The notes under the pieces were generated by a model. It was not told where the DNA came from and did no database searches. It saw only the letters and a program-made list of their open reading frames with translations. The position numbers and the translations under genes are program-made. This document shows, piece after piece, positions 1 through 64,000 of a DNA stretch of 64,000 bases. The DNA is taken from positions 99,510,001 to 99,574,000 of the forward strand of contig OZ286463.1 of NCBI GenBank assembly GCA_965644265.1, given 5' to 3'. The first letter of the stretch is position 1. Every line of letters starts with the position of its first letter. The stretch comes from Glycera tridactyla (lineage: Eukaryota).

Positions 1-318
1 ATGTGATGAATGAGGAGAAAATGTGTGGTCAATAAGGAGAATGATCGTAGTCGATAGAAATGATGATATATGATTGATTATGTAAGTGAGTGCAATGACC
101 AGGTTAGATGTTACCTCCAAATATATTATGAAGTACAAGAATACGTTCAATGATGTGTGAATCAGCCGGTGAGAATATGTGATGAGGAAAAATGCCTTGA
201 TGGGTTGATCAGATGAGTAATGATCATATCTGAGAAATGCCCTGATTAAGTTTCAAGGTAATCAGGAACTGGGCGAATGAGCGCATTTATGGGGAATTGG
301 GGTGTTTGGGAATTAGAA

Positions 319-467
319 AGAATGCGCCGAGTGCCGTGTCCGTGGAGACCGTAAACGCCGAGTAGCGACCCCCGGGGACGCGCGAGTGGCCGGAGGCCAC
401 GAGTGCGTCCCCGGAGATCGATACGAGGCGTTTATGGACTCCACGGACACGGCACGAGGAGCATTCT
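319..467 (+). other. 149-nt imperfect palindrome (73-nt arms, 3-nt loop GGA) with three tandem G.A mismatch motifs
   Basis: Position i pairs with 786-i from 319/467 to 391/395 with no indels: 60 Watson-Crick pairs, 2 G-T wobbles and 11 mismatches (8 G.A, 2 C.A, 1 A.A). It is a GC-rich island in AT-richer flanks. Confidence 0.95.
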
Positions 468-661
468 GGACTTATCATCCGATAAATGAATAGAATAATG
501 AATCAGCTTCAATTTGGTGTTCAGATTGTGAAAATCGGACCACTGGTTGCTGAGATATGGTGATTCTTGTAGAGGTATCCTTCCTAACATCTTCCGTGAC
601 GCGATACTGATTGAACGTTCGACACGGCCAGGTGACCCTTGACCTCCATTGTTTCAATGCG

Positions 662-696
662 GTTCGGCAACGTTCGGCAGCGTTCGGCAACGTTCG
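662..696. repeat. 10-bp tandem repeat CGTTCGGCA(A/G), about 3.5 copies
   Basis: Seen directly. Confidence 0.85.
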
Positions 697-2654
697 TAGA
701 CCAACACCCCTGATCCAGTAGGCGTAAAGCACACGTGATTTTCGCTATCGAATGAAAGCACAGCAGCAAGGCGGGAGGGTAGACGGCGTGAAAATACCCA
801 CTAGACCCGTTATCGGATGATAATATGCGATCAATGGTTGGACTGATGGGAATGAGGAGTAAAGAATTAGGTAGTAGGTAGGATTATGCCGTGAATGAGG
901 AGAATAGGTGAAATAATGGGCACAGAAGATGTATGAGGATGAATGAGTAGTGGTCATCAGGAGTGGGATGAATATATCTGATGATGGATTAGAATCAGTG
1001 CAATGATGGGGGAGAAGTGTTTGATATTGATGATCCTGTATGGTGAATATATCACGGAGTACGCTCAGCCAACTTCCAGAAAAAACCAACATCTACTAAG
1101 CATCACTGATTTATATCGGACTAGTAACTGGACTAGTAGCTGGATATACTACTATTTCACCCATGAGGTGATTTATTTGTTTGGAGTTTAACGGTATGTA
1201 TCAACTTGATGTATGCCGTGTGTTCCTGGTTGATGAAAGCACGATGCGCTTTCCCTCGCAGACATCTCTCTCACAAACCCAGAACATAAGATGATTGGAT
1301 CCTGAATAGCTGTCAAGTGGAAGTAGCTACCTACCCAACATGAACAAACTGAATCTGATGATGGCATCTTCATCCATGTAACTGGCGCTGACACTCTGAC
1401 CAAATAGCGATATTTTCGTGGGGGAGGGGGCGATCATTACCGATTTGATGAAAGAAACATTCAGGTGATGGGATCCTAGCGTAGCTATATTTTCCTGACT
1501 TGGAAGGAATCAGTTGCCATAGGTGTCCAATATACGTGGTTGAATCGCCGAATAAAACCTATTCCAGAGCAAAGTGAGCGGTGATGGCCAATGATAAGGG
1601 GAGTAGTCTTGCTATTGCATGGAGGTGATAAAGGAGAAAGTTCTCCGAGAAGAGGAAAAGGAAATGAAATGAAATCAACATACCAACATCGCGTTCATTC
1701 TGATGAACCAAGGGTTATGGGTGAATGGAATGTCTCAAGTTATCATATATGGATGAAGAATAGAGAGAGAGATGGGAAGCAGACAGGCTTACAGATAGGT
1801 GGACAGAGAAAGTCAGAAGGACGAAACGACAGACAAACCGCTGGAAAGACATGTGAACAGATGCATCACTAGCAAGTCCTGTTTGATGTGTGAAATATCA
1901 AAATACATGTCTTGTCCATCACAGCCACCCTATCATTCCCGATACTCATCTTACAAATTCATTCGCCACATCTAATTCGACTTCGAAAATCTGAGATCAG
2001 AATCTTTCATCCACGAGCCGGATCAAAATGCTTGCTCGAACCTTCATCTTTAATTGAAGGGACGTATACAAGATGACTGAATTTGGAATCAATCATATTT
2101 CGTTGCATTCCCAACATTTGTGGGGGTTGAACCATTGCATTCATAGCATTTGACATTGTGATGCATTGAAGCCATAGCGTCCTTCTTATGCTGGGTGGTC
2201 GACACATATATCGTAATTTCGGCATCGATGATGGTAGTTCCAGCGGCAATAACCTCTATTGCTAAGATTCAATGCCCCATATCATAGCTGCGAGCTACTA
2301 GGGTTACTAGGACCACCAGACACTTGAACTCATCTCTTTTGATCCCGTATGTATCTCAATGAATTTGTCTGTATCTCAATATGTTCATTGTCGTTCTTCA
2401 TCCACACAAACAGCTTGGTCACGAATACCCGAAGCTATTTTGATGATACGTGTACTGAACTGACGAGATCTATGTGCATCAACTGGTATTGACACTGTGA
2501 TTTCAGTGACAGGCATCAAAAGTGGGAGTTGATATGAAAAATAAGTGACAGAGAGAGGAAGAAAGAGAGAGATGAAGAGAGACGCAGGCTGCCATGTTCA
2601 ATGTAGCTCGACGGATGATATATGAGAGTTGAAATAGGAGAGTCGCTGGTGAAA

Positions 2655-2669
2655 AGAGAGGAAGAGAGA

Positions 2670-2723
<54 letters not shown>

Positions 2724-2732
2724 GATAGAGAG
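2655..2732. repeat. (GA)n microsatellite
   Basis: Seen directly. Confidence 0.97.
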
Positions 2733-5700
2733 ACGGGGGAAGCCTATTTTCTATGCTTCAGTGTTTGGTGTAGCTCGAGTGGGAAAAACTCTGCCTGACA
2801 CAATGATAGATTCGACTCTCTCTATCTGAATGCCGATGATTCCACCAACATGTACCGATTGCAATGTTATTCGATTATGCTAGAGAATTACCGCAATCCT
2901 GTGTCCAATAAAGGGCATGCCTCAAAGAGGAGGCATGGCGAATGAGCGAAGTGGGGTCATTCTGCGGTGAAAATGCAGGCAATCATCGGGATTATCGTTG
3001 AAATATCGACTTTCATACCAGCCTGATAATTGTGCGAGACAAGACTTGAGATAAGCTTGCAGATTAGAGATCTAGTACATTAATTATCCCTGATTACTCA
3101 GACAGAATGCACGTGTTCATGGGCTGTTAGATAGTAAGTCGATTTCTTGCCACATGACCAGACACTATGCCATAATTGGGAAGATAAAAAAGCTCTAAAT
3201 ACTCTATATCCATGTGCGCTCAATACTGTCCCCTGTCGGGTGAAGAAAAAATATGATTAAATTGCTTGTTCATCTTATATCACTCCGCGGAATAGATCAG
3301 CTTTTATGAGATCAAGTGTTGGACTCGGCAGACAATTCAAAAGGTTAATGGGTTACTACTGACAAAACACATAAGTACCACCAGTATTACTGATACTACC
3401 TCTAATTCTACCACTCCCGCTACCATGACCACTTCTAATACCATCTCTCCCCATAATATTCCCATCACCACTACACCTACAAATATCGCTATGGCTATTA
3501 CTGAATGTGATGAGGAAAAGAAATGGAAATGATACAATCACCACGACTACTCTCCCAACTGATATCGAATAGCGCCTGAGACAAATCTACCCGTTTCGTT
3601 TGGTTTGATGTCGATGCATCTGCTGTGTGGTATATACTACTGGGAAGATCATCACTCAGTATGTGAGAGCAGACGCTGTAGATGGGTTCAGGGAAGATGC
3701 ATGACGTTCCAACGGCACTTCGTTTAATCTGACTTCTATCACCGACGCATTTTCAAGTGTCATCAAATCAATATGTGCATCAGTGAGATTACAACCATCG
3801 ATTCTGTGTAATCATCAATCAACTCGGAATATATTAGATGAATTACACGGCGTTGGAACAACCAGCTGCCATCGAGCTTTTAACCTTCGACATTGACTTG
3901 TTTCAGTTCCTACTTTCTCAATGATTAACTTCGGCGCAAGTAGCACGTGTTTTTAATGGCTTTTTCAATGGCAATCGAGTAATATCATGATAGAAGCCAA
4001 TTAATGGTCCCAAACAACTATTTAATCATCATCCGCCACAAATCTCGAACAACATAGAGCTCAACTTCCATTTTCTAATGCATACAAGATGCAAAATCAA
4101 AATCATCAACTCTTATCATGGTCCACTTGTAGTTTGATCTGTGAAATGTCGGGTCTTTCTGATCATGGATTTGGCATTTTCAGGAATACCACATCCAAAT
4201 TACGAACCGAAGATAAGAGATCTTTAAGATGATATGCCAAATACAGGGCCAGTGAGTAGTAGGCATATGACAACTGCTAAACTTCTGTCTTGCAATTCAA
4301 ATCCATACTCAACATATCATGTCCTCACATCTTAGAGCACATTCGTTTGATTGTCTTCGGGATCTGCAGAGGCCATTCAGCTTCCGGAAGTATTCGGTTT
4401 TCAGGCGCGTCCGAGTGAATGGTATTTGTATATTCTAAATGATGTGTTTATTCATTCGCCAACTGGACAGGCCATTCGTAACGTGGTGATTCATCCTCTT
4501 CCAGCTTGATGAAGTCCATCCATATTGAGAGTCCGATTGATGCTCACCCAGCACAGGACACTATGCACCATAGAACTTGCGAGTCTGATGAATTCCTTTG
4601 GATGACATGACAGCAACTGGTAGGGTGATTCCGAATTTTGGATCACTTCGGGTCCAGAACCCCAGTAAGAGAGATGAGGTCGGCGAGTATTTCATCGGCC
4701 AGGAAAATTAGATCAATATATAGAACATTATTATTGAAACATCTACAATTGAGTCAAGTCATCTGAAAGCTTGTCGTTCACATCACATCCAACCCTGAAC
4801 ATAAATGACTAAACCAAATCATTTTTTGTTCGCAAGGCAATTTTACAGTACCAACGGATAATGAAAAGCTAACACCTGTGTGGATTGAGCCAAGGATCTT
4901 TTGTAGTGGTTGACTAGCCTAGTCCCTTTCACATTGGCAATGTGCGTGAGGAATGCGTGAGTGAAGGGAAGATGTCAGCTTGAGGTCACTGTCCTATTTA
5001 TTGCCTTGTGTTGTTGCTGCTGCTGACTATTCCCCGCATGTTCGTGGGTGTGTCCCTCCCAAAGATCATCCCAAGGCTATTTGCATTTCTCATTAGACGC
5101 CATACAACGAGCTAGAGAAAATTCAATTAGAATCCTCATTCTACAACCTAACCTACTGGTCCTTGAAGGTGGTCGTACTTAATCATCCGGAACGACATTT
5201 ACGAGGATACTCTACGTGGTTTTACTAGAAAATTAGGAAGTTCCATGTGGGGTCTAACACTCTTTTAGCGATGGAAAGGTGATATGTGGAATGTAAATGG
5301 GGAATATGCCACCTATTTTACTACGAAATCATTGTCATTTCGTGTTTAGATGTCATCGACAATGTAGTGCTAGAAAATGCAGCAATATATGAATATTCCT
5401 CATTCTATATCATTTCGACTGATTGAAAATATGCGGATGGTTCGGATATCCCTGATCTGACACTAGAATGATGACAATCTGGAAAAGTGTTATGCTGATA
5501 CAAATATGGCCCTCAAAAAGAATTTCGGACTCAATCCATGTGAATGCCTGCGAAATTCGGACTTCGTCTCCTTACCGCTGAAACTAAAACAGTCAGCGGA
5601 TATTTCAAATGTATGGCATATGTTAAGAAGAATATCAACCACTATTCTAGGTAATTCATTCCTGGCTGACTCGCACATTGCATGCAGCTAGGTCTGAACT

Positions 5701-6411
5701 CCGGCACAATCCCAGAATATGTCGAGCCAGCACTATTGGAGATATATGATAGTGTAAGAATCTTGACGAGTACACCACATGCCTCTTATGTCACTTCCAT
5801 TAGTCTTCATTCGTTTGTTACATGAATTTATCAGGAAACTCAGTTTCTATTCGAATAGGTCTCTATCCTTGACTAAGGCGAGTCTTATTATAAGACCAAT
5901 GGAGGCCTTGTCTAATGCATACTCTAGAACATTCTTAGAATTTGTTCGACCATTTTATGACAGTGACCAAGCAATTTTTTTTCTATTGTGGACGCACAGT
6001 GATGACGGCCGTTTAGGAACTTTCAGAGTTTTCTAAAGTGTAATACTATATGATATATTGCCTGTGCGAGTGTGTCCTTTATTGCGATGAATTTATCTTG
6101 ATCCCTACAGTTCCGGGATGTTCAGTTTGCAATACCCTGTGACTGCTACATTGAATGCTGAGGAGAAGAGTGAGTTCTGGAATGCATGGAGCTAATATGC
6201 TGTCCAGCTGCTCTTGATATATTAGGCTTCAGTTTGGCAGGCCAGCGAGCTTGTTGCTATGGAGAATTAATCCAATCTAGAGAAGGCTATCCTTGGAATA
6301 TATTCACCCAGCACTGCCGTCTTTTTCTGCCCAGTAGAATCCACCTACCTTCCCTTGTCATTTGATTCGATATAACACAGTGAGGAAATGTTTGCAGAGA
6401 AACTTGTATCA

Positions 6412-6432
6412 ATCTGTCTGTCAGCTTGTCTC

Positions 6433-6487
<55 letters not shown>

Positions 6488-6700
6488 GTCTGTCTGTCTG
6501 TCTGTCTTTGTCATCATGTGTCTATTTTCTGTCTCTCTGACCATATGTCTATCATCCTCTCAGGCTATCTGTCCACCTGTTTGTTGTTCTGGCTAACTGT
6601 CCATCTGTCTGTACGTATGTCTGTCTGTCAATCTATCTATTTTTCCGTCCGTCCGTCTGTCTGCGTCTGAGTCTGACTGTCTGTCTGCTTGCCTGTCTGA
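6412..6700. repeat. (CTGT)n microsatellite, near-perfect core about 6433-6506, degenerate flanks
   Basis: Seen directly. Confidence 0.93.
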
Positions 6701-6724
6701 CACTTCACATATCTCGCCTTTCAC

Positions 6725-7065
6725 TAACCACCCACCCACTGAATTACATGCTCAAACACCCGCACACTTTCCGACTTACCCACCTAGCTACCTGCCGACC
6801 TGCCCATTTATCTACCTCTCTTCCTATTCATCCGACTGATTAGCATACTCGCCTATCTCCAACCTACCCACCTACAAACCTACCCACCTAGCGAACTAGC
6901 CATCAACCTACCTACCTACCTACCTAGCCAAGTAGTCACCTACCTTCCTATCCACCTAGCCACATACATAGGCAGCTACCTACCCACCAACCTACCAACT
7001 CACCATTCTCCCTAACTGCCAACTCAACTACCAAACTATCCGCCTACCGACATCCCTGCCTACAC
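6725..7065. repeat. Degenerate (CCTA)n tract
   Basis: CCTA/CCCA/CCAA tetramers. Confidence 0.85.
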
Positions 7066-9829
7066 CTCACTCAAAACCGATCAGCCACAACCTCAGCGCT
7101 CCAAATTTCATCATTTTGCTCTCCTCCTTATCTCACAATTATAAAGTACATTATTCGAGTCCTTATATGCCTGGGAGAAAGTTGATTCTGCGCTAACGAG
7201 ACATCATATATATTCACGAAATTAATGGAGGTTCCTTTCGTCTTCTCCACCCTTCTACCAACCCACCCACAGAATCAGCCATCTTTTTCGTACTGCGCTA
7301 CCCCTCACCTATGAATCATCCACAGGCGCTTCACCCATTGACTTACATCACCTGTCTTCGAACCACCCTTTCATTAACTCAACATTTTTTCGCCCACCAA
7401 CACAGCCCACTGACACACCTCCGACTCATGTACGACATAATACAATTACCATACTAACCACTTATCTAGACCTGGACCGACCAATATACCTGGAAATACT
7501 ATACAGAGGTGATACTCAGTCACCTCAGCACAAATATGGTACCTATGAAAGGTGTCGTGATCCGGGTACCTTCACCTAACCGCGCGAGTGTTTTGTGGAG
7601 TGGTGCATGACTTCGCGAGTCAATATGCAGTTCTATGAGACGATTCATCGAATTTAATCATTGACTTATACTCTTGAAAATATGACATTTGCCAGCCATA
7701 ATCGAGTAACTGATGCCGTGGAAGTCAGGGTATTTCCCACAGTTAATACGAAACAAATTATGGTCATTTTCAGATTTTGCATCATATCCGTTTTGAAGCA
7801 TCACTATATCATGGCAGTATCGCAGATATGAGACGAAGGTTGGGATGTGAACTTGAAGCATAGTCAACGCGCGTAACGCAGGTATTGGTCCAGAAATGTA
7901 TTTCGAAAAAAAAATCTAATTGAATTGTAATTCAGACTACCTTCCGCTTCGCTTGCTAACAATCTTTGTGTGGGTAGGGAGAATTACCGCCACGACTCCT
8001 GAGGCGGGGACAGAAGTTCACCTCATTATCTGGAAGAATTCTTCATGTTTATATTAATACTAACTGTATCGAGCAAACCACTAGCTCCGGTATGGAAAAA
8101 CCTTGTACAATTGAGAGTACACGCTAATCGAACTCCATCGTGAACGATTGACCGGCAGTAGTATATGACATATGGAGTAGAATCGAATGACCGAACATAG
8201 GCGAGTTTGAAAGAAATAGGAACACCTTAAACTGTTGCTAGGAAGAATGAACTTCGAGAATGGGATGGTGGTGGTTTTGTCAAGAAAAATACAATGAAGA
8301 AATTCGTTGCCAAAGAGGACAAAATTATTGCAATGGAAAATACAATGCGAGAATTGATTGCCAACGATGGCTGCCCTAAAATGATAACAAGCAGATTGAA
8401 AGTTGTGTATTTTCAGCGAATTATTCAGCTGAAAAAAACAAACAATAAATTTTTCGTTGGGGAACTCCATTATGGAGTGGTTGTGTCATTGAATTTGAAT
8501 GTCTAGGTACACTGTTGACAGAATATTCTGTAAAATGAATTTGGTGAGCTGGTTTCTGGATATCTCTGCTTCAACAATGTGTACTCCCGATCACTGGGGA
8601 AGGCCACGTTTCTCTAAAGGATCGTGACCCATCAACCATACTCATGTTGAGGTTTTGATTGGCAATAAAGACATCTCCCTCTCGCAAAGCAAATACCGCA
8701 CAGAAGTATCATGCTTCAACAAAATTGATATTTCCATCCATGATTAGGCCGATAGAGGCTTTTCAGAGTCGTCATGGGTGTCACCAGAGCAAAAGAATCC
8801 CGAGACCTAGACATTCTAATCCAATACAGGGTACCAATCATCCACACATCTATAGAATGAATCACAGAGAGTCAGCAGAATGAGAGAAGTCCGGCTGGTT
8901 CGAAGTCCATACAGGCTTTGTGACCAAATTCAAGCTTGTGATTTTTATTACTTTCTTTTGTTGGGATTTCACGTGAACGCTAGGCGTGATTACATGACAG
9001 GGAATATCCAAGATAAGCATAAGACCCCACGTGAAAAACAACTCTCATTAAATATGATGAGACTCTCCCTGAATCTGCAAAACTGATTTGTTTTCGGGGG
9101 AGGGAGGCATCACAACTCCCGAGAATTAAGTTCAAAACAATTTCATGCGAAATGACGAACGTCGGGAGAAATCCCCAGGATTTCGACTGTAGTGATATTG
9201 GTTTCAGAAGGTTGTCAATTGAAATGAGGATGAAAGAAAAGGTCAGGTAAGATGAGGACAAGTTGGTGTAAACATGTGCTCACAGCAACATACCTTGTAA
9301 TAACACGTCTGATAAACCTGTTATGGTGAATAGTGGAGATGGGATTTTCAATCTATGGTCTTGACTCTGCGGTTAGAATACATAAACATGTCTAATATAC
9401 TTCTCTTAGTGCAAACAACCAACAAAAACATCTCTCTAGGATCATGTACTCAAGTTATGAATGGGATTATACAAATTGATTTGTATACCTGTCCAGGAAT
9501 TCCTAGCCACTGATTAATGTTACCTTCAGGCAATCTTATCCGACCAAAGACATTGGAAGTTTGAGTGGTTCCGAGATTATCAAATGTTTAAGTGATCAGC
9601 AGATTGAGCGGAATTCAATTACATGTTGCAGACTAAAGTATTTCGAGTACCTCCTGTTCTACATATGGCAAAGTCGAATCAATTGTTGAGATCCAGCCCC
9701 CTTTAGAAGGCTAAGGTCAAAGCTATGAGTGAGGTAGCTATCAGTTCAGACGTTCCTCTGCCTGCATCTAAAATCGTAACCTTCTATGAACAATCACTCC
9801 GGGTGCGGTCACAGTCATCACGAATGTGA

Positions 9830-9846
9830 GGGGGGGGGGGGGGGGG
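9830..9846. repeat. G17 homopolymer (G-quadruplex-capable)
   Basis: 17 consecutive G. Confidence 0.9.
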
Positions 9847-10419
9847 CGAATATTACGTTTAGGTATGGTAGTTATTATTTAGTGCAAGCATTCGCCTTCC
9901 CTGCATGAAACCCTCAAACTGCTTCATGATTAGTTAGTTATCAAGGTGACTGGTCTTCTGTATCCCTGGCTATCTGTCTGACTTTCCAGATGTCGGTCTG
10001 CCTGCCTGCTGGTCTGCCAGTTTGTTCCTTTATGTCTCTGTCATTCTCCTATCTCCCTGTCCTGACTTACATCTCACTGCGCGTATGTCTGCATGTCTGT
10101 CAGTCCGAGTGTCGATCTCGTATATACGTCTGTCTTATTTGAGTGATTTTTTCCTGGAATCTCTATCTATATCCCAGGTCAAGATTATTTCATCACCTCC
10201 CAGATCATGTCTATGTCGTCCATATGATCTCTGAACCTTCCCAAACATCTCTTGTTTTGTTCAAATCATGACTAAATCTACCTATAGATCCTCTCCATGC
10301 AGTGGAGATCGCCTCTACGTCTTCCAGTTTTGTTTCCAAATCATTTCTATATATCTCAAATCATGCCTGTATCGTCAAGACTCTCTCCGAAGATCCATGT
10401 TTATCATTATGTTGTCCAC

Positions 10420-11340
10420 TCCCCACTATATATCCAGGATGATCTCAATAAAGTCTGGATCATTTTTATACATCTCAGATCATCTCTGTATTGTCCGGAC
10501 TCTCTCTATACATCACAGATCATTTTTTTATTGTCCATACCTTCTCTATATGATTTTCAGATCATCTCTATATTGTCCAGACTCTCTCCATATATCCCAG
10601 ACCGTTTCTATATAGTACACACTCTCTATATATCCCAGATCATTTCTATATTGTCCACTCTCTATATATATCCCAGATCATTTCTATATTGTCCAAACTC
10701 TCTATGTATCCCAGGTCATTTCTATATTGTCCACACTCTCTGTATCTCCCAGATCATTTCTATTTTGTCCACACTCTCAATATATCCCAGATCATTTCTA
10801 TATTGTCCACACTCTCTATATATCCCAGACGAAGAAAAATAAAGAAATATCAATCTAATCAATCAATCAATCATCGCTATATTGTCCAAAGTCTTTCTAT
10901 ATATCTCAGATCATTTCTAAATTTTCCAGACTTCATTCTCATCTTTATGGTTTCCTCCGAATCATTTCTATATTGTCCACACTCTCCATATATCCCAGAT
11001 AATTTCCATATTGTCCACACTCTCTATATATCCCAAATCATCGCTATATTGTCCAAAGTCTTTCTATATATCTCAGATCATTTCTACATTGTCCAGTCTT
11101 CATTTTCATCCTTGAAATCATCGCAATATTGTTCAGATTATCACCAGAGCTGCCAGGTCATCTCAAAATACTTCGGATCATCTTTACATCGTTTAGGTCA
11201 TTGCGATATTGACCAGATTTTTTTTCATCATAGCTATGAACTCCATGTCTTTCAGGTCATTTCTAGATTATCTGAAAACAATCAATATCATCTCTATCTA
11301 GTCCCGGTCATCACCTGATCCTATTGCTCATCTCTGTACT
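10420..11340. repeat. 38-bp degenerate minisatellite (TATCCCAGATCATTTCTATATTGTCCACACTCTCTATA)
   Basis: The CCCAG(A/G) anchor recurs at 10634, 10672, 10710, 10748, 10786 and 10824 (period 38) and decays on both sides. It accounts for the long 181- and 209-aa ORFs here. Confidence 0.93.
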
Positions 11341-12367
11341 GTCCCGACTATCTCTTCATCATCTATGTCAGAAATATATGATACAGATAACATCATGCAC
11401 TGAATTGGATGTAGTACTTGAACTCCATGGATCTGTTCACGCGGTTAGAGATATGGACAATAATTGTCAGATCTCAATCACACATAGCGAGACGCAGGCT
11501 CAATCACCATAAATTGTGAAATCTAACAATAAGGCACTGGATGGTACCCATTTGGAGTGATATATGAAATGCATCATCAGAAAGAATCACTTCATCATCA
11601 TCAAAAGAGATCCTCATCAGGCATGAGAAATAGGATGTCCTCTATCCTTCACCCAAGTCAACATTGTGGATCAATGCGGGTCCATTCCAAACGCTAGTCA
11701 AGCTCATTAACACTGTTTATGTACTGGTAATTGTGCTGCCTTGTATATTAGTCAGGGTGTTCCCTCATACTACAGGGGTCTATCTTGGCTCAGATTAGAC
11801 GTAATCGAGTCTGGGATGCAAGAGATGAGCGTAATAACGTAGCACTCGCCCTCATGGAGTTGATGAGGTTGAGACTGGAAGGCTTTCACCCAAGTCTACA
11901 TATCCACCATAATGAATTTAGTACTGCAGACTGGGATGGGTTTCCACTGAAATGGACCATTCCAGAGGTTGGACGTGCTGCAATTTTATTGACATCGGGC
12001 TTCTTTATTCAATTAGCCCTATGGCCGTGGCATAAAATTCTGCGCTACTTGGAGTAAACACCCTGACAGCTGATTAACTAGAAGTGCCTGCGTGCCATAT
12101 CACCACACTCATTTGCAATACATTCTCAGTTAGAAATTACCTCCATTTGTAATGAGACTGACCATTTATCAACCACAAGTGTTTCGATGTGTTCGCTCAT
12201 TTGTTATTTCTAGTCTCTGTATTCTTTCATCCGATTCCGGATTTGCTTGCTAACTCGGATGTCGACACATGGGACTAGGAATTCAATGTGAATGAATGGT
12301 GTATTTGAAGGGGAAAACATATTTTGTCTCAACCCGATGGAGTATGAATGACGGGTTTGTGCACGAT

Positions 12368-12770
12368 TAGGTTAACAGACTACTTGAATGGTAAGTGTGC
12401 AAAATGTGTTTTAGGTAGTTTGGTAGGTGGATAGGTAGCCAGCTGGGGAAGTAGGTAAGTAGATGGTCAGGTAGGTAGGTGGGTAGGTATATGGGTGGGA
12501 AGGTAGTTAGGTAGGCAGAGGGGTTGCTGGGTGGGTAGGTAGGTAGGTGGGTAGGTAGGTAGGTAGATGGATGGGTAAGTTGGTAGGTAGGCGGATAGGT
12601 AGGTATGTAGGTGGGTGAGTATGGAGGGGTCAGGTCCCCTGAGAAACTCCTCAGGTAGATACGTAGGTGGGAAGTGAATACATCGGTGGGGGAGGTGATG
12701 AGGTAGGTGACATTGGTAAGCATATAAGTAGATAATATGTGTTGGCAGATGAGTGAGTAGGATGATTCGT
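12368..12770. repeat. Degenerate (TAGG)n tract
   Basis: GGTA/GGTG/GATA tetramers. Confidence 0.85.
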
Positions 12771-15700
12771 ACTATGTTGGCGAATAGGTGGAGAAATGGA
12801 GGTGGGCTATGAGCTTATACATGCATGTCAATGTGCATGTGTGTTAGGTACACACGTGGCCGCTTGACATTTGATCAACTCTTTATAGTGCCCATCTGAA
12901 GCCTGTTATGTGATCCTCCAAATACCACCAACAGCCGCCATTGTCCTCACTGGTCCCCTGCGCACCTGCCTGACATATTCACATCAAAATGTCATATCCA
13001 CCATAATGGCTACGAAAATATCATGGCAGTCATGGCATCTGTCAACAATGCAATTCGAATACATTATTACTAACTCAAATACATTAGAAATGTAGGGGTG
13101 GAGTGCAATTGCTAAGTAAAATCCCAATACAGGAACGATGCTGCTATATTGTATGTGTCAGTATATTGTCAGCATATGTCAAGGATTTTTTGTATAAGCT
13201 GATCATCTCCATCACTGCCAACTATCAGCGAATACTTCTCACCCTTATCAGCAGTTGTCCAGTATCTTAGGTCTGCACTTGTTCAGTATATTAGCCAAGC
13301 GGTGCCTTCGTGTCTACAGTTGACGGGGATAACATGATCTAGTTCCAACTATTTTCACCAATGGATTTATCTTCAATAGCATACGGTGGCACTTGTAGTG
13401 GGGCGACTCCGAATTCCTGTCGACATGAGCACTATCTTAAGTTGGTGTGAAATATTGTAATCGGTGAGTCGACCCTATGATGAAAAATGACTAATGAGGT
13501 AGGTAAAGTTTATCGTACTGAATTAGGATGGTTCAACATCTTGGTTCATGACTTAGGATCATTCAAAGATCACAATGGACCTCACATGACCCAGTTATAT
13601 TTTGTTGCTACAGAACAACAGTATTTTAGTAATTGAGATAAAGTATTATCTCAGCTAGTTGCTACTTGGTGTCACTCCAGTCGGACGGTATCTCATAAAA
13701 TGGCTCATGGTCTTTTGGGCAAGAATGAAGGTTCTATGCGTCTTGTACTTTCCAAGATCTAAAGTACATCAAACTTAAAATCCCCTCTCTATCAATGAGC
13801 ACAAATGTACTATAAGTAAATACTTTTTTACCCTGTACGGACTGATACATTCAGTACATGAGAGAATTTCGGGGTATGGGAACTGGTGCTCAAATGTGTC
13901 ATCAACAAACAAAATGAGTGAACGAACAAGCAAGAGTTCATTGAAGAGCAAGCAAAAGAGCGAAAAACTATCTCGCTTTCAAGATTGCAGGAATCAAATT
14001 CCATTCATGCGAATTGAGAGATTGTGCTGTGGAATTCACCACCCTTTCTGTCGAGTGATATAATGGCGTCATACACATAGCATAGATACAACTATTGACA
14101 CAAAGTGCCACATATCTATTGCTGTATTGAGCTGAATCATGATTTCTGCGCTTGTATTGCCACTACAATATGAACATGGGTATTGACAAAATGCAGGAGC
14201 ATAAACTCATTGAACAAATCAGCCGATGGCAGGTCCGGAACATTAGTGCACTTCATATCTCACAGCCCTGGAGGATGGTGCAGGACAATGGCGTTCCTCG
14301 ATGTTCTTCCACAGTGGCCACGGCAGAAGATTAGTCAAAACAGGTAGATAGATTAGATAAATAGCAATTCCATATGTACTTGCGGACATGATTTGTTAGG
14401 AAATACATCTCAATGTATCATAAAGGAAAAGAAGTCCCTCTGAAGTAAACATGCCATGGTTAGGCGATCACTAACAAGTATACTCTTTTACCAGGCCGAT
14501 CAGAGCAGGACTATCACTCACCAGCAATCTATTTCGGGGGGAATCGTCAGCAACAATGAAAGAAATTGTCAGATTATGGCTGTGTTACATCACACATATT
14601 CTCACCCAGGATCACTGATGGAAGTCTGGGGCTATTTGCTGCGAGCTCGTCTTCTCTATGGGTGATCACAACACTACTTTCCCCACCCACTCAACTGAAA
14701 TGTCCCTTATCTCTCCAAGAAATAAGCGGTGATGACCAGCAGTGATTATCATAGAATAGGAGTGTATTAGAACCGAATCCGTTTGATGCCATTCGACGCA
14801 GTCAATCTGCCTTGCAGATAATGTATGACTGAGGGCGTTGCACTTACATCCCTCTTCTTGTTAGACTTGCTGTACGTTCAGTAATCAGATTAGTAGCTCG
14901 TGATATATATCAACGGGCTGTTTGGTTAGCTACTGAGACCGCCAGCTACTTGGACGACTATCACATGCAGATTATTACAGCCACTATCCAACCCAGTATG
15001 AAATTCCTCTCATTTGGGTTAATATTCCTTCAAATTTCGATCATATATAAACATCCTAAGTGAATAATAATGAATCAAGAATGAGAATTATTGATTAATA
15101 TTCCAGCCTATGCACATCACGTCGGGACGTCTCAATATATCCCATGCAGTGCGGATGTAGTGTAAAAAAACAACTGACTGACGTTTGATGGTTTGTTCGT
15201 ACCAAACGCATGTACTGCAATGACATTCTTTGACTTGAATATCACTTTCCATAATTTGGATCTGTGATGACAGATCCATCAAACATCAATGGAATATCCC
15301 TCGAAAATGGTATTCGATTCTTTATTCCCGATGATTCATTCAGGATGCGTCCTTACTTTGTGCACACTAACAATCAATTCAAATTTTGGGATTTAGCCCA
15401 TAGCAACTTTGAGAATGTGTCATCACCTATGTTATCTGAATCAGATTTGAATGAACCCACAGAAACTGCATCTGTTGACTTCGAAGCCTGTATATTTGAC
15501 TGCATTGGTTAGAGGATATGATTTCAGCCCGAAGCTACTATTATAGCATGGAAGCTCCCATTCTTGCCGGATCATCTACTGCCTGATTCTGGATGAGATG
15601 TTTTATCTCATCAGGGCACAACCCTCTGCTTGTGAATGAGCTATCCACACTACACTCTTGTGAATACCTGTCTGTCTATGACGGAGAGGGGCATCGTTGT

Positions 15701-15914
15701 AGCCAGTTTGTTGTTATATATCATATCCTCGTCACTAACCTCGGGACATTGGTTTCAGTCACTCAGACCATGACTGTTGCGGTGTTATGGGCTCAACACT
15801 GGGGACCCGGATCTGTCCAGAAAAACCACTCACCTAACGAACCACACACACGTACATCTACACAAGTGACAACCACGAGGACAACATTGATGTAATATAA
15901 CGAGCTGGACTTAC

Positions 15915-16095
15915 TTGTGTGTTAGTGGCACTTTAAGGTCAAACTCTAGGAAGGTTAATTCGACGATCTCATCCAGATCCCCGATAAAAGTATATAATAT
16001 ACAGTTCAAGTTGGAAGGATACACCTCCGGAAAATTAGGCGAGGTAAAGGTGCCGTGAGATCGGCCATAACTCTGGTACACTACACATTCACAGG
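15915..16095 (-). CDS. sol-1: Internal exon (181 nt, phase 1 to phase 2) encoding the N-terminal half of a CUB domain, SOL-1 (suppressor of lurcher protein 1)-like
   Basis: Minus strand reads ...gtttttcttgtttgtatttcag|CC TGT GAA TGT...ACA CAC AA|gtaagt, with a strong pyrimidine tract plus AG and a consensus donor. Translation xCECVVYQSYGRSHGTFTSPNFPEVYPSNLNCILYTFIGDLDEIVELTFLEFDLKVPLTH matches the CUB pattern C..G.FTSPN(Y/F)P..YP.N..C...I.L.F..FDL. The CxC start and C(I/L)LYTF..EI(V/I)E motif match my recollection of invertebrate SOL-1 CUB1. CUB identity is near certain; SOL-1 orthology is from memory. Confidence 0.85.
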
Positions 16096-16990
16096 CTGAA
16101 ATACAAACAAGAAAAACAGGAATCATTTCACTGGAGAGGCATTGTCATCACTCAGTGATATCATTCACAATCGACGACCGACCTTCAATGATACAAGAAG
16201 GGATCATCACAGAGCCCGAATCCCGTTTCATCTTGCTCACTGCATATTTCGGGCTACAGAAGTAACCAGAAACACAAAATGAACGAAAAAATTTATCTAA
16301 CACATAATGTATAAGCGAACTCTCAGTTCATTACAATGCAAATCTCCCATGAGGAAGCTCCAGAACGAAGCACACATCTTCACTCAAAATGTTTGTGGAT
16401 ACACTGTTCCACTTCAATCATTATAATTTATGGAAACGAAATTCTCCACAGCCCTATTGACGGAAGCAGCGTTCAAACGAGTACCTCCCTGAATCATCGC
16501 AAGTAATCTAATAAAGAATGTTCTGCCGACGCACACTTCAAGCCAATCCTGATATGCCAATTACAATGATACAAGGAATTGATGGCACTATCTGAATCAG
16601 ATCAACTGGGTCTCAATCTACAAGGCTGGGAAGCAATTGCTCTGTATCAGATGATATCATCATAGTAGTTTGTACTGAGCGAACGCAAGAGCCGAGTATG
16701 CTCAAGCCTCGTAGTTTCTTTCCAAAGTTGACTGTGAGAATCAAGCACTTAGGTAAATTGATAGTTGGAGTCTGGCACTTAAGCGAGTGAAAAGTGAGTT
16801 GATCACTCCATCTTTTCCAAGTAGTTATCCGGCGGGAGACCCCTGAGAGGGTTGAATAACGGACCATATCACATGACCAATTGAGTTAGCGTCTAGACAT
16901 AAGTTTTCCGTCTAAGGGTATAGCTGCATTTCCGAACCAACTATTTAACAGCAAGCATAATTTGTATATCTGGTGTGAGTTATGGTCTGT

Positions 16991-17034
16991 CAGCCTCACT
17001 CTCATTAAAACTCAGCCTCACTCTCATTAAAACT
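16991..17034. repeat. Perfect 22-bp tandem duplication CAGCCTCACTCTCATTAAAACT x2
   Basis: Seen directly. Confidence 0.95.
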
Positions 17035-20000
17035 GTAAAATTTCGAGAAGAAATTTGATATAATCGACTCCATTTCCGCAACCGATATGTGGTATCCATT
17101 CACAAAATCGTGGATATCTGTCATATTGCGCAAAAACCGAGGCGATTAAAATATATTGAAACAAAAAGAACAGTTCCACATATCTTTCAATATTTCGAGA
17201 TGTGATTCTGAGATGCAGAAATCAATACTCGTCTGTAAAAACAAAATCCAAGATTTTGTATCCATCGGGAAGAAACATAATGCGTGGTTTGGCATGGTCC
17301 GTTTTGGAATGAAATCAGCAAATTCCGTGGTTTTGCACCATTACTCTGCAACACGGATGTTTCCAAGCCAAGCTTATCTAAGCGGCCTAGACGGGAGATA
17401 ATCTGAGAGAGAAGGATGCAGGCTAATTCCCTGACGACTTCACGGATATTACACATGGAGGTTATTCCCGCTCTACTAGCCACTGGGGAATTATCCAATC
17501 GAAGCATGTCTGTTGTCATCCTATATTTAGCCATGCCATTACTGGGAGTATCAGAGGAGTCATCACATGAGCAGATGCCTATCGTTGGGTAATTGAAGAC
17601 GAATATTGCTTGCACCCACTGCCACAGACTTAGCCAGTATTAAGTCAGGTCATCCATCATTCTCATGATCCCCAACTCGTGTCACGACCTAGCTCCTCAT
17701 AGTCACCATCCCTTTTCGAAACTCTCAACCAGAATTCATAATTGAAAATGGAATCCTGTGTGTCTGGAAGCAGTCATTTTGCAGGGCGTACTTTACAGGT
17801 GACTTAATCCACCAGCTCATGGTGCTGTCCTTTGCTTCATATGTCACTATGAGCTTGGTTAGACCACTGCTGTTTGTGCCACGGAGATTACTCATGAAAA
17901 AGAAATGGTATTTATGCTGGGTGAGAGCAGTGGCCATCTTGCAACAGAGATTGGAATCGCAATAGACGCTTTCTGATGCAGAATTCATACGAAGAGGAGT
18001 TGAACAAAGCAGGATGAGTGAAGTTGAGCGCAGTGGGAAGGTGTCTCAATGTGGGTTGTAAATCGTCAGTTGTCCTACATGTTCCTCCTTGAAGAGCCAT
18101 GCTATTCTAAGCAAGACACATGGCAGCAATACAACTGCCGCTCCCACCATAAAGCATTCAGACACAAGCCAGCATTTCCAGGCAAGCGAGAAGTCAATTT
18201 CATTGCAACGAAGGCCAGATATCTAAATTTTGAAAGGAGAATCTTGAATAATCAGAGATAGACAATACGTATATGCTTAATTTTTTTGTGTCGATACTAA
18301 AATGGTTATCAGTTTTTTCTGTGCAGTTGATACATACTGGCCAAAGCAGTTTTCGCTTTCTCAGCACATGTTTTTTTTTGCAGCAATCAAGTATTTATGC
18401 AGGTGGAGATAGATGATATATAGGGAAGTTTGGGCGCAGGACCCGTTCATCACATTTTCTTTCTTGTAGGGATTAGCTCCCAGTACCTAGTACATGATCA
18501 CTTTCGCGAAACACCTTGAGTTTTTGTTAATTTTTCATACATCTCTCTCATCCATCAGCAACCCAGGAGAAGTTCTGAAACATGGCATCTTCGCTCAGTG
18601 CATATGCTACTCGGTAAAGCCTCACGATTCGGATGAGACAGAAATACGACCAACTGGCCTCTTATCATCGTAAATTCAGATACCAACCGAGTGAGGAACT
18701 CCGAAAAGTATTGACGGAGAACACGCAATTTTCAATTCTTTTGATCACCGACTAGAAGCGAAGTGTCATCGATTACACTGTCCCTGTAGATCCGCTGTGC
18801 TCACAATGGCCCGGCAATATGGTCATGGTACATCTAGATTGTGACCTGTTCCCTAAAAATTTTGCATATGATGAGCATGAGACTTCAGGTTCATATTTTT
18901 GCATAGAACTGCCGTGACTGTTCCCTCTACAAAGGTCAAGGTCAGATGAAGGTCAAATCTTCTGTGATTTTGACCTATCCTTTCCAATGCTGAAACCACA
19001 GGCCATTCCACTCATCAGGGAAATAAGGATTACCCTTCATCATGAAGCTATGTTGTGACCTTGCATAGAAATCATAGGGCTACGTAACATGTGACAATAA
19101 TCTGTGTTGATGTAAGATATGTTTCCATGTGAACCTGCAAAAGTGCTGAATCGGACATATTCCAGCCCGCCTGATCAACAATCTGAGCCCTGAAATTTTC
19201 TATCATTTTCTATTAAGATGAAATAAGTTCTCATGCAGAGGGGCAGGAACGGCCTGTTCGAAGTGAAAGATGCAATTGTGAACCATTTTGGTCATATGCC
19301 CGTGGTTACCATAGCAACAATAAATCAAAGAACATGAATGCCTCCCGAAAGAATTCTTGCGAATCTTATGATATGATTGCATCATTTAGTCATGCATTAT
19401 GTACCTATGTGTCAACTAAGAAGTGAATTTAATTTCAAATGGTGACCATGGCAACCAGCGACACTGCATCAAGGGGAGTTCTATTGATGGATGGATTGAA
19501 AGTATTGTGGTACACCTGCTAACAAGGGCTAAATCTATTTTAATTACACTGCCACGTCATATATATATATAAAATCAAAGTCAAAATGGCAACCTACTCT
19601 CTACATTGGTTGGAATTTCGAAAACCCTGTGCTACAGAAGTATTTTAGAAGAACAGTTTATTCAATCATCTCCCTTTGTCAGATTTCACCACAATTCATG
19701 ATCTCATCAATGATGCAATAGGACTGCATGATAACTGCCCGTACAGGATCGAGCAGTTAAGTGGTCATTTCCACTCCTGCCAATTGTGCCCTGATCCAGA
19801 AGGCGCGAAATGTTCAGACCCGATGAAGACAATTCGTATGAGGATGTGCCATCAGCACCGCCTTATTGCCTGCAGTTGCGATAAAAGGTGGCGCCGACAA
19901 GATGGTGCCTATATGAGACATTGAGAACATCATTACGATGCCATGTCATGATGCTGTCTTCGTTATGTGGAAGACGTTACTTTAGTGTTACGTGTTTGAT

Positions 20001-22049
20001 AGGTAAGAGATGTTGACAGGAGGTTAATGGCGTCCGCTAGCGGTAGATTTGCCATGGGAGGCAAGCCTGTCAGTTTTCTTTCAATATTTGATGGATGGGA
20101 ACGGACATTTCTAGCGGTAAAGGCTCACTTCACTCAAGATAGACACCTGGTCGACTCCACACGCATGATGACCACAGGTATTATCAGGAACTCTCTTATG
20201 AGGGTCTCTGACAAGCTTTTGGCGTGGTACATGTCCTCACATGATATGGAAACGACCCAGTGGGTTAGAAAACCACTCGTTAATCTCAGCACCGGACAGT
20301 TTCCTGCTACATTTCACTGAACGATCGCCTGCTTATTACTTATCGTCACATCATTGCAATAGTGTGTCTAAGATGGCGTGAAACCTGATGTGCAAGTCAA
20401 CTTGAATACTTCCTTCGAGTTTCTGACGTAGATTGGTACCAAAAATATTCAGCCATTAGATGAGACGCGAATACCTCAGAGCTGTCGCGGTTGAACACTG
20501 CCCCCACACATCCACAACAACTAACAACACAGTGATGACATCGGTGTAACATATCACCAGGGACCAGTCCTTGACTCGCCCACAGGAATTCAAACGCATG
20601 AAAGTGGTCCTAAATGTAAACAATACCATAAAAACCGAATGACTTTCTAGAGTTTCAACTAACTAAGTGAATATTAAATAGAGTAGGTGATCCTCTGTAT
20701 ATTTTATTATGAGCAGAATATCATTGCATTATGCATGCTGAATATACATTCGGGGAGACATATATACACGCTTTACATATACTCACACATCCTTTTTGTG
20801 ATGGTTTATTCATGAGAACCACAATTATAATGATAGATATAGTGATAGGTAGGGATCTGCATATACTGTTATGAAATTCTCATTAAATTTGGAAACTTGT
20901 TAGAACTGGTCCATATGACGTGTAATAAATCATTAATCAGGTCCGGAGATGTAGTAGATGATAGAAAGAGGTCATCTCCATGTAAATTTTCAAATACATA
21001 GGACGACATGTCAACTTTTCGAAGGGTGTTTTGGAATGAACAAATATATATATAGAGTATGTTTTCGAAGATTTATTCCTTCACACCCTGATATATTTTA
21101 CCTCGGTCTAAGTGATATGTGCTTTCAAAGGAAAGGCACAGTTTTGGATCTGAAACAAAACAAGGAATTGTCATATACTAACAAATCACGATTTCTTCAA
21201 ATCCTGAAATAGAAGAACATTGTCATGATGCAATACACATAAAATGATTGAATATATTTGGATCCAACAATACCAATTGCAAGACATAGGGATTATTCAT
21301 CAATACAAATCACAAAAAAGGGAATATCCATTTCTTATCCACAGCGTTTCGTATACCACTGCATGTTGTGGATAGCACACTTCCCAAAAAGGCCCATGTA
21401 TTGTGGTTCCACTACCAGGAGATATTTCATGGTGAATCCATGAGCAACACTGCGCAGAGAACTGCTGATACAGGTAGCAACACGAATCAACGCGTAAGTA
21501 CGCTGCTCGTTCACACTTTGCTCTGTATGTTATTGCCATAACGATGAAAAAAAAGTTCACCAAATCAAATCAAAGAAATCATTACAGGGATGTGTCAAAT
21601 ATAGATCATATTATTGTCTTTCTTAATGAGCCACCTAAATTCGACATTTGACATCAGGAATTATACTAGAACCAAGGTTCAAAATTAAGGGTTAGTTCAT
21701 CACGTTTTTACATCATCAATGTCAACCACAAACTACTGTTGCACATCTCATCATGCTCGCAAACACTTCACAAAATTTAGGGTGAACTTGATCGATCGAA
21801 AGAACATTCCATGAGGGAAGTCTTGGAGAGTGCTCCGTTGATCCATGTTTCGATGGCGGATGTGTTGAGTCGAGATGCTTGAATACGAGCTACATGATTC
21901 CATGCATGTTTGTACATGACAGTGCCAATTTCTAATCTCTATAAACCTAGAGATCAACCCTGTGGATGGTACCTCTTCATCGATTATCAGTACTTCCCCG
22001 AACAGAAGTTTAATCGATAGAAGATAAAGTGATGGAAACGAGACTAATG

Positions 22050-22160
22050 AGACCAGTCAGACTGTCTGGACGTCTGTCTGGATGTCTTAATTTCTGTCTA
22101 GATGTCTGTCTGGATGTCTGTCTGGCTGTCCCTGATGTCTGTCTGCATGTATGTCTGTCT
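22050..22160. repeat. Degenerate (CTGT)/(GATGTCTGTCTA)-type simple repeat
   Basis: Seen directly. Confidence 0.75.
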
Positions 22161-23149
22161 GATCTCGGTTTTCTGTGCCCCAACCTCCCACACTCACTTT
22201 TTTTTTGGCGAGCATGTTTCAACCATCCTGCTCAACTGCCTGTGTGCCAGTTCGTCTGTCTCGCGAATTTCTCATTTGACTGTTCCTAGATATTTTCAGG
22301 GCTCACAAAGAATACCCTGAGTGACTGGAGAGAAGCATATTTGATGCGGTGAAATTCACATATTCACATCTACCTCACGTCTGTTGCCATCATCTGCATC
22401 TCACCACGTGACATAACAGCCTATAGTATCATAGATATGTATCATATTTCATCAGTCACTAATAGGCTTTCGAAATTTTTGAATTTGATGTTTTGCATGG
22501 GGCGGGGGTAAACGGGGTGACTACCTCATCCATTTCGAAGATAAATTCCATTCAATGTGCGTGTGCAATAGATGAGATCTAGAAGTGCATTCGTCACAGA
22601 GTAAGAATTACGATGCGGAAGTTGTACTAGCGACGTTATCTTTCACTTCCTGCGTTTGAGCATTGCAAAAAGAGACGACAGCCGTGTTGCTGGTGATAAA
22701 TCAGCGAAAGCATGGCTTCCCTGGAGAACAGCGGAGACAGAAGACATCCCAGCAAGCTTACTCATTACACTGAGCAAAAACATTTCTCAAGAGAAAAAAT
22801 GTGAGTGATATACGGCACGGTATGATCTCAGGTCACCTTCACGGAGACAAAGATGAACACAGTCCACGTACATCTTGCACCGAGTGCACAAATGTCTCAA
22901 ATGTGTCATTCTGTCTACTAGTACAACCTCGTCTACCGAAAGATACTATGTGAACAGCATTTACATATATACCAGTACAGACCATATAGTTCTCTCTAGC
23001 GAAGTACCTGTCAATCTCTGTGTGATTATTTGTCTCTTCATTCATGTATGTCTGTCTGTCCATCTGATTGTCGGTCTTGCCGTCAGTCTCCGGATCCATG
23101 TCTGTGATATTCTGTTATTCACGTATCACGTGGTGATGTCATCGTCCAT

Positions 23150-23216
23150 GCGTGTGCGTATGTGTTTGTGTGTATGTGTGTGTATGTTCGTGCGTGAGTA
23201 TGTGTATGTGTGTGTG
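23150..23216. repeat. Imperfect (TG)n running into a gap
   Basis: Seen directly. Confidence 0.9.
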
Positions 23217-24179
23217 NNNNNNNNNNNNNNNNNNNNNNNNNNNNNNNNNNNNNNNNNNNNNNNNNNNNNNNNNNNNNNNNNNNNNNNNNNNNNNNNNNNN
23301 NNNNNNNNNNNNNNNNNNNNNNNNNNNNNNNNNNNNNNNNNNNNNNNNNTCTCATGCCTACTAATTGGAACATAACTCCATTGATTGCAGACAACAGGTG
23401 ATGAGTATGCCCATCTTGTCGAGAGTGGATGTCCTCCTCATTGTACCCTAACAAATGGTTCAGGCGAGGTGTCATCAACCTGTATAAACCCTCCATATAT
23501 GGCACAGTACCCTGCATTCACCGAGTAGGTCGGGTACATATGATATCCAAGCAGCTGCATCAGCTATGCACAATGTTCCGACCGAGTCGATTCGATCAGG
23601 ACATGGGAAGATATAGCCTACCCCCAAATGTGATCTCCTGTGTCAGCCCCGATTCATGTCCAGAACCAAACGAATGATGGAAATGATTCATGGGCGAACG
23701 ATTTTGGAGATTATGCATGCACATGTAATTGTCCTCTTTTTCAATTTAATTTCTCCCCTTGTATCAAGATAATCATTTAGCATGCATCTGCCAGTGTTGT
23801 GAAGCTGGTTGTGTTACAGAATGATGATTTGTGCATCATGAAAAATATAACCTGAGTCTCCAATCCGGAATAGCGAACATGGATTGAACGATAGAATTCA
23901 TCAGCCGAGTGACCCAGCAACCAGAATCGTCTTTGTCCACAGCTCAAATAAATAACCTGGCCCTGAGTGCAGTCCGCACGATGCTTGTGATAATATTTTG
24001 TATTGAAGTCATCAAACTGTCAGCCAGCACTATTTATCCTCAGGTCTAAGTGTCCATAAAGAGTGACCTTTGCAACCACACATCCCAGCCGCTATTGGTA
24101 GCAGCACCATAAGCATCTGTGATTGCTGTCCACAGACAGGCTTCCCAAGAAGCCCGATCACGGCGATTTTCGATACGCC

Positions 24180-24197
24180 ATGTGTGTGTGTGCGTGA

Positions 24198-24261
<64 letters not shown>

Positions 24262-24263
24262 GT
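24180..24263. repeat. (TG)n microsatellite
   Basis: Seen directly. Confidence 0.95.
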
Positions 24264-24850
24264 CGGATAGAATATAAAACCTCCACATCCATCGTATAAG
24301 AGTAATCTTAAGTGTTCGAGTCGGTTTCAGTAGGGATAGAGTATTCATGTGACTGATACATTTTTCTAGTCATATGTAAGGCATACAGGATGTTAGAGAG
24401 AATAACCATAGAGCAAACATGCAAGATAATGTGTCAACTCAGGCTTCTGAATATCTCGCCGACTAAATCAAATATCGATGAGATCTTCTGCTCGCATGTA
24501 TGCTATTGATATTCAACACATGAACAACATAACTTTTTACTGGACACGATTTGCGCATGTCAATCAGCGTATATGTCACTACGAGTTGAATCTCCGGTCC
24601 CGATCTGCAATATTGCATTTGCCGTGTATCTCATCCCATGTAGATCAATTAAATGCGACAGAAATAGGCAAATGTCTATCCTGGTCCGTTCTTCCAATGG
24701 TCTTTACATTATCATGCAGATCAAAGATGATATCATGTGTTAATGCCGAAATCGTCGTCTATTTTTCTTTCGCCAAGCAACTGAGTTCGACATCATATTT
24801 CAGTATAGCTCCTTTCATTCATAAAGTATGCGGAGGATGGAGTGGTTGAT

Positions 24851-25850
24851 CTCAGCAGCTCAGTGATGTCTTAGCAGCTAAGTGATGCCTCAGCAGCTTA
24901 GTGATGTCTCAGCAGCTCAGTGATGCCTCAGCAGCTTAGTGATGTCTCAGCAGCTTAGTATTGTCTCAGCAGCTTAGTATTGTCTCAGCAGCTCAGATAT
25001 GTCTCAGCAGCTCAGTGATGTCTCAGCAGCTTAACCATGTCTCAGCAGCTCAGTGATTTCTCAGCAGGTCAGTGATGTCTCAGCAGGTCAGTGATGTCTC
25101 AGCAGCTCAGTGAAGTCTTAGCAGCTAAGTGATGCCTCAGCAGCTTATTGATGTATCAGCAGCTCAGTGATGTCTCAGCAGCTTAGTGATGTCTCAGCAG
25201 GTTAGTGATGTCTCAGGAGCTTGGTGATGCCTCAGCAGCTCAGTGATGTCTCGGCAGCTCAGTGATGTCTCAGCAGCTCAAATATGTCTCAGCAGCTAAG
25301 TGATGTCTCAGCAGCTCAAGTATGTCTCAGCACCTCAATGATGTCTCAGCAGTGATGTCCTGGCAGCTCAGTGATGTTTCAGCTGCTCAATGATGTCTCA
25401 GCAGCTCTGTGATGTACCGGCAGCTTGGTGATGTCTCAGCAGTTGGGCGATGTGTCAGCAGCTTAGGGATGTATCACCATGTCAGTGATGTCTCAGCAGT
25501 TCAGTGATGTCTCAGCAGCTCAGCGAGATTTCAGCAGCTTAGTGATGTCTCAGCAGCTCAGTGATGTCTCAGCAGCACTGTGATGTACCGGCAGCTTGGT
25601 GATGTCTCAGTAGTCGGGCGATGTGTCAGCAGCTCAGGGATGTATCACCATGTCAGTGATGTCTCAGCAGTTCAGTGATGTCTCAGCAGCTCAGCGATGT
25701 TTCAGCAGCTTAGTGATGTCTCAGGAGCTTAGTGATGTCTCAGCAGCTCAGTGATGTCTCAGCAGCTCAGCGATGTTTCAGCAGCTTAGTGATGTCTCAG
25801 CAGCTCAGTGATGTCTCAGCAACTCAGCGATGTTTTAGCAGCTCTGTTAT
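24851..25850. repeat. 19-bp minisatellite, consensus CTCAGCAGCTCAGTGATGT, about 50 copies
   Basis: Direct tandem units are readable throughout. TGA codons on both strands and a unit length not divisible by 3 indicate it is non-coding. Confidence 0.97.
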
Positions 25851-26019
25851 GTCTGTAAGCAAACGCTGAGGGAATATGTCAGACCAGGATGTGCAGGCTT
25901 GACCCGGATCCACAGAATTTGGAAATCATATCGGCCGTTCCCCTTTGGCCCACCAGACACCGTCCGCAAACGCACACCATCTATGTTCTTTGAAAAGCAT
26001 TCATCTAATCATCCCTCGG

Positions 26020-26585
26020 GGCATACAGGATGACAGCTGTGACTTTCACAAGTCTCCCTATTGACAGTCCTATGCTTCGCTTGTACAATGAGATGAAATG
26101 GTTGAAATGTTTTTCTTACTCCGGGAACAACCCTAATTGGGCACCCGAGCATACCTAGCCATCTCCTACTTTATATGATCAGTGGTGAAAATGTGTCGAT
26201 AGCCTCTATAATCTGCTTAGACTACTGTCTTGAACACTACTTGTAAGTATGTACAATGGAAACAACCCTTACTGGGCACCCGGTTTGTACTTGTATTCAT
26301 ATTTGTATTTTTATTTGCACTATGATATGATGGTTATTACATATTCTACTTTTTTAAACCGAGCATGATATACACAAGGGTACAAGAGGAAAAGAGTGGA
26401 TGTGAGAATGAAAGAGTGTATGATAGTGTAAATACTAAGTTAAAATACAGTTGTTGTTCTCATGTGTACCTTTTTTTTACTTGTTTGCATAAGCATATAA
26501 TATGCCCCGGTAGGGTCCTTTGTGAATACCTTCTATGTATATTGGTTTATGCAATAAAAAAAATCTGTATCTGTATTCTGTATAA
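26020..26585 (+). mobile_element. Possible decayed 3' end of a CR1/L2-type LINE
   Basis: A short frame AYRMTAVTFTSLPIDSPMLRLYNEMKWLK resembles the 'P.L..L.WL' end of CR1/L2 ORF2. It is followed by an AT-rich tract, AATAAA, A-run and (TCTGTA)-like tail at 26552-26585. The resemblance is weak and judged by eye. Confidence 0.3.
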
Positions 26586-29500
26586 TGCACCAGTCAAGGT
26601 TTGATTCATTTGTTTGTATCCCTTGTTCACAGAATTTGGCGAATGCGTTTTTGCGGTATATGGTGTTTTTCTATCATCTCCTTCTTGAAGGATAGGGAAA
26701 ATAACGGCCAAAGCTCAATTTTTTGCTGATATGCATTGTTCTTGAAGAGAGTGAATGTGGATGTCAGAATCTAGTATATCTGGTTGATCACAATACTCAT
26801 TTAATGAAGTGAATGTTAATGTTGAAGATGGGCGTATCTGCATATATGCCTTGATTGGGTATTCTCGGACAAGCGTTGTGCATGGATGAAGCTGGATGTA
26901 ACTGTCAAATTCCAGCGTGTTGGTTTGTTATGCATGTAAGTGGAAGAAGGTGTGATATATCCTTGTGTTCATGGATGGGTACGGCACAGGGGATTGTAGG
27001 AATGTGAGCAGCCCCTCTGTGATCTACTTTCCCGGTGTTCACTAGCGTGCCCTCACTGATTAACGACAGGGGAGTAATGGGTGAGTTGCCTTTATCATTA
27101 TTCAAATTGTAACCGACAGCCAATGTGCGCTGCATAATGGCTTCCCATAATAGAGTGTACGGATGTAACCTTCGAACAGTCAACCTAACTCATTCGTTCA
27201 ATTTTTTTCTTCACACTTCTCATCTTTTTCAACAGGTCCGAACTAGAAAGTGATGTCTTTATCATAAATTTCAAAAATGCATTTCCGTGAAGATTAACAT
27301 CAGTAGGGTGATCGAATGAAATCATCGTCACTGAATTTCAAAAAGTGTATCTTTTGAGATGATTGATTATACTTCGTTTCAAATAATCATACCATGCGTA
27401 TGGCCCTTCTCGATACCAAAATTGCAATGCCATCTTTGGTATGCAGATAAGGTATGATGAAATGTATTTCACGAATACAAATTCTGTTTCGTGGATAAAC
27501 AGCGAAGTCCGTGGCTTCATCTCTCTATAATATTTCATATCATTTTCAGCAATGGGACCTTGCCACGATCCACGGATTCGTTTTCCTGACTGCCTAACAC
27601 ATTGTATGTAACATATCCGACGGAATTATTTAAGTAGAACCCACATTGACACGTCGGATCATCAGGTATTGATACACCATCTGCCCAATTGATCAGTCAT
27701 GAAAATCGGTGATGTAGCTTCTCTCACCCACCTTGCAGAAGCCAATACAAATGGGGATGTCTTGCTTGAATATCAACGCTGAGCAATTGGATGCCAGGAA
27801 GACGTAACTATGCATTCCGAGTAATTGGATTTCTTCTGTTGAAACTAATTAGAACTGTTCATGCTGATATAAACTGACATCTCAATTGTCTCAATAAAAA
27901 ATCAGTATGCAGGGTTGAACGAGCTTTCATGAAAGGATGTGTAGAATTAGCAACAACATTCCAAATCCGCTCATCGCATTGTGCGCATTTCATCAGGACA
28001 GGCATCTTTGTCCATGTTCGTCGTCCCTCTTTCTTCTCTTTCTCTGTCTCTATCCCTGTCTCTCTCCCCCCGCTTTCTGTGCCTCTTTTCCTATATCTCT
28101 CTCCCTCCCCTGATCTTTTAACGAAGAACACTCCCATTTCCGCTCCACATTCAAAGATATATTTGAGCACTCCGATTCATATGACTGAATTCGTATTTAG
28201 CTGCGTTGAGGGTCCTATTACTGGGATGGATTAAGCTGATTCTGTGTAATTGCATATCAGTGATGCATCTTCTGTGAAGGTGTGTTGATATACAGTGAAA
28301 GGATATCACAGTTCAACAAAGATTCATATCTCACTGTTGGGTCAACATGTGCCCTGACCGGTCAATCATAATTTCCAGATAGCTATCACCATTGTCTTGG
28401 TGCGATGTCAACAGATACGAGATATCTAGTGAGCTTCAATCATCCAAACCCAGACTTATATGCGACTACCTTGATATGCAAGATCCGACTAAAGATCTAC
28501 CTGAAACAATATACATAGAGGAATTGACGTTATATCAAATGTCGATGATTGCCGATTTCATGCAAGGACAGATTCATATATGGCATTTCCAGAATACCAT
28601 TGGATGACATCGATGGGATGAGATACAAGTTTAGCAAAAAGGCGACATCCCGTGAATCTCTGAGATGAATACTCCTGGTCGGCAAAATCTACTCTCAAGT
28701 GAACTCAATTTTTGGGTTGACATGTGATTCACATATCTCGTACGTACAAGAGACACCGTTAAATGCTGGGAAGGTGAATGGACATCTTCATCATCACTAG
28801 CTGTATACCTATGGAGACATTGGTATCATAGTTTTTGCCATGTTTTAAATGGACCAATTAGAAGATGAAATCCGTGATCTCTGGCACAGACATTAGCGGC
28901 CATCTTGGATTTCTCAGAAAGCTCGAAGGTGAGATATCCAATTACTGATAATAATTTGCCACATTCTGTTTCTAGGCACAAATAGAGAAACAGAATGCAA
29001 CATTTCAACAGCTGCGTGTGAACGAAAGGAATCGTGTCTACATCAATGTGTAGGTCACAGTTGGTGTATTGTGCTTGTCTTTGCTGGGCCACACTTTCAA
29101 CCATGGTGAAGTACAGACTACGAGCTGGATCTATTTCTTTTAGAAGCTGCTACAACAACATTCTGAAGCTGGGCCCTCTCCAGACTAAAAGCAGACCAAC
29201 AACTGGATACCCAGCTGATCAAGCAATTTCGTTCTTATCTAATCACTGCAATTCCTAATAATTATAATTCACGCATGATTCTGTCAGCTCGGCATTGAGT
29301 TGAAATCAGGGTAAACTTTAATCAAGACATCGTATCATTTAGCATTTAGATTGAGATTATTCCTATCGATTAGTGACATTTATTATTAGATTATCGCCGA
29401 TAGATCGCCAATTTAAGATCATCCGTCATATTAGTTGATGTGAAACCTATTTCATCCATCGAAAAAGGGTTTATCTTGTGATCCGCTGAAGCGGTTGTGA

Positions 29501-31329
29501 AGTTCTAATCCACACCAGTGTTAACCAGCTTATATTCAGTTAACCTGCGGAATCGAATTGAGACAAAATTGAAAAAACATACTTTGAATTATTTCCTCGC
29601 TCTACATGATGCTGCTTCACTGCTTAGGGGAATGCAAGAGCTCGAGTGTGAAATGTCCTTTTCGATGATTGAATGCATCCTAGAGAGAGTTAACTCCACT
29701 AATGATGTTGTGGAAAACTTCAAATGCCATCGGGACATGGTATTAGTTTTCTGAACGGTACCTCATTTGGCAAACATTACCATTATTATTCAGCGCCTGT
29801 TAATTCTAGATAAGACACTATGGAAATTGCCATGTTGGTTGATGTTGTGCCACGTTGGTCGTCAAATCTCTCTCTCGATAATAGGATCTGAACATGCACT
29901 AACAAACCCACCATACACGTCTTTCCCCTCATAACCAACAAGCGGACGGAGTGTCTCCCCTCATGAAGATCAACCACGATTTTTTCATATGTTCCGGTAC
30001 ATTTTCTGACAGCGAAGGTATTTTTCATTCTCTGTGATCTAGTATTGATGGATGCCCCTTTGATGATACCTGACATGTACACATATGTAGAATCAAAATA
30101 TTTGGATTTTGCATATGGCCAGATCTGAAGTGAAACGATATGAATTTCGATTCAATCCTTTTTTGGGCATCATGTTGCATACACCAGTCTTGATTCATCA
30201 TTCTTCGATTAATGAACTCTCTGGCATGTGCTGACAATGACTTGAATCGTGTGAACAACTCAACTGAAAAAATATGATCATTCCATTCAGATGATACTAC
30301 CGCATATATCTCACATTTATATCTTCTAATCCAACATATTTCTTGCCAGTGATTGGCCATCGTGAATAATTGACTACAGAATCAGGGTTGTCTTTGTGTG
30401 ATAATGCAGTAATTCACTCATTGGGATGTTTCGCTCATTTCTTAGATCACAGCCAATGGTATGCCTGGTAGCCATAGGACCGAGCAGCCAAAATCCTCAC
30501 TGTGGCTACACAAGCAGTCGCCATCAATCACAATGGACCCCACACACAGGGGCTGAGCATATCATCTCCCACCACAGCCCCTTTTAAACACTCACTTCGA
30601 ACTCGAAGTCGAAAACGCAAGGAATCTAGACGCCAATGCCTTCACCAGATGTTCCATGAGCCAGTCAAATATCAACAAGGAGACTGATGCAGTGCGTGCT
30701 TATCAAACATGCTCTTTCATCGTGACAACTGGAGTGATGATTTACTATCTTTTTCTTTCTCGAATAAGCTGTAGACGCACTGGGAGTAGAATGAAGTCTA
30801 TGATATGAAGTGTTCCCCCCATTGCAGGGGCCATGAATTACTTCGTAGAATCTTGACTACTCGATCACAGTCATATCTGCTCTACATGGATATCCCCTGT
30901 CACACATAAATTGACTAATATTTCTTAAAGAATTTCTTCTCACGTTTTCATCCTACGCTCCTGTATTATGTATGATATTATGGAGAAATATGTTTGCATC
31001 CTCAGACTCGACAGATGATTCGGAAAAAGTAATAAACTAAGAATAATGTGAATTCGTGCATTGCAATGATCCAAGACAAGGAGTGTTTATTTTATTGATT
31101 AGAGGAAGCGAACAATTAATAGCAAGCTTACAGGAAGTGCGAGTCTGCAGCGAAGAGGAAACCTTTCACTAAAGTCGAATGCCTCCACAATCTGAGCATC
31201 AGCATATTGATTCAAACCCTACTCCAGCATCCGTATACATCTTAGTCCTTGATCTGTGCTACAGACAGGCCGGATGATATCTGCTATCAAGTATGTGTGC
31301 TTTGAAAAGAGTGTTACGGAGACTCAACG

Positions 31330-31530
31330 CTCACTCACTTCTTCTCTCACCATCTTTCTCTCCCTTTTCGCTACTAGTGTCTCTCTCCCTGTGTCTCTCT
31401 CCAGTCTCCCTCTCACACCTCTCCCTATCGCCTCTCTCTATACTGTCTCTCCATCTCTCCCCCGCCTCTCTTTCTCTCGCCCCCGCCCACACCTCTCTCT
31501 ATCGCCTCTCTCTATCTCTCCCTCTCTCTC
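31330..31530. repeat. Degenerate (CT)n polypyrimidine tract (a similar one lies at about 28020-28115)
   Basis: Seen directly; it explains the Ser/Leu/Pro-rich ORFs here. Confidence 0.85.
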
Positions 31531-34500
31531 GCTAACGGAAGCGAACATATATTTGCTTTGCAGACATTACCTAGCTCGAAATCATCCTACTACTACAGTT
31601 GAACCTGTCAATAGTGAAAGTCACGGATCAGATTTTTTATCTCACTGTAGACAGGATCCCACTGTGGACAGGATTCACTATAGCAGGTTTCACTGTGCAG
31701 TATATCAAAGTTTTCATCATCGCGTAATTGATGCTACTAAGAGAAGTCGTTAGAGGTCCAAATAAGTTGAGAGAATCGACAAAGTCCTATGTTTCCACCG
31801 TTTGTCCACGATGTGCCATATTTCACAGTCATCATATTCGGATCATTTTGCTGCAGCGGATGTGAGTAAGCTCGCTCTAAAGATGTGGTCCGAGATAACG
31901 GGAGAAAACATCAACACCACCAACAAAGACATATTAATTATTCCATGAGGTGATATCACTCGTAATACGCACCAAGGCCTGGCTCATTCAACTACTCACT
32001 TGTCACTAACAATCGGCACACAGAACAAAGATAACCTGCCAATAATAGCAGATCTTGCAGTGAGTTTCTTCTCTAGTATCTACAATCCGGGAGGTGCCTA
32101 TGAAGATGGAAACTTTGAGTAATAGGTTCCTTGTCCGTATATCACAGTGTGGAATCTATCTGTAGGATCATACAAATTGTAAAATGTCCAGCCAATCTGC
32201 CAAAAAAAAAGGACTGCTCTCATTCAAGCCAGTTTATTCCAAATACGTACATGAACCTCGTAACATCCTCGAATTATCTCTGAATTCGTCATGGTATGTT
32301 AGGTGAAGATTGAGAGTATGCATCGAGGAGCACTCTTCTCATTGATCAGTTGATGGGCATATACTATCTCTTTGTTTGTTTGATCCAACCGCATAGAAAC
32401 ATTTTGTATGACAAGATTGATCACTTGGTTCGGAAGGAACAGTGTGCTAAATGATCAGCGAGCATGTTGGGACGTACTCGAAGGTAGTTTGTCGTTGATA
32501 TGTTTGGCCATCACATTGCTCAAGTACTCACCACATGCCCTATAGCAGATTCACAGAATGTAGGAGACATAGGATCACATACAGATGAAGAATGATACAG
32601 AAACGTGCATCATAAGATATACTCATGAATTTAGGGAACATTGGCTTAATTCTTTTATATCAATGTATCTCCCAGAGTCAATCACTTTTTCTCTCTGTTG
32701 ATCCAGATATACTTTTTTTGAAATTGTTGGTACATGCTTCACCTGAGTGAACAATGGGAGCGGGCAAAGTGATGGATGAGCATAATCTTGAAAGCCAGAG
32801 TAGACAGGTATATGTCGAATCTGTCAATCATCTGTACAAATGAGCCAATAAATCAGGTTCAGGGGCAGATATACGGTCACGGTATTTTTTATGAGAGAAT
32901 CATCTCAACATGATGACAGAAATACACAGGTACTTTGATTGATTGAAATGCTTATTCCGACCATTCTTGTGGATCTGTCTTCAGATATGAGTGCCGCACA
33001 ATTTTCCAGTGAAAGAACAGAAGAGAGAGTTCTTGGTGAATAACGAAGCGGCTTGTTCCATAAATCCGTCTCTTGCATGTTTGACATCATCAATAATGTG
33101 GCTAGCGTATATGATGTCATCTACCGTCTGGTATCGCATGACGTGACCTTTAAATGCGTGAAGGTCTCCTCTGTTATTCTGAAGTGAGACGGGTCGAAAA
33201 TTCTGGATTCGAATGCAAGAGAAATCTTTTGCGACCTATAGGGAATATTATCGATTGACATAAACAATCCCTGTATCCTACGAGTTGATTATATGAATCT
33301 GCTATTGATGTGAAAACATTCAAGTAATATGATGGCCAATTCACACGGAATATAATTAGTGAAAATTGATGGAATAATTCTTACCTGGATTCACGGCATA
33401 ACTTACTAAGACGAGGCAGTTTAAACTGAGTACTATTAGAAAAGACCTTGACTTCATCTGCAACAGAAAACATATACGTGTTCAGAGTGATATCCACAAC
33501 ATATTGTGTGCATATAGCACTAACACGAATACAGATAACACTATATATCAGATCATCAAAAGAATCCGCCTTGATCCAGGTATTCGTTCACTACACCAAC
33601 CAATCGCATAGAAGACTTCGCTATTGTTTCATGAAAAAAACATTTTCTTCGAAAATAAGACAAGGGTTATACGATAGACATCCATATCTCTCATGATGGG
33701 CATTTCAGATCACCTCATAATGACACATCATGGGGTTCATGTGTGTGTATGACGGTGCCATTATTAACCACCATGAGGATGAAAAAATTACTGTCACATT
33801 GGAATGACATCTATTGGGAGGGAAGACATTTTCTGACCAGTGAATATCCAATTCACGGAAATACGATTGGTAACCCTTAATGGAACCGTATTATGTAGAA
33901 CACTCTTTCAGCAGCGACTGGTGATGTTGAGAAGCCGGAGCTCTGATTAAAATGGATTCTCTGTAACTTTGATAGGCTCATGTAATTAATCTGTATGCCA
34001 CAGAAATGGCTGCCATGACAACCAGACATATAGCCATTATGATAACATTTTTATTCGTATTCGTGAGCAGCAGTAGACAGGATGGCGTGATGTCAGTTTG
34101 GAGAACTCGTAATTGCGGCATTACCTGTGAATAATGGAAGTTTGTCTTAACTATGCTGAATCTCAATCCCGGCAGCTGTCAGAGTCGATTCACCTTTTAT
34201 GCCACATATTTTCAGCGAATTGAACTTCCTCAGCAACGATGTTAATGCGTCATTGAGAAAAAAACTCATTTGAAGTTGTTACTGATCTTGAAAGAAATTC
34301 ATCAGAATTTTCTACTTTCGCCAAGAATGATGGTCAGATTTAGCGTGAATGTTCGATCAGACCATTGTTGTCTGTTCATGTGAGGCATTTATGCTGGTGC
34401 AGACTCACGAAATCACGCCATGATGCCATGATCGAGGTCACAAGTTGACTGGCAATGTCGCACATTCGACGGCTATGTCACAGAAAACGAAATGTGTTAA

Positions 34501-37500
34501 GGGTCCGTAAGAGTGATGTATGTTGGGAGAGCACATCATCTAGCCTTCATCGGCCAGAAACACTCGGCATCATAATCCTACAGGCTGTTGAACCTCAATC
34601 GAACAAAATCCAGAACCGGAAAAGACTCGCTTTTATCACATAGGATTTCCCTCACAAACACTGGCAGAATCAACGGAACTCGAGAAGAGATATTGGCGAC
34701 AATATCCAGCATAAGAAGGGTCATTCATATTTTTCACCTTGATGCATATTTCGGAAAAGATACAAAAAGGTCAGCCGCCTTGAGATTTATGGAAATCTTG
34801 CACAATACCATCGAATATATGTATTGCGGAAGAAAGCTAAATGTATGATAAGATATGCACCACCTCGATTCCTAAAACCATAGCAATAATCTAATAACCC
34901 ATCTAATTATTCTCTCAACATGACTTTGGGCGAAATATGTAAATCCAGCTTGAATTTGCTTATGGAGGCACCCATTGCGCAATGACAGCCACAAAAGGAT
35001 TCGCCCTATTCTGTATGCCACTATGTTCATCACTCCCTCATTGGGGATATGATGCATTTGCTATCGATGCCATGCTGGACGGATATCAGGTGCATTGGAT
35101 TGAATGACCCGGTTGCATGATGGCAGGGAGAGTGGGAAACGGGCTGAATGACGATGACAGTGATAATGGCAATGATAATCACAAATGATCATGAATAGTA
35201 CATCTCTATCTGGACTGCATTCTTATAAGTCTGGCCAAGAAGTGAGTACATGCTACATATTTTCGTATAGGAATATGGCGAACATCTTTTGATGATGAAT
35301 ATGTGGGGCAGAATAGTGTCAGCATTACAGAAGCTGAAATAGCTGTAGAGAAGTGTCCAATCCCTTGAGTTGTGCCTGTCACGTCATTCAACTATGTTGA
35401 TATGGAAATCCAACGAGGAAACATATTTCTGATGGCGATACTCGAACATTCTCAACTTATTTTCTGGTCCTAACTCCCAACAAAGTAAGGCGGTTTTGTT
35501 GAGACAGTGAGTGAGTCTTCCAGCATATCGATCATTCCCCTGCCGAAAAACGACTCGAATTATCACACTCTTCCTGATGTCATGAACGTCTCAGTATAGC
35601 TTACGTGATATCATGCAATTTCCAACCAACACCGAACTAATGGTCCTCATGCAGAAGTGGCCTTCATAACATGCTAGTATGCATTCTATCAGGGGGTGCA
35701 AAACTCCTCGAAGAACCAACAACTCTGCGATATTACATATTGATGACATTCAAATATTGTATTTGCGTAAAGTTGGACTGGATTGCTTGGTGATTCTGTG
35801 GAGAGCAGTGAATATTGTGATGCAGTGGAGTGAAAATAGCATGTAGTAGGCTCTAACAACAGACATTGGCAGCATCAAGAGAGCCCTACACTCCACATTT
35901 ACGACAACAAAGATATTGGGAAGTGCCGTTGACAGCAGCCATTTTGTCGCTATGATGACTCGGAAATGGAAGTTGGGCGAGTCGAGACGTGCATCGATTT
36001 CTACAGTCAGATCAGCCTTTCATAATTCATAGACAAGCGCCTGACCAACCCATTTCTCTCTCCAATCCCTTAACCTGCTATGATATAGTTTGATTATATT
36101 CCGCCTTCGTCTTTCATTGTGCATCGAAAACGCCGACGATTGTGGAAATTTCCACAGTATCTCCCAACAATACCCATATACGATAACTCATACTTCCGGA
36201 AGCTTTCTCCGAAAATCGGCCAGGGATGGTTGTTTGAGAGAGAGATAGATGTATTAGATGAGTGGACGAAGAGATAGGCAGGAACGAGAATAGCTAGCAG
36301 AAGAGTGGATCGGAGAGATATAATGAGGGGAGGGCGTGAAAATGGAAGAACTAGATATTATATCCATAAATGATGACCATTTGATGAATATCTCGAGTCT
36401 CTGATAGAATCGCAAGCACGTTGTTATCAGGTAGTCATCTTACATGCTATGCAAAATTGAACCTATAAATGTCAGGATGGGAATATACATTCCTACTCAC
36501 TGTACATTGGCGTAAAGGTACAGAGAAGACAAATATGTGGCACATGCCTGGGAATGTAACACATGGGACCACTGCTGACGTCCCATACATCAAAGTAGTA
36601 TATTCCTTGTAGAGTTGTGTAGACGATGTCAGAATTCTATGCAGACTTCATATTCATTAATCATTGTATCCACTCTAGTGAGAGATACCGATATGTCTCA
36701 TGAACAAAACTTCTCAAACCTGAATTTGAGAGGCAATGTACGTATGAAGAACTTGGCATTCATATTCGAGGACTTCCGTAGCATGGGCGGTCTTGATATC
36801 ACCAATTTAGAAATATATATCTTGGCTACTTCATCAGGAAATGTCTATCAGATTAGAATCATCAACTCCAGGACTTGTACAGAAACTAAAATGTCATATT
36901 TTGTGTTCTCAAGCTTCCAACTCTCTGAAATACCGACTTCACCACATCGATATGAGCTGCCATATAACAATCGAATATAATCCCTTTGGATTCTTTTGAA
37001 TTGATATATCGAATGAGGGAATTTTGGACAGTCTGCTTAGTCTCACGGATACAATTTCTGATATTTTGACATCTTGTTTATGGAAAAGTGTTCGAACTTG
37101 CTGTCTGGATACACATTCAAACGCATATGCATCAGCATTTCCCTTGTACGAAGACGCATCTACATATCAGCATAATCGCACANNNNNNNNNNNNNNNNNN
37201 NNNNNNNNNNNNNNNNNNNNNNNNNNNNNNNNNNNNNNNNNNNNNNNNNNNNNNNNNNNNNNNNNNNNNNNNNNNNNNNNNNNNNNNNNNNNNNNNNNNN
37301 NNNNNNNNNNNNNNNNNNNNNNNNNNNNNNNNNNNNNNNNNNNNNNNNNNNNNNNNNNNNNNNNNNNNNNNNNNNNNNNNNNNNNNNNNNNNNNNCGTGG
37401 CATACATTCAGGTGGCGCATACAGATTAGTGACTACAGAGTGGCGTGCAGTGGACCATCGCTGTATGCACAATGTATCGCTCGGCTAGGCCATTGATTTC

Positions 37501-37701
37501 TAGGCTACATTCATTCATCCATCTTACAGCACACCCGACCTCCACAAGTCAATTAATCATGTCATTCATCTGCCAAGGCCAAAACTAACCTACATCATAT
37601 ATGTCTTCAACATGGGCAGTGTTTCATCATCCCAGTCAAACAAACATACCAAACTCGTATACGGATCGCAATGATTGTTCCCTGAAATATTGGAGTTTAC
37701 A

Positions 37702-37800
37702 GGTACAGCTTCATATTGAAATGAACTCTACAACGTATCTTGAGCATCTGAAGGATAGTTCTCGGTCATATTAGAGATTAAGGGTACAGCTTCATATTGA
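37702..37800. repeat. 18-bp direct repeat GGTACAGCTTCATATTGA flanking 63 bp
   Basis: Copies at 37702-37719 and 37783-37800. Confidence 0.85.
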
Positions 37801-40800
37801 CATTAAAATGATAATTGTGATGTCGTTCCACCGTCACCTGCCCCAGTCTCTCTTCCATTGTTCATCATGGGTATATTTGTCATTGCCTGGTACCGCTCTT
37901 GTTGGAGACGAGTATGTTTGTATCATTAATTGCATTCAGATGAGGTTCATCTCATGTGAGTACCATCCTAACACTTGTCTCATGATAACCTTTTCCAGCA
38001 AAACTAAGAGCTATTTTTCCCAGTCATCATGTCAAGGTAGCTCCGTCACTAACTGGCCATATTTATCTTTTGCTCGAAGATAAAAATGATGGAGAGAAAT
38101 CACATCAATTCTTTTAACGTGATGAATTTGAGAGGAACAGAAGTAGAAAAAATATAATGACATATTCGTTGTGAAAATATGATGATATATTTTTTATATC
38201 CCGGTTTTCTGTAAAGCCGATATTGGACAGAGGCTATACAGAAAACCGGGATATATCGAATCCTGGCTATTGAAAAGAAGTGGAATTGTAATGGTTCACT
38301 CAAGCAGTCTCCTGGGATGACAGCACTCACCACTTCCAAACTTCAGCATGTAGAATGGCCCTGACATCGGGAGTAAAGATGGTAATTGGATGGGGAATTT
38401 GACCCATATATCAGCCGCCGAAGTCGGTCTACAACTCATTCAGGACAAGTTATATACGTGGGGCTATGAGGACCCGGGTGTGGACTCCGTATCGGGAATC
38501 AATGTCACCCAGAGGAATTTATTAATCTCCTCGTTGCGACGTGTATGCATTGCCTATTCGATAGTGGATCATAGCGTCGCCAGTATACGGGTCGAATATT
38601 TTCTTGTGTAGACTATGAAAAACTCCAAACACTAGCGACTTCATGCATTGATGCACGGATACAATATTCATCGCTGTGGTTGAAATACATCCATTCCACC
38701 TATATGTCAACGCCTTGTAATCGTTGAGGGCGTCTCTCGTGAACCCCACATGGCAGCTGATCCATATCATTGAGCTGCGATCAATCAATCAATCCACTTG
38801 TGGCTCGTGGGCTTGCTGGAGACAGTGACAAAAATCAAGGGGAGATTGCCATAGTGTCCCACCCATTCAGCCACCCATACCGCCGATCAATGCTACCCTC
38901 CGTTGACTTTCTTGCATTCTGCCCGCTGTTTCGCTCAATCATTTCATTCCACCAAAGTGTTTTGATATCCATGATGAAAGACATGCTGATCAAAGCAATC
39001 ATGCTGGCTAAACTGTAATAATCTGAAACTTCGTGTGATTTTGGCGCCAATCAATATTCTTCATGGATTGTGTATCTTGATTCCCGAGCTGAAAATTTTG
39101 TTGATGACGTCTGAACAAGTTGAACTTCTCGTTAGAATCACATCATAAAGAGACCTGTTTCTGAGAAGAAACACGTCATGAGATATACTATATTCAAGTA
39201 AAAAAAAATGCAAAATATCCAACTCATTTCTGCTAGTTATGATCAGAGATTCCTCACATGTCATAATGTTTGGTCTCGGAGGAATATTTTTGAAACTCTC
39301 GAAACTCTTTTTCACTGACAATTTCTTTGTTGATGTAATTCCCATTTGAGAGATACATTGTTTCTAGAAGGAGAATTCAGGGATCGGCACAACTTCACAG
39401 CAGACTGTGTTATCGCGTGACTTTTTGGTATTGCTGGTGTAGAGTGACTCATAATTTAATTGGTTGATAATCGATAAATACAGAGCGAGTTAATTATAAC
39501 AACTATAGGAAGTCAATAGTCACGAACATGTATGGACGAAAAGTGTAGTTTTATTGACTCTATACCTACTTTCAGGGTGGAGATTATGCATATCTTAACC
39601 GCTTTTCCACTACTCAACTTATGAATAAGTGAATACCCTTCCCTGAATTCCTCGTAGTCTGATTAGTGGTTATACTAATCATTCAGAGCCATTTTCCATG
39701 CTTCTCGAACTGAATGCAAATTGTAGAACTTATCTTGACCGGCCATGCTGTCTTCAAAGTTATATATGCCATCTTGGATTAAATATAACTGATGTATATT
39801 TTGATGATTTGGGACAGCGTAGGTGAATTAATTTCCGTTGTTAAACATTCGTAAAGTGAGAGTGGTAAGACCAAACTGAAACCCATTCAAATTGGTACAG
39901 TGGATGCACAAAAACACTGCGGCATTCCCTTGAATGATATATCCTCTATAAATCAATCAATATATAAGTGAGTTACTGTTGCAGCCTGCTATTTAGTCAG
40001 ACAGTCAGACAGTGTTGTCCGTCCATCAGTTCGTCTGCCCGTCCGTCAATCACTCATACCCTCAATAAAACCATCATGGTGTGCATTCAAACAGCTATTC
40101 AGAGATCCTGAATACCCTGGAGACGGTGAGTGTTGATGCGACTGAAATCGAATATTCCAGTGAGTTCCCACAATGACCATGCAAAATTGATGTTCCTGAT
40201 GAAAGATTCAGCTAGTTCGAGCATCAACAACATGACCTATCACTATCCGCATGTGAGGATCTGACCAGTGTCACATACATACACGCTCGCCGTGACCGCC
40301 CCAGGAGATGGGTCGATCGATTCCTGCTTGTTCCATATCTGTCCCATGAATTATTGAGTCAAGGAAAGTCAGTTGGCGGTATGGATGACCTCCTGTGCCA
40401 TACTAATACATGCATCCGTATCGATGCGAATTCGGCGCGAAAATTAGCTTGAATGTCGGAAAGATGCTGAGGTCCTACCAGCAGCACTCACTCAATCACT
40501 CGATCACTCAATCAGACTGACTCAATCATTCAGTCACTCACTCTGTCTTAACCACTCACCCACAGACTCAACTGCTCCCTCTTCTCAACCTCTCATCTGA
40601 TATGAAGGAGCTCAGCTGTTTGTGATGAAGGGTTTTGGTGGAAGTTATGTGCAAGGCGGAGTCACATGGTCAGATGGATCGAGGGACGGAGGGATATATG
40701 AACATNNNNNNNNNNNNNNNNNNNNNNNNNNNNNNNNNNNNNNNNNNNNNNNNNNNNNNNNNNNNNNNNNNNNNNNNNNNNNNNNNNNNNNNNNNNNNNN

Positions 40801-41160
40801 NNNNNNNNNNNNNNNNNNNNNNNNNNNNNNNNNNNNNNNNNNNNNNNNNNNNNNNNNNATTGTGACAGATAGAGGGAGATCAGAAGACGAACAAAAAAGG
40901 AATACCTCGAAATAAAAGTCAATAATTGTTCATGTTTATAATTATCAATCACAAAGCCAACTGCGTCTGAATATATGAAACCTACATTGATCCGTAGGAA
41001 GTATGCTCAAATTGAAGTAGCAATTACCGGGAACACACTAACAACGGTGAAAGCGAATATCTAATAATAGGAATTATTGGATTCGGATCAGGAGAGTACG
41101 TGCATTGCTGAACTGTTATAGACCCACAAACATATTTGAAGTCATTAATCTTGTGCTTAC

Positions 41161-41182
41161 TTGGAGACAACCCCAAAGCGGG
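41161..41182 (-). CDS. Candidate 22-nt micro-exon upstream of the SOL-1-like CUB exon (PALGLSP+A)
   Basis: Minus strand reads tttgttgacttccag|CCC GCT TTG GGG TTG TCT CCA A|gtaagc. Its phase-1 end joins the CUB exon in frame to give PALGLSPTCECVVY. This resembles a signal-peptide cleavage region followed by the (V)NPGC.C start I recall for insect SOL-1. The assignment is inferred. Confidence 0.35.
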
Positions 41183-42542
41183 CTGGAAGTCAACAAATGC
41201 CAATGATGCGAGCGGCGGCAGTGAAGCATGGGAATTCCTCTTGTACTAACCATCAGGGGTTTTAATGAAACCAATCCAGGTAACATATACTGATGGGGAT
41301 GCTGTGTCTTATATGGAGACCACTAATAGGATGTAGGGTACGAGTCGGATAAGGTGGTGGGGAAGAGAACGGGAAGAGTAGTTGGCATTAAAGCAAAAAG
41401 ATCGTATCCTAAAGGAGCCAGGCTTCACCACAAACTGACCCTTTTGAAGCCCAGGATTCGCCATGCCAGTCGTCGCCATTGTTCTTTTATGAATGTGGTG
41501 CCGATGACCACATTTCCCAGGTCTTCTTTGAGTTCAAAATTTGGCAACTGCCATATCGCAGTCCATTTCACTTTCTCACCATTTGTCATATATCTGATGT
41601 AATCCCAATTCAAATTAACTGCTTCAAACTAGGATCATGCAGTCCACTTTTTGTCGCCACCAAAGGTTGTCTATATAGACAGGTTTGACGGTATTATTAT
41701 ATAGGCATTTGGGAGTATAGGTGTTTTCGCATGAATATTTCAATAGATTAGAAGAGAACTATATTGTGTGCTCCGGCATACGCAATGAGAGTGGCACAGC
41801 AAGCAGCTGGTGAAATTGGCGCGTTTTATCGCCTGCACTACGGGCCGAGATGCAGAGATGGCATCTAAAATGACATCGGATGGAGAGCGGTGCTCATCTG
41901 GTCTTAGCAACGTATCAGGACGCTGCACGTGTTTATCTCCACACGCAACTCAATCACCTTACTTCACTTTCCTGGCGGTCTTTCATGTTACCAGACGTAG
42001 ATATCAGCACACTTGTATGAACATCATCATTGAACGAGCCGTCAATGTGGATATCGGCTTGAGGCGATATTATAGTGTAGCTGGGAATAATGTATAAGTT
42101 GCGATGTCTGAAGAAGTTTTTGCAAAAGAAAAGTAGCTTTCCGTGAAATCCAATATGGACCTTGAGGGGTGAGATCAGTCATGATGATTTGTTATCGCGT
42201 GAGATTGTGAACAAAGGCCTGCCTTCTGAGCTGCGTTCACACGAAAGCTGGGGGCCATCGGAATNNNNNNNNNNNNNNNNNNNNNNNNNNNNNNNNNNNN
42301 NNNNNNNNNNNNNNNNNNNNNNNNNNNNNNNNNNNNNNNNNNNNNNNNNNNNNNNNNNNNNNNNNNNNNNNNNNNNNNNNNNNNNNNNNNNNNNNNGTGC
42401 TGTCATTCACGAAGAGAGAGAAAAGTCAGAATACCAGCATGAAGACAGGGAAATGCGACTGATGCGATTGATTTCGAAACATCCCTTCAAGTCGGCTGTA
42501 CTCAAGGAATTGTATTCAGTGAGTTTATTCACATATGTGTAC

Positions 42543-42580
42543 CATTCATCATCAATATCATCATCATCAATATCATCATC

Positions 42581-42636
<56 letters not shown>
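42543..42636. repeat. (CAT)n microsatellite
   Basis: Seen directly. Confidence 0.95.
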
Positions 42637-43225
42637 GTAGCATGATTTCCAACATTCTGCGGTTTAGCGGTGTCGGCGCGCAATTGCCGGAGTCCTACAT
42701 CTCTCGACTGACCTCTTTTGACGAGATGTTTCCTAAAGGAATTCCTTTGAAGTAGCGAATCTCGACATCGGACAAACCGATTCGAGGATAACAAAGCAGA
42801 TATTCGAAACCAGCATGTCACCATCGATTCACATGGGATAAGTGCTCGATGCTTATCATCGCAATTATGCACGCAAGTTGGCTTCAATCTGCCAGGAGAT
42901 CTCCTCTCAACCAGGACCAAACTCTGCTTTGATTCGCTCAAGACATGTCTAAGCCATTATTTATTCCAACTTCTAATGCAGAACGAATGTTCATGGCCGA
43001 GGTCTTTTCCTCTGGGAATGTCATGCAAAGAGATGTGGATATTGATCTGTTCTTTCCTGACCCGATCATAGAAGTCCATGTCATTGTTATAGTATTTCCT
43101 CTGACTGTGGTCCGGCACGCAGTATTCTTTTCAACGAAAATGATTCGAATGTAGATCACTAATCGACTTTTTCGAGTGAATTCTTTCGAACGCTATCTTT
43201 TATAGCATCTATCACCCCGAGGTGA

Positions 43226-43226
43226 G

Positions 43227-43261
<35 letters not shown>

Positions 43262-43270
43262 GCTGCTGCT
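43226..43270. repeat. (GTT)n(GCT)n microsatellite
   Basis: Seen directly. Confidence 0.95.
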
Positions 43271-43559
43271 GAATCCCAATATCCATGAAGACAACGACCC
43301 GCATAGTCATCGACACCCAAAATGTAGTCATAATTTGCATCCAGATATGTTGTAAAACCTTCTTGCACTTATCTGGCAGTGTGGATGAGAATTTTCATTC
43401 AATGTACGTGCCTCGAATCCACTACATATTGGAATATTTATTTTTCAAATAAGCGAAAAGGGCATTGGAGCGCAATGATACACTGGTCAGGGTATTCCTG
43501 ACAAAGAAGTTACATAGGTAGGTGTATCCTCCGTTTTTCAGGTTAGATACTTTTGTACT

Positions 43560-43612
43560 ACCACAACTACTGCTACTTGTGCGGATACTCCCACTACTAG
43601 TACCATTTTTAT

Positions 43613-43648
<36 letters not shown>

Positions 43649-43672
43649 AACTACTACTATTACTGAAACTAC
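43560..43672. repeat. (CTA)n microsatellite, partly degenerate
   Basis: Seen directly. Confidence 0.92.
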
Positions 43673-44398
43673 ATCCAACACGCTATTTCCGGTGTTTCAA
43701 CAAGATTTAACGTTTCAACACTATTCTCGAATTGAAATCCATCCTTCCATTCGAATGACAAGTGATTCAAAATCAACAAAATAGCTAGTGGCAATTCATT
43801 CTAGATACAACAATCAATGATAAAATGTTAAGCGTATGTGTCACTAGACACTCCCTGAACTCGCCATTTGCTTTCTTGATCCCTTTGCCTGAATGGGAAT
43901 GCCTAGCAGCCAGTAACCTGAGCACCACAATTGGCTCGGCAATATTTAGCTTAAAAAGAGCATCTCGAAACTTGATTCAATACAAAGAACGTGGACAGCC
44001 ATTCAGGAAGTCCCCTCTCTCATTGGTCAATGGAGAAATATCTGAATAACCAACCGATTTTAGAATTGGCATGTGCCAACATTGAATGTGAAGTTGATGA
44101 TATGTATGGTATGAATGATGACATGGGTGGCCGCGAAAGGTGGTGAAGTGGGAAATGGTGGGATTGTTGTGCCCCGTCTCGACCAACGTCCCGGGTTAAC
44201 CCGGGACTCTGCATCAGCGGCCCGGGTCAACCCGGGCCGATAGCATCGGCCTGGGTTAACCCAGGCTGCCCCGGGTTAACCCAGGCTGCACTGGGTCGAC
44301 CTGGGCTGCACTGGGTCGACCTGGGCCAATGTTACTCATGACAAAATTCATGAATCGATGATGTATGGTAACTTGATTGGGAAATACTGTTGGTGTTG

Positions 44399-44570
44399 TT
44401 CACACCTTTTCTCCAACCGTGGCTTCACACCTTTTCTCTAGCCGTGGCTTCACACCTTTCTTTAGCCGTGGCTTTACACCTTTCTCCAGCCGTGGCTTCA
44501 CACCTTTTTCAGCCATGGCTTCACACCTTTTCTCTAGCCATGGCTCCACAACTTTTTCTTTAGCCATGGC
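44399..44570. repeat. 23-26-bp minisatellite TTCACACCTTTTCTCTAGCCGTGGC, 7 copies, inside the TIR element
   Basis: Tandem units are directly readable. Confidence 0.92.
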
Positions 44571-44619
44571 TTCCATCTAACGTTACTCGCTTTCATCGGC
44601 ACATGACGACAACGGTGAC

Positions 44620-44713
<94 letters not shown>
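44620..44713. repeat. (ACGATG)n hexamer microsatellite running into a gap
   Basis: Perfect tandem repeat. Confidence 0.97.
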
Positions 44714-45042
44714 NNNNNNNNNNNNNNNNNNNNNNNNNNNNNNNNNNNNNNNNNNNNNNNNNNNNNNNNNNNNNNNNNNNNNNNNNNNNNNNNNNNNNNN
44801 NNNNNNNNNNNNNNNNNNNNNNNNNNNNNNNNNNNNNNNNNNNNNNNNNNNNNNNNNNNNNNNNNNNNNNNNNNNNNNNNNNNNNNNNNNNNNNNNNNNN
44901 NNNNNNNNNNNNNNNNNNNNNNNNNNNNNNNNNNNNNNNNNNNNNNNNNNNNNNNNNNNNNNNNNNNNNNNNNNNNNNNNNNNNNNNNNNNNNNNNNNNN
45001 NNNNNNNNNNNNNNNNNNNNNNNNNNNNNNNNNNNNNNNNNN

Positions 45043-45195
45043 GTACCTCGGTACCTCGGTACCTACGTACCTCGGTACCTACGTACCTACGTACCTACGT
45101 ACCTACGTACCTACGTACCTACGTACCTACGTACCTACGTACCTACGTACCTACGTACCTACGTACCTACGTACCTACGTACCTACGTACCTACG
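45043..45195. repeat. (GTACCTAC)n octamer microsatellite
   Basis: Perfect tandem repeat, with GTACCTCG variants at the gap edge. Confidence 0.97.
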
Positions 45196-45364
45196 TAGTG
45201 AACCTGTGAACCTACCTACCTACCTAACTACAAACCCACCAACCAACCACCTACCTGAGCGAGCGAGCGAGCGAGTGAGTGAGCGAGGGACCTCATGTGG
45301 CTGTATCGGAGGTGTGAACAACACCTCAACACATATCAACAGGATGCCCGGCTGAACGAACAGC

Positions 45365-45445
45365 TGAATGAATAGCTGGATGAATAAATGGCTGGATGAA
45401 TAAATGGCTGGATGAACGGCTGGATGAATAAATGGCTGGCTGAAT
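45365..45445. repeat. Short 16-bp tandem repeat TGGATGAATAAATGGC
   Basis: Three near-perfect copies plus truncated variants. Confidence 0.85.
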
Positions 45446-48400
45446 GGGCATCGGCCCAGGTTAACCCGGGCCGTCCCGGGTTAACCCGGGCCGCCCCGTC
45501 TCGACCACGCCATCGTGGTCGAGACGGGACACCGTCCCGGGTTAACCCGGGACGCGGCCCGGGTTAACCCGGGATGGTGGTCGAGACGGGGCACAACAGG
45601 ATCACCAATGATTATCCGAGGATGGAGTAAATTCTTTCTTCTGAATTGACCCTCACTGGATCCTGAAACATGACTCTGATTGTCTATGCAAGTATTCGCA
45701 TACAAGGTGCATCCATGGTAACAATAAACCCAATCAATTATTTGAAACACTCTACATTCAGAGATCGAATAAAACTAAATCACTGAAAGTAACTACCATC
45801 TCGTGTTACGTCACATCATGATTACACGTCTCTGAATGAAATTCAAATCTGTTCTCACCCAAAAATTAATCTATCTCACAAATGTCGTCATATCACGGAG
45901 TAGATGTCTCAGATGAAACGAGGGTCCACTTACATAATTCTCCAGGATCAAAGTGATGTCCATGTAAATACTGGCATCCGAATAGAAACGATCTCAGCAC
46001 CTCGATCTGCAGAGACGCAGGTGGCTGCAGTGAATGGTTATAGGATATCATCAGAAATATCTGCCATTCAGACTTCTTCATGCTATGATTAATTAGGTAA
46101 TCCAATATAATATCTTTTCAACAGCTGAGTCGGATTCCTTCTACGGCAATCGCTCCCACCGATTTGAGCTGATGTTCACCCCAATTATGCAGATAGATAC
46201 ATTGGCCCCTGGCTCACTCAGATCCTGATTTAATTAGGGTATCACACATGTACACTGGTATCCTACATGCACCCCATGAAATCAGTGGAATTATATTAGC
46301 CCAACACCAAGCCCCTATCCAGTAAACGTTTTCGAGTTGTCGATACCAACCATCCCTTCCAAATTGATTGAGCATTGGTTTCCTCAATAGGTGATCATTC
46401 GTACACTGATAAGCCGAGGGATTATCTATAGAAATGGGCACCTAGTCATAAAGTCGTTGAAATCAATCACTTGGTATATCAATTCCTTTTCTGGTAACTG
46501 ATGAGGCTGAAAGAGCCAAAACACGGAATCACATAGATTAGGGTCAAATCAACCGAACTCTGAAAACTAATCGGAATTACATTTGAGGAACCCTGAATGA
46601 GCGACGTGAACATGGTTACGCCGCGCCTTTCTTGTGTGACATCCTCAGCGAAGGTTGTGAACAGAAACACAATTCTGAGTGGCATCGTGGGAAAGTAAAG
46701 ACGTCATTGTCACGTCTAACAAATATATAAATGTGTATGCGAGGAACGTGACGGGCCTATCTTACCCATCGATACATCCTATTCACGATGGTTCCCTCAC
46801 AATCTCTTCCGAAATAAATAATCTTGAATCATGACAAATTCATGATCACCAGTCCTGAAGGATGTCATCGTGTTCCTAGACGTTCGCCTTTGATAAAGTG
46901 GAGAAAGAAACTCAGTCGAATCAAAGAAGATCGAAAGATTCTGGGAGGCATCTCATACGTGTGTGCCCACATCAGGCAACCAGGTTTATGCCACAAATAC
47001 TACATTTTCATGAGTATTCACAATGCATGCATATTGAATAAGAGCGACCCTGACGGGGCATCTCACCAGGCGGAGGAGCCCCGTATCAGCAGACTCCACA
47101 TTTAGTAAGAATCGGATCTTCACTGTGACATTTTCCAGGACGTAATGGATCAACTAGGTGCGCCGCCAAGAGGGGTTTCCATCGCCTCTTCATGCTAGCC
47201 ATCCGGGCAATTCCTGATCATCAATGCGGTCGACACAATAACTTTGGTGAACAGTTATTGGATAAGTTCAGGGGACTTAAATAGATGCTTGTATGCCACT
47301 CGATGTTGCTTCTTGCTGGTCGGACAAATCCAGTTTCCCTGGCATGCTGAAGCTGTCCCGGACAAAGTCAATCTCCCTTGCATTTACAAGAAAACCCTAA
47401 ACCGAAGGTGAATGGGATGAGATTGAATGATTAGAAATCTGTGGCCTTGTTGTTCAAGTCTTGTCTACATCAATAAAATCTTGGGAAAGCAAGGTCGAAA
47501 TTTAGTTGTTTGTACGGTGGCCCAGAAGTGCCATTTTGGGAAAAAAATAATCAGCACATACCATGGTCGTGAAGGTTATAGAGAGGTTTGAACATTTGCA
47601 TCAAGGTGTGAATTTCCATTTCGGTGGTGATCATTTTACACTGAAAATCAGCCAGGTAGTCCACTAGAAAATTGTGGAACGCCAAAAATGTTTCCATAGA
47701 TGTCAAGTTCAAACATTTGTGTCACCCGAGTGTACCCCTTCATCTCCCACGATGCATCCATTTCCATTCTGTGAGACCGAGACAAAGTCATTCTTTACTC
47801 CCTATGACAATGAATATCCCCCAGCCCCAGGATTCGCTATGTATCTGAACAACCAGTGCCATCATTGGGTTTGCAAGTTGTTGTGAGATTTAGATCTCTG
47901 GCACTCGGCAGATTTTACTTGATACCACCAGCTTCGGCTTCAGAAAAATAAAACCGATCAACCGCCATTTTGTGACCCTGTTAGTCAGATATTTCAGAGA
48001 ATATTCGGGGAAAAGTCGGATGGCTCTCCGTGAACGTTGTGCGAAGATTCACCTTTGAGATAGATACCCCCATAGAGCTAAAATCAGGTTGTACAAGCAG
48101 GACGGTTTTTCCAAGGTCGCAGAAGCATTAGCTAGGCATATTGAGATCTTCATGCGAAGGACATGGAAGGGCTTACTCACCCCTCCATGCTTCATAAACC
48201 TTCAGGGAGGCTTGTCGTATCAATATGGGCCTGACAAATGAGTTCATAATCTTAGCTGATATGAGAGCATCACTTAACGTTTCATGGAAATTGATATGAC
48301 CTTTGTACATCATGCACAAATGATCGTCCAATTACTGATAGTCAAACCTCCGAATTCATCTCGAATGATGAGTTTGCCTCCTGCGCATCAAATGGAAGTT

Positions 48401-50264
48401 GAACTGATATGGATATAGCTGTCACTCATAATGCCAACCAAAGAGACATCAATTTGGATTAAGCCCGCGATCTCTTGAACTCAAGATGACTCGAGAATTC
48501 GAGTTTCTCAAAGTATGATCTCACCGCCCGCAATCAGGGTAGGGACTCTAAACCAGATCTCCTCCAGTCTATTTCTTTCTCCGATGCACACAAATAATTA
48601 CGTAAAGGCATGACTTCGAATGTAGAGTACTGATTCATGCATGATATGTGATACACCTGTGGCCAATACATCTGGAGGCACGACCACGAGCTTGTTCGAA
48701 TATACTGGCATATCGTGCCGACCTCGAACACCCACTGGGAGCCACACATGATGCCTTATCCTTCATATTCCCAACACAATGTTGCACAATCAACACTTAT
48801 TCCAAGTCTCTAATTAAATTTCTCACAGATGAAAGCGATTGCATTAATGGTCCAAACTGTATTGTATCAAATGGGTATCATGTATAGGATGTCAAAATGA
48901 GTAAATCATCAATATTTCCAAAAAAGATGATGATGAATATGATGATGAAACTGCATATGTGGGCAAATGATTTACAGTTCTGTGTGAGCAAGCATGAATG
49001 AATGCAGTCTCATAGGTCAAGCACACAATGATGTTGGATGACCGCGATGGTGTCATTATTGTTGTGATGTCTTACATTATGAGAGATGCTATCTGGATGA
49101 TATATTTGCTCCGATAGATGACTATAGCGTGACCTGTGTCTCCCGCGTGACCTTCTTCCCATACTAGCATGTCCACATGTCCGAGTCATTGCCGACGTCG
49201 ACAAGCCCTAGAAGAAGTTCACCTATGACATCCATCGATACTTTTTCCATGGACCATAATTCCGATCATCAAGTCATCCACTGTGATGATTACACACCCT
49301 TATTAGCAATTATCGAGTTGTCATCATCATGCCATGAAAAATCAGAAATGGGACTTCGTGGGCATGGTGAATACTAATGTTTGCTTGAACCAAGAGTGTT
49401 CAAAAGAATGTGTCTTTGAATCATAATTCTGATGAGGAAAACACAGTCATTGTCAGTAAACATTTCGACCGAATTGAGATATGAAGCTCCTGAGGGTCTA
49501 ACTTTGAGAGAGTTAGGCAACCTGGTGTTGAATCAGAGTTTCGTTCGTTGTTCGCTGGAATTTCGCTGTGCTTGGCATGGGCAATCTTTCGGTAATGATT
49601 AGAATAGTGATAATGATGATGATATTGCTCATNNNNNNNNNNNNNNNNNNNNNNNNNNNNNNNNNNNNNNNNNNNNNNNNNNNNNNNNNNNNNNNNNNNN
49701 NNNNNNNNNNNNNNNNNNNNNNNNNNNNNNNNNNNNNNNNNNNNNNNNNNNNNNNNNNNNNNNNNNNNNNNNNNNNNNNNNNNNNNNNNNNNNNATTCGT
49801 ATTCATTGACTGTGTGTGAAAAAGCCAGATGGTTGTAGTTACCAAGTGTCATGTTGACATTCCAGGTCCGAAGATGGCCGATTCAGTCTGCATAGAAGAG
49901 AAGGACCCGAACCACAGGGTCGGGCTAGTACATTCTGCCAACTAGGCTTATCAAATCCACAAGCCTGTGATCCCACCTAGGATGACGGACAGGATACGCT
50001 GTGCCAATCTCCCTCATAATCTCTGAGGAATCGGAACGACAGATAAAAAGTATTTCTTTCTTAGAAACATTTTTACTAGTGTTGCTGTCGGTTTAGACGA
50101 TAGATGGATCTGTATCGGTCTGCTTTCGAAGTCATTTCTTCTATGATGGCCGAGTAATGAACACCGAGTGCTCCAGGCCTTGTATTATTGTCAGGCTATC
50201 CTATTACTGATGAAAAGTGCAGGAAGGATGATGCATCCACTCTCTCTCAGCACCTGATTTCATG

Positions 50265-50460
50265 TTTTGCTGTGGTGTGTTGAGCTCTATTTCATTGTGA
50301 TGTTTTGTGTTGTGTTCTGTTGTGTTGTATTGTATAACATCTCACATCACTCCGCATCACATTGCTCTATGTCACAATTGCAACACATCACATCGTCTCA
50401 CATCACACCAAATCACGTCATGTCACGTCCCGCCACTTCACATCACATCTCCCAATCATC
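50265..50460. repeat. Degenerate pentamer tracts (TGTGT/TGTTG followed by TCACA/TCACG)
   Basis: Seen directly. Confidence 0.75.
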
Positions 50461-50818
50461 AATCATAAGAGTGCGTTGTTCTGCTACGTCCTATTGTATT
50501 CTAAAACCATCCACATTGTCTGGGTGATTGGTATCGACATTAAAGGATCATGAGAGAAAGCCTCTGCCAAATTTGGCGATAAAATTGATAGCCAACATGA
50601 CCTATAGAAATATATCCGTGGCAGCAGATGGGCAAGGGTGATACAAAATTCTCGCGAAGGGGAATCCAATGATTCGCAGTATGTTGAACTTCGAAGCTGT
50701 TCTGACCTCATTATAACATTCTATTTTGAGGCTGCATTTACCTGGGTCTCTTTCAGTCTCATGACAGATATACAACAGAGGAATGGTCTGATCATGAACG
50801 ACCGAGCTGGTCGATATC

Positions 50819-51367
50819 TTGTTGTTGTTCTTGTTGTTGTTGTTACATCGACCTAGGTCGGACACGACGGTGGACTCTCCACTCATCCTGGTCTAGCATT
50901 AAGGTCTTCAGTTCAGTGGTGTTAGTTGCCCCAGCATCTTCCTTGAGAGTGTCAATCATCGTCTTTGCTGGTTGACCTTGCTTTATCCTTCCATGGGTGG
51001 GTTCCCAGAGGACTAGTGAGGATGTTGGCAACTCAGGGTGTCTGAGGCAGTGACCTGCTAGTTCGAGTCTTGTTGTAGCTATCTTATCCATGCCTTTAGG
51101 AAGAGTCCCGTACAGGTCTTTGTTGGTTGGGTGTTGCTACCAGCTGATGTTATAGACCACTCTCAGCATTCTTGTGTAGCAGCCATCCAGAGACTTTGAC
51201 AGAGCAACAGTCAGTGTCCATGTTTTCAGATCTCTCGATAGCTTTAATGACCAGATCTTGTTCAGGTTGTTGAAGGCCCTCCAAGCTAGCGCCCTCCTCT
51301 CCTTGATATCACTGTCTATGCTCTCCATCCTTGGGCCAAGATATTTGAAGTCCTTTACTTCCTTCAG
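50819..51367 (-). mobile_element. 5'-truncated RTE-type non-LTR retrotransposon, ORF C-terminal region with (CAA)n tail
   Basis: Minus-strand translation LKEVKDFKYLG..IKERRALAWRAFNNLNKIW..TWTLT..LDGCYTRMLR..NISW*QHPTNKDLYG..RLELAGHCLRHPELP..LVLWEPTHGR..G.PAKT.IDTLKED is the typical RTE post-RT region. It has one stop and an apparent in-frame deletion. The tail is ACAACAACAACAAGAACAACAACAA. TSD TGGTCGATATC lies at 50808-50818 and 51368-51378. Confidence 0.92.
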
Positions 51368-53509
51368 TGGTCGATATCGGCTCTCTTAAAATGTGGATAT
51401 CTCATCACCATCACCTCAGTCACTCCTTATGTGGCGAATGATGACTCAGGATACTTTCTCAAGCATTCCAGCTTTGGAACTTGATGTGAAATTGAATTTC
51501 AGCCGCGGGAAGCATCGCGAATTCAATAGGCGATTCGATTATTCAGATCGCATTGTCAGTATATCCAATATATTCCCTACACTTCTAGCGAGCAAGGATC
51601 TTGATTCATTTCTTGATGTTGGTAGATCTGACAGGCACTTCTACTTGTGCAAGGTCGTTTCAGCAGGGTGAGCATGGTTTTTGACTTCACGTGCATTACA
51701 CACTTATTGTCCACAATCCTACGCATCACCAGAACCATTCAGAACACGACGAACAATACCAGTCATTCCGTCCATTATCTGATGTCACACATTGCTTCGT
51801 CATCGCATATGCGTGAAGTACAAATAATGTTACAACACAACGCAAACAACCCTGTCTCTCCAGATATTAAGATTCAGAATTGATGATTGCAAAAGATGTT
51901 TGTGACATGCTACACCCACCATCTTCTGGGCGTCAATGGACTGTTCGCGATTCGATTCAAGGTACTGTTGAACAATATGCACTCGTGGCCAGTTGTCAAG
52001 GAATAATTTCAGATATGTTTATATAATGAATGAGGATACTGGTTACCATAGAAATATCTGTCTTGCAATGAAACTCATGGCTATTTAATTATGAGAAGCC
52101 AAATTGGATTCTGGAAACGGATGTATACGATTGTGACGCTATCCAATAGAATAATATAGCTTGGGTCGTATTCATGTATCTAGGGTTGCTATGGTGATTG
52201 GTGACGGAGGAGAAATATCGTCGATAAATAACCATTGTATATTCGATGTGCTTGTCACTACTGCTCCCTCCTCCACAACCCATCTGAAAATATTCAGACA
52301 TTCGGCCCCTTCCTTGTTCGTTTCTGCAGCACAGACTATTGTAGAAATTATCTTCACTCATGATAATCGCCTAAATTCTGGAGCTGTCGGGTGAAATTAC
52401 TCACGTCATCTCTTTTGTTTGTTTGTTTGGTTAACTGATCTGACTGATATATCTGCTAGCAGGTCAAAAGCATTCTGACATCCTCAATATTCTCATCCAA
52501 CTAGCGCTGCTGATGTAAGACTTAGGGGGTGAACAATCTAATATTGCCTGGTAACAATTATTCTCTTCTGTTTGGTTTTCCAGACCATTATTCGCCGCGT
52601 CCTTATGTATATTTGTTTATGTTTGGGAAGTGGTTTAATTGTGGCTTAGTTATGTTGAACTGTTAGAATGCTGCTCCTAATCTAGGACTAGTGTTTTCAT
52701 AGTTCAGATTCGCACGCACACTACCACCGAGGCCTTGAGAAGTGTAGCACATGCCTTAACAAAGATTGAACAACTCAGCTATGTAATACCGAATACCCAA
52801 TCGGTTTTAAGTGGTAATGAGTAGAATCATGTCAGCAAAAAGGTACATAAACGGATAATTGTGTTGATAGCACTTATTAGAGTTTGAAAAAAAATGTATG
52901 GACTGCACTGAACTGACCAAACAGGTCGATGGAAAAAACTGAAACAACGGAATCTGAGAAAAAAATCGCGATTCTGATGGAACAGGTTAGAGTAAACTGA
53001 GCATATTACGTTCACTTGGTATAAACCAGGCCTAGTTGGGCCCATGCTTGAGCCACAAGCATCTGGATTTAGTAGAAGCGAGCGTGCAAACGTACGCTGA
53101 ATCGCAACAGTGAGGCCAATTCGAATCCTAACACCGATTTGGGTGAATCATAGTGCTTGATTCCCAACCTGTTCATCCACTCCTTCATCAACTTACAACT
53201 CCACATAATAAAAAAAATGAACCATCAGCTGTTCAACATTGGAGGTCAGCATCACTCAATGAATGCAGTTATGGATGACCAGGTAACCATTAAAAATTTC
53301 CCAACTTTTCCTGTGAGCTAGGTTCAGACATTCGACTATGTTGAGACAGAAACATTCTGTACAACTGAAATGAAGATGATTTTCGAGAAATTGAGTATAT
53401 ATAATTTGCAGGTTTCACGACCGAAGTGATGAAAAATATATTTTCGGTCCAAATTGCATATCAACTTCGAACTCTTCCCCAAAAGCATCTAGAACAATAT
53501 CAACGACAC

Positions 53510-53519
53510 CACCATCATC

Positions 53520-53553
<34 letters not shown>

Positions 53554-53563
53554 TCAACAACAA
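53510..53563. repeat. (CAA)n microsatellite
   Basis: Seen directly. Confidence 0.95.
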
Positions 53564-56500
53564 TATTGAAAAAAAGCAAGTGTTATCGGTGAGAGTAATT
53601 ACTGGCATCTGGCAAGTGAACAAAAACAGATTAGCATGGAGAATACAAATGCGATGAGAGTAAAGCTAGCATGCCAGCGCTGAGTGATTAAAACGCTAAC
53701 ATGACCTGACAGAATTTTCTCCGCATAATGCCAACCTAATGGCTGCGGGTATTGGCTACACTGTAAATCTATCTGTACCATTTCTCCCTCAAATGCAGCA
53801 TCCTCCGAAAGGTATACCTGCCGTTGATGTTACATACCAGTCACTTTGTGAATACCAGGTGGATGTGGTTTACTGATACACTGAAGATGATGCTTCACGT
53901 CTCCATCACATTTGTATATCCAACTTTCCACGGGAGAAGCATCCAGTGAGGTATCTTATGGATGAAGTAAGACATGGTAACGAGTAGTTTCAATTATGAA
54001 AAAAGGATGAAACATATGAAAAAGATATATGGAACATTCGCTCATGTTACAATTATAGACACATCACACAAAATGATCTCCTGAGCTTTCCAACAATCCA
54101 TCAATACCAGAACATATAGGGAATTTGGCAGGGCAATATTACATCGAATGACTCGTTGCAGATGACGTGTTTTGAAAAAAGGACGAACACATAACTTTTC
54201 ATACTGTTGGATCTTCTTTAACTTGAAGCATAATGCTCCACATTCATCAGTCAAGATGACTATTTCTCAGATCATCATGAGCTTCACGAGCTAGTTATCT
54301 ATTTGGACATGGGGTCTCTTATGTAACATTCACCTTTAATCAGGTGTACGCATGGGCAGATATGGTGATGAATTATGTTGTGACCATTCTCGGGTATTCA
54401 ATATGCACCTGTTTTATGATGAATTTTACAAAATATAGTCAAATTGGATGTTTTAGAATAAGATACGTCCGAAATCTACGTGGATATTGGGTTAGTTAGT
54501 GGATTCCGGAGATGAGAGTGTTGGATGCAGTTATTTTTTTTACAGTATACAATATGTTTCAAGAAGGCTGTGACAACTTGGAAGGGAGAGATAATACAAA
54601 AATGTATCACCCAAGTGATTTGGTGGAAAAAAAATTGATATGAACCTTGATCAATGCGAGTGCATACGAGAGTCATACAATATTTGAGAGTAATCATTTT
54701 AATATCAATATGTCCCAGTTGGTTCAGGGCAGGCAAGCAACGATCCGAGGTTAATTGGACTCTAGGCCCGCATAATGATGTTGATATGAATGGAGAGACA
54801 CTTAGTTTATTAGCTTAGTTATTATGGTATTACAATATCACGACCTACCGTTATATTGATTTGGGCCAAGCCTGACTAGGCTTGACACTGGACCTTATTC
54901 AGCCGTTAACTTCTGCCCGACTACTTTAATCTGGGCCAAGCCCGTGTCATACATTCACATACACTCATATAGGTCCTTTTTCACTCAGAGAAACCAATAA
55001 CACTTCATCACATGCATGAACTCACATATCTGTACATCGAGTGCCAGTCGCCAAGAATATTGCCAAGTTCCAAAAAAGAGTGTTTTCTAGCTCCTCATAA
55101 CAAAAATATTATCGGGGCCCGTTAGATCAACATCAAGAATATCAAATAAGAAACCTATCATGGGCTACAAATCAGGGTTTCAGGTGATTTTGCCACGATT
55201 AGTTAGATCTCAGATGGTCAGAAAATGATGCGAAGTTATTGAAGATTGAGTAAGTGCTTCAAACGCGAGATACATAAAGTGTTCACATCCATTTCACACA
55301 GAGAATCGATTGATTCATTCGAATATCCCTACAGGTGCCATTCTTGCTGAGCCAAATAAAAACGAAAAAGCGAATGGAAGCATGTTATTTATATGGACGA
55401 GAACCATTCAGACCTTCGCGAACATATTCATACATCTCACAGATGAAGTTTGGGCTCCCGAATTGACGACCATCAGGAGCGTCTGGTTGGGTAATTATCT
55501 CGGTGAAACTGGCATGTCTTCGTGGTAGCACAGACGATGCAAGGCTGTGAATGTGTTGTTCACAGAAGAAGAGACTGTCTGAAATTAATGGCAATCATCC
55601 AGGCAACACAGCAAGTCCAAATGGCACAATCATCAGTCTCATTAGAGTGTAGTATTCTGATGCATGATAATTTCAAAATGCATTTCGAGGGTGGATGCAT
55701 CATCAAATTGTCGGTAGTAGTGATGGCTGACACAGTTATCATGGCTATGCTGCATATCGTTGTGATACTTTTGGGATAGCTGTGCTGGCAATGTGATCCC
55801 CCAAGATAATACAGATTTATGAAGCAGTGTGGTGCATTATAGGGCAGGCTTTGAACTCCCGTGGATAACATCATCCATTTCACTTTTCGTAGCCAGCAAA
55901 TAATAATGTAGATCAAATAGCAACACCAAATGTATTAACCCCTCCCGATTGAGGCGAGCTTGCGGTGAGGCCCCTTTTTTCTCTCATGCTTCACCCTTCC
56001 ACTCAAGGCAAGGATCACAGTGGAACAGTTCTAACACCTGGAATCACTATGTGTCAAAATATCATGATTTTGATCTAATGAATAATGTGGAATTCGAAAG
56101 AATGATGATGGGTATTAAAACAGGATTACTACAATGTAGTACATGGCCGTGGGAATATGCACTGGGAGCACACAACACGATAAGCTACAGAGTGCATAAG
56201 TAATTTATTGGCTGAATATTTATATAGTTTACAGCTTTATGTGAGACAGAGGTCATTCATCCTTCATCATACATTTCTCATACTCATGTCGCACATCTAC
56301 CCATTCGTATATATTCATCGCATTCCATTCTTTCGTATGTGTTACGTTGTCAATATTTCGTCAACCTGAAGACGATGTCAAATTTTCATTTCATCAATTG
56401 TATTGATGACAAAAGTTATACAAATACAAATACAAAGTTCTTCTGAACGTGCATCCAGTTTGGATGCATCTGTTTTAAAGAGCAGGTGGATTTAGCATTT

Positions 56501-59154
56501 GTGATGATGATGCTTCCATTGCATGATATCCTTCAGCTGATATTGACCTTATTGTAGTTCGTTGTTATTTCGACTCATACATGTTCAATCTTCAACCCAC
56601 TGCTTGTGATCGAATCGTCAGTCATCCTCCTTCGTGCATACATGTGTGTGTGTCTTCCCTGAGGAGAAGAATTCTCGTGGCTGAGTGAAGTCACCGGGCA
56701 CAGATGCGGGGTATTAAGACTGCATCCTGGTAAGACTGTTTACAATCCGCATGCGGACTATCCATCCTCACGCAATCAACTATTAAACAGATTATTCAAT
56801 TGCCTTGTTGATGTATCAACGGATCACGCTCTCATTGAATAATGTTCACGTGCAGTGACTCTCGTGTGTATGTATCGAGCTACTCCCTGAATTTCACTCA
56901 AAAGTACATTTCCCGATAAATGTACATCTAATACTTGGTGAATACTTGCGGAATATCATGTGAAATCGATATATCCATCATCCTAGCAATCCTAAAATCT
57001 TCACATTATCTACAAACACGAATGATAGATATCTGAAATGATCCCTTTTCCAGAGAAGGATTTCACTTTCGGAACTCGAATGTATTCAATATTTTACAAG
57101 CAATCACTTCTGAAAAATGGTTTCGGAGAGTAAGCCCCGGCCTATCAGATATCCATTCCATATTGATGCCAAACTGGTGAATCCAACAAATTCGGTCTAT
57201 AATATCTGATATATCTATCGAAGCCGTTCATGTTTGCAAAATGAGTCTGGGCGACATTGGTGGAATATTTATGCCATTCTATTAGTGGATTATCTGGGTA
57301 ACCTACCAGTCTGATGTCATTATTGAGTGCAGGGTCACTGGCTGGCCTGATGTCATTACTAAATACTCACTTTTCATGCTGCTGATATCCATCCACCTCG
57401 GCATATATGCATGAGAGACTGATTGCCTTATTGATTCTCCTGTGCTGTGCACGCAAATCACAGACAACTGTGGAGCATACAATATCTAGTATTCGGGTCA
57501 GAATTGGCACTTGAGTATCTAGAAATCCATAGATGTTCACCTCCTGTTCGGGACTCTCGGGGCGGATACAAAGAGGTGCCACTCCTGATTATCGAATGCC
57601 AGTACCGATATGTCTTAATTGGTGCTCACATTATGCAGAAAAAAACAATGAATCGAGCACACTGGTCAAGCACATTCATCGGTATTCAAATCAATTTTAT
57701 ATTCGATTCTACTATTATTGTAAAACACGATGATTCTGATGCCAATTTTTCCTTCCTTCGACATGTGCACGATATCACGTTCTTCGCCAGTGGATGAGTC
57801 ATGGATGGGGAAAGACTCCATATACATGATCAGCCTAATCCCTTCGACAGAATTTGTATGCAATGGATGTTTCATTCAGCATCTTCATGGGATGATTCGG
57901 GTGATCACACGCAATATATCACACATGCCCAACAGAAATGCTTCCCTGTGACCTCCATCTTTTTTTTGTCTGACTCTTTCTATCCATACCAGTATCGAAA
58001 TAAAAAGCATCCCTTTGACGGAAAGCAGGATGGTGACCAATCGAAGCGTTTTCACTATATTTCAACAATTTCGACTAGCCATTCAAACTGAATAGCCACT
58101 TCTTGGGTATACGATGGTTTTTGTGTGGCACATGTCCTAGAAACTAGAATCAATAATAGGAGCACTTGGTTTGAGAGCAGGCACCGGGGCTCTGTTGAAA
58201 CGTTAGTTGATATTTACGATAGTTCCACCACGCTCTGTCCGAAAACACTTTCTACACGAGGAGCTTTCTCAATAATCAAACTGCATTTCGCATGACACTG
58301 CTGCGTGGTCATAAAAGCCGAGAATACCGATTGACTTCCACGTGTTCTGTTTCTTTTCACGGATTCTCCAGTTGTGGCTCTGAGGTGTGAACCGTTTCCG
58401 AAGCGGTGTGAGTGAAATTCCCTGATGAGTGATAACTGGTTAAAGGTGATAGAAGCTTGAGCTCACGTGTACGTATACCCTCATAAACTGCAAGCTAGGC
58501 TTGTGTTAAATGCTGGCCCAGCATCACTGTGCTCACTAGCCATGGGCCTCGAGAGACAAGTGTGAATAAGCAAATAACAGGCATTCTGAGCAAGACAACT
58601 TTTTCGCCAACCTCCTACTAGCCGGGAACCACCTCTGTTTCATCTAAATATTCATTCCAGGCACTATGAGATTGAGAATGGGATACCTTCGTTTGATTTC
58701 ACGGACAGATTATACATGTAACCATCATGTTCGAATTTTTTTTATGAATCAACTCGAACCGCACGAGCGCACGAGGACACAGATGTACACAGAACTGAGA
58801 CCACATGGAGCACGCTATTCTGATGCGTTTATAGGTTTCCGCAGTTTCTCACAGAAAACCACCTTCTTGTGATGCAGATGCTCGAACAATAGCGGTACAA
58901 TTCAGCATTGGGTCATAGAGCTCAGGCCATCCGTGACAGCTTCACATATTATAATACCCAGTTAGTAATCCATTGAAAACCTTTGTTCCATGATGGTGAT
59001 ATGTGACCGTCAGAATACAGATCCGTGCATCCAACCTTTTTCGTGGGGACTATATCACAACATCAGGGCATCTATTTAATTTCAAGATGGTTTCATGGTA
59101 TACATAATTCAGTGAGCCAAACACTTCCAACATAACTTGTGGGTAGGTATGCAT

Positions 59155-59770
59155 GACTATACATTAAGGGAAGCAATGAATGGAAGAGAGGAAGAACTAG
59201 GCCTGCCGATCACGCTGTCCAGCTAAATACATTACAGATCTGGACTTTGCTGATGACATTGGTCTTATATCTGAAAAGTTATAGCAAGCACAAAGCATTG
59301 CTTCAACAAGTTGAAGAAGCCTCAGCAGGAGTTGGCTTAGCAATGAAGGTCAAAAACACAAAAGTACTCGCATTCAACCAGAGACAGAAGGTTGAAATCA
59401 AGGCCATAAATGGATCAGTATTAGAAGTAATGCAGGACTTCAAACATCTTGGCTCAATGATTAACAGCACTGAGGCTGACATCGAAGTAGGAAAGGGGAT
59501 GGCATGGAGAACATGCAACAAAATTGAAAAAAATCTGTAAGTCAAAACTGAAAAATGATCTGGAGATCAGACTGCTAACATCAACAGTTGACGCTATTCT
59601 CTTATGGCAGCGAAACATGGAGCTTGAGGAAGATTCAGGAGAAAGAACTTGATGTTTGCTATAGACGGATGTTGAGAGAAGTTATCTGTCTGCATACATG
59701 ACAGAGAGCAGTGGCGCACCATCATAGCACAAGCTAGAGCGAGCTTAAAATAAGCAAGCAAGTAAGTAAA
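59155..59770 (+). mobile_element. 5'-truncated, internally deleted RTE-type LINE pseudo-copy containing the RT catalytic motif, with an (AAGY)n tail
   Basis: Translates as DYTLREAMNGREEELG../RSRCPAKYITDLDFADDIGLISE*../LLQQVEEASAGVGLAMKVKNTKVLAFNQ..QDFKHLGSMI..AWRTCNKI, containing the DLDFADD RT motif, with frameshifts and stops. The 3' tail is TAAGCAAGCAAGTAAGTAAA. TSD GTATGCAT lies at 59147-59154 and 59771-59778. Confidence 0.92.
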
Positions 59771-61143
59771 GTATGCATCTTCTAAAGGCATTTCGAACGC
59801 CATAAATAGTGACTGGCAGGTCTTTCTGACAGTGCAAAACTAGCCCTGTGTATCAGACTATTCGCTAAATGATGAATGAATAAAACATGACGTCACCACT
59901 GTGCCGTTTCAATGATTTATATGACAACATGCTAGCACTTTTCATGGGCTAACAATGTGTTCCCCTCTCTCCTACATGGAATCGCCCGGGATTTGGATGC
60001 TTCTATGGAATCACACACGTACATCGCACGAAAGAGATATCTCAGTGAGAAGGGACTGGGAAACAGGCAAGCTATCAGGTCCGTGGCACTGAAAAAAAAA
60101 CCTCTCATGAACCATGATTTATCTCGGGAATGATGTCGTTCGAAAGCAGTCCTGGTGATCTACATACATATACACGACATAGACAGTTATCATGATCCGC
60201 CAGGATGACGTCACGATGACGCAATGAAACCATGATGAAATATGCCCACATTATGATGTTCCCCATAGTCCAAATTAATCCGATATTACTTCATCATTTG
60301 AAGTACATGAATTTCATCATTGCAACCCGCTGAGACAATTCCGATAATAAAATGTATACTTCATCTCATTGCTGCTGAGAAATTTGCGAGGGTATATGCA
60401 TTGGTCATCTCTGTATAGTACTTGGACCTGTCTATTTAATCTGAAAGTGTGGTCCTCAATTGTGCAGATGCGATCATTCTGTACAGCCCTAAAAAGTGAG
60501 AAGGGATGTTGAGCCCTACTGGAAAAAAAACAATCATGATATGTACCTTCGGCTCCCATGATTTTCTAAGACCTTCTCTTACATCTTGAAAATAACTCGA
60601 AATATCGATTCATTAAATTCATCTACATCATAAAACTCATATATCATCCAATATCAAAGAGGAGATTATCTCCTCCGTTAACGTCGAGTACGGGTATGTG
60701 GGTCGTATCGACGCCACTCATAGTGGTGAAAAGTTCTGAATCCAAAAGAACAAAAATGTTGCCAGTCTATCGAATGCAGTGGAATCGTTTACATACTCCT
60801 ACTAGAAAATATTAAATCCTATCATATATATTGAAGAGACACCGATGGATGAGATTGTATCGCACATATCTCCCCAATTTCTGGAATATGCATTACAAAA
60901 AGGTGATAGCAACTCACCGCATACCATGTGTAGAAACCCATATGCTACGTACCTAGAACATAGAGATAAAGGTCTCATTATTACAATGCATGATAGATAA
61001 AACAGGTGAATCGTATTTCATTCATGACGATATCTTTTTGCATGGTAGTTTTTTCATGAGAATGTCTGGTTTGCTTGCCACATATACGATGTGTCTCCAC
61101 ACGTTGTCGGTGGTCTCAACCATGGGTAAAAACAAGAATGTGA

Positions 61144-61395
61144 TTTTTTTCATTCGCACAGAAAATCACGTGACCCCACAAATCGTATTATACATGCTCG
61201 CGTCACGAGAAAGGCATACGCTCACAATCAACAATACAAAAAACGGATATGTACTCGGGTAGAGAGATATGTATTTTTTTTTCATTCGCACAGAAAATCA
61301 CGTGACCCCAAGGATCGTATTACATGCTCGCGTCACGAGAAAAGCATACGCTTACAATACAAAACACGGATTTGTACTCGGGTAGATAGATATGT
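61144..61395. repeat. Two diverged tandem copies of a ~132-bp unit next to a gap
   Basis: CATTCGCACAGAAAATCACGTGACCCCA...CATGCTCGCGTCACGAGAAA..GCATACGCT..GTACTCGGGTAGA starts at 61151 and 61283 (offset 132). Confidence 0.9.
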
Positions 61396-64000
61396 TCGAT
61401 GAAAAATAGTACGAACGCTTCGGGCGCAAACACGCAAATGCANNNNNNNNNNNNNNNNNNNNNNNNNNNNNNNNNNNNNNNNNNNNNNNNNNNNNNNNNN
61501 NNNNNNNNNNNNNNNNNNNNNNNNNNNNNNNNNNNNNNNNNNNNNNNNNNNNNNNNNNNNNNNNNNNNNNNNNNNNNNNNNNNNNNNNNNNNNNNNNNNN
61601 NNNNNNNNNNNNNNNNNNNNNNNNNNNNNNNNNNNNNNNNNNNNNNNNNNNNNNNNNNNNNNNNNNNNNNNNNNNNNNNNNNNNNNNNNNNNNNNNNNNN
61701 NNNNNNNNNNNNNNNNNNNNNNNNNNNNNNNNNNNNAAATGTCAAATGTATTCATATATTCCATGGATTGCTTTCTTTCAATAAACATTGTATTGGATGC
61801 ATCTCAGTGAGTTAGGTTTGGTTAGCACACAGCGATACGTCCGTTTTCAATCATTTCTCACGCATTCCAGTGGATACATTCTAGTGAATTAAACTTCAAT
61901 TGAGACATCCCACCATTGTACACATCCCCTCATTGACTTGTCGCACATGCATAGTCAGAAGTGATACGAAATCTACATTGTGGATTCCGGATGAAGGTAA
62001 CTATTGATATCACAAGCAGGGATGAGCACCGTGAGAAAAAATAGCAGGCCTTCCCCCTGAAGTGTACGATGTAGATTCGCCGACCTGTTCACACGTGACG
62101 CGAGTGTGAATTATCCATGCTAATTCCCGCTCACCGGCAGATTTATGTGGCTTTCTAAGCCGTTCACACCCTGGTCCCAGTGCCGACGAGCGGGTTTCTT
62201 TATGGTGATTATCTATATGATGAGGCCATTTTTGCCATTGTGCTCTATGGTGCCACATCCAGTGGGATGTGAGTACATTTCCATCCTCCCCTAAATCCCC
62301 TGGGTGATGATTGCATCCCGTGTTATACCTAGCTGTGCAGTCCATTCATCCAGTGAACCCACGTGTTTATAGGCTGGGATGATGCTGAGGCGATTTATCA
62401 CCCAGTGAGCCAATACCGTTATCCCCACCCAGCGGGCAGAGGTCAAAATGTCACTGTATCCAGCACAATGAGTGTGATCATATGTTCCTGTAACATGCTT
62501 CTGTGAGGACACCGATCCGCACTAATTTACTGCCCAATTTCTCGGAAAATGATCATCATGCAAGGCCTCAACTCCCACTACTTGTCTGCACCATATTAGG
62601 TTTTGTCTATCCATAATCTCTCAAAATATGGTATGTGGTACCTTTGGTATAGAGAATCAGTGGCAATGATCGACATCCCTCTGACTCCTCTCATGCTATG
62701 ACGTATGCTGGGAGATATAACTCAGATTTCTTGAAATCATGATAGGACTATCTTCTTTTGAGAACCTAAAGCATTTTGACAGAGAATATATACCAGGATC
62801 TCACCCTCATCTTTTGGAAAATTTGACTTTGATTTTACGTTCGCTCCCATCATTGCTACCATCACATTTATCATTTTATCCCAATATGAACCTGCCTTCG
62901 ATAAAGAGATTGCTGTGGAATGACCTTATCGGGTTGGATATTTCAGTACAACCACGAAATTCATCAATGTGGCCATTGCAGAAGTATGGAGCAGCCGCTC
63001 TCGATAATCTATTGATAAGGATACACTTTTGTGCGTGCGTACTTGGAGATCACCTCTCGAATGTGCTAAAGAAAGAAATCGGAGCGATTCACTCACAAAT
63101 TCAATCCGATAATTCATTTTGTATTGATTGACCTCACATATGGCTGGGAGTGGCGAGGATGGGAGATGTTGAGGTGGAGAGGCGTTACAGGAGTGACAGG
63201 AATAGCTCGCTCAGCAGATATTCAGCTAGTATGGAAATATTGGAAGTGATCGGCAGGGATTACGATAACCTTAGTGCCTGTCATGGGCGCAGATCGGTGT
63301 AATGTTCGTCCATCTCATACCAGTGGGAATTGGATTAGTCTGAAGTTATGGATGAGCATGTCAAATTACCAATATCTCGATATCTCGATGAGCATGGTTG
63401 GAATGATTTAAGACGAATATTGAACTGCAATTCAAAATGAAAGTTGACTCACGTCCACGATAGTTCAACTCGGAGCTGTGACATATTGACAACACCAAAC
63501 AAATCTGCAGATTGCTATTAGAAGACACTGCTTCACAATAATAATCAGATAACACAGGATTATGTTTTCAATTGTAGCCTAACGAGGCAGGAGAGAACCT
63601 CGCCCCTATTTAAAGGTATTGATGGTAACCATAGGGGAGGTAAATGGTCTCAGGTTCAAACAACCAGAGCGATACTTTTAACTCCATAAGGTGGCATATT
63701 CTGCGAAGATCTCTCGCAATGCCGTACGTATGCGAGTGGCAGGAGGAAAAGAGGCTGCAAATTCCGGGACAGAACACGTCCGTAGGGGCAGTGAACTTCG
63801 AATTATATCAAGTACTAAGTAGAGGCACGAAATGATTCAAACTACCATTGCGTGTTAACTATGTATTGCTTTAACATGACGTATATCCGAGTCCCCTTTC
63901 GACAACATAGAGTTTGTCATGATTATTGATGGATCAGTACATTCAGATACATTATAGAGAATCCAGCCGGTGTTTTGCGTTCCCATCCGGGTGTAATCTC

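What the first reader, a model, noticed from the sequence alone, without database searches (positions are those of the whole stretch)
319..467. 149-nt hairpin whose mismatches are patterned G.A motifs, apparently built to fold on one strand as ssDNA
Seen: 73-nt inverted arms pair without any indel around a 3-nt loop. At three symmetric positions (328-331/455-458, 359-362/424-427, 383-386/400-403) both arms read CGAG instead of CGAG/CTCG, so the fold has three 5'-CGAG-3'/3'-GAGC-5' tandem G.A internal loops. The apex is C-GGA-G. Eight of the 11 mismatches are G.A, and all 11 involve A. In duplex form, six co-oriented CGAG sites sit at spacings 31-24-17-24-31. Established: Py-GA-Pu tandem sheared G.A pairs and C(GNA)G triloops strongly stabilise DNA hairpins, and tandem GA is also stable in RNA. 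The complementary strand would carry weak TC/TC loops and a TCC apex. Inference: random decay of an inverted repeat is unlikely to give the same 2-nt swap three times, so this may be a selected, strand-specific structure. Candidates are the origin or terminus of an element with an ssDNA intermediate (HUH/rolling-circle or parvovirus-like telomere), or a structured RNA. It matches no class I can name. The GA-stabilised strand is antisense to the SOL-1-like gene, and no TSD is evident.
Basis: partly seen in the sequence, partly recalled or inferred. Interest (0 to 1): 0.8.

Follow-up and report, generated by a model that had tools for sequence, protein, structure and literature searches.

The report
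Orphan DNA hairpin with patterned G·A mismatches
A 149-base palindrome in non-coding DNA of a mollusc-like genome really does carry a non-random set of purine-purine mismatches that favour folding of one strand, but it is a single orphan copy with no relatives or linked genes, so its function is unproven.

Summary
Window 319-467 is a 73+3+73 nt palindrome with no indel and a C(GGA)G apex. It has six co-oriented CGAG and no CTCG. Of 13 non-Watson-Crick positions, 8 are G.A, 1 A.A, 2 C.A and 2 G.T.

The pattern is not random decay. All 9 transversion-type differences are purine.purine on the + strand (9:0), while the 4 transition-type differences split 2:2. In 200,000 simulated decays, 8 or more G.A occurred 15 times.

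The + strand folds better than the - strand (DNA -70.3 vs -64.3 kcal/mol; RNA -121.2 vs -116.7). That is only 4-9% of the total, and both strands form very stable hairpins.

The block is a discrete, CpG-rich (o/e 1.38) foreign insertion in a C-poor repeat. It lies about 15.5 kb downstream of, and antisense to, the one recognisable CUB exon of a SOL-1-like gene (82-84% to octopus proteins).

I found no second copy in the window, no target-site duplication and no Rep, HUH or transposase ORF. No relative turned up in viral, metagenome, prokaryote, plasmid, phage or protein collections. The source genome could not be searched.

Best reading (about 0.35): a relic of a foldback-type element shaped at the single-strand level. 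Which molecule (ssDNA or RNA) and which family remain open.

The parts
319..467 (+). Whole 149-nt palindrome. The + strand is the purine-mismatch (G.A) hairpin strand.
   Evidence: full-register hairpin, z -15 (DNA) and -17 (RNA). 66% G+C, 22 CpG, CpG o/e 1.38.
319..391 (+). Left arm, 73 nt
392..394 (+). GGA triloop closed by C391-G395 (a GNA triloop on +, TCC on the - strand)
   Evidence: Chemistry: PMC3201870, PMC13037366.
395..467 (+). Right arm, 73 nt
328..331 (+). CGAG, left half of outer tandem G.A block (partner 455-458)
455..458 (+). CGAG, right half of outer block
359..362 (+). CGAG, left half of middle block (partner 424-427)
424..427 (+). CGAG, right half of middle block
383..386 (+). 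CGAG, left half of apical block (partner 400-403)
400..403 (+). CGAG, right half of apical block
1..318 (.). Host flank: C-poor (9% C), purine-rich low-complexity DNA. The same composition resumes at 468-570 and 824-1050, so the hairpin is a discrete insertion.
15914..16144 (-). Context only: open stretch on the minus strand holding the first CUB-domain exon of a SOL-1-like (suppressor of lurcher) gene. It is the only exon recognised in the window.

Best explanation
The 149-bp block is a young, foreign, whole-length palindromic (foldback) insertion. It is most likely a solitary relic of a non-autonomous mobile element, or of the hairpin end of one. Its sequence was shaped while one strand, the window's + strand, was single-stranded.

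Shown: the two arms are in perfect register. Every transversion-type difference between them places purine opposite purine on the + strand. These are three CGAG/CGAG tandem G.A blocks, three single purine.purine oppositions and a C(GGA)G triloop.

Inferred: these marks let the + strand keep a continuous, stable 73-pair hairpin, and they do three further things.
(a) They give an otherwise symmetric palindrome a polarity. The duplex has six co-oriented CGAG sites. The two strands' hairpins differ, G.A on one and C.T on the other.
(b) They limit perfect Watson-Crick runs to 17 pairs or fewer.
(c) They offer a repeated, structurally distinctive feature that a trans-acting protein could read.

I propose the element's propagation or processing used a + strand single-stranded DNA hairpin. 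This would work the way mismatched bubbles in parvoviral telomeres, or extrahelical bases in integron attC sites, tell strands or arms apart (comparison from general knowledge, not tested here). The copy here shows no sign of being active: no partner gene and no second copy within 64 kb.
For: - Geometry and folds.
- Non-random pattern: (8 or more G.A in 15 of 200,000 simulations; P of six or more CGAG = 0.00025; purine.purine vs pyrimidine.pyrimidine 9:0).
- The 4 transition-type differences are unbiased: 2 give G.T wobbles and 2 give C.A on +. So a neutral component can be told apart from a patterned one.
- Foreign and young: a sharp compositional boundary against the 6-9% C flank. CpG o/e is 1.38 in a window at 0.54-0.94. 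Only 2 arm differences are of CpG-to-TpG type.
- The + strand is more stable in both parameter sets. Each CGAG loop is -0.7 against +1.4 kcal/mol for CTCG in RNA parameters.
- Published NMR shows CGAG blocks of G:C plus tandem sheared G:A stabilise DNA hairpins (PMC10085684). GNA triloops closed by C:G are exceptionally stable and occur at single-strand DNA initiation sites of phages and plasmids (PMC3201870, PMC13037366).
- A normal palindrome elsewhere in the window pairs CTCG with CGAG, so the window has no general peculiarity.
Against: - There is one copy only. There are no relatives in the window or in the viral, metagenome, prokaryotic, plasmid, phage or protein collections.
- No Rep, HUH, helicase or transposase ORF in 64 kb.
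- No target-site duplication or recognisable termini.
- The computed strand asymmetry is only 4-9% of the total energy. In the DNA parameter set the CGAG loops differ from CTCG loops by 0.4 kcal/mol each. Both strands would fold.
- The same pattern would also stabilise an RNA hairpin, so ssDNA is not singled out.
- With no second copy, selection cannot be shown by covariation.
- If each block began as a self-complementary tetranucleotide, one identical transversion per arm would create it. Six such events all on one strand is then only about P = 0.03.
Confidence: 0.35

Rival explanations
1. An ordinary foldback insertion with no present function: a palindromic MITE, or an inverted duplication created on insertion. 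On this reading the purine.purine pattern comes from a strand-biased, context-specific mutation process (loss of C on the + strand) plus chance. Alternatively it is a neutral peculiarity inherited from a master copy.
For: - Short whole-length palindromes in animal genomes are overwhelmingly MITE-like, for example Made1 (PMC1784062).
- The immediate flank is itself extremely C-poor with A>T and G>C on the + strand. Ten of the 13 non-Watson-Crick positions can be read as loss of a C on the + strand.
- A second MITE-like element sits 4 nt away, so the site is a repeat nest.
- Single copy, with no relatives found.
Against: - The C-poor composition stops sharply at the hairpin edges, and the hairpin keeps 30% C and 22 CpG.
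- GC skew changes sign along the window, so there is no gene-wide strand bias.
- Random C loss would rarely hit both mirrored C's of the same step three times out of three. My rough estimate is about 1e-4, from the number of GC/GC steps counted.
- A transition:transversion ratio of 4:9 is unlike neutral decay.
- No target-site duplication or superfamily termini.
Confidence: 0.3
2. A structured RNA. One option is a hairpin transcribed from the + strand, antisense to the SOL-1-like gene: a long hairpin RNA that feeds small-RNA pathways or is bound as dsRNA. The other is its pyrimidine-mismatch counterpart within the sense pre-mRNA. The tandem G.A loops would be selected at the RNA level.
For: - CGAG/CGAG is a favourable 2x2 loop in RNA parameters, -0.7 against +1.4 kcal/mol for CUCG/CUCG.
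- The + RNA folds at -121.2 kcal/mol, z -17.3.
- Mismatches keep perfect duplex runs to 17 bp or fewer.
- Palindromic MITEs are known sources of microRNA genes (PMC1784062, PMC3086885).
- Only weak hairpin-like Rfam matches were seen.
Against: - No Rfam family is near threshold (30.9 bits against a gathering score of 89).
- A 73-pair stem is about twice the length of an animal pre-miRNA.
- There are no expression data, no conservation data and no promoter evidence.
- The G.T wobbles are no more frequent than C.A mismatches on + (2:2), so there is no extra RNA-type signal.
Confidence: 0.2
3. An assembly or library artefact: a fold-back chimera or an adapter-like hairpin.
For: Palindromes can arise from fold-back reads. 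The window has seven N runs.
Against: - The arms are only 82% complementary, and the differences are patterned rather than error-like.
- The block is 149 nt with its own composition. It is flanked on both sides by the same C-poor repeat.
- No match to plasmid or phage records.
Confidence: 0.05

Closest known systems
Whole-length palindromic MITEs / foldback elements (e.g. Made1, the source of mir-548; PMC1784062)
   Same: A short (about 80-150 bp) non-coding insertion that is almost entirely two inverted arms around a tiny loop. It sits in repeat-rich non-coding DNA next to another MITE-like element.
   Different: No target-site duplication, no superfamily-type termini and no other copy seen. 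The arm differences are patterned (9:0 purine.purine, three identical CGAG blocks) rather than scattered.
Terminal hairpins (telomeres) of parvovirus-like linear ssDNA genomes, replicated by rolling-hairpin synthesis (general knowledge; no sequence was fetched or compared, by rule)
   Same: A 100-400 nt imperfect palindrome folding on a single DNA strand. Small symmetric mismatch 'bubbles' make the two orientations or arms distinguishable. It is G+C-rich. Capture of hairpin ends alone at chromosomal breaks, without a target duplication, is documented for vector ITRs (PMC7076944).
   Different: No NS1/Rep or capsid ORF anywhere in the window. The fold is a simple linear stem with no side arms. 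No flip/flop partner and no viral-contig relative. No direct comparison was made.
CGAG-block DNA hairpins (AUTS2 promoter region; PMC10085684) and GNA mini-hairpins at ssDNA initiation sites (PMC13037366, PMC3201870)
   Same: Identical local motifs. These are C:G / sheared G:A / sheared A:G / G:C blocks formed by CGAG opposite CGAG, and a d(GNA) triloop closed by C:G.
   Different: Those are short, consecutive CGAG repeats or 7-8 nt mini-hairpins. Here three isolated blocks are set 24 and 31 pairs apart in a 73-pair Watson-Crick stem.
Integron attC sites and IS200/IS605-type ends (prokaryotic ssDNA recombination substrates; general knowledge)
   Same: Imperfect palindromes in which the non-palindromic positions of the folded single strand, not the duplex sequence, carry strand identity.
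   Different: Those are prokaryotic, shorter, and use extrahelical bases or bulges. Here there are no indels, the context is eukaryotic, and a prokaryotic genome scan gave seed-only hits.

Membership tests
MITE / foldback DNA transposon | Terminal inverted repeats | tested here: met
   73-nt arms in perfect register. This is trivially met by any palindrome.
MITE / foldback DNA transposon | Target-site duplication and superfamily-type termini | tested here: not met
   Flanks read directly. No direct repeat abuts 319/467, and the ends match no canonical terminus I know.
MITE / foldback DNA transposon | Multiple dispersed copies in the genome | not testable with these tools
   There is one copy in 64 kb. 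The source genome is not searchable here.
Parvovirus-like terminal hairpin | Imperfect terminal palindrome with asymmetric bubbles that folds as ssDNA | tested here: met
   Form only.
Parvovirus-like terminal hairpin | Linked replication initiator (HUH nuclease / SF3 helicase) or capsid gene | tested here: not met
   Pfam scans of about 290 ORF pieces of 40 aa or more found only a CUB domain and one weak DUF. Masked N runs were not examined.
Parvovirus-like terminal hairpin | Flip and flop orientations; initiator-binding repeats and a nick site | not tested
There is no second copy.
Helitron / Helentron 3' end | Short (about 16-20 nt) hairpin about 10 nt upstream of a CTRR end, insertion next to T, RepHel in autonomous copies | tested here: not met
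   On the - strand, CTAA then T lies 2 nt beyond the hairpin (312-316), at about chance expectation. The hairpin is 149 nt. No RepHel was found.
Animal pre-miRNA / known RNA family | Match to a curated covariance model; stem of about 30-35 bp | tested here: not met
   Rfam at gathering threshold gave 0 hits. The best relaxed hit was 30.9 bits against a threshold of 89. The stem is 73 pairs.
Integron attC / prokaryotic ssDNA hairpin sites | Prokaryotic context, extrahelical bases, linked integrase or TnpA | tested here: not met
   The window is eukaryotic: microsatellites and a split CUB exon. There are no indels in the stem. Prokaryote hits match the seed only.

The most novel reading that the evidence does not exclude
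The hairpin represents an undescribed kind of eukaryotic hairpin element, or the captured end of an unknown ssDNA replicon. In it, evenly built CGAG sheared-G.A blocks and a GNA triloop serve as strand-identity and protein-recognition marks on a single-stranded DNA hairpin. Such ends would be invisible to protein-based searches for endogenous viral or transposon sequences.
Probability: 0.12. Interest if true: 0.8.

Novelty: new variant of a known kind. Interest (0 to 1): 0.45.

Why it matters
If the pattern is conserved in other copies, it would be a natural example of sheared G.A 'CGAG blocks' being used as functional marks in a long biological hairpin. So far these are known mainly from oligonucleotide studies and short repeats. 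It would also be a sequence-only signature for finding hairpin ends of single-stranded-DNA elements in animal genomes, where gene-based searches see nothing. If it is a lone copy with no conserved relatives, it is a curiosity: a young palindromic insertion with an odd mismatch spectrum.

Tried and rejected
- Other copies in the window: a 13-mer with 2 mismatches and blastn at word size 7 found none. Blastn of the flanks for an empty paralogous site also found none.
- Viral contigs: a 15-mer gave only single chance hits. The two-arm pattern gave one unrelated contig. The apex pattern gave none. I then stopped scanning this collection, because a hit for the parvovirus-like idea would amount to fetching an animal virus by pattern.
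- Metagenome contigs, two-arm pattern: 5 loci, none palindromic in the hairpin's way.
- Genome contigs, apex pattern: more than 120 high-G+C bacterial loci, all matching the seed only.
- Plasmid and phage blastn in distant mode: no match.
- Protein-space route to copies: the ORF that reads through the hairpin had no word-sharing candidate.
- Exact look-ups of two neighbouring ORFs and of two octopus SOL-1 proteins, to reach allelic or orthologous DNA: not on record.
- Rfam at gathering and relaxed thresholds, and a tRNA scan: nothing.
- Literature string search: one chance 13-mer in a plant-virus preprint, not followed.
- tblastn of mollusc SOL-1 proteins found only one exon, so the hairpin's intronic position is unproven.
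- Rejected: random decay, gene-wide strand bias, prokaryotic contamination, rRNA/tRNA/snRNA origin of the arms.

(i) While weighing an adapter artefact I recalled a sequencing-adapter sequence from memory in my reasoning.
(ii) The null model started each simulation from one arm, as it stands, paired with itself. That is a perfect-palindrome version held in memory in the script. Nothing of it was printed or saved, and I did not repeat or extend it.

No N run was filled or looked up.

Full report
**1. What is there**

The repeat finder reports inverted arms 319-391 and 395-467. They are 73 nt each, 82% complementary, with 3 nt between them. A base-by-base comparison shows perfect register with no indel. 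The loop is GGA at 392-394, closed by C391-G395. There are 13 positions that are not Watson-Crick: 8 G.A, 1 A.A, 2 C.A and 2 G.T.

CGAG begins at 328, 359, 383, 400, 424 and 455, so the spacings are 31-24-17-24-31. CTCG is absent. The three tandem mismatches are each CGAG opposite CGAG. Every statement of fact in the finding is therefore correct.

**2. Is it more than chance?**

- Both strands fold into the full-register hairpin, far below shuffled controls. As DNA the + strand gives -70.3 kcal/mol (z -15.3) and the - strand -64.3 (z -13.7). As RNA the values are -121.2 and -116.7.
- In 200,000 simulations of random decay to 13 arm differences, 8 or more G.A arose 15 times. Three or more self-symmetric tandem mismatches arose 180 times. 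Two or more sharing one 4-mer arose 23 times.
- Six CGAG in 149 nt compares with a shuffle mean of 1.2, P = 0.00025. The rest of the window has 153 CGAG and 133 CTCG, so there is no background bias.
- The cleanest summary separates two classes of arm difference. The four transition-type differences split evenly in their effect on the + strand, 2 G.T wobbles and 2 C.A. All nine transversion-type differences are purine.purine on the + strand and none is pyrimidine.pyrimidine. A ratio of 4 transitions to 9 transversions is itself unlike neutral decay.
- Counting the tandem pairs as single events, 6:0 still gives about P = 0.03 under the most generous model. In that model each block began as a self-complementary tetranucleotide and took one identical transversion per arm.

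**3. How asymmetric are the strands?**

The + strand is favoured in both parameter sets, but only by 6.0 of 70 kcal/mol (DNA) and 4.5 of 121 kcal/mol (RNA).

Loop by loop, CGAG/CGAG scores -0.7 against +1.4 kcal/mol for the pyrimidine version in RNA parameters. In the DNA parameter set the values are +1.3 against +1.7. That set does not encode the special stability of sheared G:A.

Published NMR shows that 'CGAG blocks' (C:G, sheared G:A, sheared A:G, G:C) stabilise DNA hairpins (PMC10085684). d(GNA) triloops closed by C:G are exceptionally stable, with GCGGAGC melting at 73 C (PMC13037366, PMC3201870). The direction of the asymmetry is therefore real. Its size in vivo is unknown, and the - strand would also fold.

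**4. Surroundings**

- Fine-scale composition shows the hairpin as a sharp block of about 30% C. Its + strand flank has 6-9% C and is purine-rich (1-318, resuming at 468-570 and 824-1050).
- The hairpin has 22 CpG and a CpG o/e of 1.38, while the window runs at 0.54-0.94. Only two arm differences are of the CpG-to-TpG kind.
- It therefore looks like a foreign and fairly recent insertion, not a fold-back copy of local DNA.
- No target-site duplication or familiar terminus abuts it.
- Four bases to its right begins a separate 352-bp block bounded by a perfect 14-nt inverted repeat (472-485 / 810-823). That block can be read as an 11-nt TIR flanked by TA. The site is a nest of small insertions.

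**5. Host and gene context**

The window is eukaryotic: microsatellites, minisatellites, seven N runs, and no tRNA or Rfam hits.

One minus-strand open stretch (15914-16144) matches the CUB domain. A full HMMER search and name look-ups place it as the first CUB of 'suppressor of lurcher protein 1-like' proteins. Identities:

| Comparator | Identity |
|---|---|
| Unnamed JGI protein | 84% |
| Two Octopus species | 82% |
| A chiton | 79% |
| The annelid Owenia | 77% |
| Haliotis | 69% |

The source is therefore a mollusc or close spiralian, possibly a cephalopod. The species is not identified.

No other exon of the gene was recognised in the window. The hairpin lies about 15.5 kb downstream of this exon, and its purine strand is antisense to the gene. 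That it is intronic is likely but not shown.

**6. Linked genes and relatives**

- Pfam scans of about 290 ORF pieces from both strands returned only the CUB exon and one weak DUF hit. There was no Rep, HUH, helicase, capsid or transposase domain.
- The hairpin has no second copy or diverged arm in the window.
- The flanks have no paralogous empty site.
- Pattern scans of viral, metagenome and prokaryotic genome collections gave only chance or seed-only matches.
- Plasmid and phage BLAST gave nothing.
- The ORF that reads through the hairpin has no relatives among predicted proteins.
- Exact look-ups meant to reach allelic or orthologous DNA failed.

None of these collections contains the source genome. 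Absence here does not establish that the element is single-copy in its host.

**7. Interpretation**

They do not support any of the named candidate systems.

I rank the readings as follows.

- **About 0.35.** A relic of a foldback-type element, or element end, shaped while the + strand was single-stranded DNA. The CGAG blocks and GNA loop would act as stable, polar marks on an otherwise symmetric palindrome.
- **About 0.30.** An ordinary palindromic insertion whose pattern comes from strand-biased loss of C plus chance or inheritance, without function. The C-poor flank and the fact that 10 of 13 positions can be read as C loss on + speak for this. Against it are the sharp compositional boundary, the changing skew along the window, and the three-out-of-three mirrored hits.
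- **About 0.20.** A structured RNA, for which the same loops are favourable.
- **About 0.05.** An artefact, made unlikely by 82% arms with patterned differences.

A normal palindrome elsewhere in the window (45495-45531) pairs CTCG with CGAG. This shows what the hairpin would look like without the peculiarity.

**8. Limits and rule-bound omissions**

- I did not fetch or compare terminal hairpins of animal parvoviruses. After three scans I stopped scanning the viral collection for that reason.
- I built no repaired, consensus or ancestral version of the hairpin. The null model did pair each arm, as it stands, with itself inside a script, with nothing printed or saved. I declare that as a possible slip.
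- I also declare having recalled an adapter sequence from memory in my reasoning.
- N runs were left untouched.

**9. Verdict**

This is a real, statistically unusual and chemically coherent feature, with a plausible single-strand logic. It is known from one copy only, with no relatives, no partner gene and no expression or structure data. The case is interesting enough to justify a genome-wide copy search. It is not yet evidence for a new class of element.

Noticed in passing
window 472-823: A second small insertion starts 4 nt after the hairpin. It has a perfect 14-nt inverted repeat (472-485 / 810-823), readable as an 11-nt TIR flanked by TA on each side (Tc1/mariner-style MITE?). It encloses a C-normal, CpG-rich core with a 10-nt unit repeated three times (662-696).
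   Followed up: partly
window 1-318, 468-570, 824-1050: A strongly strand-asymmetric, C-poor (6-14% C), purine-rich low-complexity domain on the + strand, interrupted by the two C-normal insertions. Its origin is unknown (an old repeat, or a strand-specific mutation process).
   Followed up: partly
window 44156-45607: A TIR-bounded element with 50-nt ends, 88% complementary. It is packed with CCCGGGTTAACCCGGG palindromes and several tandem arrays (25-mer x7, GACGAT x16, GTACCTAC x19), plus a masked N run (44714-45042). It contains an ordinary 15-bp hairpin at about 45495-45531 that pairs CTCG with CGAG.
   Followed up: partly
window 312-316 (- strand): Reading the - strand, CTAA followed by T lies 2 nt beyond the hairpin end. 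This resembles a Helitron CTRR end. It is about what chance gives and the hairpin is far too long for that family.
   Followed up: partly
window 24850-25854: A minisatellite of a 19-nt unit, about 53 copies, 81% matches.
   Followed up: no
window 10467-11095: A 38-nt tandem repeat (about 9 + 3.5 copies) that generates the longest apparent ORFs of the window (181-254 aa). These are repeat artefacts, not genes.
   Followed up: no
window 23217-23349, 37183-37395, 42265-42396, 44714-45042, 49633-49794, 61443-61736: Most ORFs of 120 aa or more in the ORF list run across N runs and exist only because N codons are not stops. A seventh N run lies at 40706-40858. The N runs were left as they are.
   Followed up: no
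window 6859-7051 and 12420-12626: Two low-complexity (TAGG/CCTA-type) arrays about 5.5 kb apart in inverted orientation, 140 nt at 71% complementarity. They may be the ends of a larger repeat unit.
   Followed up: no
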